Assembly (NCBI RefSeq): GCF_039654945.1
Contig: NW_027361741.1
Coordinates: 7,998,001-8,062,000, forward strand
Direction of reading: 5' to 3'
Length of the DNA stretch: 64,000 nucleotides
Origin: Dendrobates tinctorius
Lineage: Eukaryota
Shown piece by piece: positions 1 to 64,000 of the stretch (within the stretch, counting starts at the first letter, position 1; each line of letters opens with the position of its first letter). Both the position numbers and the translations under genes were made by a program. The notes beneath the pieces were generated by a model. The model ran no database searches. It saw nothing but the letters and a program-made list of their open reading frames with translations, and had not been told where the DNA came from.

Positions 1-113
1 ATGTAGTATGTAGCATGTATGTAGTATGTATGTTACATGTAGTATATATGTAGTATGAATGTTGTATGTATGTAGCATGTATGTAGCATGTATGTAGCAT
101 GTATGTAGCATGT
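1..113. repeat. Degenerate microsatellite (ATGTAGCATGT)n
   Basis: Tandem ATGT/AGCATGT units are directly visible. Confidence 0.9.
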
Positions 114-246
114 AAATTTTATTTTTTTTTACATTCAACACATTAGCCGGATGATGGGACTACTACTGTCCCATCATTGGCTAATGTGTCAATCACTGTC
201 ATGGTAGCAGGCATCGCCCGATGGGACTTGTAGTCCAATCAGACGA

Positions 247-632
247 TGCCTGCACAGACTACCGGAGCCTGCACAGACCCCCCGGCAGGCCGGCACAGAC
301 CCCCCGGCAGGCCGGCACAGCCCCCCGGAGCCTGCACAGACCACCGGCAGGCCGGCACAGCCCCCCGGCAGGCCGGCACAGACCACCGGAGCCTGCACAG
401 ACCACCGGCAGGCCGGCACAGCCCCCCGGCAGGCCGGCACAGACCACCGGAGCCTGCACAGACCCCCCGGCAGGCCGGCAAAGCCCCCCGGCAGGCCGGC
501 ACAGACCACCGGAGCCTGCACAGACCCCCCGGCAGGCCGGCACAGCCCCCCGGCAGGCCGGCACAGACCACCGGAGCCTGCACAGACCCCCCGGTAGGCC
601 GGCACAGCCCCCCGAAAGGCCCGTACAGACCC
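247..632. repeat. GC-rich minisatellite
   Basis: Shuffled tandem 20-21 bp units GCACAGACCACCGGAGCCT and GCACAGCCCCCCGGCAGGCCG. These explain the overlapping ORFs at 189-997. Confidence 0.95.
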
Positions 633-805
633 CAGAGAGGCTGTACAAGGCAAAAATAGGGTTTTTCTTATTCCGATACCGGAAGTCCCATAGACTTGAG
701 TGGGACTTCCGGTATCGGAATCGGCGATACCCGATATTTTTTTTAGATCGGCCGATACCATCCGATCCGATACTTTTAAGTATCGGACGGTATCGCTCAA
801 CACTA

Positions 806-1362
806 GCCAAGGGTAAATCTCTGTGCATTTATCGGATGAATCCACTGCCGTCGTCTCTTCATGCGTTGGAGACGCAGGATTCGCAGAATTCTTTTCTCCC
901 TCTGGAGAGCAATAATTGCCAACCGATTGCAGTGAAGATCAAATTCCACACAGAAGCTGTTAATATTCGCAATGACTCCTTCCATCTCTGCCACTAGCTC
1001 AAAAACCTTTCAAAGATATTGTTTTACAACACCCTAGATATAGTTTCCCCTAGTTTCCAGGAGCCAATCACATTTGGGAGCATTTTCCAAGAGCCAATCA
1101 TATTTGGGAGCATCCCATTTTGGAGGTATGGAAAAACGGATCCGTCAGAAAACGGAACCAACGGATGGAAAAAACGGATGCCAGCGGATGGAACGGATCC
1201 GGTATTTGACGGATCTGTACAAAAATCCGTATAGCGGATCCGTCAAAAAACGGATCCGTACCATCCGCTGGCATCCGTTTTTACACATTTTTAGCGGATC
1301 CGCCATTTTCACTTTTTGGCGGATTTTGACTGATGGTGAAAAACTGATGTGTGAAACAGGCT
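806..1362 (-). mobile_element. PIF/Harbinger transposon 5' fragment (TIR plus transposase N-terminus), truncated by the hAT-like insertion
   Basis: ORF 994-803 ends RRRQWIHPINAQRFTLG, the W-x-HPIN motif of Harbinger transposases. Terminus ...GTGTGAAACAGGCT is followed by TAA. ACGGATCCGT palindromic subterminal repeats at 1135-1305. Confidence 0.7.
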
Positions 1363-2880
1363 TAAGGATTTAGGGCACTTTTACATGGCGACATTTTGCA
1401 TCTGTATTTGTTATCAGACTCCAGGAATGGATCCAAAACACAGACGAGGTGAAAGTGATTCAGTTATTATTTTTCTCTGAGTTTGCTTCTGTCTGTTTTT
1501 AGCTTCCAAATACTGATGTAAAATACTGACCCAAATACTCACTGTGTGAATGAGGTGAGGGAGCAGCTTGTAATCCTGCTGTAATATAAGTCCTTATTCC
1601 AATGATGAGTGCACACTTGCTTGTCTTCTCTGCTCCATGATATTCAGCAGAGCAGGAGCAACACCTGGGGCAAAACTGTGGACGGCAGATGTCCGGCCCA
1701 ATGACACAGTGACATGTGATGGACCCTGACTCCCAAGCAAAATGAATCAGACAGACGCACATAAAATAAATACACGAAGCATTGCAATTAGGTGTCAAAC
1801 GTTCTCAATTTTATTTAAATTCACATGACACCAAAAATGACACAACCCCCGACTCACGAAGAGTCACCCTCCAGCACTCAGGAGAGGAAAAACCCCCTGT
1901 GGTGGAAACCTCTAGGGAACCATAGCTGGAGGATCGCCCTTCCCTTGGGCTTAGAGAGTTAGTGCCGATATAGCAGATGGAACTGCAGAAATTTACAATT
2001 TGTAAATTTTACTTAATTTACAGAGAACGACATAACAAATATAGACTATAAATGTGATAACCGGATGTGGGAGAGATCTGGCTGCGATATCAGTCACCAC
2101 ATTGGTTGTTAGACCCAATTTAGTTGATCTGATTGCCCAGATGGATGAACCACTTCTTCCTTACAGATCCAGGTCCATTTCTCAAAAATTTAGACTTTTG
2201 GTTACTGGGATTGTTCATATTGGAAAATCCCTAATAGGAGAACCCCCCCCTTTCCTCCACCCCAATTTATCACCCATTAAAGTCATAGGTGCTTCCATGA
2301 ACTCCCAAAGGAGAGCAGCTCTTTGTAGAGGATAACAGAAGGGGATCCTGTGCTGGGGACCCCCCTCTGTTACCTCCCCATGCCCTGGGGGTGTCTAAAG
2401 CAGACAACCCCTTTCCCTGCTAGAACCTCCAAATTACACCAAGGTCGGCACATTACGTGGGTGGTCAAGCTCAACGTCCTCAGGTGCATCAGTAATAGCA
2501 CTGATCGGGGCAGCGCGGCCTTCTATTATAGAATCTTCTTTATCACACTTGTTTATGACCTCATAACAGTTGTCATGGTTACTACAGAGGCTGTTACTGA
2601 TGCAGGACCAAAGTATTAACCCTTTCATCATTGGTAATTCACTTCATTATAGAGGCAAATAACTGCACTTGTTACCAAGCAGGCGCCTATCATTATGGCT
2701 TCCCTTAGGCACCATAAGAAATAGAGATTAAATGTGCGAGAATTTCAGGAGGGGTTTGCACTTTTTAGATCCAGGGATTGGGTTTATAGCTAGCACGTTA
2801 CACTGAAAAAAATAAGGGAATTCACTTAGAAAATAATATTATAGGTAATTGCATTTCAAGCACTTTCCTAATGTACAGCT

Positions 2881-3430
2881 TACATGATTACATAGGTTGA
2901 GCTTGATGATTTTAGGTCTTTTTTCAACCTATCTTCAAATTTATACGTTTTGTATTGCTAGATTATTTATAATTCACAAGGTCATGATTTGTCAAAAAAG
3001 CATCCAGAACTTTTTAAAATGTTGTTATAGTGTCTGCCATTACTTGCTCTTGTGGGCGGACATTCCACAGTCGGATTGCTCTTACTGTAAAGAAGCCTTT
3101 CCTAATTGTCTTACCACCACTTGTAACAAATGTTCCATTATTCTTTGTAAGTCCTTAAAAGTGATAAATAATGTGCCAGTACTATGCATTGATCACATAT
3201 GTATTTATACATATAAATGAGATCTTGTAATAATATAGTTTCAACCTTTGAACTAACTCTAGATTCCAAATATCTTTTTTAAAATGTGGAGCTGAAAAGT
3301 AGATCCTATTTCCAAGATGTGGCCTTACGAGGGGTAATAAAACATTTGGATCACAGGATTTTATCTCTCTTTTTATACACCCTAAAATCTTGTTTGCTTT
3401 TGCAGCTGCTTCCTGACATTGAGTACTGCT
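2881..3430 (-). mobile_element. CR1 LINE 3' fragment
   Basis: Minus strand of 3350-3430 translates to SSTQCQEAAAKANKILGCIKREIK (CR1 RT C-terminus). A TATGTAA-type tail lies at ~2881. Confidence 0.8.
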
Positions 3431-3695
3431 GATAACCCGTGTATCTAATCCTATCCTGAGTGATACTGAGCTGTGTATCTAATCCTGACCTGTGTGATAC
3501 TGAGCTGTGTATCTAATATTCTTCTGTGTGATACTATCTGCTGAGTATTATGTGTGATCTATATGGCGGTATTATGTGTGATCTATATGGCGGTATTATG
3601 TGCGAACTATATGGCGGTGTTATGTGTGAACTATATGGAGATATTATGTGTGATCTATATGGTGGTATTATGTGTGAACTATATGGCGGCATTAT
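3431..3695. repeat. Two adjacent minisatellites (~33-bp GAGCTGTGTATCTAATCCT... and 24-bp TGTGTGATCTATATGGCGGTATTA)
   Basis: Tandem units are visible. The first unit type recurs in reverse orientation at 54315-54510. Confidence 0.85.
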
Positions 3696-3924
3696 AGCCT
3701 GCTTCCCTGGAACTGCGCCTGTCGCCTCGCTTTCACACATTGCCAGGACAGGATCTGAGGAGGGGAATGGTGTCTTTGCATGCAAAGTCTGGATCAGAAC
3801 AGGCCATCAATCAGCAGAAACGTTTCCTGGATTTCTGTGGAGCAGTGTATAAAAGACAGCGCTCTATGTACAATCCCTGGCTGCGCTGCGCACCGAACAG
3901 TGTGCCCCCCATAGACCAGCATAC

Positions 3925-4240
3925 TGCCGTCGTTTTTTTGGAAAAAACGGATCTGGTGACTGATGCCGCTGGATCCGTTTTTTTTCTCATAGACTTGTAT
4001 TTGCGATGGATGGCCTCACGTTTCATCTGTTGTTCGCCGGATTCGTTGAAAATTTTTTGCCCGGGACCGGACATGACGCAGAAAGCAACGTTTTTTGTGT
4101 CCATCGGAAAATCGGACAGTGATGGATCCATCGCTGTTTGTCGTTTTCTCGAATGAAAGCCTATGGGTGCAGGATCCTTTGTCATCCGTCAAATGATGGA
4201 TGCCGACAATGGATCCTTTTTTTTAACTGAGCATGCTCCT
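3925..4240. mobile_element. Degenerate Harbinger-type MITE fragment
   Basis: GGATCC/ACGGATC palindromic motifs resemble those at 1135-1305. Confidence 0.45.
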
Positions 4241-4319
4241 GACAGGTTAAAACACAAGAGAAAGAATAGATATTAATACATAGAATACATATTTTTATAT
4301 ATATATATATATATATATA

Positions 4320-5808
4320 CACTGCTCAAAAAAATAAAGGGAACACTAAAATACCACATCCTAGATATCACTGAATGAAATATTCCAATTGCAAATCTTT
4401 ATTCATTGCATAGTGGAATTCGTTGAGAACAATAAAACATAAAATTGATCAATGTAAGTCAAAATGAATATTTCATGGAGATCTGTATGTGGAATGATAC
4501 TCAAAATTAAAGTGGAAAATCAAATTACAGGTTGATCCAACTTCAGTGGAAATACCTCAAGACAAGGAAACGTGTGTGTGGCCTCCATGTGCCTGTATGA
4601 CCTCCCTACAACGCCTGGGCATGCTCCTGATGAGATCTCCTCCCATACCTGGACTAAAGAATCCGCCAACTCCTGGAAGTCTGTGGTGCAAACGTTACGT
4701 TGGTGGATGGTGCGAGACATGATATCCCAGATGTGTTCAATCGGATTCAGGTCTGGGGAACGGGTGGGCCATCCATAGCTTCAATGCCTTCGTCTTGCAG
4801 GAACTGCTGACACACTCCAGCCACATGAGGTCTGACATTGTCCTGCATTAGGAGGAACCCAGTGCCAACTGCACCAGCATATGGTCTCACAAGGGGACTG
4901 AGGATCTCATCTCGGTATCTAATGGCAGTCTGGCTACCTTTGGCGAGCACATGGAGGGCTGTGCGGCCCTACAAATAAATGCCACCCCACACCATTACTG
5001 ACCCACTGCCAAACCGGTCATGCTAAAGGATGTTGCAGGCAGCAGATCGCTCTCCACGGCATCTCGAGACTCTGTCACGTCTGTCACATGTACTCAGTGT
5101 GAACCTGCCTTCATCAGTGAAGAGCACAGGGCGCCAGTGGTGAATTTGCCAATCCTGGTGTTCTGTGGCAAATACCAAGCGTCCTGCACGGTGCTGGGCT
5201 GTAAGCACAACCCCATCTGTGGACATCAGGCACTCGGACCATCCTCATGGAGTCGGTTTCTAACCGTTTGTGCAGACACATGCACATTTGTGGCCTACTG
5301 GAGGTCATTGGTGGTGCTGCTGCTGGGTTGTTGCCCTCCTACGGCCCCCTCCACATCTCCTGGTGTACTGGCCTGTCTCCTGGTAGTGCCTCCAGCCTCT
5401 GGACACTACGCTGACAGACACTGCAGACCTTCTTGCCACAGCTCTCATTGATGTGCCATCCTGGATGAGCTGCACTACCTGAGCCACTTGTGTGGGTTGT
5501 AGAGTCCGTCTCATGCTACCACAAGTGTGAAAGCACAACTAAAATTCAAAAGTGACCAAAACATCAGCCAGAAAGCCTTGGTACTCAGATGTAGTCTGTG
5601 GTCCCCACCTGCAGAACCACTCCTTTATTGAGTGTGTCTTGATAATTGCCAATAATTTCCACCTGTTTTTTTCCATTTGCACAACAGCATGTGAAATTGA
5701 TTGTCAAACAGTGTTGCTTCCTAAGTGGACAGTTTGATTTCACAGAAGTTTGATTTACTTGGAGTTATATTCTGTTGTTTAAGTGTTCCCTTTTTTTTTT
5801 GAGCAGTG
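4320..5808 (-). mobile_element. Tc1/mariner transposon (DD34E), both TIRs present, transposase frameshifted
   Basis: TIRs CACTGCTCAAAAAAATAAAGGGAACACT ... AGTGTTCCCTTTTTTTTTTGAGCAGTG, flanked by TA. Fragments: HTH ([10 protein letters not shown]), VLFTDE, QDNVRPH and SPDLNPIE. Confidence 0.95.
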
Positions 5809-6060
5809 TATATACATGTCATTGAGACACACATATATATATAGTTCATAGAGTTCTACATAGCATAATAGCGCCTAAATCAGTTGCCGGCTTCAGTAAA
5901 ATCATTCCCGAACCCGACATGATATGACACATGGTTTACATATAGTAAAACAATGTCATATCAAAACGATTTATAAATGTCAGTATTTAATCAATTTAGT
6001 ACTTTGTGTTAGGAAAAATTTGGGGTTAAAGGGTTAAATTTAAGGCTATATTCGCGGAAA

Positions 6061-7095
6061 AAAATTGCGTGGGCTTCCGCATAATTTTCTCCACCAGAGC
6101 GGGAAAGCCAGTGAGTGAGGGCAGATATTAATAGCCTAGAGAGGGACCATTGTTTTCGCCCCCTCCAGCTAAAAAATCTGTCCCCAGCCACCCCAGAAAA
6201 GGCGCATCTATAAGATGCGCCATTTCTTGCACTTAGCCTTTCTATTCCCATTGCCTTTAGCGGTGGCTCATGGGTTAATGATGGGTTAATGTCACCTTGC
6301 TATTGAAAGGTGACATTAAGCTGGGTTGCTAATGAAGAGGTGTCAATAAGCCACCTATCCATTATTAATCCTATGGTAGTAAAGGGTAAAAAAAGACACA
6401 CACACATTGATTAAAAATTATTTTAATGAAATAAATACACAAAGTTTTTGACCAAATTTATTATTCTGCCAATCCAACAAAAGCCCTTTTTCTGTAAAAA
6501 AATTTAAATAAAAAAGCAACAATATCCATACCTCTCCTCTCAGTGACATCAGCGGTAGTCAGTGAGGCTGCGTGGAGTCCCCGGCTGACTTAAGGTGAAC
6601 TCAGGAGCGTGGGAAAAAGTTCACAAACTTTCCCACGCTAATCAGTTTATCTCTGGTCAGCCGGGCGCCTGCACAGACATGATTTCATTCATTCTGCAGT
6701 GGTTTACAGCGGGGTTGGTAGCATTATCACCGGTCTCTGTTGTAAACTAGTTAACCCCTTGTGATGGATTGCAGCGGGGGACCTGACTGAACGGCAGAGA
6801 GGTATGGATATTGTTGGTTTTTTATTTTATTTTATTTTTTTACAGAACAAGGGCTTTTGTTGGATTGGCAGAATAATAAATTTGGTCAAAAACTTTATGT
6901 ATTTATTTCTATTAAAATATTTTTTAATTAATGTGTGTGTCTTTTTTTTTTTACCCTTTAAAGATGCGCCTTTTCTGGGATGGCTGGGGGCAGATTTGTT
7001 TAGCCGGGGGGGGCAAAAACAATGGTTCCTCTCAAGGCTATTAATATCTGCCCTCATTCACTGGCTTTCCCTCTCTGGCGGAGAAAATTGTGCTT
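6061..7095. repeat. ~1-kb foldback (long inverted repeat), internal part of a DNA transposon
   Basis: 6081-6208 is the reverse complement of 6962-7092. 6395-6535 is the reverse complement of 6797-6940. Confidence 0.85.
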
Positions 7096-7685
7096 GAGCA
7101 AAATTGTACATTGGAGAAGGACTGGAAAAGGAACCTAAGTTCAGGCACGAAACATAAGAAGTAGCAGGGTAATATATCCTCTGCTGGTAGGGGAAGTCAA
7201 ACCCCGCAGGACAGAGCAGGGCTAAATTCTTGCAGGTTCTGGCCGCGTCTCCCTATAGCCAGGTGGAGACAGCAGATCCAGCAGAGTTGAAAGTGGTGTA
7301 TGAGGTACTCAGCATGGAGGCCTGACAGGAGAAGGAGCAGAGTGGTGAACGCAGTGAGTAGCACAGAGTTGAGAACATGTATGAGCTACCACCATGACAT
7401 TTTGGCAGAATAGGTATAAATTCCAAGAAAGGCCAATTAAACCAGAAATCTTCACACCAAAATCATTCGGAAAATCTTCCTCTCAGTACTAACTTCTATA
7501 AATTCCTCTAGGAAAGGTTTTTGCTTCACAGAACAAAGGACTGAATTCATGGAAATCCAACATGACAAATTCCTCTTTGACCAGATATCTGCTATTGGGG
7601 AGATACAGCCAGAAGACTTCCACATAAATCAGATTGTTTGCCAATCTTGTCATAATTGGAGGACTATTATTTAATACTAAATATA

Positions 7686-9140
7686 CAGTGGGGAAACTAA
7701 GTATTTGATACACTGCTGATATTGCAAGTTTTCCTACATACAAAGAATGGAGAGGACTGTAATGTTAACTGTGACAGACAGAATTTAAAAATAAAATCCA
7801 AAAAAATTCACAATGTATGATTTTTATGTAATGAATTTGCATTTTATTGCATGAAATAAGCATTTGATACAACAGAAAAACAGAACTTAATATTTGGTAC
7901 AGATTGAAGCCTTTGTTTGCAATTACAGCGGTCAGACGTTTCCTGTAGTCCTTTACCAAGTTTTCACACACTGCAGCAGGGATTTTGACCCACTCCTCCA
8001 TTCAGATCTTCTCCAGATCTTTCAGGTTTGTCACTGGGCAACATTGAGTTTCAGAGCTGCCTCCAAAAATTTTCTATTAGGTTCAGGTCTGGAGACTGTC
8101 TAGGCCACTCCAGGACCTTTGAAATGCTTCTTACGGAGCCACGCCTTGGTTGCCCTAGCTGTGTGTTTTGGGTCATTGTCAGCCATGACCCATCTTCAAT
8201 GCTTTTACTGATGGAAGGAGGTTGTTAGCCAAAATCTCATACATGACCCCATCAATCCTACCTTCAATGTAGTGCAGTAGCCCTGTCCTCTTTGAGGAAA
8301 GCACCCCCAAAGTATGATGTTTGCCCCACCATGCTTCATGGCTGGGACTGTGTTCTTGGAGTTATACGCATCCTTTTCTTCCTCCAAACATGGTGAGTGG
8401 AGCTGATTCCAAAAAGGTCTATTTTGGTCTCATCTGACCCGATAACCCTCTCCCTTGCCATGCCTCCTCTGGATTATCCAGATGGTCATTGGCAATCTTC
8501 AAACAGGCCTGGACATGTGCTGGCATGAGCAGTGGAACTTTATGTGTCCTTCAGGATTTTAATCCATAACGGCATAGTGTGCTACTAGCGCTAATGTTTG
8601 AGACTGTGGTGCCAGCTATGTTCAGGTCAATGACAAGGTCCTCCCGTGTACTTCTGGGCTGAGTCCTGACCTTTCTCAGATTCATCCATACCCCACGAGG
8701 TGAGATTTTGCATGGAGCCCCAGACGGACGAAGATTGACAGTCATCTTGTGTTTCTTCCATTTTCTAATAATTGTGCCAACAGTTGTTGCCTTCTCACCA
8801 AGCTGCTTGCCAATTGTCGTGTAGCCAATCCCAGCGTTGTGCAGGTCTACAATTTTGTCAGTGATGTCCTTAGACAGCTCTTTGATCTTGGGCATGGTGG
8901 AGAGATTAGAGTGTGATTGAGTGTGTGGACAGGTGTCTTATACAGATAATGAGTTCAAACAGATGCAATTAATACAGGGAATGAGAGCAGAGTATAAGGG
9001 ATTCTTAAAGAAAAACTAACAGGTCCGTGAGTACCAGAATTCTTGCTGGTTGGTAGGTGATCGAAAACTTACTTCATGCAATTAAATGCAATTTAATTAT
9101 TTAACATTCATACAATGTGATTTTATAGTTTTTATTTTTA
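7686..9140 (-). mobile_element. Tc1 transposon, decayed, outer right TIR missing
   Basis: TA+CAGTGGGGAAACTAAGTATTTGA TIR. ORF 8895-8551 reads [10 protein letters not shown]...IIRKWKKHK...SGAPCKIS. Other fragments: [13 protein letters not shown] and EEWVKIP. Confidence 0.9.
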
Positions 9141-9142
9141 GA

Positions 9143-9320
9143 TTTGCATGTTCTCCCCGTGTTTGCGTGGGTTTCCTCCGAGTACTCTGGTTTCCTCCCA
9201 CAATCCAAAGATATGCAGTCAAGGAATTTAGATTGTGAGCCCCAGTGTTGACAGTGATGACAATACTTGTAAAGTGCTGTGGAATATGATGACGCTATAC
9301 AAGTAAGCATAACAAATAAT
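9143..9320 (+). mobile_element. V-SINE-type SINE with L2-like tail (5'-truncated)
   Basis: Core TTTGCATGTTCTCCCCGTGTTTGCGTGGGTTTCCTCCG; tail GTAAAGTGCTGTGGAATATG...AAATAAT. Confidence 0.8.
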
Positions 9321-10793
9321 CTACATATATCTACATATCTGCGATATCCAAGTGGGTTGTGGTGCCTTCTAATTACTGAAGTCTTAAATGAGGAAAAGAC
9401 CAGTTTTGAGTAGAGTAGTTACGAAATTTCACCATTCCCTTTTGAAATAAATACCTGGTCAGCAAAATCAATGTAATAAAATAGAGAAACCTTTATACTC
9501 TTAAGGCTCCTCTGTCTTTCTAACAATATTTAGACTGTGATAATAAAAGAAAGCATCTTATTAACTGCCACCTGCATTTAGCCAGCTCTCATACACAGCG
9601 GTAGGGAAATTTGTATTTTAAAGGTTCCTGCTGTAAGACGATGGATCATTTGTGAAGAGCATTGGCAATGGTCCCCGTTTCTCTATGTGATTAATAAGAG
9701 CAGATAATTTCTGGGCTTAAAAAATTGCTCCTAATTACATATTAGGTCTTAAACACCCCAGCAAACTTCTGCTGATGGTAATTTGGCACAGGTCTTTTTC
9801 ATTTCGAGGGCATCATCTAATTTTAGTTAAATATAATGCAATCAATGGCAGATGACTGATATGAAATATGAATATGCTGATGTAAAGTTCTTGAAGAAAG
9901 GAAATGTGTTTTTAATCTCGTTAGCATCTTGAAGTCTCATTAAACATTTCCAAAGGTGTGTGTGTCTGGCACTTTGGCCGCAAAGACCCATATTACATGC
10001 AGTGTAGGTGCTTTCAGATTTTATTCTCAGTAGAACATAAATAGTCAATGTTAGAGAATGCACAGAACATGGTAACGGTCTTGTGAACGCTGTAAAAAAT
10101 TATGATCATTAATTTATAGATCTCCAGTATATGCCACCGCACAGAGAAAAAAATACAATATCTTCAGCCTTTCTAGAGAGCATTTCCTGAAACAATATCA
10201 GCGAAAGGCAGCTGTGAATAAATCTATTTTTATACAGTCTGTAGGGTTTTGCTGAAATTCGAAAGAAAGTTTATTGAAATTCTTCACACGTGGGGTAATG
10301 TGATTGTTTTGTGAGTATATTACACATAATGTATTTAATTTTTAAGGTGTTAGTGGCTTTCTGTCGGCTGCCTGGGAAATGCCAGGCCTTTAATCTTCAT
10401 CTGTCAGTAACACATTATGTTACTATCCCATGTATGTTTAAAATATGATAATACACTAACAAATTGTGGGAAAGGAGAATGATCTTCACTTTCTTATTAA
10501 TAAAAATGATATGGACTTATGCAGAAAACAGAACATCAGAAGAGAACGGAAAAGCTGAGTATTGTCCCAGGGCCCCCAACTGAGAGGAGTAAGGGTTTCT
10601 CCACTGACATATCTAGATCACAGGGTTCGTTGGTGACCGCCCACTATTTTACTCCATTAAAAGCTTTTGGAGTGTTTCTCTTTGTAGGCATAATGACATC
10701 ACTGGTTCTGGCTAGAGATATAACTAGGATTATATGTTAACACACAATAATGAGATCAATTATGATATATTAGGATGTCTATCTAAGCTTCCC

Positions 10794-12533
10794 TGTTAAG
10801 AATATGGTGGACATAATTTCATGCCAATCAACTGCATCATATCCACGTGAAGCTGAGTGAGGACATCTGGCTTAGCAGGTGGTCCAGCTTCAACACCTCT
10901 AAGTGAAAAAGGTCACACCTCAGGCAGCCTAGCTGGTACCAAGACCCTCCTGGCAGGTTGACTCCTTCCGGGGTCCATACTGTTTAACGGCTTCAATCAA
11001 ATTCTCCAGTCAAGTGGGAGCTGTAATTTCATAAGGAGATTGTGCAGTTATCGTAATGTCCTAGCCATATACCGATTACATTTTTGAGATTTCGGGAAGG
11101 GGCCGAAAGGCTGCCAGAGTCTCAATCCATTCTAGCACCCCAGGGTGGTGAGATGCATAGAACAGCTATTAAAGCTAGGTAGCAAAGCTGTGTTTGGTCT
11201 CCAAGCATGACAGGGGCCCGACCGGATCTGATGACGCCAAAACCGCCACTCTATGACCTTCCATAGAGAAGTTATGATCCATCATAGGTTTTGCAGTTTC
11301 AGTTACCAAGAGCCTAGAGGAGGGGGACTAGGACCATCCCGGGGGTGGGAAAGGGTGTGACCAAGCAACAGGTTAATTGCTTGTGTAGGGCATGTGGCCT
11401 TTGTTCACTTCTAAGGGGGTCATGACATACATTGTGTTGGAAGAAACTGGAAACATCTGGCATTCCACTTCTCCCATGTGGTCCACCTCGAAGGCCTAAC
11501 ACTAAGCCAGTAACTGACTTATCTTTCATCTGCTTATACTTTTTGTACTACCACCTGCATTTCCATATCTGACCATTGTACATGTGTATTTATTGTATAT
11601 ATAGTGCTTTTGGTGAGATGCATAGAACAGCTATTAAAGCTAGGTAGCAAAGCTGTGTTTGGTCTCCAAGCATGACAGGGGCCCGACCGGATCTGATGAC
11701 GCCAAAACCGCCACTCTATGACCTTCCATAGAGAAGTTATGATCCATCATAGGTTTTGCAGTTTCAGTTACCAAGAGCCTAGAGGAGGGGGACTAGGACC
11801 ATCCCGGGGGTGGGAAAGGGTGTGACCAAGCAACAGGTTAATTGCTTGTGTAGGGCATGTGGCCTTTGTTCACTTCTAAGGGGGTCATGACGTACATTGT
11901 GTTGGAAGAAACTGGAAACATCTGGCATTCCACTTCTCCCATGTGGTCCACCTCGAAGGCCTAACACTAAGCCAGTAACTGACTTATCTTTCATCTGCTT
12001 ATACTTTTTGTACTACCACCTGCATTTCCATATCTGACCATTGTACATGTGTATTTATTGTATATATAGTGCTTTGTCGAGCATGCACTTAAGTTGAATA
12101 AATATCCAATTTGACCTTGGGCTGCTGGTGGTTTAACATCACATGCTTCTGGGCTGGTTTGTGGCCTGATATATTCCTGTTAACGGACTGGGCTTATATC
12201 TAACAAGGAAACGGCAGTCCTACTGGACTGACAAGGCTCTGTTTCAATGGTGCTAGTGAAAGGGGTCTCTCAGCTTATCAGGGATGTGAACAAATGTGCC
12301 ACACCAGCGGCTGCGTGGGCCACCCTCTCTCACTCCCCGTCCCTTCCTGTGCCCGTGTGGAAAGTGAGTGTCTGTGTAAAACTCTACCAAGTTGACCTTC
12401 GTATCACCAGGATGAGTAGAACGTCACGTTGGTGAAAGTCGGGAGACCGTACTTTGTGACCCCTCGACGAATTAGTGACGTCAGGTGGGTCTGTGAGGTG
12501 TGGTTCATAACATATTGATAGCAGCAGTGGGAT
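10794..12533 (+). mobile_element. Orphan 5' LTR with a degenerate tRNA-Leu-like PBS
   Basis: TGTTAAGA (10794) ... TCATAACA (12512) termini; AATAAA at ~12098. TGATAGCAGCAGTGGGAT (12516-12533) matches TGGTGGCAGCGGTGGGAT at 15/18. No TSD and no internal coding region. Confidence 0.55.
11146..12075 (+). repeat. 465-bp tandem duplication (2 copies)
   Basis: 11146-11610 and 11611-12075 are near-identical, giving twin ORFs that differ by one residue. Confidence 0.97.
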
Positions 12534-13715
12534 ATGTGTGATCACTTCGGTGTCATCCTTCACATTCCCATTTACAAAATTCTACAGTATACATTTTGTA
12601 CATAAAGTTTACAAAATGTTTTAGATTTTATGTAGGTCAGATAAATAGCCTTCCCTCCATAGAAATGGCCATGTCTCCACCTTCTAGGCTGTGTTTAAAC
12701 ATTATGACCACAGTGCATGTTTTTCAGTGACTTTCTGAAAACCAGTGCCGTTTTGACGCTTATTCCAGAACTTGTGACAAACATGATGAACATCATGCAA
12801 TGTGTGAAAGCAGACTGAGGCTTCCTACATAGTTAAATTTCAGCATTTTTTGGGATGGAAGTGTGTGGGCGAGGGGGGATTGTGAAAAAAATCTATGATT
12901 TTAATGTATGTTATATTTTAGCTTTTTTCACGCAGAGAATTTTTAACATGTATTTCAAATGTATTTTTCTAATACATGGGAACACGCATGGATAAGGAGT
13001 AGAACACCATGCCTGGAACATGCTGGGTTTTGAAAAAAACACAGCAATGACCAACCCCCTACAGAAAAACTAATTGTTTGTAATGTATTTAGTATTTTGC
13101 AAAGTGATAACTGGCTACAGCGTTTAAAAAGCACAAAAGAAAAAAAAAAACACACTGTAAAACTCCAGAGTGAATGCACACCAATTATGACTAATCAGAA
13201 ATCTTCAATTTTCAAGATACCATGTAAGATCACTGTTTCTAAATTCACATTTAGATGACTTATTACTTTGTAATTATTTGGACAACTTTGGAATAAATGA
13301 TAGATCTTTCCTGTTAAAACATGACAGGAAGATATTACAATAAACACCACCAATCCATATTTCCACACTCCATACACAGACTTCAGTATATGAAATGCGT
13401 GGTGTACAGATGACTGAGTTATACATTGACAGCTTACTGAAACCATAGGATCCTTTAAAGGAGTCAGATGTATCAAATCTCTAAAGTGAAGGACAAATTG
13501 ATGTTTAAAAATGACAAAAAACTGGTACAGTCCAATGCTTTCTGTAGAAATAAATCAGAAATGACCAGTTAAAACAATGGCCCCGACATCCTAATACCCT
13601 ATAGTCTAATTCTTAAACTTAAATTCTCTTATCTGTCGTTATTGCATTTTTTGGAAGGGGTGGGCATAGTCATCAATTCTAATACCTCTCCTGTCCTTTC
13701 AGAAACATAGGGATA

Positions 13716-13935
13716 CACACGTGGTCAAAATTGTTGGTACCCCTCTTGTAATGTCAGAAAACTCCACAATGGTGACAGAAATAACTTGAATCTGACAAAA
13801 GTAATAATAAATCAAAACTCTATGAAAATGAACAATGAAAGTCAGACATTGTTTTTCAACCATGCATCCACAGAATTTTTTTAAAAATAAAACTCATGGG
13901 ATAGGCCTGGACAGAAATGATGGTACCCCTGAAAA
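13716..13935. mobile_element. Solo Tc1 IR/DR-type TIR
   Basis: TA+CACACGTGGTCAAAATTGTTGGTACCCCT, with an inner direct repeat GATGGTACCCCT ~200 bp downstream. Confidence 0.7.
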
Positions 13936-15994
13936 TAGACTTTATTAATTGTGTTTTCTTTTGTAGTCCTGAATGTACCTAGTATCTGCACCTTCTTCAC
14001 AAATGTCATACAACATAATGACATAGAGTTTAACATGAACCTATCACAAGATTTCACAATACAAACTGCACACATTATTAAATAGATTTCTTAAACCTGA
14101 TAAGGATTCTGAATTTGCTTTGAAAATCCATATGAAAATGGCTGTACAGTCCTTTATGAAAGTTTAAATTCCATCTTTGTCTAACTTGCCTGATTGACAG
14201 CTCCTCAGTGTCTTTCCTACTGCGGAAATCTCACACTGCTCAGTACAAGCTGCAGCTTCCAATCAGGCTGGGTGGCCGGAGGCTGGATACATTTGGGCTC
14301 ATGAACAATTTCATTCTTTAGCCGAACTCCTTTAATTCTCTTTTTCAATAGGTTTAATTTAGATTTGAATGTACAATAATTAACAATAGTAACTGTACCA
14401 AAACTAGCAGTCCTGCCCTTCTGGTGCTTTTACCGTATCAGCAGTCCATGCAAAGTAGTGTGACAGCAGCAAGCAAAAAAGAAAGCCTTGAGTAGAATTA
14501 CAAAAAACAATAGATTAGTGTTATGAAATCCTTTGGTAGACCTGCTTTAATTATGCTGCGCATTTTTGGATAAGGGATATTACCATAATCTATTCCTATT
14601 GATCATGTCTTCCGTATAAGGAAAGCACCAACAGCCAAACTAGAGTGGCTTGTTTTGTCATGTCACAATACTTTTAGCAAGTCCAGGACATTTTTACTAG
14701 CTGCAGACTTGGCACAATGAAATTAACAGTTGCATTTAGTAGGGCAAGAATATTAAAACAAAATATAAAGGGTCATTAAACAGAGTGATCAATAAAACAG
14801 TAATAATTCTTTTTTCCTATAAACTTATCCTAGAAGCCTCTTCTTGCAGTGCATACAATTGTAGTCTTTAATATCAGATTTCTTGTATATGGTCATTAGA
14901 TAATATTATTTATTTTGCAAGCATGTTATACATTTTTCTGCAGTGCTATATACTTATTTTCCACAAATGTATTCTTAGCACTAACTTCCATCGTAATGGT
15001 AGTTACCTATTAATAATTGTTCGGCAGGATGTGAAGCACATCTTAATTAGCCACCCAGCTCTTGAGGGGTTAATCATGTGAAAGAAGCCAGCAATGACTG
15101 TACCTATAGTTGTGTCTCTGCTTGGGCCAGCCACGCACTTCTCTATCAAGGGCATGACAGCCGAGATTCATTGCAAGACCAAGAAAATGCCAGCTAATCC
15201 TTTCTGTGAGACATTGATAGACTAGCAACTTGGGAAGGATTGTACAGCAGTAATGAAATTAGGCCTGAAACTGCTAGTCGATTGCAGATAATTACCCTTG
15301 TCTGTCACCAAGAATAACAATCTTCCAAAGCTATCGACGCCATCATAGTCTCTCCCATCCTTTAAGACACTAATACTGCAGATGCATGATCATAATGGTC
15401 TCATCCCTGCAATTTAGACTCAGGGACCTTGTATCATTTTGCTGATCTTCAGGCATGGATGTAACCGGAGCTGGCATTACATTTACTGGTGCGCCTTTCT
15501 TGTATTGACATAAATCCATGCCTCCAGGCAGCTTGGTACTAAAATGGCCATAGCCCGCTGTCCAAACCTGTGGCATCTCGGCACGTGCTGCTTTAACATA
15601 TTAAAATCATATCACTTGTGTTAGATCATCCATAGCCTGCTCGACTATGGTCAAATATTAAAAAAGTAATATGGAAAGAATTAAATCATAAAAAGTTGCC
15701 AACAATGAGCGCCTTTGTCCAAATTTGAGCATCTCAATTAAATCTCAGTTTGCACTGTAAATCTGGAATTAAATGTAGCATTCTACTGTATTACATATAC
15801 GATATACAGTATATAGCTTCACAAATGTCCAACTTCTCTAGATGTGTCATAATGAAACATTATGCACTCATCAATGAGCCATAACAACAAAAAAAACCCC
15901 CAAACACTTGCCTAATATTGTCTAGGTCTCCTATGTACTACATAATGTCTGAAGGCATCTAGTGATATCTGCCATCAAGATGTTAGCAGTATTA

Positions 15995-16330
15995 CACCGC
16001 GTCCCAAATTATTATGCAAATGCTATTTTTCTCTTATTTTCCCAAATGGCCGATGCAAATGAGTCAGTATAACGTTCAAATCATCAACCATTGGACTATA
16101 AATCAATTTTTACTGGACAAACACCCCTATGGTAACAGTATTTTTTTTTTCAAAACTAACAAAAAATAAAATGCACTGTTCCAAATTATTATGGACAACA
16201 GTTTCCAAATATTTTGTAGGTTATAAAGAACTCAAAATGGTCATTTGTTGAATTTACAGCATTAAGGTGTCACATTTACTGAAATCAAAAGCTTCTTTAC
16301 TCAAAAACATTTTAAAAGGCCAAGTTACCA
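15995..16330 (+). mobile_element. Left end of a Tc1-like (probably DD37E/TRT) element
   Basis: TA+CACCGCGTCCCAAATTATTATGCAA; inner repeat CACTGTTCCAAATTATTATG at ~16174. Resembles the reverse complement of the terminus at 21806. Confidence 0.65.
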
Positions 16331-16486
16331 TGCCTTTTAATATTTCTTGCTCTGAAAGATGGGTTAGGGCTTATTTTCAGGGGATGTCTTATGTTTTTTC
16401 CATGAACAACAATACACATTTATCCTTGATCAAAAAATCAATATTTATTCAAATATAATCATGTCATCACACACACACTGCACATA

Positions 16487-18967
16487 CAGTTGTGCTCAAA
16501 TTTTACATGTATCGGCAGAATTTTTGCTTTCTTGGCTTTTTCTCTGAGAATATGAATGATAATATCACCAAAATTTTTTCTCCACTCATGGATAGTGGTT
16601 GTGTGAAGCCATTTATTGTCAAACTACTGTGTGTTTTCTCTTTTTAAATCATAATGACAACCCAAACCATCCAAATGGCCCTGATCAAAAGTTTACATAC
16701 CACATTTCTTAATGCCGTGTATTGCCCCTCTAACATCAATGACAGCATGAAGTCTTTTGTGGTAGTTGTGGAAGAGGTCCTTTATTTTCTCAGGTAAAGC
16801 TGCTCACTCTTCTTGGCAAAAAGCCTCCAGTTCCTGTAAATTCCTGGGCTGTCTAGCATGAACTGCGTGATTGAGATCTTCCCAGAATGGATCAATGATA
16901 TTGTGGTCAGGAAACGGAGATGGCCACTCTAGAACCTTCACTTTGTTCTGCTGTAGCCAATAACAGGTCGACTTGGCATTGTGTTTTGGATCGTTGTTAT
17001 GTTGGAACGTCGAAGTACGTCCCATGCGCAGCTTCCGGGCTGATGATTACAAATTTGCTTCCAGTATTTGCTGACAACGTGTTGCATTCATCTTTCCTTC
17101 AACACAATTTTCCTGTGCTTTTGTAAATCACACATCCCCAAAACATCAGCAATCTACCTCCATGCTTTACAGTAGGAATGATGTTCCTTTCATCATAGGT
17201 CTTGTTGACTTCTCGCCAAATGTAACGTTTATGGTTTTGGCCAAAAAGTTAAGTTTTGATCTCATCACTCCAAATTACCTTGTTCCAGAAGTTTTGAGGC
17301 TTGTCTCAGTGCCGTTTTGCATATTGTAGGCGAGATACTTTGTGGCATTTGTGCAGTAATGGCTTTCTTCTGGCGACTCGAACATTCAGCCCATTTTTCT
17401 TCAAGTGCCTCCTTATTGGGCATCTTGAAACAGCCACACTGCTAGTTTTCAGACAGTACAGTATTTCAGCTGATGTTTTTTGTGTGTTTTTCTTTGCATC
17501 TCGAACAATTTTCTTGGCAGTTGTGGATGAAGTTTTTGTTGGTCTACCTGACCGTGGTTTTGTTTTTACAGAGCCCCTGATTTTCCATTTGCTAATCACA
17601 GTTTGAATGCTGCTGACTGGTATTATCAGTTCTTTGGATAGCTTTCTGTATCCCTTTCCTGTTTTATACAGTTAACTACCTTTTCACGTATATCCGTTGA
17701 CAAGTCTTTTGCTTTCCCCAAGACTCACAATCCAGAAATGTCAGTGGCTGGTGTTGTGAACTATCTCGATTTGACTTCTGGGTCAGGGCTCCCTCTGGTG
17801 GTTACTGTGGGTAGTGGAGCTGGCCAAAGTCTGCCACCTGACGACAAGGATTGGAGATCAGGGGTCACTGATTGGAGTATTTAAGTGAGCAGGCTTCCTC
17901 CTGTTCCCTGCTGGTGATTAGTTTTTTCCTGTGCATCCTGAGGTCTGATGTCTCCTGCCTGATCCTGCATTTTTCAGTTAAGTTGTTCATTTGCTAATCC
18001 TTTGCATCTGATCTGGTTTTGTCTCTTTCTGCTTGTGAGGGCTCAGCGTGCTCCCTGCTGGGGGCAGTGCAGGACCCCACTCCATATGTTACAGCTTGTG
18101 TCAGTTTGTTCAGTCCCCTGTTATATTAGTCTCTTTTGCTTTGCTGCCAGTTCATACCAGAATGCTGATATAGTGGGGGCGAGGTCATGAGACCTCAGTG
18201 TTTTTTTGTACATCAGATGTGTTGGATTTTTTAGGGTTTTTGCGTGATTGCATACAGTGTCTTTCCTTTCCTATCCTATCTAGTCAGTTTGGGCCCCATC
18301 ATTTTCCCAGTCTATTTTCTACCTGCGTTTGTGTCTCATCCTGTTTCACTGACAATATATGTTTGGGGGCTATCTATTCCTTTGGGGTTCTACTCCAGGG
18401 CAGTTTAGATTTCACCTTTCTTGCTTTAGGCTTAGTTAGCTCTCCGGCTGTGCATCTAGGGCATCGTAGGTACGCTCCACGGCTACTGTTAGTTGTGTTG
18501 TTAGGATTAGGGGTCTGCAATCCGCTAAGTTACCAACCTTTCTGGTTTCCTGGTGGCCTAGCCTATTCCTGCCATCCTCCTCGGTGATCAGTTCATAACA
18601 GGCTGGATGAAAGATGCAAGAGTATGTCTGGATCCCAGAGACTCACTCAGCTTTAATGCACACACACTGATTACAAGCAAACAGGTCACAGGTGAGGATG
18701 TTACCTTAAGTATCCATTCAAACCCATTTGTATCAACTTCTGTGCATGTTATTATCACCAGGGTATGTGAATTTTTGATCAGGGTCATTTGGATGTTTTG
18801 GGTTGTCATTATGATTTAAAAAGAGAAAACACAGTAGTTTGACAATAAATGGCTTCACCCATCCACTAACTATTAGTGTAGAAAAAGTTTTGGTGTTATC
18901 ATTCATATTCTCTGAAAAAAGGAAAGCAAAAATTCTGCCAGAGTATGTAAACGTTTGAGCACACCTG
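16487..18967 (-). mobile_element. Tc1 IR/DR transposon, full span, decayed, interrupted by a solo LTR
   Basis: ~210-bp TIRs CAGTTGTGCTCAAA...TTTGAGCACACCTG with TA flanks. Fragments KPRSGRPTK, RVARRKPLL and FQHNNDPKH...VLEWPS. Confidence 0.93.
17752..18600 (+). mobile_element. Solo LTR related to the chromovirus LTRs at 46-61 kb
   Basis: TGTTGTGAA...TTCATAACA termini. Shares GGGCAGTTTAGATTTC, CTAGGGCATCGTAGG and CCACGGCTACTG with those LTRs. GGCTGG flanks both sides. Confidence 0.9.
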
Positions 18968-20243
18968 TATATATGTATACACAAACACACTACACATGCT
19001 CATGTAAATATACACACACTGCACATAAGGTATGTGCCAACCTGTCTTCTCTTCAGATTCTCTGGGCTCCTGCAGTTAAAGGACCTTTAGTGATATCACG
19101 TGACTGTGATGTCACCAAAGGTCTTTAAGCAGTGTTAACCTTAGAATAGAAAAGCTGGAGGCTCCTGAGAGAGTGGGGGGCCCTGAGAAATTGCCCAGTT
19201 TTCCCCCCACTTCCTTTTCACACCGATCCTGCACACCAGCAGTTTCCCTAGACTTTTGGTGACATGGTCACATACTTGTGATGTCACCAAAAGTCCTTAA
19301 GCAGTTTTAACCTCGGAATAGAAATGTTGGGGGCCTCTAACAGAGTGGGGGCCCTGGGCTGCTAACCAGTTTGAAACACAGGTTCTGACTGTAACTAGGG
19401 CTTATTTTTGAAGTAGGGATTAGATTTCAAGCATACTCCAAAAATCTTGTAAAATCATTCTAGGGATTATTTTTGCGGTATGGCTAAATTTCAGAATTCA
19501 ATCTGGTGCTTGGTCTTGGTCGGATTCCCTCTCCGCTGGGCTACAATCCTTTTCATCTCTGTCCAAATGCTGATTGTTTGTTTTGTCTTGATTTTATCTT
19601 CTTGGTTGGCTTCTCTCCAGGTGTTTTCCATTTTTTCTTTTGGTTCTGTTCGATCACATTTTGTTCATTTGTTGTCCTTCTATCCTTGTACTAATGTAAC
19701 GTGGCATGGGACAGTAGCCATGGTTGAGGTGCTCATCTTCTGCTCCCAGGTACATTACATGTAAGTGGAGGTCCTGGTTGGGTGTTTGGACTTGTACTGT
19801 GAGGGCATTACGCACATGCAGGCACCATATTCTATCTCTCAATGTTAAAATAGCCTACTCTTAAAATTATAGACTGTTCATGTCTTTGTCAGGGGGTAAA
19901 CTTACAAAATCAGCAAGGGATCAAATACTTACTTCATTCGCTTCACATTTCACATTACACTACATAACAGTAAACCTGTTTCTTCAAGGTAAACATGGGC
20001 AGCATGTCCATATCCTTACATTAACTACATACAAAGAATACCCAAAAAACTTGGTGTATTGAAGATGCTCTTACCCAGTCATTTAGCCATAAAAATAAAG
20101 CCTGTCCATTTCCTGCTTCTAAAACAACTTCAAAAACTGACATAGTGAATACCTAATATATTTGAAATAGTACCTATGCCTAAAACTAACAGGTCTTAAA
20201 GGGGGTGTCCCAACAAAATAAAAAGGATCCTCCAGCGCCTTAA

Positions 20244-20712
20244 AGGGATCCTGTCATGTGAAAAATGGTATTAACCTGCAGACATGGGGTTAATCTGCAG
20301 GTTAATAGCATTCCGAAACTGTCCGTCACCCCCTTTTAGACCCCCGTGCCGTGAGGAAATGAACTTTATACCTTCCGGTAATGTTTGGGTTTCAGTTACA
20401 AGGGTATCGCTGTTATGGGTTTAGTGACCACTCTGTGTATAGAGAGCGGCTACTGTAACCGCTCCCCCAGCACTGACAGCTGGCCCTAATGATGAGCTGC
20501 TGTTAGTCAGTGCCAGGGACACTGAATGGTGACTAAACCCGCACCTGCACTGGTACGTGACTAAAACCGAACTATACCAGGAGGAAAAAGTTAATTTCCT
20601 CCCGGCAGCAAGGGTCTAAGTGCCAGTGCCGGGCAGGTTCAGAATGCTATTAACCTGCAGATTATCCCCATATCTGCAGGTTAATAGCATTTTTTCACAT
20701 GACAGTTTCCCT
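20244..20712. mobile_element. Kolobok/T2-type MITE
   Basis: TTAA on both flanks. TIR AGGGATCCTGTCATGTGAAAAA...TTTTTCACATGACAGTTTCCCT, with long palindromic arms. Confidence 0.9.
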
Positions 20713-20928
20713 TTAAAGTGCATTTGATCAGCTCTTATTGTGATTATAGCTGCCAATACGCATTAGATTAATAAGTGTAGGGACCTCCCAAATGTTGATG
20801 GCCAGAGGGGCAGTACATAAGATAGCCTTCATACTTGTATGCAGCTTCTATAAGTAAATGACAAAAAAGTGTATGAAAATGCATAAGTAGCCTATTAGCA
20901 CAAAGGGTTTGAGTACTAAAATGATAAA

Positions 20929-21806
20929 CAGATGGATGGGCCCAAGGCTGGATCAGTAAATGGCAGAGAGCTCCACTCCGACTCAGACGCCAGCAAGGTG
21001 GAGGTGGGGTACTGGTATGGGCTGGTATCATCAAAGATGAACTTGTGGGACCTTTTCGGGTTGAGGATGGAGTGAAGCTCAACTCCCAAATCTACTGGCA
21101 GTTTCTGGAAGACATCTTCTTCAAGCAGTGGTACAGGAAGAAGTCGGTATCGTTCAAGAAAAACATGATTTTCATGCAGGACAATGCTCCATCACATGCA
21201 CCCAAATACTCCACAGCGTGACTGGCCAGTAAAGGTCTAAAAGAAGAAAGAATAATGACATGGCCCCCTTGTTCACCTGATCTGAACCCCATAGAGAACC
21301 TGTGGTCCCTCATAAAATGTGAGATCTACAGGGAGTGAAAACATTACACCTCTCCGAATAGTGTCTGGGAGGCTGTGGTGGCTGTGGCATGCAATGTTGA
21401 TCGTAAACAGATCAAGCAACTGACAGAATCTATGGATGGAAGGCTTTTGAGTGTCAACGTAAAGAAAGATGGCTATATTGGTCACTGATTTTTTTGTTTT
21501 GTTTTTGAATGTCAGAAATGTTTATTTCTAAATGTTGTGTTGCTCTATTGGCTTACCTGGTGAAAATAAACAAATGAGATGGGTATATAATTGGTTTTTA
21601 TTAAGTTGCCTAATAATTCTGCACTGTAATAGTTACCTGCACAAAGAGATATCCTCCTAAGATAGCCAAATCTAAAAAAAAACCCACTCCAACTTCCAAA
21701 AATATTAAGCTTTGATATCTTTTGGGTTGATTGAGAACATAGTTGTTATTCAATAATAAAAAGAATCCTCTCAAATACAACTTGCCTAATAATTCTGCAC
21801 ATGGTG
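20929..21806 (+). mobile_element. Tc1-like DD37E (TRT) transposon, 3' half
   Basis: Translates RRQQGGGGVLVWAGII...FMQDNAPSH...WPPCSPDLNPIENLW, with 37 codons between D and E and one internal stop. Right TIR TAATAATTCTGCACATGGTG+TA. Confidence 0.9.
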
Positions 21807-21877
21807 TATTTGTTCCTGTATAAAGAATCTCTGTTGTCACACGCTTGGAGAGGATCCTGAATAATCCACTGCCAACA

Positions 21878-21891
21878 GGTTATGGGCCCAG
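21878..21891 (+). promoter_or_regulatory. Copia primer-binding site (half-tRNAi-Met type)
   Basis: GGTTATGGGCCCAG immediately follows the LTR-terminal CA, the same PBS type as Drosophila copia. Confidence 0.9.
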
Positions 21892-21962
21892 AGTAACACA
21901 GAACCCCAGAGAAACACAGAAACAGAAGCCCAGAGCAAAAGAAACACAGAGCAACAGAGAAG

Positions 21963-23539
21963 ATGTCCACTAGCAGCAATCCTGTCAAGTTCTCATTGCC
22001 AAGCCTCACTAACCAGAACTACCAGTCCTGGAAATTCAAGGTGAAGATGCTGCTCATAAGAGAAGGGACGTGGAAATATACTCAGGAACAAGTGCCTCAT
22101 CCATTACCAGATAATTGGCTAGAGAAGGAACAGAGGTACAAAGAAAAAAAGCAGTGTGTATAGGCGTCACGATCACCCATATGAATAGATTGTCCAAACA
22201 AATAATAAAATCAATGTAGTAAATTTTATTATTACAAAAACACACTAATCAGACAAACAAAAGATAAAAACAATTAAAAAAAAGCCTATTAAAGGCCCAC
22301 ATAAGCTCACCAAGGTGTCGCAATAGCATCTTTCAGGTCCACCCTATATCAGTATGTTATATACAAGTCTAATAATTCATTGGGGCACACATCCACCTTG
22401 CCTCAGATTTTTTGAGGCAGTTTTTTCAACCATATTTATAGCTGTGGGAAAGTCTCTATGTTCTTTATTGTGGGTTATCATGCTATGCGTTTACATTGGG
22501 ACTTGGTAACTGATTGATTTGCTTGACAATATTTAGCATTTTTTTATGTGCTTATGTTGAGATATTGTTTCTGTATTTAATCCAGGATTTGTCACTTGCA
22601 TATTTGTATATTACCTACGTTTGCCAGCTTGGTGTAATAGGGTACATGGGGGTCCTTACACGAACCTTGGTGGTCTTATATGGGCCTTTTATAGGCTTTT
22701 TTAATTGTTTTTATCTTTTACTACATTGATTATTATTTGTTTGGACAATCTATTCATATGGGTGATCGTGACTCCTATACACACTGCTTTTTTCTTTGTA
22801 CTTCTGTTGTTATTGTGTGCTGTCACAGATCCCCTAAAACATTCTGGAGTACCCTCAAACTTTATCTTAGAAGAGAAGGAACAGAAAGCACAAAGCACGA
22901 TCTCCCTCAGTGTAGATGATAATCAGATTGTGCATATATGCAAATGTCCAACTGCAAAGGAGATGTGGGATGAGTTACAGAAAGTGCATGAAAGTTCAAA
23001 GCTCAGCAATAAACTTTCTCTTATGAGAAAGCTGTATCAGTCTAAGCTAAGTGATGGACAGAATATGTAGGACTATATAAGAAACACCCTAGAGATCGTG
23101 GAGCATCTCAGGGGTATTGGAGAAGAAATTAAAGATTTTCATGTTGCTGCACTTCTATTTAGAGAGTTATGACAAACTCGTGACAGCACTAGATGCATGG
23201 CCACATGATGAGCTGACACTAGAGTATTAAAGGCAAACTTGTGGATGAATTCAAGAGAAAAATGCAGCATGTAAGCAACAGTAATGAATCCAGAGCAGAA
23301 ACAGCATTGAAGACACAGGATTTCACTAAATATAAGATCAATCTAAGAGATACTCGTGAATATTTTGTCCAAGCCACCTTAAAAGCAGACTGGAGAATTT
23401 GAAAAGCAAGAATAAGTCAGCTTAAAAAGAACAGTCATAAAAGGGTTAAAACAGCTGTAAAGGAAGATTTTGCATGTGTTGAAGCTGCATTTAATGCCAG
23501 TACAGACCCATCTGTGAGCTTATATGTTGTATAGATTCT
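21963..23539 (+). pseudogene. gag: copia gag (interrupted, with stops and frameshifts)
   Basis: ORF 21963-22134 joins the 22886-23070 segment (WLEKEQ|KAQSTISLSV) once the insert is removed. Confidence 0.85.
22135..22871. mobile_element. Non-coding foldback retro-insertion (possibly Penelope-derived) with 14-bp TSD
   Basis: AGAGAAGGAACAGA at 22121-22134 and 22872-22885. 22136-22228 is the reverse complement of 22716-22801. Confidence 0.6.
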
Positions 23540-24464
23540 TGTCATGTCACATGATATAGAATCATACAGACAGTATTGCATTTTATTATATTGTTGTTGT
23601 CATTGCTGCAGTATAGATCTGTCCCTTTTAGAGGTTTTCTCCTCCCCCTTTGCATGTGACTCTCATTTCTGTAACTACTCCCTTCTTCTCCATCTTTGAG
23701 TCTATCTCCATCTTGGAGACACACGTTTTACACAGCTCTATATAAAGAAAGTCTTTTTTTACCTACTGTAACTGTGCATTATGCTAGGATTCAGCTGAGA
23801 ATAAACCTTCTACTGGACTCTTCAAACGTACTCTTTTCCAGTCAAGGTAACCTATCTGCGGACATCACTAAACGTGAATAATGGTATACAGATGCCATGG
23901 GATGGCAGTCTAAGTGCCCAACACTTGCAGTTTAGCCATGGAGGCAGAATAGTAAAAAGAGACTCCTGCAGTTACATCTGTAAAGTCAGTCTCCAGCTTC
24001 TACAAGTCAGAATAGACATCAGAAGATCTGCTTACATCATATATATACCGTCAGCTTGTATCAGCTTGTGTGAAGCATAGCCCCTCCCCCAGCCTTCACC
24101 TTGCAGAGACTGTAGCACCTTATATTACACAGATCTCAATTGCCTGTGAGTTACAATGGCTGAAGGAAAGTCTACAATATCTTTATAAGAATTCTCAGCC
24201 AGCGACAGACCAAAGCGTTCTGCTAAGCCATCAAGGAAAGCTACAGAGAACCTTGAAATCATTAAACATGAACTTTCTTGTAATATATCCGTCTTATGGC
24301 AAAGGCTGCAGAGTCACATTAACAGCATCTCCCAGTATGCCTTTCACGATTTACCACCAGAGGGAGCCCTTGAACAATTATACTCTGCATACCAGTCTTA
24401 CAAAGACACTTGCAAAAACTACATCTCTACTCTGCTGAAATTAAAAATGACAGAGTCTCTAAAG

Positions 24465-24647
24465 CAGTGTTTCCCAAACTTCAGTCCTCACAGACCCCAT
24501 GGGTCATGTTTTCAGGATTTCCATAGTGTTGCACAGGAGAGATAATTCCTGATGCCTTGATGATATTTCCACCATCTGAGTAATTCTATGGAAATCCTGA
24601 AAACATGACCCGTGGGGTCCGTGAAGACTGGAGTTTGGGAAACACTG
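24465..24647. mobile_element. hAT (Charlie-like) MITE inside BEL gag
   Basis: TIR CAGTGTTTCCCAAACT...AGTTTGGGAAACACTG; exact 8-bp TSD CTCTAAAG; palindromic body. Confidence 0.95.
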
Positions 24648-24699
24648 CTCTAAAGGAATACTAGTACTTTAAATAGCTCAATGCCGAATGAGATAGCAC

Positions 24700-27600
24700 C
24701 GTGCGCGACATCGTGAAGAAGACAGAAGAAAAAATCCCAAGTCAAGTCAAGCTCATCAAGGTACTCAACCCTCAGTGAGCAGTTCATAAGAGCACATGCC
24801 GAAGCAGAATCTAAGAAAGTGCAAGCCATTTTCACCCAAAAGAAAGCGGAGAGGGAAACAGAATCTGCATGCAAGAAAGCAGAGATGGAAGCTGAATCTG
24901 CACGCAAGAAGGTGGAAATAGAAACCCTGCAGAAGGAATACGAACATGCAGCAGCCATGGCAAAGCTAAGGGTCTTCGAGCAAGCTCTAGGTATAAGCCA
25001 AGGAGGCAGCCTCAATTTGTACGAACTCAACACGGAAGACCCACTTAAGCGCACAACAAAATACGTGTTGAGCCAAACCAACAAACCCCTGATCACCAAC
25101 AACATTCCCGTCAGCACCGACCTCTCTCCAGAGCATCAGGACATTGATCCGCCTGCAGCTCTCAGCTTTCAAGGTCAGTCCAATGTGCCACAAACATTCA
25201 AACCCGAACCTCCTTCATGCATCAGTACACGGCCTGACCCTACACCTCAGCAAATGCCATATGCCAATGCAACCTAACATGCCGGCAAGGCACTATGCTC
25301 CTGACAACTGTGTGGTTCCAGCCCGGCATACAACAGAGACCTTATACCACAAAAACGGTTTCTGGTCTAAACGCCTACGCCACTCCCTATCTTTCCATGT
25401 TTTTGAAACAAGAAGCTATGACCCATGTTAGCAGCATCACTCAGCCAGCAAATGTTTCTTCAAAGACAGAAAGAACAGACATGTCTGACTTTGCGAGGTA
25501 CATGATACGCTGAGAACTCACCAACACCGGTCTCACAAGGTTTGACGACCAGCCTGAGAATTACAGAGGTTAGAAATATGCTTTTAAAGCCACAATTAGT
25601 GACCTTGGCATCACTGCTGCTGAAGAGCTGGATCTGCTAATCAGGTGGCTTGGACCTCAATCCACAGAGCGGGTCAAGAGGCTCAGATCTGTCCACATCA
25701 GTAATCCAGCAGCTGGTCTCATGGTTGCATGGGAAAAACTAGAACGTAGTTTTGGCAGTCCTGAAGCCATAGAGAATGCATTGTTTAAGTGTCTACAGGA
25801 TTTCCCCAAAATATCCGGCAAGGACAGTTCAAAATTCCAAGAGCTCAGCGACCTGCTCCTAGAGCTCTAGTTAGCCAAGGCAGACATGCACCTACCTGTC
25901 CTCAGCTACCTGGATACCACTCAAGGCATTAACCCAAAAGTTTCTAAGCTGCAATACAATATACAAGTGAAGTGGACCGCTATTGGGTCAAAATACAAAA
26001 GAGCCAATCAAGCCGCTTTTCCTCCATTTTCCTACTTCTGTGAATTTATCAAGGATATTGCAGAGTTTAAGACCGACCCAAGCTTTTCCTATGTAGAACC
26101 AAGTGGACCTGGTCCAACCCCTCCTAAGTATGATGGCCCACGTTCTAACCTGAAAAGCCAAGGAGGCCCAGTGTCAGCGAAAAAGACCGACATCCTTCCC
26201 ACACCTATATCAACTCCAGACAAGAGCAACACAGGGGACAAGGTTGAAGGTCCTAATCATATGTGTCCCATTCATAAGAAGCCACATCCCCTAAAGAAGT
26301 GCATTGACATCAGAAAGAAGCTGCTCCAGGAGCGCAAGGAACTTCTAAAGACGTTTGGTGTATGTTACAGATGTTGTGCTTCTACTGAACACTTTGTTAA
26401 GGACTGTAAAATTCCTATTAAGTGTTTGGAGTGTGACAGTGAGGACCACGTGCAAGCACTCCATCCTAACCTACCTCTGCTTAGCTCACACCTTCCGTAC
26501 CCACCACAAGCTATGGCAGGGAGGAAACAGAACAAGCAAGTCCTACAAAGGTATCATCTTTATGCACAGAAGTTTGCGGAGAAGGCCTCTGGGACAAGTC
26601 ATGCTCAAAGATATGCCTGGTGAACGTATATCCCAAGGGTCAGCCCAAAAAGAGCACAAAGGTGTAAACCATCCTGGACGATCAAAGCAACTGATCAATC
26701 AAGGTCAGAGCTCTTTGATTTGTTTGATTTAAAAGGAAATGCTTACCCCTACACCTTGGGCAATTGCAGTGGTGTTACAGAGGTCTCTGGGAGAAAAGCC
26801 AATGGAATTATAGTATCTTCACTTGAGAACAACATAGAGATACCTCTGCCCACACTCGTCGAGTGTAACCAGATACTGTACCATCTAATAGAGAGGGGAT
26901 TCCAATGCCAGAGGCTGCTCTTCACCACTCTCATCTAATAACTATAGCCAACAAGATACCAGCACTTGACAACAGTTCAGATATCCTGATCCTGCTCGGT
27001 AGAGACATTCTCCGACTGCACAAGGTAAGTCAGCAGATCAATGAACTGCATGATGCTCCATTTGCTCAACGCTTTGATCTAGGCTGGGTTATCATAGGCA
27101 ACATCTGTATAGATAAAATGAAGAGGCCTACAAAGATTTACTCATGTAAGACTCATGTCTTGCCAAATGGTCACAGTACATACTGTCAACCATGCCCACA
27201 TCACTACTGGGCGAAAGAAACGCTGAGTGACTGTAAGCGGCTGCGCGAAACCTATGACAACATGAACATGTTCTTGTCCCGCAACGACAACCTCGGCTCA
27301 ACGGTTTTTGATTCTACAAATGAAGATAACAAGTTGTCACCAGTAAGAGAGGACAAAGAATTCATTAAGGTCATGGACAAGAAATCCACCCAGGATGACT
27401 CCAACAACTGGACAGCACCCTTACCCTTTTGTTATTCAAGGACAAGGTTGCCAAACAATCTGCAGCAAGCAACTGCAAGATTTTCATCTTTAAAACGCAC
27501 TTTAATGAAGAAACCAGAGATGGAAAAACATTCCATCGACTTCATGCAGAATATCATTGATAGAGATCATGTGGAGCCTGCTCCACAAGTAAAGGAAGGA

Positions 27601-29210
27601 GAAGAGTGCTGGTATCTTCCATCCTTTGGCGTCTACCATCCTCGCAAACCCAATCAAATCAGAGTGGTGTTTTACTCCAGTGCTCAGTATTAAGGTATCT
27701 CTTTCAATAACCTGCAACTCACCGGACCCAACCTGAACAACAGTCTCATAGGAGGACTGGTTCGCTTTAGACAAGAATCCGTTGCAGTAATGGCCGACAA
27801 TGTTTCACTGTTTCATTGTGAGGGAAGACAGTAGAAACTACTTCAGGTTACTATGGCACAAGGACAATGACATCCGCAATGAGGTGATAGATTATCAGAT
27901 GAAGGTACACGTCTTTGGCAACAGCCCCTCACCTGCTGTAGCAATCTATGGACCGAGACGGACAACCCAACAAGGAGAGAGTATGGATCGGATACCCGTC
28001 TATTTGTGGAAAGGAACTTCTATGTTAATGATGGACTTAAGTCTTTGCCCAGAAGTGAAGAAGCAATTGATCTGTTGTCCAGAACACAGGAAATTCTGTC
28101 TGAAGCAAACCTCAGACTGCACAAGATTATCTCCAACAATCAGGAGGTAATGAAAGCATTCCCATCCGAATACCAAGCTACAAGCCTGAAGGACCTTGAT
28201 CTGGGTTCCGATGTTCTTCCCACGCAATGTAGTCTTGGTCTGTTGTGGGACATTAAGCAGGACAAGTTCACATTCCAGGTATCTTCCCGCGATAAGCCTT
28301 TCACCAAACGAGAAGTCTTATCCGTGGTCAACAGCATTTACGATTCCCTTGGATTAATAGCACCCATCACTATCCAAGTCAAGATACTGCTGAGACAGTT
28401 AACCGCCAAGAACACAGATTGGGACACTCCGCTACTATCACAGAAACAACAAGGGTGGGAAATATGGAAGAAATCTTTAAAGATCTTAGAACATCTTCAA
28501 GTCCCACATTGTTATTCCTTAACGTCCCTTTCAACTGCCGTCCAAAAAGAGGTCCATATATTTCCTGATGCATCTACAGAGGCTATAGCTGGAGTGGCCT
28601 ATCTGAAAGCCTCAGAATCCAGCAACAGGGTACATTGTGGCTTCATCCTGGGTAAGGCAAAATTAACTCCGAAACCTGCACTTTCCATACCAAGGCTTGA
28701 ACTTTGCGCTGCCGTACTGGCAGTAGAAATTGCAGAAGTTATAAGGGATGAATTGGACATTGCTATTGACTCATTTATATTCTACACAGGCAGTAGAGTG
28801 GTGCTTGGTTACATACACAAACAAACAAAACAATTCTACGTCTGTGTCAGCAATAGGGTAGCATGAATCAGAGCATTTTCTACTCCTGAGCAGTGACATC
28901 ACATCCCCACTGATCTGAACCCGGCCGACAGAGGAACAAGACTTACCTAAATGACAACATGTGGCTGTCACCTCCACATTTCCTGTACAAAGACCCTTGT
29001 TCAAAGGACATCAGCAACACTTATGAGCTGGTAGAACCAGAATCTAACACTTCTGTGATACCAAAACCGAAGCTAAGGTCTCATTAGTTTGAACGCTTCT
29101 CAAGCTGGTCATCCGTCATGCGGGCTGTAGCTCATCATCTTCACATCGCCCATTGTTTTAGCAGCAACAAATCATCAGAGTGCCGTGGCTGGCACATGTG
29201 GTGGTTTATT
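24700..29210 (+). pseudogene. BEL/Pao gag-pol, fragmented
   Basis: ORF pieces 24819-25277, 25886-26623, 26905-27693, 27800-28150 and 28006-28866 carry BEL motifs. Confidence 0.9.
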
Positions 29211-30018
29211 ATGAATTTTCCTTCGCCCAGTCACCGAACTTGTCCTACTTCTACCAAAGGAGGATATCACATGAAAGATATTTCTACTGGACACAGCTCA
29301 TGATGGGGAGCATACCGTCATACACCCTTAGCTGTAAAAAACTTGAACCTTCATCTTTGGATTCTTTAGGTTGGTTGGTGGAAGTGTTTGCATGTTGTGG
29401 CTTCACCAATCTGAAGATCGGTTCTCCTATGGACTTGGACTATCCAACCGTTGAGGACTTCACATCAGCAACCAAGAATTAGACTTACAACTGTTACAGT
29501 TTATTTTCGCATGTTGTGTTTTCTTTCTTGTCTTTCAGGTTTCTAGGACGTCATTGAACATCATCCTAACACTTCATGTCAAGTTGGATCATCATAAAAT
29601 CTAAAGATTTCAGATGGGGAGTGTCATGTCCCATGATTTAGAATCATACAGACAGTATTGCATTTTATTATATTGTTGTTGTCATTGCTGTGTATAGATC
29701 TGTCCCTTTTAGAGGGTGTCTCCTTCCCCCTCGCATGTGACTCTCATTTCTGTAATCTTTGAGTCTATCTCCATCTTGGAGACACACATTTTATACAGCT
29801 CTGTATAAGGAAGTCTTTTTTTACCTACTGTATCTTTGCATTATGCAAGGATTCAGCTGAGAATAAACCTTCTACTGGACTCTTCAAACGTGCTCTTTTC
29901 CAGTCGAGTTAACCTATCTGCGGACATCACTAAACATGAGTAATGGTAAACAGACGCCATGGGATGGCAGTCTAAGCGTCCAACATTTGCAGTTTAGCCA
30001 TGGAGGCAGAATAATTCT

Positions 30019-31427
30019 GGTGCAAGCAGTCATATGACAAATAACAAGGATTTCTTCACTGACAATGAAAGCAAGTCAGAAAAGGTCATCTTACCTAATG
30101 GTCACTATATGACTTCAGAATTAGTAGACTGGTACCTCCGCTGTCCAGTTTCCTCAGCACAAAGCAGAAAGATCCCAATAAAGGATGTTCTCTATATTCC
30201 AGCCTTGAAAGCAATCTTCTGTCAGTAAAGAAGTTCAAGCAAAAAGGGAATGTATTTACTTTTAAAGATAACAGCTGCATCATCTCAAAGAAGGGTCACA
30301 GTCTTGCAGAAGGAAAAATCCAAGATGAACTTTATCAGCTAAAATGCAAAGAAAGAGTGTACAGTGCTAGACAAGATCTACATAAGAACTGTATCCATGT
30401 ATGGCACAGATGTCTTGGGCACAGAGACCCAGAAGCAGTAAGGAAGCTAGCTCAACTTGAAAATGGTATTGAAATCAACCAGTGTGGTCAAATCATGAAT
30501 TGCACTAGCTGTCTTAAAGGGAAAATGTCCAGAAAATCTTTCCTAAAATAAGCACCACTTGATCTGCACAGCCTCTGGGTCTGATACCTATAGATGTATG
30601 TGGTCCAATGAGTGTTCAAACTCCTAGCAAGAAGAGAATTTTTCACACATTTATAGATGACTACTCCAGATGTACAGTTGCCTACCTGCTTCAAAGTAAG
30701 GATGAAGTTCCACAGAAACTTGAAGAATATATTGCTGTAGTGTTTAACAAATTTGGAAGAATGCCAAAAACCCTGCGTGCAGATAATGAAACCAAATATA
30801 CAAGTGGTAAGGTGCAAACCATTTTGAAAAAGGATGGAATTGTGCTCCAGACTACCATTCCACACAACCCAGAACAAAGTGGCATTGCAGAGAGAAAGAA
30901 CCGTACTCTCTGTGAAAGTGGAAGAAGTATGTTGTTTGATGCGAATCTACCTACAACGTATTGGGGAGAAGCCATCATGACAGCTTGCTATCTTCCAAAG
31001 AGAGTGCCAGGTAAAGCCACAAATAAAACTCCATATGAGCTATGGAACTGCGAGAAGCTTAACCTGAAGCACCTCAAGATATTTGGAAGCAAAACGTTTA
31101 TGTATGTTCCCAAAGAAAAACGTTCGAAGTGGGAATCACATGCAAAGCAAGGAGTCCTGGTGGGCTTTAGCAAAACTCAAAAAGGATACAGAATCCTGCA
31201 CCCAGATACCAACATATTAGCAATTAGCAGAGATTTAGTGACTGATGAAAACTCTATTACTCAAATTCCATGAAGTTAAACCAGTTAGTCAACCTAAGAA
31301 GCAAGAACAAGAACCTCAATCACCAAACCCAGTTGCCGAAAAGGAAAACACTGAAGTGTGGATAAGCTCTAAAGCCACTAAGGAAGACATAGAAGAACCA
31401 AGTCAACCTCCAGTCAGGAGATCAGAA
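30019..31427 (+). pseudogene. copia protease C-terminus and integrase
   Basis: GASSHMTNN; WHRCLGH; ORF 30608-31273 is an rve-like core with an SH3-like GFSKTQKGYRI segment. Confidence 0.92.
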
Positions 31428-34400
31428 TGACTCGCCCCCGGAGGCCGTGGGGTATTCGATGCCGGGCCCGTTGATTTCAATGGGAGATGTCACAGTGGCA
31501 GTGACCCGGTCCGTGGCCTCAGGCAGTCAATGTAAAAGGGGTAGAGTGATGGGGATAAAGTTATTGAGATGACTTGTGACACCACCTGTGGTTTCTGGTC
31601 AGTTTGACCAGTGCTGCAGGGTTGCTTCTCTGGGACCGATGGTGTGGTGCAGCAATGATGATGAAGCTCCCCACAGGTGGAGCTGTAGTTCCAGGGCAGT
31701 TGTAATAGGTGTTGAGGCAGATGGTGCAGTGTTAGGCACAGAGATGTAGCAGTGCTAGATGAGTGGCGCAGGAATAAGTGGAGGACACAAGGGCTTGTAG
31801 TTCCAAGGCTTTACTCAGTCTGTTGAGCATACAGATGCCCACTTCGGTGCTGTGTCCTCCAGGTCAGGGGCTCAGCCAACTCCCAGGCAAGATAGAGTAC
31901 ACCTTTCCAGCACTCCTCCAACATATGCCTTTCCTGAACGTCTCCTCACTAGCGCCTAAACTGAAGTACTTGGAGTTGTGAATTAAACTCAAGTTCCTCC
32001 TTCTAGATGTTACTAGGAACTCCACTCATACGGCAGACAGATGTAGCCCGCTTCGGGGACTTCCTACTATCAGGTCCCGGCTCACAAACATTGCTATTGT
32101 GCCCCCGAGTCTTAGGTGGGAATAAAGTGGTGACAACTTCTATTCCTCCGCTTTCTGCTGCAGGACCATCAGCATCCATACAACTTCGGATATCGGACTC
32201 CAAACCACGCGCTTTAACTTAAGGAAGGGCTCTGCTCTCACCCTTGTCCTCAGTTCTCTTCTCCCCACGTTCTGTACTAATCTAACTTCCTTCTGAAGAA
32301 TTAGGCTTTCTCTTGCTCTTTCCTGTGCCAACAACTCCGACTCACAACAGTCTGCTGCTGCACTTGCTTCCGTTTCATCCCTCTCTGGGGATCTGCTCTC
32401 TCTAACTGACCCCTTCCTAACCTTCTTCCCTCTCTTGTGCAGTCTAAGCTCCACCTGCTTCCCCAGCACCCTTTGTGAACCAAAGCAGCTGACGTAGGCT
32501 ACTTTCACACTTGCGTTTTTTTGCGCTGCGCACAGTGCGCAGTGCAAATGCACATAAAAAACCTATCATGCGATTTTGTGCGTGTTTTTTTTTTAAAAAA
32601 TGCATGCTTTTTGTGCGCTGATGTGCGCATTACTATGCGCACGTCAGCACACCCATAGACGTTAATGGGTGGTTGGGTGAAAAAAACCACATTGTGTGCA
32701 CATGCGTTTTTTTGGGGCAAGTCGGACGCTCAAAAAATGCAACAGAGTACATTTTGTGTGCCCGAGTGCACACTACAAAAAAAGTATGCGCATACAAACG
32801 CGTACAAATGCATGTGTATACGCACCCATGTTAAGAATAGGGAAAAAAACGCATGCTTTTTTTGTGCGAAAAAACAGCGCCAAAAAACGCAAGTGTGAAA
32901 ATGGCCTTACAGGGTGCTCCACTATTTTAAAGTGTCTGTGCTGGGTGCAGGTGTTGGAGTGTGGTCAGGCATCTCCACCTCACCTGTATAGTGCGGTACC
33001 ACACCTCAGGAGGAGGTGCAGTACCTCTGTGGTGAATGAACCCTCAGGGGCGCCACATACCCCCCATTAAACACAGAATGTCCGCGGGCTGTAAGTGAAA
33101 CAAAGGATGTTACATAAGGAACATATAACATTTTATTTTAACAGTACTGCCAGCAGTAAACATTACTTATATTACTATAAAACATCTCCTAAGAGAGGCA
33201 TTTTACTTTAAACGTTACCTAAGATAACTTTAGTTTTGCTACTACTACCTGAAGTGCTACCTTGGTGACAACCGCTGACCCTGGTTCTTCACCTGGATTC
33301 AAATTTTTATTCAAAACTTCACATTTTTATTAAGCATTACTCCTAAGCTAGATTCTGCAAAATGTCTATTTCTACTACTGCAGCTAAACATTGCTACCAA
33401 CATTTTTATAAGGCACATTATAAAAGACTTCACGGTAAAACAACAATAATTCTTGCAAGTGCTGGACACTGCTCCCAGCCGGGATTTCTTGCAGTGTCCC
33501 TGGAGCTGAAGCAGAACTTCAGGTCTGAGGTAGTCCTTTGTTGAGGTTTGAGTAAAACCAAGAGAGAGCGCCTTAAGAGGCGTAAACTATATACTGGAAA
33601 AAGTTTTTGGATCACTCCAAGTTCATGATCGCTCAGTCTCTGTATCAGAGCAGATTAATGCCAAACTGAGGCAAGAAAAACAACAAGAAAAACAAACAAT
33701 GAGGGCACAACTGTGCCCATACCCTCCTGAGTAACAGTTCAGTCAGTCCTCCTGATTAGCATTGCTTTAAGCATCAGGTTTTTGTCTCTTGCATGGTGAA
33801 ATGCGGGGATGGCGAATCTCTGGTAGGGGAAATCCGTGATGCAAGGTAACACCCATCAGCAGTTCAGGTTCCACTACCAAGGGTTGGGTAGCTTGTTGCT
33901 GCACTTTAGGGTTGCATTGAACTGTAGTTGTAGATAATGCAGTAGGTATCGACATTACAGCTGGTGGTACCGAAGGGGTTAACGAACAGGCCATTGATAC
34001 TGCGGCCATACCTGCCAGTGGTGTCATCTTGTTATCAGCTTTCTCCTCCGTGGAGATCAGGGGTTGCTGGAGGGAACGCGGCTTCACTAAATGCTCTGCT
34101 TTCCGCAGGGACATTTTCCGCTTCTCCATTGCGGTCAGCTTAGCGTCTTGGAATTGATAACACAACTCTTCCATTTGTTCCATGAGGAGTACCGGTCTGC
34201 TGCACACGGTGGACGGTAGCGTGGGTATAGGAGCAGGTTCTACAATACCCCCTTGGGTGGCATTCCCCGGTGATGCTTCGGCTCCGGTGCAGGTACGGAG
34301 TGGCAGCCGGTGGCAGCGGTGGTTGTTGGAGCTGCCTGGTCAGCGGGTGGCGACTGGGGTGGAACTGGTGCTAGCTCGGGGTCTGCTGAGGCCTTCGGTG

Positions 34401-36411
34401 GGACCTGCGCGGCCGAGCCAGGTCCGGGCAGGAACACAGTCTCTGCTTCATAGTCAGCTCCCGGGCCCTCAGGTAACTCCACCTGGCAGGCAGCGCCCAG
34501 CGCCGTGGAGGTGATGGCGGGCGCTGCCGATGGCATCGCAGCGGCCGCGGGTCTCACCGGGGCTGCCTGGGGGAGAACTGGTGCAGCAGTGGCGGGTACC
34601 AGTGGTGGACGTACCGTTTCTGCAGGCCCCTCCTGGGTGCACTGCCGATCCAAGGTCCGCAGAGCCTCCCGCTTCAGCCGCAGGCTGCGGTTCAGCATAT
34701 CGATCTCCTCTTCTAATTGCTGACAGTCCATCACGGAAGCGGGGCTGGAGCCTTCAACTAGTGCGCCGGGGAAGGCAAGCTCCTCTTTCTCGCACTCTTC
34801 AGGTCTCCTCCTTCCATCATGGCGCCCTGGCGTTCTGGCTTCTCTCTGGGCTCCCTTCCCGCCTCACAGCTCTGCTCCACCTTCCTAGGGCGGCGCCTCC
34901 TTCCTCTTCCTCCATACCAAGCCAGTATACGAACCCCTCTGGGGGTGGGCCATGTTGCTGTTGCATAGAAGTTCAGGCAGGGGAGGTCCAGGACAGTTCG
35001 TGCTCTTTTCTTAGGGCCACCCATGTTGGCACGCCCTTCTTCACCGTGACGGCGGCCATTTTGAGAGTCCATTTTACAGTCTATCATTTTGGTTATTTTG
35101 CACATTTTCAGCAATATCCAATGTAATAAATCTTCAGCACACAGGACCCGGTGGTACCGGGCTTCGTCATCCTGATCGTGACGCCAAAAATTGACTCGCC
35201 CCCGGAGGCCGTGGGGTACTCGGTGCCGGGCTCGTTGAGTTCAATGGGAGATGTCACAGTGGCAGTGACCCGGTTCGTGGCCTCAGGCAGTCAATGTAAA
35301 AGGCGTAGAGTGATGGGGATAAAGTTATTGAGATGATTTGTGACGCCACCTGTGGTTTCTGGTCTGTTTGACCAGCGCTGCAGGGTTGCTTCTCTAGGAC
35401 CGATGGGGTGGTGCAGCAATGATGATGAAGCTCCCCACAGGTGGAGCTGTAGTCCCAGGGCAGTTGTAATAGGTGTTGAGGTAGATGGTGCAGTGTTAGG
35501 CACAGAGATATAGCAGTGCTAGATGAGTGGCGCAGGAATAAGTGGAGGACACAAGGGCTTGTAGTTCCAAGGCTTTACTCACAGTCTGTTGCGCATACAG
35601 ATGCCCACTTCGGTGCCGTGTCCTCCAGGTCAGGGGCTCAGCCAACTCCCAGGCAAGATAGAGTACACCTTTCCAGCACTCCTCCAACATATGCCTTTCC
35701 TGAACGTCTCCTCACTAGCACCTAAACTGAAGTACTTGGAGTTGTGAATTAAACTCAAGTTCCTCCTTCTAGATGTTAATTGGAACTCCACTCGTACGGC
35801 AGACAGCTGTAGCCCGCTTCGGGGACTTCCTACTATCAGGTCCCGGCTCACACACGTTGCTATTGAGCCCCCCGAGTCTTAGGTGGGAATAAAGTGGTGA
35901 CAACTTCTATTCCTCCGGTTTCTGCTGCAGGACCATCAGCATCCATACAACTTCGGATACCGGACTCCGAACCATGCGCTTTAACTTAAGGAAGGGCTCT
36001 GCTCTCGCCCTTGTCCTCAGTTCTCTTCTCCCCACGTTCCGTACTAATCTATCTTCCTTCTGAAGAATTAGGCTTTCTCTTGCTCTTTCACGAGCCAACA
36101 GCTCCGACTCACAACAGTCTGCTGCTGCACTTGCTTCCGCTCCATCCCTCTCCGGGGATCTGCTCTCTCTAACTGACCCCTTCCTAACCTTCTTCCCTCT
36201 CTTGTGCAGTCTAAGCTCCACTCGCTTCCCCAGCACCCATTGTGAACCAAAGCAGCTGACTTACAGGGTGCTCCACTATTCTAAAGTGTCTGTGCTGGGT
36301 GCAGGTGTTGGAGTGTGGTCAGGCATCTCCACCTTACCTGGATAGTGGGGTACCACACCTCAGGAGGAGGTGCAGTACCTCTGTGGCGACTGAACCCCCA
36401 GGGTCGCCACA
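31428..36411 (-). mobile_element. Non-autonomous Gypsy-type LTR element (LARD-like) with ~1.22-kb LTRs
   Basis: LTRs 35192-36411 (5') and 31428-33057 (3', includes a MITE). TSD AGAA. PBS TGGCGTCACGATCAGGAT (35186-35169, tRNA-Ser(CGA)-like). PPT adjacent to 33058. No RT, IN or PR motifs inside. Confidence 0.9.
32497..32906. mobile_element. Harbinger-type MITE in the 3' LTR
   Basis: TIR GGCTACTTTCACACTTGCGTTTTTT...AAAAAACGCAAGTGTGAAAATGGCC. Flanks GTA/TTA. The other LTR has the empty site GACTTACAG. Confidence 0.93.
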
Positions 36412-36415
36412 AGAA

Positions 36416-37535
36416 AGGTCAAACAAAGGTATCCAAGCTAGACTCCTATCTTATAAGGTCAGAACACTTCCTGAACCAGAGCCACAGTCATGGCAAGAGA
36501 TACAAAAACTGCCTGTCCACGAAAAGCAGAAGTGGATAAATGCCACTAATGTGGAGATGGAGTCCCTTCACCAACTCCAGACATGGGAGTTTACTGAGCT
36601 ACCACAAGGAAAAAGAGCTATCGGATATAAGTGGATCTTCAAAAACAAATATGACTCAGAAGGTAAAGTTCACCGGTTTAAGGCAAGATTGGTCGCAAAA
36701 GGGTACTTGCAAAAGTATGGTGAAGATTATGATGCTACATTTTCTCCCGTTGCGAAGCAAACCAGATTCAGAACTCTAATGTCGTAGCTGCAATTCAATC
36801 AATGACATTGAGACATTTTGACATCAAAACAGCCTTCCTACATGGTGACATTGAAGAAAAGTTGTACATGAGCCAACCCGAGGGATATATTAAACAGGTT
36901 GAAGAGCACCTTGTTTGTAAAATGCAAAAATCTCTCTATGGACTTAAGCAGCCGGCAAGAGCTTGGAACTTGAAAATGAACAAAGTTTTGATGGCTGAAA
37001 GATTTAAAAGATGTCAAGTTGATCCATGTTTGTATACGAAAAATGTAGCGAAGGAGTGGATGTATGTTCTCCTATATGTAGACGATGTAATCAAGTGTCA
37101 TCAAGATGAAAAAGAAATTGCAAAACTAGGTGAAATTGACATATTATTTGGGAATCCAAATCCAGAGAGAGGAAGATGGGAGTTTTCATCTCACCCAAAG
37201 TTCTAAAATTTCCGCAATGCTAAACCAGTTTGGAATGTCAGAAGCCAAAGGTGCGTCAACACTAATGGATCCGTCCTACTTAAAGTTGGAAGGAGAAGAA
37301 GACCTGCTACCCAGCAATGAGAGTTACAGACAAGCAGTGGGGGCGTTTCTGTACATAACAACCACAACTCGTCTGGATATCACAGCCACAGTCGGAATTC
37401 TCGGCTGATGTGTAAGCAAGCCACGCCAAAGAGACTGGAATGCAATTAAGAGAATTCTTCAATATCTTAAAGAAACTCAAAGGCTAAATCTTAAGATATC
37501 TTTATCAGGAGATCTCACTCTGAGAGGTTATATGG
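36416..37535 (+). pseudogene. copia reverse transcriptase (RVT_2-like), frameshifted
   Basis: KWIFKNK, FKARLVAKG, DYDATFSPVA, HFDIKTAFLHG, SLYGLKQ, LYVDD, YLGIQI, YRQAVG. Confidence 0.95.
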
Positions 37536-37639
37536 ATCGAAAAAGACCAATTAGTAAAAATGCAAAACTTTATTAAAGACAGCAAGGTATTATTTGTATA
37601 AAACCATAAATAAATATTAATATGGATGTGGCTCAAGAC

Positions 37640-38020
37640 CGGGCCTGGTGTTTTCCGATAACAGGCAAAATCTGGTAGCAGCTCCAGGCTAGCCGGTTTC
37701 TCTCATATCCCTTGCATGGCACATGTTCTGAACTTGGTGGTGCAGAACTTCCTGAAGAACTACCCAAATCTGCCTGATTTGCTGCTGAAGGTGTGGTCAG
37801 TGTGTGTGCTCTTTTGGTGTTCTCACTCTTCTGCTGCTTGCCTGTCTGCAATGCAGTGTCACTTCTGCCTTCCAGCTCATTGCCTCATATGCTACATACC
37901 AACAAGGTGGAACTCCACCTAGCATATGCTGGAGAGACTGTGCAAGCAGCAGCAGGCAATAGTGTACAGTAGGTTAAGCTGCAGCACACACTCATGAGTC
38001 ACTTGGCGGAACACCACTTC
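37640..38020 (+). pseudogene. hAT transposase fragment
   Basis: PCMAHVLNLVVQ (CxxH) and PTRWNST motifs. Confidence 0.85.
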
Positions 38021-38169
38021 ACTTCACAAACCACTTCCCACTGTGTGGCTGCATTCATTTCTATGAAGCCACACACTCCGGTCCGAGTGCCGATGGCAGT
38101 GCCATGTATTGATCACACTCGCAAGTGTGATCTTGGCCTAATGGTTTTTTTTTATGTTTTCTGATGGGG

Positions 38170-38523
38170 CCATGCATACCCAGATGGCGGTGGGGGCCAA
38201 TCATAAGGATGGGTCCATGAATACCAGGACTGGGGTTTGGAGGGCAATCATACCAAGACGCTATTAAAGAGAAATTAATATTCATTGCCCTCCATGCCCA
38301 TGGGCATGGAATGCAGTGAATATTCATTTCTCTTCAGCAGTGGGCACAGAAATTAGCCGCAGCAGCTGGCTCCAGCCTCCTGTGGCCAGCTGCACTGCTG
38401 ATGCCGCTCACCCACCTACCCACCACAGCCAGAGTCGGTACATCTGGACTATAAAACGCACCCCCCTATTTTCCTCCAAATTTTTGGAGGAAAAAGGTGC
38501 ATTTTATAGTCCAAAAAATACGG
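38170..38523. mobile_element. pogo/Tigger-like MITE right end
   Basis: GGACTATAAAACGCACC...GGTGCATTTTATAGTCCAAAAAATACGG+TA terminal hairpin. Confidence 0.55.
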
Positions 38524-39112
38524 TAATTTCTGTTATTTTCATTAGTTCACCTTATAATAATAATAATAATAATAATTTTATTTCTATAGTGGCAACATAT
38601 TCCGCAGCCCTTTACATTTTAGAGAGGAGTTGTACTGACAATAAAAGACATTACAGAATAACAATAATCACATAAATCAACGGATAACAAGAGGAGTGAG
38701 TGCCCTGCTCGCAAGCTTCCAATCTATGAGGAAATAGGGGAGACACGAAAGGTGGATGGTAACAATTGCTTTCATTGTACGGTCCAGCCATCAATGTTCT
38801 AAAAAGGGTGTTCATGTAATGACGCATGAACCTGTAACCAACCAATATGTGGAAGAGTACAGACATACAGGGCTATTAAATGCAAAAAAGGTTTGAGGAC
38901 AAATGATACAAGGGTCCTAGTTTTGAAGAAAATTTTGAATGGGCAACACATGGATCACAGCTAGCTTTAGGTTTTTGTGGACCCCGGGCAAAAGAGTTTC
39001 AGTGGGCCCCTTTAACACATACCACAATTCATAATGCACAGATACTGCAGAGAAATATAGGTATAATACAATACCAAAAATTTTACTTACTTTTTACATT
39101 ACATGAGTAATA

Positions 39113-40082
39113 GGCTCCATATAATGCTCCATATAATGGGCCCCATATGATGTCCTATATAAGATGGGCCCCATATGATGCTACATATATAATGGGCCCC
39201 ATATGATGCTCCAGTATACAATGGACCCATAAAATGCTCCATATGTAATGGCCCCATATATGATGCTCCAGTGTATGATGGGCCCATATAATGATCCATA
39301 TATAATGGGACTCATGCAGTGGGGAAAAATGTATTTAGTCAGGCACCAATTGTTCAAGTTCTCCCACTTAAAAAAAATGAGAGAAGCCTGTAATTGACAT
39401 CATAGGTAGACCCCATCTATGTCAAAATAAATCTTGCCCAATCAGACAAGGTGATTTTCTGGATTTGTTTTCTCATTTTGACTCTTATACTTGTGGTCTA
39501 CCTATGATGTCAATTACAGGCCTCTCTCATCTTTTTAAGTGGGAGAACGTGCACAATTGGTGGCTGACTAAATACTTTTTTCCCCACTGTATATGATTCT
39601 CCAGTGCATGATGGGCCGATATAATGCTCCATATATAATTGGACTCATATATGATGCTCCAGTGTATTATGGGCCCCATATATGATGCTCCAGTATATAA
39701 TGGGCCCATATATGAGGCTCCAGTATATAATGAACCCCATATATTGTGCTCCAGTGTATTACGGGCCTCATATATGATGTTTCAATGTATAATTTGCCCC
39801 ATATATGATGTTCCAGTGTATAATGGGCCCCATATATGATGCTCCAGTGTATGGTGGGCCTCATATATGATGCCCCAGTGTATGATGGGCCCATATATGA
39901 GGCTCCAGTGTATAATGGAATGATGTTCCAATGTATAATTTGCCCCATATATGATGTTCCAGTGTATTATGGGCCTCATATATGATGTTCCAATGTATAA
40001 TTGGCCCCATATATTATGCTCCAGTGTATAATGGGCCCCATATATGATACTGAAGTGTATGATGGTCCCCATATATTGCTTC
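39113..40082. repeat. ~30-bp minisatellite (TATAATGGGCCCCATATATGATGCTCCAGTG)n
   Basis: More than 20 degenerate tandem units, split by a Tc1 MITE. Confidence 0.95.
39317..39589. mobile_element. Internally deleted Tc1 (MITE)
   Basis: CAGTGGGGAAAAATGTATTTAGTCAG...CTGACTAAATACTTTTTTCCCCACTG+TA, with ~95-bp inverted arms. Confidence 0.9.
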
Positions 40083-40441
40083 AAATATAAAAAAATAAAT
40101 TAAATAAATACTAATCTATGCTCACTGGCCGTTGCTCTGCTCTGGACTCCTCAGTGTCACCATCTTCCAGCTCTCTGCACTGTGACTGTTCAGGCAGAGG
40201 GTCCACAGACGTGATGTCATCGCGCCCTCTGACCAGAACGTCACAGTCAAGAGACGCAGAAGGCGCTGCAGAGGTAGATCGGGGAGAGGTAAGTATCGCA
40301 AGTGTTGGGACCCTGATCAAGCGGGGGGTGGGGGGGTCCTGTCACTTGCTCGGGTGCACCAGGTGCTGATGCCAGCCCTAACAGGGATAGTTAGATAAAT
40401 ATGTTGAGGCGGTAGGCCAGTCTGAATAAATGCGTTTTTAG

Positions 40442-42836
40442 TGGATAATATAAATGGTTAGCACTCGGCCTGAAGGTTTGAGTTTGAGGTGCTAGTGAAA
40501 AGGAACAGATAGTCCCCAAATTATATAGACAATATAGAGTCACTGCACATGCTGGTTATGCTTATTGTGAAATAAGTTTATTGCTTGACGGTGAAGAAGC
40601 GACATCTGACGTTTCGGCCACATCGGCCTATATCAAAAATGTCGCTGTAATAATAAAATACATACAATAAAAGATCAAAAATATGTACAAATTATACAGA
40701 ATATATACATTCAGTATCAAGAGAAAGTGAAACAAATGCATTAGAATCACTAGAGGAATATAGAGACAATCCAAGCCAGGAGAAAGAGAAAAAGAAACAT
40801 GGCGGTAGATAAGACCATATAGAGAGAAAACATGAGAAATGCGGTCACCCAGGCCATTAGGGACAGAATATCCAGCCATAAGTCCACTATTAGGTGCGGA
40901 AAAACATGGCTCCCACTCCCTGCCCATTTCAAGGAAGCCCGACACAACGTATCACAGTTACGGTTCCAAATCATAGAAAAAGTCCCTAGACCCAAAAGAG
41001 GTGGTAATCATACTCGCCTTTTGAAGCAACGGGAGACGTTCTGGATCTACACTCTGGACACCCTACATCCGAGAGGTCTCAATCGAGAAATTGATTGGTT
41101 AATCTGATTTTTTTTCCTCTTTTCCTTTAGACCCATTGAGTGTTTGCCTTCATGAGTCTCTTTTTACATCTTCCCTGGCGGTAAGATAATGAACTACGAA
41201 CTACATTGTGTTTCTTTTTTCTTTTTTCTTTTTTTCAGCTTCCTTTTTTTTCTGTTTTTTCCCCCCTTTTTTCCCCTTTTTTCCTTTTTTTCTCCTTTGA
41301 AGGTGTTTCATTTTCATCTATTTTCATTTATTTTTTCCTTTTATTTTTTCCTTTTTCCCTTTTGCGAATTTGTTTCATTTTTGTTGTATTTATTTTTTCA
41401 CTTTTTCACCCCCCAAAATTTTTTTTCCCTTTTTTTTCCTTTTTCCCCCCATTCCCCCCCCTTTTTCAATTTATTTCATTATATTTTATTGTATTGTTTA
41501 CATCTCTTCCCATCCCCAGTACCCGCTCACCCTTGGATCACAGATTAAATCTCTTTCATTTCATTTCTTTTATTTTCCATTTAAGTTTGGACTCCTACGC
41601 AATATGAATGCCATAATCACATGTATATTATTTCTGTTTGTAAAAATACTTTTTATATATCTGTATGATATTTATTAATATTGTATATTTCAACTATTTC
41701 TAACACATTGTACCATCTCCCCTTCATGCGTATGTCCTATTTAAAGTCTCAGTAGTCTTTGTGTGACCTCAGTACATTTTCCCTGACTGCGCTTTACTGC
41801 GCATGCGTTGGCAGCCCGCGCCATCTTTTCGGTGGTTATCTGTATCAGATGACACGACCGTGCCCTACTGCGCACGCGCCGGCGTCTGACTTCACTTCCG
41901 GTCATGTGACTAGACCGGACAGTGTAAATAGCGCGACTGGGTACTCAGCGCTCACTCACTGCTGTGGCACGGCTGTGCCTACTTCCCCCACTGCGCCACC
42001 AATAACTGTAAGTACTGTCCCATACAGGGACCACCGCTGTATCACCAACTTGTGTATGGTCCCATTCTAGGACCACCACTATACCACCAACCCTGCTTTA
42101 TACTTATTGGCCCCTTTTTTTTCCATCTAGCTCTGGCATACTTACCAGTCCACCACCTCATCAGGAATTAGGATTACTGGCGACTTGGGTATATATCCCC
42201 TTTTTGTTTTCCCACTATATACTATGCTCTTGGACATACCCCAACTATATATATAGGCAGACCTCTTTATTTTTATTTTTATTCTTACTTTTTGTGCATA
42301 ATTAGCTCTAAGGCTACATTATTTACGCTGGCAAGTCTGGTCTCTTCATTGTGCCTCCAGACACCCAGTCTTGTACTGTGTTCGTCTAATATTATATGCC
42401 ATCCTAACGATATGTCCATTTATCCTTACTTACAGAATACGCTATCAATCTATTATTGCCTAGCAGTGACACTATCTATTCGGTGAACACAGATTCTTCA
42501 TTCAATCTAAGGGGTATGACCGCATTTCTCATGTTTTCTCTCTATATGGTCTTATCTACCGCCATGTTTCTTTTTCTCTTTCTCCTGGCTTGGAGTGTCT
42601 CTATATTCCTCTAGTGATTCTAATGCATTTGTTTCACTTTCTCTTGATACTGAATGTATATATTCTGTATAATTTGTACATATTTTTGATTTTTTATTGT
42701 ATGTATTTTATTATTACAGCGACTTTTGTGATAAAGGCCGATGTGGCCGAAACGTCAGATGTCGCTTCTTCACCGTCAAGCAATAAACTTATTTCACAAT
42801 AAGCATAACCAGCGTGTGCAGTGACTCTATATTGTC
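40442..42836 (+). mobile_element. Penelope-like element, 5'-truncated, with inverted pLTR
   Basis: GIY-YIG C-terminus (RISSHKSTI...RETFWIYTLDTLHPRGLN, ~40845-41107). 40525-40847 is the reverse complement of 42517-42837. 15-bp TSD TAAATGYGTTTTTAG. Confidence 0.9.
42719..42765 (+). ncRNA. Minimal hammerhead-ribozyme-like motif (inverted copy at 40599-40645)
   Basis: GCGAC..GTGATAAA-GGCC-gatgt-GGCC-GAAACGTC..GTCGC: stem I, variant core, stem II, palindromic stem III and a GUC site. Confidence 0.6.
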
Positions 42837-44529
42837 TAAATGTGTTTTTAGGGCACGCTTAAAACTGTGGGTATTGGGGATTAATCTAATTGTCCTGGGT
42901 AGTGCATTCCAAAGAATTGGTGCAGCACTCAAGAAGTCTTGGAGATAGTAGCAGGAAGTTCTTATTATTGAGGATATTGAGGAAGGAGCTATAGGATGGT
43001 GCTGAACTGTGGATCGCTTTGTGGGTGAGAGTGATAAGTTTATATTGAACTCTGGAGTGGGTGGTTAACAAGTGGCACAAGGTAGAGGCATCGGTGTAAC
43101 GGTTGGTGAGGAATATGATCCTGGCTGCAGCATTCAAGACAGATTGGAGAGGGGAGAGGTACAATAGAACAAATGACAATGAATAAGAGCTACAGTAAGT
43201 GTTTTTGCAGAGTCAAAAGTAAGAAATGGTCGAATTCTAGAAATGTTTTTGAGGTGTAGATGACAAGAGTGAGCAAGTGATTGGATTAGGGGGGTGAATG
43301 AAATATCTGAAACAAGTATGACCCCAAGACAGAAAGCATTCTGCTGGGCAGTAATGGTAGAACCACATATGGAAATGACAAGGTCGGGCATAGGTAGGTT
43401 AGTGGAGGGAGGAAACACCAGGAGTTCGTTTTTTGACGGGTTTATTTTCAGATAGAGCGAGGACATGATGTTGGAGACAGTGGTAAGACAATCATTGGTG
43501 TTTTGTAATAATGTAGGTGTGATGTCAGGAGTAGAGGTGTATAATTGGGTGTCATCAGCATAGAGATGGAACAGGAAACCAAATCTACTGATTGTTTGTC
43601 CAAAAGGGGCAGTATACAAGGAGAAGAGGAGAGGGCCTAGGACTGATCCTTGAGGAACCCCAACAGTAAGGGAGAAAGGAGAGGAGGAGGAGCCAACAAA
43701 TGATACAGTGAAGGAGCCATCAGAGAGGTGGGAGGAGAACCAGGAGAGAATGAAGTCCTTGAGGCCAATGGAGCGGAGCATAGTGAGGAGGAGCTGGTGA
43801 TCCACAGTGTAGAATGCTGCAGAGAGATCCAGGAGAATCAGCAAGGAGTAGCGACCATTAGATTTAGCTGTTAGTAGATCATTAGAGACTTTAGTCAGGG
43901 CAGTTTCAGTAAAGAGAAGAAAATGGATTGTAGATGGTCAAGAAGAGAGTGATCTGAGAGATAGCAGATTAGACAGGAGTGATCTAAGAGTTCCAGGAGT
44001 TTAGACATGAAGGGAAGATTAGAAAAAGGTCTATAGTTAGCAACACAGTTTTGGTTGAGGGATGGTTTTTTAAGTAATGGATGTATGCTGGCATGTTTAA
44101 ATGAGGAGGGAAAGATACCGGAAGAGAGAGAGAGGTTAAATATTTTTTTTAGTGAGTGGTGACAACAGGGGAAAGGGAGTGGAGATGTGAGGGAATAGAG
44201 TCACTTGTGCAAGTAGTAGAGTGAGAAGATGCAAGGAGCCTGATCACTTCTTCCGTGACTGGCCCAAAGAGAGAGAGTAAGCTAGATGTAGTGTGGGAGG
44301 GAGGACAGTGCATGGTATGAGGGGATTGGGAGAAAATTTCCTGTCGGATATGGTCAATATTTTCTTTGAAATAATTGGCCAGGTCGTCAGCGCTGAGATC
44401 CGTAGTTGGGGCCTGCACTCTTGGATTGAGGAGGGAATGAAAAGCGTCAAAGAGACGTTTAGGACTGTTGAATAGTGAGGTGATGAGGGTGCTGAAGTAT
44501 GTTTGCTTGGAGAGCTGAAGAGCAGAGCT

Positions 44530-44930
44530 AAAAATTAAAAAATACCCCCCCAAAAATCCCCAAAAAACAATGTTAGATAACTCCTACTTTGACTGTTAAA
44601 CCTACATGACTATGTCAACCTCATCCTCCACTTGGACCTCAGCCTCCTGGTCCAAGATAATACTTTTGTATTTAATTTCTGTTATTTTCATTAGTTCCCA
44701 TTAAAAAATTAAAAAAATACAAAAAACCCAACCCCCCCCCAAAAAAAACAGTGTTGGAAAACTCCTACTTGGACTGTTATACCTTCATCATAGCTTATAC
44801 CTCATCTTCGACTTGGACCTTGGCCTCCTGATTCAAGATAATTGTTTGGTTTTGTATTTAAAAATTTAAAAATTAAAACACAAATAACAAAAAAAGATAA
44901 AAATAACAGCCCCCACCCAAAAAAACGAAC
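44530..44930 (+). repeat. ~180-bp tandem repeat (2+ units)
   Basis: AACTCCTACTT.GACTGTTA...ACTTGGACCT..GCCTCCTG..CAAGATAAT repeats at 44579 and 44760. A piece of the unit also occurs at 38524-38548, on the other side of the L2. Confidence 0.75.
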
Positions 44931-45924
44931 TGCGTTGCTATCTCGCATTTCGTCTCTTACACGTACATCACCTGATCCACCTCCACCTTCACTGGAAAAG
45001 GTTCTAATGGCTCTCGCGCTGATGTGAGTAAGTTGAGTTCATTGGTTGTGAACTTCCAGGAACTTTCTGATGGCACTGTGAGCGAGTGAACGTTCTCACG
45101 CTTGCGGTCAGTGATGTCAGTGAGGTGAAAGGAGATCACAGAAAGGCACTGAGCTGAGAAAGCATGCATCGATTAGCGTCTCTGCTTGAAGGCTGTGTAG
45201 TCACATCATGCAACAATGCAGCCTGCCATCTAGATGTAGCGTCTCAGGAAAGAGAGGATTATAATCCTCTCGGTGGACAGGTACAGAATATTGTTGTTTA
45301 TTACTTTAATTCTGTTACAGGGGACAATGCCCTCAGTTGACTGGGCATTGACATGAGTATGTTTTCAATTAAAGGACTTTATTGTGGGTGTGTGTTTTTT
45401 TTATACAATATCACTATGGAGTTAGTAATGGAGGCGTCTTGTAGGTGCCTCTTCATTACTAACCTCTGATCTTGATGTCACCTGACATCATCCCCCAACT
45501 ATCACCTCACTTGCCACTGCACCAGGGCATGTGGGAAACGCAAAGCTAAGTGCCAGATTTCGCACATCCTATGGATGCACCATTTCTGGGGCAGTTGAGA
45601 GCTTATTTTTTCAGTCTGGGAGGGGACCAATATCCATGGCCTTTCCTAAGCTAATAATATCAGCGCGCAGCTGTCTGCCTAGCCTTTGCTGGTTATTAAA
45701 TATAGAGGACCCAACTTATTTTTTTGGAGTATTACCCACTTACCAGGCTATAAACATCTGCCCCCAGCTGTTTGGTTTCCCTCTGATGGCTATTAAAATA
45801 TCGGGGGATGCCACGCCATTTTTTCCAAAAATTATTTAGTACAGAAAAAATACATGTACAGTAAGCTACAAAAGCAGTGTTCTAGTTATATATGTGACTG
45901 ACATCTTTATATCTATCTATTCTA

Positions 45925-46090
45925 CAGCTCTGGCAAAAATTAAGAGACCACTTTCAAATGTTCAGTTTGTCTGATTTTTCTCTTTATAGGTATATTTTTG
46001 AGTAAAATGTAAATTGTTCTTTTAGTCTATAAACTTCTTACAACATGTCTCCAAATTTCCAAGCAATACATTTTGTATTTTTTTTCTGAA
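45925..46090. mobile_element. Tc1 TIR fragment
   Basis: TA+CAGCTCTGGCAAAAATTAAGAGACCACT. Confidence 0.65.
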
Positions 46091-46496
46091 TTAAAACATA
46101 ACTTTTAATCCGTTAATTAAAAGAACTACTAAAGTGTGCTACCCAAATGTGAATAAAACGCATAAAAAATGCCAATCTAATGGGTGGACCCTAAGAACAA
46201 AGGAAACCACCTAGATGCCTTATAAGGATATAGATTTTCACCTGGTAATCTATTGCATAGGTGAACAAAATATCTGAAAGGTATAGCAATGAATAACAAT
46301 TCAACACATAGATGCCATAGCCTAATTGCACATATATAAGATACAAAGTGCCAAAAAGGTCTTTCTTGACCACATAAATAGGCAATCAGGTGAGATATTA
46401 ATAAAAAAGGAACAATCTCACCAAATAAGATGATGGGTCGTGAGTCTCCAAAGATCCTCTGTACAGTCAATGGAAAGAAAGAAGGGAAGACAATAC

Positions 46497-49400
46497 TGTT
46501 ATGAGTTCATTTTCCCCTTCACCATTGAGGTCTGATGAACTCCCTCTTCTGGTGAAGGAAGGTAGTGAGGCTGATTACCAAGCACCTGAGCTGGGAGAGG
46601 ATGACTGGGCGACGGGGATCTCTGACTGGATATAAAGCAGCCGACGCCCTTCCTCCTCGCTGGTGATTCCTCTGTGGAATTCTTCCCTGCTGGTTCTCTG
46701 TGGAATTCTAGGAGACCAGTTTGATTCCTGCTCCTCAAAAGCTAAGTTTTCTGCTTTGCCTTTTTGCATTTGTGTTTTGGTTTTAGTTTGCCTTGCTTTT
46801 CTGGATTCTGCCATTCCCTGCTGGGGTGAGCTGAATTCCTTTTTTGCCGGTTGCTCTGTCTTCAGAAAATACCTGAGTACTGACATAGTCTTTTTGAAGC
46901 CTAGCGACTTCAGGGCCTTTTTCCCTGTAAGTCTTTTGGTTCTTATTTTCATAGGGTTTTTCGCGGATTGTAGACAGCAGCTTTCCTATCCTGTCCTGTC
47001 TAATTAGCTTGGGCCCCATCATTTGCTCAGTCTATCTTTCTATCTGTGTTAGTGTTTTTTCTTCTTGCTTCACCGTCATTATATGTTGGGGGCTGCCTAT
47101 TGCTTTGGGGTCTGCTCTGGGGCAGTTTAGATTTCCCTTTCTGTCTTTAGACTAGGCAGTTCTCCGGCTGTGATCGAGGGGTCTAGGGCATCGTAGGAAC
47201 CCCCCACGGCTACTGCTAGTTGTTGTTGATAGGTTCAGTGGTCTGCAATCCGATAGCTGCCAACTTCTCTGGTTTTCTGGACTTAGCTAGCATTTCTGTT
47301 TTTGCCTCCTACGGTGACTCATTCATAACAGAATCACCAGCCATACCGCAGATCCTAGGGTACTCAATAGCAGGAAAGAATTAAAAAAAAAGTGTGTATA
47401 TTTTTTCCTCTATATCTCTGAGGCCGTAGGGGGAATTTTTTTTTCTCTCAATGGAGATAAAGCTATTGTCTGATCTTGTGGAGCAGCTCGCTGTGGAAGT
47501 GCGGGGAATTTCCACCTACCTTGCTCATTCACATGCTGCTGAACCAAAGATCCCTACTCCTGATGTGTTTTTTGGGGATCGTTCTAAATTTTTGAATTTC
47601 AAAAATAATTGTAAATTATTTTTTGCCTTGAGGCCCAACTCGTCAGGGAGCTCTGCGCAGCAGGTTAAAATTGTCATCTCTTTGCTGCGTGACGATCCCC
47701 AGGATTGGGCGTTTTCTTTGAAACCTGATGATCCTAGTCTGACTAATGTGAACGCATTTTTTCAAGCCTTGGGGTTGTTGTATGACGATCTTAATGCTAT
47801 TGATCAGGCTGAAAAGACCCTGTTGGCATTGAGCCAGGGTCGAGATTCTGCAGAATTGTACTGTCAAAAATTCGGAAAGTGGGCGGTCCTTACTGCCTGG
47901 AATGATAATGCCTTGGCAGCTCTCTTTCAGAAGGGTTTGTCAGAGGCCGTAAAAGATACTATGGTGGGATTTCCTGTTCCCTCTGGTCTGGATGATTCTA
48001 TGTCATTAGCCATTCAGGTTGATCGGCGTTTACTTGAACGCAGGACTGCACGAGAGGTGTTGCCACCTGTTGAACAAGTGTCTGAACCTATGCAATGTGA
48101 TAGAGTTTTGTCCAGGGAGCAACGTCAGGAGTTCAGAAAGCGTAATAAGCTGTGTTTTTTTTTGTGGAGATGCCTCGCATATTATTTCTGTCTGTCCTAA
48201 ATGAGAGAAACGTTTTGCACACATGTTTTCTGTGGGTGGTGTTCAACCTAAGTTTCTTCTGGCAATTACTCTGATCTGCTCCCTGTCCACATTTTCCACC
48301 AAGGCTTTTGTGGATTCGGGAGCAACCCTGAACCTAATGGACTTGGATTTTGCTAAACGTTGTGGATTTCCTATGACACCTCTGCGGACGCCTATCCCTT
48401 TGAGGAGGATTGATGCTACACCTTTGGCGAAAAATAAACCTCAGTTTTGGACCCAGGTGGTAATGCGGGTCGCCCCAAACCATCAAGAAAATTGCAGATT
48501 TTTGGTGCTGCATAATTTGCATGATACCATTGTTCTGGGGTTTCCCTGGTTGCAAATTCATAATCCAGTTTTGGACTGGAAATCTGTGTCTGTTGTGAGT
48601 TGGGGTTGTCGGTGTGCCCTTAGTGAGGCTCCGTTTTTTTCCACCTCTCCTCAGTCGCATGATGTTCCTGACTATTTGGTGGACTTTTATGATGTATTTA
48701 GTGAGAATGAGTCTGCATCTTTGCCTCTTCATAGGAGTTATGACTGTGCAATTGAACTGAGCCCGGGGTGTAAATTTCCCAAGGGTCGGCTCTTCAATTT
48801 ATCTGTACCCGAGCACGAGGCTATGCGATCCTATATTAAGGAGGCGTTGGAGAAGGGTCATATTAGACCATCCTCTTCACCATTAGGTGCTGGTTTTTTT
48901 TTCGTGGCCAAAAAGGATGGTTCATTAAGGCCTTGTACTGATTATCGTGCCCTCAACAAAATTACTATTAAATATCAGTATCCGTTACCCCTGATTTCGG
49001 ATCTATTCTCCAGAGTTAAAGGTGCTTGCTGGTTTACCAAGCTTGACCATAGGGGGGCGTATAATCTTATCCGCATTAAGCATGGGATGAATGGAAGACG
49101 GCGTTTAATACTCCAGAGGGACATTTTGAGTACCTGGTGATGCCTTTTGGGCTCACTAATGCCCCTTCTGTCTTCCAGTGCTTCATGAACTACATTTTCT
49201 GAGACTTTGTGGATACATTTTTGATTATCTATCTGGATGATATTTTGATCTTCTCCAAGGATTGGGATTCTCATGTGGAACATGTTCGGACGGTGTTCCG
49301 GATCTTGAGGGAGAATTCCCTGTATGTCAAAGGATCGAAATGCCTTTTTGGGGTACATAGGATTTCATTTTTGGGATTTATTTTGTCTCCGTCAACTATT

Positions 49401-52339
49401 GAAATGGATCCGGCCAAGGTACAGGCCATTTATGATTGGGTTCAGCCCACTTCTTTGAAGGCCCTTCAGAAGTTTTTGGGTTTTGCTAATTTTTATCGGA
49501 AATTTATAGCAAAATTTTCTAGTATTGCCAAGCCATTGACTGATCTGACTAAGAAGGGTGCTGATGTGTTGAATTGGTCTCCGGAGGCTGTTTCTTCCTT
49601 TCAGGAGCTGAAGCGAAGATTCACTTCTGCCCCGGTTTTGCGGCAACCTGATGTCTCACTCCCGTTCCAGGTAGAGGTGGATGCTTCTGAGATTGGTGCA
49701 GGAGCTGTTTTGTCCCAAAAGGATCCTGTAACATCTAAAATGAATCCCTGTGATTTCTTTTCCCGAAAGTTCTCCCCATCTGAACGTAACTATGATGTGG
49801 GGAATCGGGAACTGTTGGCCATGAAATGGGCATTTGAGGAGTGGAGACATTGGTTGGAGGGAGCTAAACATCAAGTCGTGGTCCTCACTGACCACAAGAA
49901 TTTGATTTACCTGGAGTTGGACAAACGCTTGAACCCTAGACAGGCTAGATGGGCCTTGTTTTTTACACGTTTTGATTTTGTGGTCTCTTTTCTTCCTGGC
50001 ACTAAGAATGTCAAGGCTGATGCTCTTTCTAGGAGCTTCTTTGCTGATTCTCCTGTGGTGACCAAGCCTGCTACCATCTTAGGCAAAGGGGTAGTTCTTT
50101 CTGCCATCTCGCCCGATTTGAGACATGCTCTGGAAGAGTTCCAGGAGGACAAACCTGAGCGTTGTCCCAGTGGAAAGTTGTATGTTCCTGACCAGTGGAA
50201 GAAGAGAGTGATGTCTGAAGTTCATTGCTCTGCTTTGGCTGGTCATCCAGGTATTTTTGGTACTAGAGATCTGGTGAGTCGGTCTTTTTGGTGGCCCGCC
50301 TTGTCTCGTGATGTCAGGAATTTTGTGCAGTCCTGTGGGACTTGCTCCCGGTCTAAACCTTGTTCTCGCTCTAGTGGGTTGCTGATGCCTTTGCCGGTCC
50401 CCAGGAGGCCATGGACCCATATTTCAATGGATTTCATCTCTGATATGCCTGTCTCTCAGGGAATGACTGTTATTTGGGTGATTTGTGATAGGTTATCTAA
50501 GATGGTTCATCTTGTACCACTCCCTAAGTTGCCATCTTCTTCTGAGTTCGTGCCCCTGTTTTTGCAACAGGTGGTTCGCTTGCACGGGATTCCTGAGAAC
50601 ATTGTATCTGACAGAGGAGTTCAGTTTGTGTCTAGATTTTGGAGGACGTTCTGTTCCAAGCTGGGAATTCAGTTGTCCTTCTCCTCTGCGTTTCACCCTC
50701 AGACCAATGGGCAGACGGAGAGAACAAACCAGACCTTGGAGTCGTATTTGAGATGTTTTATTTCCGCTGATCAGGATGATTGGGTTTCATTTTTGTCCTT
50801 GGCCGAATTTGCTTTAAATAATAGAGCTAGTTCTGCCACTTTGATGTCACCTTTTTTTTGTAACTTTGGGTTTCATCCTCGATTTTCTTCAGGGCAGGTG
50901 GAGCCTTCTGCCTGCCCAGGTGTTGACACTGTGGTGGAGAGAATGCACCAGATCTGGGACCAAATGGTGGATAAGTTATCTCTCTCCCAGGAAAAGGCCC
51001 AGCGGTTTTCCAACCGACATAGGACCGTTGGTCCCCAGTTTAAGGTGGGTGATATGGTTTGGTTATCATCAAAAAATATCGCTATGAAGGTAGCTTCTCC
51101 TAAGTTTAAGCCTAGATTTATTGGGCCTTACAAGATTTTGGAGATCATTAATCCAGTCTCTTTTCGGTTGGCTCTTCCTGTCACATTTAAAATCCATAAT
51201 GTGTTTCATAAGTCCTTCTTTAAGAGGTTTGTTGAACCAGTAGTTGCTGGGGTGGCACCTCCGGACCCTGTATTGGTTGAAGGTAACATGGAATATGAGG
51301 TAGAGAAGATACTGGATTCCCGTCTGGCTAGACGGAGACTCCACTATTTGGTTAAGTGGAAGGGTTATGGTCAGGAGGATAATTCCTGGGTCTCTGCCTC
51401 TGATATTCATGCCAAAAGATTGGTGCGTGCCTTTCATCGGGCTCACCCTGATCGCCCTGGTGGCGTGGATGAGGGTTCGGTGACCCCTCCTCAAGGGGGA
51501 GGTACTGTTATGAGTTCATTTTCCCCTTCACCATTGAGGTCTGATGAACTCCCTCTTCTGGTGAAGGAAGGTAGTGAGGCTGATTACCAAGCACCTGAGC
51601 TGGGAGAGGATGACTGGGCGACGGGGATCTCTGACTGGATATATGGCAGCCGACGCCCTTCCTCCTCGCTGGTGATTTCTCTGTGGAATTCTTCCCTGCT
51701 GGTTCTCTGTGGAATTCTAGGAGACCAGTCTGATTCCTGCTCCTCAAAAGCTAAGTTTTCTGCTTTGCCTTTTTGCATTTGTGTTTTGGTTTTAGTTTGC
51801 CTTGCTTTTCTGGATTCTGCCATTCCCTGCTGGGGTGAGCTGAATTCTTTTTTTGCCGGTTGCTCTGTCTTCAGAAAATACCTGAGTACTGATATAGTCT
51901 TTTTGAAGCCTAGCGTCTTCAGGGCCTTTTTCCCTGTCAGTCTTTTGGCTCTCATTTTCATAGGGTTTTTCGCGGCTTGCAGACAGCAGCTTTCCTATCC
52001 TGTCCTGTTTAGTTAGCTTGGGCCCCATCATTTGCTCAGTCTATCTTTCTATCTGTGTTAGTGTTTTTTCTTCTTGCTTCACCGTCATTATATGTTGGGG
52101 ACTGCCTATTGCTTTGGGGTCTGCTCTGGGGCAGTTTAGATTTCCCTTTCTGTCTTTAGACTAGGCAGTTCTACGGCTGTGATCGAGGGGTCTAGGGCAT
52201 CGTAGGAACCCCCCACGGCTACTGCTAGTTGTTGTTGATAGGTTCAGTGGTCTGCAATCCGATAGCTGCCAACTTCTCTGGTTTTCTGGACTTAACTAGC
52301 ATTTCTGTTTTTGCCTCCTACGGTGACTCATTCATAACA
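46497..52339 (+). mobile_element. Ty3/Gypsy chromovirus (sushi/Tf1 group), full length, copy A
   Basis: 834-bp LTRs 46497-47330 and 51506-52339 (TG..CA). TSD CAATAC. PPT AAGGGGGAGG. Domain order gag-PR-RT-RH-IN-chromodomain. Confidence 0.98.
47451..51644 (+). pseudogene. gag-pol polyprotein of copy A (two frameshifts, one stop)
   Basis: PEG10/RTL-like capsid, CCHC knuckle, VDSGA, YLDD, VDAS..RELLA..TDHKN, integrase (MDF, SDRGVQF, ERTNQ), GPY/F module and chromodomain EYEVEKILDSR..YLVKWKGY. Lesions near 48158, 48201 and 49083. Confidence 0.95.
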
Positions 52340-52353
52340 CAATACCCTGTCAA

Positions 52354-52734
52354 TAAAAAAAGAGAAATTAATCCAGCTCACCGCACTGCCTTGCTGGTAG
52401 GATCCAGATCCTGCGCACGGATTTGACTAGACAGTCAATCAATAATAGGAAAGAAAAAAGAAGTTCCAGTGCCAGGAATGGAAAATTAAAAATCCATTTT
52501 ATTGTGCCATTGCATATTAAAATTCCAGCAGGTGCAGCATATCTGTCGGATGACTACAGAACAATGCGTTTCGACGCCTCAGGTCTTAATCATGATTAAG
52601 ACCTGAGGCGTCGAAACGCGTTGTTCTGTAGTCATCCGACAGATATGCTGTACCTGCTGGAATTTTAATATGCAATGGCACAATAAAATGGATTTTTAAT
52701 TTTCCATTCCTGGCGCTGGAACTTCTTTTTTCTT
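52354..52734. mobile_element. Minimal Penelope-type insertion: 142-bp-arm palindrome centred on a hammerhead-like motif
   Basis: 52451-52592 is the reverse complement of 52593-52734 with no spacer. Motif ATGATTAA-GAC..GTC-GAAACGCGTT. Flanking direct repeat CACAATACCCTGTCAA. Confidence 0.75.
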
Positions 52735-53109
52735 CACAATACCCTGTCAAATCCCTGAGGGGCTAGCCATCATCTAATCCCCAAACTCCCGCCCTAACAA
52801 GGGCAGTCCACAGCTCACCCTAATTGCACATGCCCTGCCCTTTCCCTAAGGGGGTGTCCCAACGCGTTTCATCCAAGTAAAATCTTTAGGGGACTTAACT
52901 TGTAAAGTGCCATAGTGCTATAACTAAAAAGAGATAAATCCTACCACTCTCAATGCTGTCTGCCGACCTTTTATAGGTGTATACATGTAGATAATTAGTT
53001 AACGTAATAAAGTTAATAGAGTACATGATATTCATAGTGTAAATAAAAGTTCTTAATCGTGATTATTTATAAAGTGCAGTATAGTGTATACAGTGCAGTG
53101 TGGATACAT

Positions 53110-53252
53110 GCAATACATAAAAAAGACAAGAGAATTCCGATGGTGACTACTTTCTGTGAGGAAAGTGAAGCTATTGTTAAAATCGTTACACATCACTCGC
53201 CCATGTTGGGTAAATGTCTGCCCAATGTTGAGGAGTATCAATCTGCTCCATT
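53110..53252 (+). pseudogene. Penelope RT-to-endonuclease linker fragment
   Basis: KRIPMVTTFCEESEAIVKIVTHHSPML..L resembles the RIP-x-VTTF...I..HW..L linker of PLEs. Confidence 0.5.
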
Positions 53253-53253
53253 A

Positions 53254-53480
53254 ATCTACTTTATAATTGTCTTATTCTGTCTGTCTGTCACCGAAATCCT
53301 GCTTCGCTAAATGGTCGCGGCCAATCAGCGTCAGGCGCAGCTGTTTGTAACTGTAAGCTGCGCCTGCTGCTGATTGGTCACGGCCTAGATGGTGGCCGGC
53401 CGCGACCAATCAGAGATAGGCGGGATTTCCGTTACTAACAGCGAGACAGACAGACAGAATTAGATGATTATAAAGTAGAT
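53254..53480. mobile_element. Foldback MITE
   Basis: ATCTACTTTATAAT...ATTATAAAGTAGAT termini, with (CTGT)n/(ACAG)n subterminal repeats. Confidence 0.7.
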
Positions 53481-53501
53481 ACACGTCTGTATCAGGAGAA
53501 A

Positions 53502-54595
53502 TCTAATATATAAAGCTCAATGTTGGTGTGTATGTATGTATGTATGTATGTATGTATGTTCGTGATTGGCATCTGCACCTTCGCAGCTACAGCCACAAAA
53601 TTTGGCACAGTCACACATCTGGACTCCGAGAGCGTCAAAGGCTATGTTGTGAGGCGATATTTTAATCCCACGCGTTCCAATTCACCTAACAATTTTGCCC
53701 CTATCTACATAATGGGGCACAAGTGTATGTATGTATTGGCATCTGCACCGTCGTAGCTACAGCCACAAAATTTGGCACAGTCACACGTCATAGGCTATGT
53801 TGTGAGGCGAAATTTTAACCCCGCGCGTTCCAATTCACCAAACAATTTTGCCCCTATCTACATAATGGGGAAAAAGTGAAAAGAAAAGTGTTGGAGGCAA
53901 ATTGACAGCTGCCAGATTTGAACAAGGGGGACTTAAAGACATGGGATACTCACCACACACGGGGATATGAACACACACACAAAATGCGCCACACACTACC
54001 ACGTACTTCAACACATATACCACCCTCAGCACACATTTCACCACACATACACCAACCTCGCCACATAAAAGTCAAAACACAAAAATCGCCACTCAAAACT
54101 CGGCACGCTGTCCCAGAGCTGTTTAACAGATGAAAAATGAGCTGTGATTGGTTGCTATCAGCAACAGTTTTCTTTGTAGACAGTTGTGGTAACTGAGGCC
54201 TATTATTCTTATCATTTCTATGGTGTTATTGTCCTTCTGTAAAGCTGGAAATACCACAATTTATTACCGTGCCAACACAGACCACCCTCTGACACGGACT
54301 GCAGGGGGAGCCCAGTATCACACAGGATAGGATTAGATACACGGCTCAGCAGTCAGTATCACACAGGATAGGATTAGATACACAGCTCAGCAGTCAGTAT
54401 CACACAGGAGAGGATTAGACACATGGCTCAGCAGGCAATATCACACAGGATAAGATTAGATACACAGCTCAGCAGTCAGTATCACACAGGAGAGGATTAG
54501 ATGCACGGTTTTTATGTGCAATATAATCATTATAACTTGTTATAACTAACCACAGTTGGTCACTATGCCCAGGCAACGCCGGGCTCTTCAGCAAG
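53502..54595 (+). mobile_element. Non-autonomous Helitron
   Basis: 5' TCTAATATATAAA followed by (TATG)n. 3' hairpin GCCCAGGCAACGCCGGGC then CAAG (CTAG variant). Inserted between A and T with no TSD. Confidence 0.8.
54315..54510. repeat. 41-bp minisatellite CAGTATCACACAGGATAGGATTAGATACACAGCTCAGCAGT
   Basis: About 5 tandem units. Confidence 0.9.
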
Positions 54596-55017
54596 TATAT
54601 ATATACACATACACGTCTGTATGAGGAGAAATATATATACACATCTGTTGTGAATTCGCTTTCTGGCCTACCTCTGGTTACTAGTGAAGGTAATGGAGCT
54701 GGTTATATTGACAGAGGGGTCATGAGTTCTCTTTCTGGGCTCCCTCTAGTGGTTACCAGAGGTAATGGAGCTGATCTGATTGACAGAGGCTTGCCACCTG
54801 ATAATGAGGAGGACGATTGGATAGGATGATTGGAGATCTGGAGTTTCTGACTGGATTTGAGACAGCCGACTCCCTCTATCCCTGCTGGTGATTTTTTCCT
54901 GCCTCCTGAGGTCTTAGTTTCCAGCTCAGTCCCTGCAAGCTCAGCTAAGTGTTCTTTTGCTATTGTTGACATTTGATTTGGTTTTGTCTATTTCAGTTTT
55001 GTGTGCTCAGCCAGCTC

Positions 55018-58000
55018 TGTTATGATTGAGTCACCGTAGGAGGCAAAAATAGAAATGCAAGCTAAGTCCAGAAAACCAGAGAAGTTGGCAGCTATCGGAT
55101 TGCAGACCCCTGAACCTATCAACACAACTAGCAGTAGCCGTGGGGGGCTCCTACGATGCCCTAGGCCCCTCGATCACAGCCGGAGGACTACATAGCCTAA
55201 AGACAGAAAGGGAAATCTAAACTGCCCCAGAGCAGACCCCCAAAGCAAAAGGCAGCCCCCCACATATAATGACGGTGAAGCAAGAAGAAAGAACAAAACA
55301 CAGACAGAAAGATAGACTGAGCAAAGATGGGGCCCACGCTAGCTTAGATAGGTAAGGACAGGAAGGCTGCTGTCTGCAATCCGTGAAAAAACCCTATGAA
55401 AATAAGAGCCAACAAACTGACAGTAAAAAAGGCCCTGAAGATGCTAGGCTTCAAAAAAGCTATGTCAGTACTCAGGAATATTCTGAAGACAGAGCAACAG
55501 GCAAAAGGAGATTCAGCTCACCCCAGCAGGGAATGGCAGAATCCAGAAAAGCAAGGAAAACAAAACACTAATGCAAAAAGGCAAAGCAGAAATCTTAGCT
55601 TTAGATGAGCAGGAATTATGAGCAGCCTTATATCCAGTCATTAACTCCAATCAGCCAGTCATCATCATCAGCCCCAGGTGTTTGACAATCAGGCTCACTA
55701 CCTTTCTTCACCAGAAGAGGGAGTTCCTCGGGCCTCAGTAGTGAAGGAGAAAATGAACTCACAACAGTACCTCCCCCTTGAGGAGGGGTCACCGAACCCT
55801 CAACCACGCCACCAGGGCGATCAGGGTGAGCCCGATGAAAGGCACGCACCAATCTTTTGGCATGAATATCAGAGGCAGAGACCCAGGAATTATCCTCCTG
55901 ACCATAACCCTTCCACTTAACCAAATACTGGAGTCTCCGTCTAGCCAGACGGGAATCCAGTACTTTCTCTACCTCATATTCCATGTTACCTTCAACCAAT
56001 ACAGGGTCTGGAGGTACAGCCCCCGGAACAACAGGTTAAACAAACCTCTTCAACAAAGATTTATGGAACACATTATGAATTTTAAATGTGACAGGAAGAG
56101 CCAAACGAAAAGAGACCGGATTAATAATTTCCATAATCTTGTAAGGTCCAATAAATCTAGGCTTAAACTTAGGAGAAGCCACCTTCATAGCAATATTTTT
56201 TGATGATAACCACACCATATCACCAACCTTAAATTGGGGACCAATGGTCCTATGTCGGTTGGAAAACCGCTGGGCCTTTTCCTGGGAGAGAGATAACTTA
56301 TCCACCACTTGGTCCCAGATCTGGTGCATTCTCTCCACCACAGTGTCAACCCCTGGGCAGGCAGAGGGCTCCACCTGCCCTGAAGAAAATCGAGGATGAA
56401 ACCCAAAGTTACAAAAAAAAGGAGACATCAAAGTGGCAGAACTAGCTCTATTATTTAAAGCAAATTCGGCCAAGGGCAAAAATGAAACCCAATCATCCTG
56501 ATCAGCAGAAATAAAACATCTCAAATATGACTCCAAGGTCTGGTTTGTTCTCTCTGTCTGCCCATTGATCTGAGGGTGAAAAGCAGAGGAGAAGGACAAC
56601 TGAATTCACAGCTTGGAACAGAAAGTTCTCCAAAATCTAGACACAAACTGGACTCCTCTGTCAGATACAATGTTCTCAGGAATCCCGTGCAAGCGAACCA
56701 CCTGTTGTAAAAACAGGGGCACCAATTCAGAGGAAGACGGCAACTTAGGGAGTGGTACAAGATGAACCATCTTAGAGAACCTATCACAAATCACCCAAAT
56801 AACAGTCATCCTTTGAGAGACAGGCATATCAGAGATGAAATCCATTGAAATATGGGTCCATGGCCTCTTGGGGACAGGCAAAGGCATCAACAACCCACTA
56901 GAGCGAGAACACGATTTAGACCGGGAGCACGTCCCACAGGACTGCACAAAATTCCTGACATCACGAGACAAGGAGGGCCACCAAAAAGACCGACTCACCA
57001 GATCTCTAGTACCAAAAATACCTGGATGACCAGCCAAAGCAGAGCAATGAACTTCAGACATCACTCTCTTCTTCCACTGGTCAGGAACATACAACTTTCC
57101 ACTGGGACAACGCTCAGGTTTGTCCTCCTGGAACTCTTCCAGAGCACGTCTCAAATCGGGCGAGATGGCAGAAAGAACTACCCCTTCGCCTAAGATGGTA
57201 GCAGGCTTGGTCACCACAGGAGAATCAGCAAAGAAGCTCCTAGTGAGGGCGTCAGCCTTGACATTCTTAGTTCCAGGAAGAAAAGAAACCACAAAATCAA
57301 AACGTGTAAAAAACAAGGCCCACCTAGCCTGTCTAGGGTTCAAGCGCTTAGCCGACTCTAGGTAAATCAAATTCTTGTGGTCAGTGAGGACCACGACTTC
57401 ATGCTTAGCTCCCTCCAAACAATGTCTCCACTCCTCAAATGCCCATTTCATGGCTAACAGTTCCCGATTCCCCACATCACAGTTACGTTCAGATGGAGAG
57501 AACTTTCGGGAAAAGAAAGCACAGGGATTCATTTTAGATGTTACAGGATCCTTTTGGGACAAAACAGCTCCTGCACCAATCTCAGAAGCATCCACCTCTA
57601 CCTGGAATGGAAGTGAGACATCAGGTTGCCGCAAAACCGGGGCGGAGGTGAATCTTCGCTTCAGCTCCTGAAAGGAAGAAACAGCCTCCGGAGACCAATT
57701 TAACACATCAGCACCCTTCTTAGTCAAATCAGTCAATGGCTTGGCAATACTAGAAAATTTTGCTATAAATTTCCGATAAAAATTAGCAAAACCCAAAAAC
57801 TTCTGGAGGGCCTTCAAAGAAGTGGGCTGAACCCAATCGTAAATGGCCTGTACCTTGGCCGGGTCCATTTCAATAGTTGACGGGGACAAAATAAATCCCA
57901 AAAAAGAAATCCTCTGTACTCCAAAAAGGCATTTAGATCCTTGACATACAGGGAATTCTCCCTCAAGATCCGGAACACAGTCCGAATATGTTCCACATGA

Positions 58001-60727
58001 GAATCCCAATCCTTGGAGAAGATCAAAATATCATCCAGATAGATAATCAAAAATTTATCGACAAAATCTCGGAAAATATCGTTCATGAAGCACTGGAAGA
58101 CAGAAGGGTCATTATTGAGCCCAAAAGGCATCACCAGGTACTCAAAATGTCCCTCCGGAGTATTAAACGCCGTCTTCCATTCATCCCCATGCTTAATGCG
58201 AATAAGATTATACGCCCCCCTATGGTCAAGCTTGGTAAACCAGCAAGCACCTTTAACTCTGGAGAATAGATCAGAAATCAGGGGTAACGGATACTGATAT
58301 TTAACAGTAATTTTGTTGAGAGCACGATAATCAATACAAGGTCTTAATGATCCATCCTTTTTGGCTACAAAAAAAACCCGGCACCTAAGGGTGACGAGGA
58401 TGGTCTAATATGACCCTTCTCCAACGCCTCCTTAATATAGGATCGCATAGCTTCGTGCTCGGGTACAGATAAATTGAAGAGCCGACCCTTGGGAAATTTA
58501 CACCCCGGGCTCAGTTCAATAGCACAGTCATAACTCCTATGAGGAGGCAGAGACGCAGACTCATTCTCACTAAATACATCATAAAAGTCCGCCAAATAAT
58601 CAGGAACATCATGCGACTGAGGAGAGGTGGAAAACACCGGAGCCTCACTAAAGGCACACCGACAACCCCAACTCACCACAGACACAGATTTCCAATCCAA
58701 AACTGGATTATGAATTTGTAACCAGGGAAACCCCAGAACAATAGTATCATGCAGATTATGTAACACCAAAAACCTGCAATTTTCTTGATGGTCTGGGGCG
58801 ACACGCATTACCACCTGGGTCCAAAACTGAGGTTTATTTTTAGCCAAAGGAGTAGCATCAATCCCCCTCAAAGGGATAGGCGTCTGCAGAGGTGTCATTG
58901 GAAACCCACAACGTTTAGCAAAATCCAAGTCCATTAGGTTTAGAGCTGCTCCCGAATCCACAAAAGCCTTGGCGGAAAATGTGGACAGGGAGCAGATCAG
59001 AGTAATAGCCTGAAGAAACTTAGGTTGAACACAACCAACAGAAAACGTGTGTGCAAAGCGTTTCTCGCGTTTAGGACAGACAGAAATAATATGCGAGGCA
59101 TCTCCACAGAAAAAACACAACTTATTACGCCTTCTGAACTCCTGACGCTGCTCTCTGGAAAAAACTCTATCACATTGCATAGGTTCAGACATCTGTTCAA
59201 CAGGTGGCAACACCTCTCGTGCAGCTCTGCGTTCGCGTAAACGCCGATCAACCTGAATGGCTAAAGACATAGAATCGTCAAGACCAGAGGGAACAGGAAA
59301 TCCCACCATAGTATCTTTTATGGCTTCTGACAACCCCTTCCGAAAGAGAGCAGCCAAGGCATTATCATTCCAGGTAGTAAGTACTGCCCACTTTCGGAAT
59401 TTTTGACAGTACAATTCTGCAGAATCACGACCCTGGTTCAATGCCAGCAGGGTCTTTTCAGCCTGATCAATGGCATTAGGTTCGTCATACAACAACCCCA
59501 AGGCCTGAAAAAATGCGTTCACATTAGTCAGAATAGGATCATCTGGTTTCAAAGATCGCCACGCAGCAAAGAGATGACAATTTTAACCTGCTGCGCGGAG
59601 CTCCCTGACGAGTTAGGCTTCAAGGCAAAAAATAATTTACAATTATTTTTGAAATTCAAAAATTTAGACCGATCCCCAAAAAATACATCAGGTGTAGGAA
59701 TCTTTGGTTCAGCAGCATGTGAATGAGCAAGGTAGGTGGAAATTCCCCGCACTTCCGCAGCGAGCTGCTCCACACGATCAGACAATTGCTTTATCTCCAT
59801 TGAGAGAAAAAAAAATTCCCCCTACGGCCTCAGAGATATAGAGGAAAAAATATACACACTTTTTTTTTTTTAATACAATTCTTTCCTGCTATTGAGTACC
59901 CTAGAATCTGCGGTATGGCGGGTGATTCTGTTATGATTGAGTCACCGTAGGAGGCAAAAATAGAAATGCAAGCTAAGTCCAGAAAACCAGAGAAGTTGGC
60001 AGCTATCGGATTGCAGACCCCTGAACCTATCAACACAACTAGCAGTAGCCGTGGGGGGCTCCTACGATGCCCTAGGCCCCTCGATCACAGCCGGAGGACT
60101 ACATAGCCTAAAGACAGAAAGGGAAATCTAAACTGCCCCAGAGCAGAACCCAAAGCAAAAGGCAGCCCCCCACATAAAATGACGGTGAAGCAAGAAGAAA
60201 GAACAAAACACAGACAGAAAGATAGACTGAGCAAAGCTGGGGCCCACGCTAGCTTAGATAAGAGAGGACAGGAAGGCTGCTGTCTGCAATCCGTGAAAAA
60301 ACCCTATGAAAATAAGAGCCAACAAACTGACAGTAAAAAAGGCCCTGAAGACGCTTGGCTTCAAAAAAGCTATGTCAGTACTCAGGAATATTTTGAAGAC
60401 AGAGCAACAGGCAAAAGGAGATTCAGCTCACCCCAGCAGGGAATGGCAGAATCCAGAAAAGCAAGGAAAACAAAACACTAATGCAAAAAGGCAAAGCAGA
60501 AATCTTAGCTTTAGATGAGCAGGAATCAGACTGGTTTCCTAGAAGTCCACAGAGAACTCACCCGAAGGCCAGAAGGGCGTCGGCAGCCTTATATCCAGTC
60601 ATTAACTCCACTCAGCCAGTCATCATCATCATCCCCAGGTGTTTGACAATCAGGCTCACTACCTTTCTTCACCAGAAGAGGGAGTTCCTCGGGCCTCAGT
60701 AGTGAAGGGGAAAATGAACTCACAACA
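55018..60727 (-). mobile_element. Ty3/Gypsy chromovirus, full length, copy B
   Basis: 5' LTR 60727-59929; 3' LTR 55766-55018 (~50-bp deletion). TSD CAGCTC. Same protein domains as copy A. Confidence 0.98.
55628..59800 (-). pseudogene. gag-pol polyprotein of copy B (several lesions)
   Basis: ORF pieces 59800-59549, 59552-58365, 58134-57814, 58009-56606, 56599-56036 and 55999-55628 are collinear with copy A. Confidence 0.95.
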
Positions 60728-61515
60728 CAGCTCCGGCTGGGACTGTGCTGAATCTCCATCCATATGTTACTGCTTGTGCCAGTTTATTTTTGCCCCTTAT
60801 TAGATTGGCCTCTTTTGCGCTGCTTTCAGAATATACCAGAGTGCTGAAATAGGTGGCAAAGTCATGCGACTTCAGTATTTTTCTATCAGACGTGTTGGAC
60901 ATTTTTGCAGGGTTTTTTGCGTGATTGCAGACAGTGTCTTTCCTTTCCTGTCCTGTCTAGTTAGTGTGGGCCCCATTGCTTGCTCAGTCTATTTTCCTAC
61001 CTGCGTTTTTGCTTTCATCTTGTCTCACCGACAATATATGTTTAGGGGCTATCTATTCCTTTGGGGTCTGCTCTGGGGCAGTTTAGATTTCCCCTTTCTT
61101 GCTTTAGGCTTATTTAGCTCTCTGGCTTTGTCGAAGCGTCTAGGATCATCGTAGGTACGCTCCACGGCTACTGCTAGTTGTGTGGATAGGATCGGGGGTC
61201 TGCAATCTGCTTAGTTGCAAACCTCTCTGAGTTTTTATATTGAAGGGAAAAGGGGAATTGTATTGTAAACGCATGAGACTCATGTGGTTTTTTTTGGGGG
61301 GGTTTTGGGGTTTTTTGTGTGTTTTTTTGGGTTTTTTTTGTGTCTCAAGCGTTTTCAATTCTATAATATATACTGGGTCGGTTGCCTTTACATGTAGATG
61401 GTTTGACGGTACTCTTTGGTTTATTTGCGGTTCACATTGAGTTAATTTATCAGGTGCATACTGATTTGTCTTCAGTTCCTAGCGCAGGATATATGGTTGG
61501 GAATTTTTAGTATGT

Positions 61516-61560
61516 GGTCATTATGAGTAAGACTCTGTTGAGTTGAAACACGTAAATGCC
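61516..61560 (+). ncRNA. Minimal hammerhead-ribozyme-like motif in the pLTR
   Basis: CATT-ATGAGTAA-GACTC-tgtt-GAGTT-GAAACACGTA-AATG. Confidence 0.55.
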
Positions 61561-61833
61561 TGTCTTCACCATGGTTTTTTAACCTGAATCCTGCTTTTGG
61601 TTTTTTAATGAAGATTTCTCAATAAAGATTCTATTTTTAAGTAAGAAGATGTGCTGGAATATTTGGATCTTTGCATTTATGTCAGCTTGTGACATTTCCT
61701 AGCACCTTCATCAAAGAACTGCCTCCAACGTGACAAGTAAAAAAGGTGAGCTGAATATATTCGTTTTTTGGACTTTGCAAGCTTTTTTTTGTGCTCCCTT
61801 TTAAGAGAACTGTGTTTTCTATTATAATATAAC

Positions 61834-62694
61834 ATGGATACTAATGTTGGGGCAGAGTCAACTTTTACTATTACTAATGAGGAACCAGATGATTTTTTCA
61901 CTGTGAACAATGCAACCAGACTCAGCAAAATGACTGCACTTTTCAATAAGGAAATTCTCATCCCAGATGATACCTCTAACCTTAAGAACAATATGAGGGA
62001 GTTGGAAAAATATATGGTCGTACGCCTTAAACTTTGGTGGGATAGCCATACTCTCCAACAATTTCTAGAAAGGAACATGATTCCAAGGGGTCTGCGTCTT
62101 AGGAAAAGACCTACACAGAACCTGGATGATTCTTTTCTTGAACAATGGGATTCTATCTTGAGTCAATGCTCAAATAGACTTATGGAATTGATTGTAAAAT
62201 ATGAAACCAAGAAAATGCAGTCACTTGAAAAGTCTATTAAAGAACTGGAGATATCAATACAAGATCATAAAGATACGGAGAATTATCGCATTTTAAAAAA
62301 GAACATCAATGAGAATTTGGGTAAACTTGAGGATTCAATTGCTCAGTTGAAATAGAAAAAATTTAAAAGGGATATTCGTGATTATGAAAATAATAAAATT
62401 TATAACTGGCATAAGAATAAAAGAGAAAAAAGAAATAAATCACCAAAACCGATTCTTAAATCGACTCATACAACTGTGCCGGCTGAACGGCGTGTGAGCT
62501 TCAGTTCTATAGAACCAATCTTCTCTGAAGGATTTTCTGACACCTCAGAGTCAGAAAGGGAGGTAGAAGTGGTTTCTATTAACAATCAATCTTCAAAAAA
62601 CGGACTGCCACAAAGAAGTCCAAAAGAACCAGACGGGCAGGACGCAAACATAAGAAAATGTACTCACGGATATCCGACTCGGAAAAACAAATAA
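61834..62694 (+). pseudogene. Penelope-like ORF1 (~286 codons, one internal TAG at 62353)
   Basis: LWWD..L..FL....IPRGLR motif, a predicted coiled coil, then K*KKFKRD..DY and a basic/Ser-acidic tail, all in one frame. Confidence 0.7.
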
Positions 62695-64000
62695 ATAACT
62701 GTTCACAAGAACATACTGTTTTGAATCTCTCGGCTACCATTCTGCTGGAGTCTGATATAAGACTTTTAAAAAAAGGACTGAATTTTGTGCCTAAAAAGGA
62801 CTTTGACCTTTTGCATACCATGATGGATATTAACAAATTTGTCCGTAAGATCACTGTTAAAAAACATTATTATAATGAAGAAAGTCTTAACAAGTCTCCT
62901 AGCTGTAATTGGACTAAGTTTTTTTCTAATGATTTGCTTACTTTTCCTGAACAGATTAGTGTCATGAATTTGGAGTCATGTATAGAAAATGAGCTTAAGG
63001 TGGACGAAAAAATTTTTTGTACTAGAGTTCCTAACCCTCAGTTCTATCCTACACAATCAAGGACCCCCAGTATGGATGATTTCCAGTATTTGGTTGAGTC
63101 TGAACTTCTCAATCTAGTTTTAATCTCTCTAAAGCTGAACAAGACTCATTGAAAAAACTACAGGTTAATCCTAATATCAATATTAAAAATTCTGATAAAG
63201 GGGTTTCTGTGGTTGTGTTGGATAGGGGTTTATATGAACGAGAGATTTACATGATGCTGGAAGATACTAACATCTATATGCATTTGAATCATGATCCTAC
63301 AGAACGAATTAGGGGCTTTTTAAAGTCCTTATTATCAGAAGGTGTTTTTTTGGGGATTATTAATCAAAAGCAGTGTGATTTTTTTTCAGCCTGATTATAT
63401 ACAAACACCATTGTTTCATGCATTTCCTAAAACACATAAGTCCATTTTTCCACCCCCACTACGTCCAATAGTGTCGGGTATTAACTCGTTGACTGAGCAT
63501 CTTGGCGAGTGGTTGGATGACAGGTTAAAACCAATTTCGTACCGATCACCTAGTTATATCAGGGACTCCAAGCATGTTTTGAATCTGGTACATAATCTTG
63601 AATGGTCTGAGAATTATCAATGGCTGACATGTGACATTGCATCCCTATATTCCTCAATTCCTCACAGTTTGGCTCTTATGGCTTTAAGAGACCAACTTGA
63701 GAAATATTCTTGCTATACCCCAGATCACCAGGATTTTATCATCAGTGTTACAAATTTTCTTTTGAAAAATAATTATTTTATGTTTCTTAAGAAATTTTAT
63801 TTACAGATTCAAGGTTGTGCAATGGGGGCCAAATTTAGCCCCTACCTGGCTATTATTTTTATGAATTGGTTTGAACAACAGTATATATATAGTGATTTAA
63901 ATCCTTTTTTGGATAGCATCTATATTTATACACGTTATATTGATGATGTCCTGGTGATCTGGAGGGGTGACAAAATTGAAATTAGTGCATTTATTGCATA
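62583..64000 (+). pseudogene. Penelope-like ORF2 (reverse transcriptase), frameshifted near 63150 and 63390
   Basis: The -1 frame is open from 62583. PLE RT motifs continue through YIDD at ~63936-63947. Confidence 0.85.

Follow-up and report, generated by a model that had tools for sequence, protein, structure and literature searches.

Paired changes in the primer-binding site and the LTR of a poison-frog chromovirus family point to self-primed reverse transcription

How does a Ty3/gypsy chromovirus start reverse transcription if its primer-binding site (PBS) lacks the TGG of a tRNA-type site? The question is raised by an element at positions 46497-52339 (copy A) of the window, that is, the whole stretch of 64,000 nucleotides of Dendrobates tinctorius DNA analysed here, for which a sequence-only reading had proposed priming by the element's own RNA, with a compensatory change between copy A and a second copy, B, as natural evidence. 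Taking genomic copies of the family and of its relatives into account, we consider it very probable that this chromovirus primes reverse transcription with approximately the first nine nucleotides of its own RNA and without a tRNA.

Copy A, copy B and the extent of the duplex

Copy A, on the plus strand, is flanked by two exact copies of the 6-bp target site duplication CAATAC (46491-46496 and 52340-52345) and carries two 834-bp LTRs with TG...CA ends, the 5' LTR at 46497-47330 and the 3' LTR at 51506-52339, which are direct repeats with 17 mismatches in 834 positions. The region 47430-51500 codes for gag, protease, reverse transcriptase, RNase H, integrase, an SH3 domain (SH3_Tf2-1) and a chromodomain, the latter located at the integrase C-terminus (PF00385, E 2.7e-14), and is interrupted between its three open frames (47430-48200, 48205-49140 and 49203 onwards). 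A polypurine tract followed by AC (51489-51505) precedes the 3' LTR, so that the LTR ends, the polypurine tract and the pol order protease, reverse transcriptase, RNase H and integrase are those of a Ty3/gypsy chromovirus, and the domain set, including SH3_Tf2-1 and the chromodomain, bears out the class assigned to the element beforehand. The closest proteins, with the same domain set, are poison-frog gypsy polyproteins with up to 79% identity, while Xenopus or fish proteins reach 47-50%; Gag of copy A found no match among solved structures. Beside copy A lies a 284-bp palindrome with 98% identical arms (52451-52592 and 52593-52734) within a stretch, 52340-52750, that is flanked by 14-bp direct repeats (52340 and 52737), and we take this palindrome to resemble the inverted end of a Penelope-like element.

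The 5' LTR contains a TATA-like box, a putative promoter element, at 46631-46636, which reads TATAAA in copy A and TATAAG in most relatives. The sequence GCTGGTGATTC (46659-46669) begins 28 nt after the start of TATAAA, as had been stated for copy A, and this spacing is kept in 71 of 74 family copies. Directly after the LTR-terminal CA (47330), the PBS GAATCACCAGC (47331-47341) forms 11 of 11 Watson-Crick pairs with 46659-46669, a match that occurs in none of 200 dinucleotide shuffles of the copy A 5' LTR. It holds no TGG, in agreement with the original proposal, and no tRNA-type PBS starting with TGG is found among the first few bases behind the LTR.

Although the 11-nt complementarity is real in the 5' LTR of copy A, it does not hold as a rule for the family. 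The 3' LTR of copy A reads GCTGGTGATTT at 51668, with T at +11 (and TATATG in place of the TATA-like box), and T is also found in all 27 readable closest relatives, none of which has C at +11; the eleventh Watson-Crick pair is thus peculiar to the 5' LTR of copy A within its subfamily. Over 74 copies, positions +1 to +9 are Watson-Crick paired in 66-74, +10 in 62 and +11 in 19 (with G-U in another 51), and -1 in 8; here the search pattern prescribed the base that follows the PBS, and the last figure therefore shows only that -1 is mostly unpaired. Eleven copies have C at +10, in eight of them in both LTRs, and all eleven retain A at PBS position 2; copying into the PBS thus leaves out +10, and the primer does not exceed 9 nt. 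A primer of 11 nt as a family rule was rejected on these grounds, as neither +10 nor +11 covaries with the PBS, and a primer of about 9 nt is more likely than the Tf1-like 11 nt assumed beforehand. The pairing has sharp edges: its nine positions form a conserved 9-bp duplex between the predicted self-primer GCTGGTGAT (R +1 to +9, 46659-46667), extended to 46669 in the copy A 5' LTR only, and the PBS core ATCACCAGC (47333-47341), which lies behind a 2-nt spacer (GA, 47331-47332) that does not covary with +10 and +11.

Copy B (55018-60727) lies on the minus strand, is flanked on both sides by the 6-bp duplication GAGCTG and has a coding region that is likewise broken. Its PBS GAATCACCCGC (59918-59928) had been read correctly, and the change from A to C in the PBS, matched by T to G in the LTR, is real. 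The bulged G which had been placed in the LTR site at 60564-60554 was ruled out: in register, the site in the 5' LTR (59929-60727, with TATAAG at 60593) reads TCGGGTGAGTT at 60565-60555, and since GCGGGTGATTT is present in 23 of 29 B-like relatives and T at +1 and G at +9 are absent from all 29, copy B carries two private substitutions at these positions. It pairs at only 7 of 9 core positions, worse than its relatives, and the primer site of its 3' LTR (55018-55766) is deleted; copy B is a decayed example of the primer/PBS pairing.

The window holds further members of this clade and remnants of other elements. An older plus-strand LTR encloses copy B (54646 to about 61230) with its own primer site at 54884, and a solo LTR of a related subgroup (17752-18600), flanked by the 6-bp duplication GGCTGG, has its primer site at 17910 and PBS-bearing relatives with the A-type PBS. 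Other broken mobile elements at 25871-28866, 30099-31273, 43134-43937 and 61828-63152 contain a Pao peptidase, an integrase with a retroviral SH3 domain, a reverse transcriptase fragment and two frames without a Pfam match.

Covariation of PBS and LTR across the family

The sequence-only reading had suggested examining covariation in collected family copies, and the genome offers ample material, with at least 18,496 LTR-PBS junctions matching an exact pattern that leaves the PBS open. A sample in contig order comprised 80 of the first 100 junction rows, leaving aside twelve neighbours in tandem or in clusters and also the last eight rows, and the LTR site was readable in 74 copies. PBS base 9 and LTR position +3 are A and T in 41 and C and G in 31 of these, with 0 of 72 discordant, while the remaining two copies have G or T in the PBS and G in the LTR. 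In comparison with 1,487 other variable columns of LTR and gag, only +3 allows an error-free prediction of PBS base 9, while the next best columns make 3 errors. Covariation on the family sample is therefore solid where copies A and B alone are weak evidence, and with many copies and the sister clades behind it the original argument is supported in substance, even though the A/B swap itself may be one event and B is decayed.

That reservation deserves attention, as parsimony requires three changes for the A/B swap on the LTR tree and five on the internal tree, both poorly resolved, and the AU test does not reject a tree that unites all C:G copies (p 0.098). Since a single origin is compatible with the data, the swap may represent a single evolutionary event, which is what would be expected if the match had been inherited as a duplication and the difference between A and B were a functionless mark of two subfamilies. 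The three copies at which the next best columns fail have G in the LTR and C in the PBS; they agree with the A type at 17-18 of 18 other diagnostic columns and resemble the B type at the paired bases alone. Moreover, linked sites closer to the PBS track PBS base 9 less well than the partner 650 nt away, and at least eight further paired substitutions in one sister clade and two in another (see below) largely refute the inherited-duplication reading, which we regard as scarcely credible.

The subfamily that holds both states comprises 8,344 LTRs, of which 40 were fetched, 20 with a PBS. Within identical flanks, the LTR and PBS bases were G:C in 12, T:A in six, G:T in one and G:A in one, several of these copies being likely segmental duplicates; 1 of 19 (L450) was discordant. 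Rare PBS variants amount to 42 and 120 genome-wide, and compensation was seen in 1 of 35 readable G variants and 0 of 30 fetched position-3 variants. The uncompensated variants are as expected of post-insertion damage and lend no support to the pairing, and the single compensated one is put down to chance. A third allele lineage with C in the LTR and G in the PBS (L243/L280) was considered and rejected, as C at +3 is present in 25 of 8,344 LTRs and five other PBS-bearing copies are unmatched.

The close agreement of each PBS with its own 5' LTR also bears on the question whether the element's own sequence acts in cis or in trans, the primer in the latter case being a short capped transcript of a solo LTR or a second packaged RNA instead of the folded-back RNA end. 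The same site is present in solo LTRs (17910, 54884), the long-range cis duplex is not favoured in half of the folded copies, and sequence data cannot separate the two modes; on the other hand, both PBS types are abundant and discordance is nevertheless limited to 0 of 72 and 1 of 19 copies, which fits cis fold-back better. Priming in trans is accordingly rated as improbable next to fold-back of the element's own 5' end. In four copies (L154, L187, L149 and L280) the two LTRs differ at +3, the PBS matching the 5' LTR in 4 of 4, and in L154 and L187 the 3' LTR has the other common allele; such differences could have arisen by strand transfer from one cDNA to another, by conversion or simply by mutation.

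Sister chromovirus clades of the same genome

Other chromoviruses of the genome have a different PBS and mostly share 41-50% identity with copy A over their best stretch in tblastn. Two such clades were sampled with search patterns that fixed part of each PBS: clade X with 1,956 junctions, represented by 50 loci (the 30 first rows and 20 picked for distinct PBS), and clade Y with 2,730 junctions, represented by 30 loci. A 10/10 complement of the PBS was found in the element's own upstream DNA in 38 of 50 clade X loci versus 14 of 2,224 when PBS types were swapped, the other 12 loci showing no perfect match, and in clade Y a perfect complement was present in 22 of 30 loci versus 48 of 660 swaps. 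Clade X has 12 distinct PBS cores and at least eight paired substitutions, 24 by parsimony on the gag tree, and clade Y three cores and at least two paired substitutions. A TATA-like motif lies 30-31 nt upstream of the site in 33 of 38 clade X loci and at a spacing of 30 nt in 21 of 22 clade Y loci. The two spacer positions of clade X pair in only 2 of 38 and 1 of 38 loci, corresponding to the unpaired 2-nt spacer of the copy A family, whereas in clade Y +11 pairs in 22 of 22 and +12 forms G-U; -1 is paired in 0 of 38 and 0 of 22 loci, respectively. Together with the two cores of the copy A/B family, one genome thus harbours 17 PBS cores, and the 15 others, each with its own 10-nt complement in the LTR, are stronger evidence for the pairing than the A/B swap.

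Covariation is proof of pairing and not of priming, and the helix might thus have a structural role in packaging, dimerisation or translation control, with a host RNA, e.g. a tRNA fragment, acting as primer. The helix, however, coincides precisely with the position of the PBS, 2 nt past the LTR end, in three clades, and its LTR partner keeps a fixed distance from the TATA-like box. As for a host primer, the comparison with host tRNAs covered tRNA-Lys(TTT) only, where the seven distinct sequences from 30 of 63 matched loci had no more than 4 nt in common with the primer; against it stand the missing TGG and the 17 PBS cores, each of which would require its own host RNA. We therefore give this reading little chance compared with self-priming.

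The clades differ in the structure of the LTR start. Elements of clades X and Y (L300-L379) have a strong hairpin reaching from the TATA-like box to the first 5-6 primer bases, with z < -2 in 27 of 38 X and 13 of 22 Y loci, and a U3/R-border hairpin with z < -2 was found in 0 of 73 copies of the window's family. From these predicted folds, the hairpin in X and Y might mask the 3' primer copy where U3 meets R. A further chromovirus, L137 (also L133, with a partial LTR), has its PBS complement just 15 nt into the LTR, with no room for an upstream TATA box within the LTR. Target duplications were recovered for 45 of 80 copies of the window's family in which both ends were found (34 of 6 bp, five of 5 bp, six none) and for 13 elements of other chromovirus families (ten of 5 bp, zero of 6 bp, three none).

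A model of priming and its relation to known self-priming elements

In the self-priming model, transcription would start at or near 46659, as suggested by the spacing from the TATA-like box, and the RNA 5' end would fold back onto the PBS. RNase H would then, by analogy with Tf1, cut after approximately +9 and free a 3' OH, from which minus-strand synthesis would copy the 2-nt spacer, U5 and R. The primer would subsequently be copied during plus-strand synthesis, giving a new PBS strand templated by the LTR start. Through this step a mutation of the LTR start could pass into the PBS, and templating, in addition to selection, would then be expected to make the two sites covary. The two spacer bases would be trimmed by the integrase, mirrored by the 2 nt after the polypurine tract, which are AC in copy A and clade X and AA in clade Y.

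Folding of the leader agrees with this arrangement in part of the copies. In whole-leader folds the primer-PBS duplex has a mean pair probability of 0.12 in copy A, and in 20 copies it reaches at least 0.67 in nine, 0.40 in one and at most 0.09 in ten. A predicted duplex between U5 (47238-47246) and the leader (47348-47356), with one mismatch in copy A, ranks first among U5/leader pairings in at least 40 of 73 copies of the family, and in a related subgroup G-U changes on one side keep it intact. A possible second short helix between 46671-46675 (TCTGT) and the LTR end plus spacer (47328-47332) is part of the minimum-energy fold in 5 of 20 copies and shows no covariation. Of the three-duplex 'pretzel' around the PBS, components are thus found in part only, namely the U5-leader duplex and the short second helix.

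Covariation at the level of copies turns a single complementarity into evidence from natural mutagenesis and allows exact predictions, i.e. a transcript start at +1, a primer end at or before +9 and 2-nt extensions of the cDNA. In addition, PBS finders that rely on tRNA matches will overlook the more than 18,000 junctions that this family has in the genome. In the passages concerned, the literature treats self-priming in vertebrates as 'implicated' or 'described', experimental proof coming from fission yeast.

Self-priming is presented as a common feature of Tf1/sushi elements in the relevant part of bioRxiv 10.1101/2022.12.06.519325, is 'implicated' from fungi to vertebrates in that of PMC4600332 and described for yeast and vertebrate members in that of PMC6317226, where it is also predicted from PBS-LTR complementarity in plant Tcn1 chromoviruses and TAR copia elements, i.e. 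in other hosts and lineages than those of the copy A family, and where the supplements list predicted self-primers. The priming scheme of Tf1/Tf2 is given in a section of PMC5341516, and the mechanism is mentioned in passages of PMC2864245, PMC3601003 and PMC5006619. A covariation analysis across genomic copies was not found in the literature searched, although Butler et al. 2001 may compare differing primers, and the literature searches gave no mention of 6-bp target duplications in chromoviruses.

Tf1/Tf2 of Schizosaccharomyces pombe, Tj1 and Tosmo1-3 are, like the copy A family, chromodomain Ty3/gypsy elements with a PBS complementary to their own RNA 5' end. The vertebrate Tf1/sushi group (sushi-ichi of pufferfish; Butler et al., 2001) is likewise described as self-priming, and copy A may belong there, with SH3_Tf2-1 among its domains and chromodomain gypsy proteins of frog and fish as best hits. 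The flanking duplexes of the Tf1-type 'pretzel', as outlined in portions of PMC4600332, PMC5341516 and bioRxiv 10.1101/2022.12.06.519325, are partly present in the copy A family, and its 6-bp target duplications differ from the 5 bp reported for Tosmo1 and Tosmo2. Self-priming is experimental in yeast and deduced from sequence in the copy A family. The self-primer of Tf1 has 11 nt, whereas the duplex of the copy A family has 9 bp behind a 2-nt spacer.

The copy A family is thus very probably a further case of the self-priming already attributed to the Tf1/sushi group and not a new mechanism; it is a well-supported member with a corrected primer length and an unusually rich natural covariation. 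One might go further, read the thousands of natural copies as a map of the vertebrate self-primer obtained with no bench work, and see in the copy A family a distinct vertebrate variant of the self-priming system, with a self-primer of 9 nt here and 10 nt in the sister clades, a retrovirus-like end trimmed by 2 nt unlike that of Tf1, a PBS copied anew in each cycle and thus drifting freely (17 cores) and a 6-bp integrase, a view that we offer tentatively and hold to be rather doubtful.

Follow-up and report, generated by a model that had tools for sequence, protein, structure and literature searches.

How is a reverse transcriptase (RT) made when its reading frame lies at -1 relative to the ORF upstream of it and overlaps the end of that ORF? 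This question is raised by a retroelement located at the 3' end of the window, which denotes here the whole stretch of 64,000 nt of Dendrobates tinctorius that was analysed (assembly GCF_039654945.1, contig NW_027361741.1, positions 7,998,001 to 8,062,000 of the forward strand). From the sequence comparisons presented below, we consider it very probable that the RT frame is reached by programmed -1 ribosomal frameshifting, which would yield a minority fusion of ORF1, RT and endonuclease (EN).

The best reading of the element is that of a decayed copy of a Neptune-type Penelope-like retrotransposon (PLE), with all of its parts on the plus strand. It starts with a 5' pseudo-LTR (61226-61772) that repeats the element's own 3' end, found past the window at 92% identity (5016-5574 of locus L039, which carries the same copy further downstream), and that also matches the termini of other copies. 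Inverted pseudo-LTRs (L032, L035) and tandem units (L077, L078), a trait of EN+ PLEs, were encountered as well. ORF2, which encodes the RT, opens at 62583 and extends past the window's last position (64000); it is broken near 63108 and 63379, in agreement with the other frameshifts that the preliminary description had announced for this copy, and it matches RVT_1 at 63324-63998 (E 6.5e-9). Past the window, an insertion of ~970 nt is followed in the same copy by a Cys linker and a GIY-YIG match, the latter under the curated cut-off in L039 (E 9e-4) and over it in L033 of the same family (E 3.2e-5) as well as in L076; an RT followed by a C-terminal GIY-YIG is again a trait of EN+ PLEs. The linker that connects RT to EN, of the form CX2-5CxxC, reads CGHKTCGAC in both L039 and L033, and the pattern is present in 24 of 29 families of this genome; the parts of PMC8557442 that deal with the motif give it as common to Neptune and Nematis. 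The Cys linker and the C-terminal GIY-YIG therefore place the element with Neptune-type PLEs, as these are described in the relevant sections of PMC8557442 and PMC3846280. In place of the one ORF that canonical EN+ PLEs have, the window's family and 21 others have two overlapping frames. An Rfam search of 60500-64000 gave zero matches at E<=1, hammerhead included, with the proviso that minimal PLE hammerheads may be missed. Upstream of the element, the window also holds an LTR retrotransposon on the minus strand (55016-60727; LTRs 96-98% identical and ~4.9 kb apart, gag/protease-like frames) and an inverted LTR-like piece, ~76% identical, that adjoins the PLE (60812-61207).

ORF1 has 286 codons (61834-62694), from an ATG at 61834 to a TAA at 62692-62694, and is interrupted by one TAG (62353-62355) attributable to decay, the codon being CAG in 13 of 16 other copies and TAG in one. 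The last stop of the -1 frame ahead of the slip site is a TAA at 62580-62582, also TAA in 16 of 21 other copies. From 62583 to 62694 the two frames overlap by 112 nt, ORF1 stop included, very near the ~110 nt first estimated; the overlap is 106-136 nt in the three nearest other families. Within it, the heptamer A_AAA_AAC (62595-62601) lies 12 nt past the opening of the -1 frame, 90 nt before the ORF1 stop and in the X_XXY_YYZ phase of ORF1. The preliminary description was thus accurate as to the extent of ORF1 with its TAG, the opening of the RT frame, and the place and phase of the heptamer. It had also ended the RT-frame ORF at 63152, but that end exists only because this copy, and no other, has lost 19 nt at 63108: 16 of 17 other copies have 19 more nt there, and the 17th has 18 more. 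Downstream of the heptamer, the -1 frame encodes the motif RRAGRK (62631-62648), ahead of any AUG, then VLNLS...GLNFVP (62718-62792), a conserved N-terminal motif of the RT protein present in 75 of the 81 loci examined, and further on the RVT_1 match.

With such an arrangement, translation would end at 62692 for most ribosomes, the product being a helical protein of 286 aa whose tail is charged. A minority would slip on A_AAA_AAC, tRNA-Lys and tRNA-Asn re-pairing one base back, and would go on to make an ORF1-RT-EN fusion of ~1,100 aa. In the tandem-slippage model, the product across the site reads ...SKN-RTATK, instead of the ...SKK-RTATK that had been proposed. A_AAA_AAC is among the heptamers given as most shifty for mammalian ribosomes in the part of PMC5009743 that covers them. 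Heptamers of this kind occur in 103 of 1014 (10%) window-by-phase tests of ORF2 bodies, so that the heptamer of one copy alone is weak evidence, and it is the comparison of families that raises it above chance. Moreover, it is an A-rich string within an A-rich, lysine-rich region, which counts against frameshifting.

A DNA search of the same genome gave 29 other matches to the window's family, 22 of which cover the heptamer (L023 and L024 are near-duplicates). The site is A6C in 13 of these 22 copies, A6T in 5, A7 in 2 and substituted in 2. That the family consensus might be one continuous ORF, with A7 instead of A6, had been considered at the outset; the family has A6 (A6C/T in 18 of 22, A7 in 2 of 22) and two frames. 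ORF1 ends with TAA or TGA in 21 of 25 copies and is uninterrupted in copy L033. Since the heptamer and the stop are kept in the family and the TAG and the break at 63108 are not, the two-frame layout is a family trait and the other breaks are the copy's own.

The comparison was extended by four protein searches of the genome, each listing 136-150 places. Eighty loci were hand-picked for different open-frame lengths and families, not at random; 79 were analysed, the repeat-interrupted locus L095 being left out, and two copies of the window's family brought the set to 81, of which six without a VxNLS match were dropped from classing. Among the 75 classifiable loci, the RT is at -1 in 56, in frame in 15 and at +1 in 4, the last all belonging to families that are otherwise -1 or fused. 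An in-phase heptamer lies inside the overlap in 51 of the 56 loci with the RT at -1; in four of the five misses (L111, L118, L137, L140) the heptamer is there but the -1 frame meets a premature stop after it, and the fifth, L135, has no heptamer. Cutting at 70% ORF1-core identity gave 29 families, and in 22 of them at least one copy has its RT-endonuclease frame at -1 to ORF1. The frame change together with an in-phase heptamer recurs in 21 of these 22 families of the same genome, where the heptamer lies before the RT N-terminus, 87-174 nt upstream of VxNLS. It is A_AAA_AAC/T in 12 families and T_TTT_TTA in 9, against a background of ~10%, and both types occupy the same position in the X_XXY_YYZ phase with Z other than G. 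In 20 clean families, the heptamer is in the ribosomal phase in all 20, and the other two phases hold one in 2 and 0 families; these 20 were selected for having a heptamer, the non-circular count being 21 of 22. L076, L077, L078, L080 and L086 have an unbroken ORF2 of 843-856 aa, and young near-identical copies, some of them in tandem, with both ORFs unbroken and at -1 were found for L076-L078, L086, L102, L106, L107, L113, L117, L141 and L154. RT identity across families is only ~30-55%. Some or all copies of the L076 and L084 families have a second in-phase A_AAA_AAC, and nearly identical members of the L088 family are densely clustered at 36.4-40.0 Mb of G000:C39 and on C345.

In the RT tree, all A6 families form one clade (99), and the T6 families fall in two places, one of them mixed with fused families. 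Given this shared ancestry, the families are not independent, and 21 of 22 does not mean 21 independent events. The tree comes from a quick search with SH-aLRT support only, is midpoint-rooted and holds 67 of 79 rows (12 being too short) from families of this genome only; it supports no order of events.

Evidence at the protein level comes from public databases. A full HMMER search gave 1086 clusters related to ORF1 at E<=0.001. Among the best 150 of these 1086, 96 are 225-345 aa long, and the 92 without RT motifs were used as stand-alone homologues (58 dropped for length or RT motifs). In the stretch 12-50 aa before the end of these 92 proteins, FL is found 18 times where 2.2 are expected (z 11) and KN 45 times where 17.8 are expected (z 7.2). 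These are the top two of 400 dipeptides there, and they are the translations of the T6A and A6C/T heptamers, respectively. One or the other is present in 60 of the 92 homologues; shuffled sequences gave 19.6, and 32 at most. Read the other way round, as NK and LF, the pairs showed no enrichment in the same stretch of the same proteins. Where named, the 30 homologues looked up are "uncharacterized" or "hypothetical" frog proteins, including those of Xenopus laevis and Ascaphus truei. A word-indexed protein search with ORF1, which is weak evidence, returned one match of similar length and none among longer proteins.

Downstream of the slip site, the two short pairings of the preliminary description, GGACT/AGTCC and CTGCC/GGCAG, do exist as weak alternative 5-bp pairings (62602-62640; spacers 0 and 3), a candidate stimulator at most. 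Their conservation did not hold, the AGTCC arm being kept in 13 of 23 copies, and we rejected them as a conserved stimulator, the single two-sided change falling on CpG-decay positions. The consensus of seven copies of the window's family has the 5-bp CTGCC/GGCAG stem at spacer 3. When the downstream RNA of this family was compared with shuffles, z was 0.0 and -1.38, with no significant structure at a 5-10 nt spacer, and the best pseudoknot was equalled by 40% of shuffles. Stimulation in the window's family may be weak, which would give a low slip rate. Across families, z <= -2 was reached in only 3 of 20. In one A6 sub-clade, a stem begins 9 nt past the heptamer, and changes on both of its sides preserve the pairing (GCGGG/CCCGC in L138, GTGCC/GGCAC in L143, GCGGTGGG/CTCGCCGC in L141), a comparison for which 9 of 12 rows could be anchored and in which L136 and L140 pair less well. 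L141 (1084-1170) has a possible H-type pseudoknot of 8+9 bp, 9 nt past A_AAA_AAC (0 of 100 mononucleotide shuffles); candidates of the same type are listed for L148 and L151. L117 has an 8-bp hairpin at spacer 9 (z -3.0), weaker in its relatives L121 and L123. Two further arrangements were noticed: in L080, the heptamer is directly followed by GGTTCAGGA (1778-1786), which could pair with TCCTGAACC, its complement ~100 nt downstream, past the stop of ORF1, and in L088-L091 the inverted repeats GGATCTA/TAGATCC and GGGG/CCCC flank the slip site and could put it in a hairpin loop.

Could ORF2 be translated on its own, either from a spliced mRNA or, as LINE-1 ORF2 is, by ribosomes that re-initiate or start internally at an AUG of the RT frame, so that the heptamer would be a by-product of coding? 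We regard this as improbable. The window does have one RT-frame AUG before the conserved N-terminal motifs (62658-62660), which is not conserved (ATG in 13 of 23 copies) and lies downstream of the RRxG-type motif. This motif is found between heptamer and VxNLS in 19 of 21 families, whereas 18 of 21 have no Met in that interval, and in family L076 the first Met comes 28 aa after the start of VxNLS. Spliceosomal introns are possible in PLEs according to a passage of PMC3846280, and the portion of PMC12602865 describing a killifish Neptune gives it two non-overlapping ORFs with an AUG-started ORF2. Contigs of four runs, the kind of which is not on record and which show presence only, revealed no joint and no indel at the junction of the sister family L076, rare variants being dropped from such contigs; a search for RNA data sets containing this family listed none. 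Separate synthesis would also leave two different in-phase heptamers unexplained. In the same contigs (L076:700-4400), one joins the end of the element to its start, by tandem read-through or as a circle, and depth is much higher over the pseudo-LTR in run X2.

The same proteins would arise from transcriptional slippage, in which some mRNAs receive an extra A or U from the polymerase within the run of six and so carry a fused frame. Both heptamers are indeed six-base homopolymer runs, and A7 in 2 of 22 copies and T7 in L112 indicate that such insertions get fixed. Any phase would serve a polymerase, yet the ribosomal phase is the one used in 20 of 20 clean families versus 2 and 0 for the others; the base that follows the run does not vary freely, being C/T behind A6 and A behind T6, the stems of sister families stand at a ribosome-like spacer of 9 nt, and no heptamer insertion was listed in the four-run contigs on L076, from which rare variants are dropped. 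Slippage by the polymerase is therefore very unlikely. Least credible of all, and already largely refuted, is the view that an element with a single ORF suffered a decay lesion which its non-autonomous copies then inherited: other lesions are present in the window copy, single-ORF relatives exist and A-rich KR-rich blocks are described as prone to frameshift mutations in the section on Naiad PLEs of Craig et al. (PMC8557442), but the -1 layout is the rule in the young tandem copies with both ORFs unbroken and spans families whose RTs are ~30-55% identical, with +1 in just 4 of 75 loci.

The fusion expected from programmed frameshifting has a natural counterpart. Five families have a single ORF of 1030-1096 aa beginning with the ORF1 domain (32% identity, E 3e-25); since they encode both parts in one frame, an ORF1-RT fusion is a natural product. 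An A_AAA_AAT in phase is nevertheless found close to the border in two of these five true fused families, which counts against our interpretation of the heptamer. L108, L109 and L112 were considered as a further fused family and rejected, each having a different one-base insertion at or just after T_TTT_TTA and their relative L110 being -1; they were re-read as a T6A family with 845-1103 aa open, L112 carrying T7. A similar one-base insertion fuses ORF1 to the RT in L094 of family L076. One-base insertions at the slip site are possible routes from the frameshift to the fused layout. A splice-donor-like AG|GT(A/G)A lies exactly at the V of VINLS in the fused families and the T6 families beside them (L116-L135), 9 of 9 families taken together; in other T6 families (L096-L115) a comparable site, in the phase of ORF1, lies 13-29 nt further upstream, and 11 of 12 A6 families, the window's included, lack it. 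In one public cluster, a 242-aa protein ends ...NKLQR and a 405-aa protein continues ...NKLQVINLS, the two being otherwise one residue different, and public proteins (noted with P0125 and P0155) end at the donor-like border or just past it. This pattern suggests that fused families may make ORF1 alone by splicing. More tentatively still, though as a serious possibility, amphibian Neptunes might all make an excess of coiled-coil ORF1 over RT-endonuclease and have switched repeatedly between an A_AAA_AAC slip, a U_UUU_UUA slip and an in-frame fusion with the RT part spliced out at a donor on the ORF1/RT border.

What ORF1 itself might do was approached by structure prediction. AlphaFold2 (104 sequences) predicts helices at 26-38, 47-79, 99-145, 149-185 and 192-202 followed by a low-confidence tail (mean pLDDT 77); the modelled bundle spans about aa 47-185, and the tail, predicted to be disordered, alternates basic with acidic or Ser-rich blocks. 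Pfam, PDB sequence and fold searches assigned ORF1 to no family, a result that shows neither a new fold nor an absence of kin. Foldseek with the model found nothing at E<=0.001 in PDB or BFVD; the best ESM Atlas score, 0.76, is a lead only, and the best VIA Z was 8.6 (rmsd 5.3, 116 aligned), to generic three-helix bundles. The gag-pol-like expression advanced in the preliminary description stands as a functional analogy only, as no capsid fold was matched and no zinc knuckle was seen in ORF1. By this analogy, ORF1 is probably a structural RNA-packaging protein needed in excess.

The resemblance to retroviral gag-pro and gag-pol junctions extends to the heptamers, their phase, an upstream ORF that ends soon after and a -1 enzyme without its own AUG. 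A_AAA_AAC is the frameshift heptamer of MMTV and HTLV. U_UUU_UUA is given as that of HIV in the corresponding part of PMC5009743. Unlike retroviruses, the window element has a PLE-type RT, no capsid match, no ORF1 zinc knuckle, no protease or integrase, and no clear stimulator in its family. It is likely, on this comparison, that the junction works like a retroviral gag-pol one but sits in an endonuclease-bearing PLE.

Among PLEs, the RT, the CX2-5CxxC linker, the C-terminal GIY-YIG, the pseudo-LTRs and the tandem or inverted copies are those of the Neptune clade as portrayed in sections of PMC8557442 and PMC3846280. That PLEs are normally single-ORF, as had been stated, is right for canonical EN+ PLEs in the portions of PMC8557442 that describe them, and not for all PLEs, since the legend of Fig. 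1 there (Craig 2021) shows ORF1 as separable by a frameshift with a pseudoknot in some of them. In contrast to canonical EN+ PLEs, the element described here has an ORF1 of its own, whose frame differs from that of the RT and overlaps it, with the heptamer in phase. The precedent of the legend makes the finding less surprising. The wording there probably refers to the rotifer Athena/Terminon elements. Two-ORF PLEs share with ours a coiled-coil ORF1 upstream of a PLE RT and a frameshift joint, with a pseudoknot in one sister family here, a likeness in layout to what the PMC8557442 legend describes. Two-ORF PLEs are presented as EN-less in the relevant passage of PMC6431247. Athena and Coprina lack the endonuclease and are telomeric, whereas the window element has a GIY-YIG and is dispersed. 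The lines of PMC3905857 on Penelope-like ORF1p note an esterase and mention no frameshift. The killifish Neptune repeat.CL27 has, in the part of PMC12602865 devoted to it, an ORF1 of unknown similarity and an ORF2 with RT and GIY-YIG as here, but its ORFs are AUG-started and do not overlap, and the word "frameshift" is absent from the main text. The available portions of PMC11167929, PMC5408684 and bioRxiv 10.64898/2026.07.22.740005 contain nothing on Neptune frameshifting, and we found no paper describing -1 frameshifting in vertebrate Neptune elements; Terminon 2017, Athena 2007, Arkhipova 2006, Repbase entries and the supplements of PMC8557442 may already state it.

To conclude, our results point to a conserved retrovirus-style frameshift across dozens of vertebrate families, which would imply a ratio-controlled structural protein for RNP building. 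Substrates for testing it are at hand in the young unbroken copies, the two heptamer types and the natural fused controls. There are consequences for annotation too: databases list the ORF1 proteins as "uncharacterized" frog genes, and a frameshift of this kind would be mistaken for decay. Should amphibian Neptunes indeed all make ORF1 in excess by the three routes proposed above, ORF1 would be an undescribed structural RNP protein of telomerase-related retroelements, parallel in function to Gag and to LINE-1 ORF1p.
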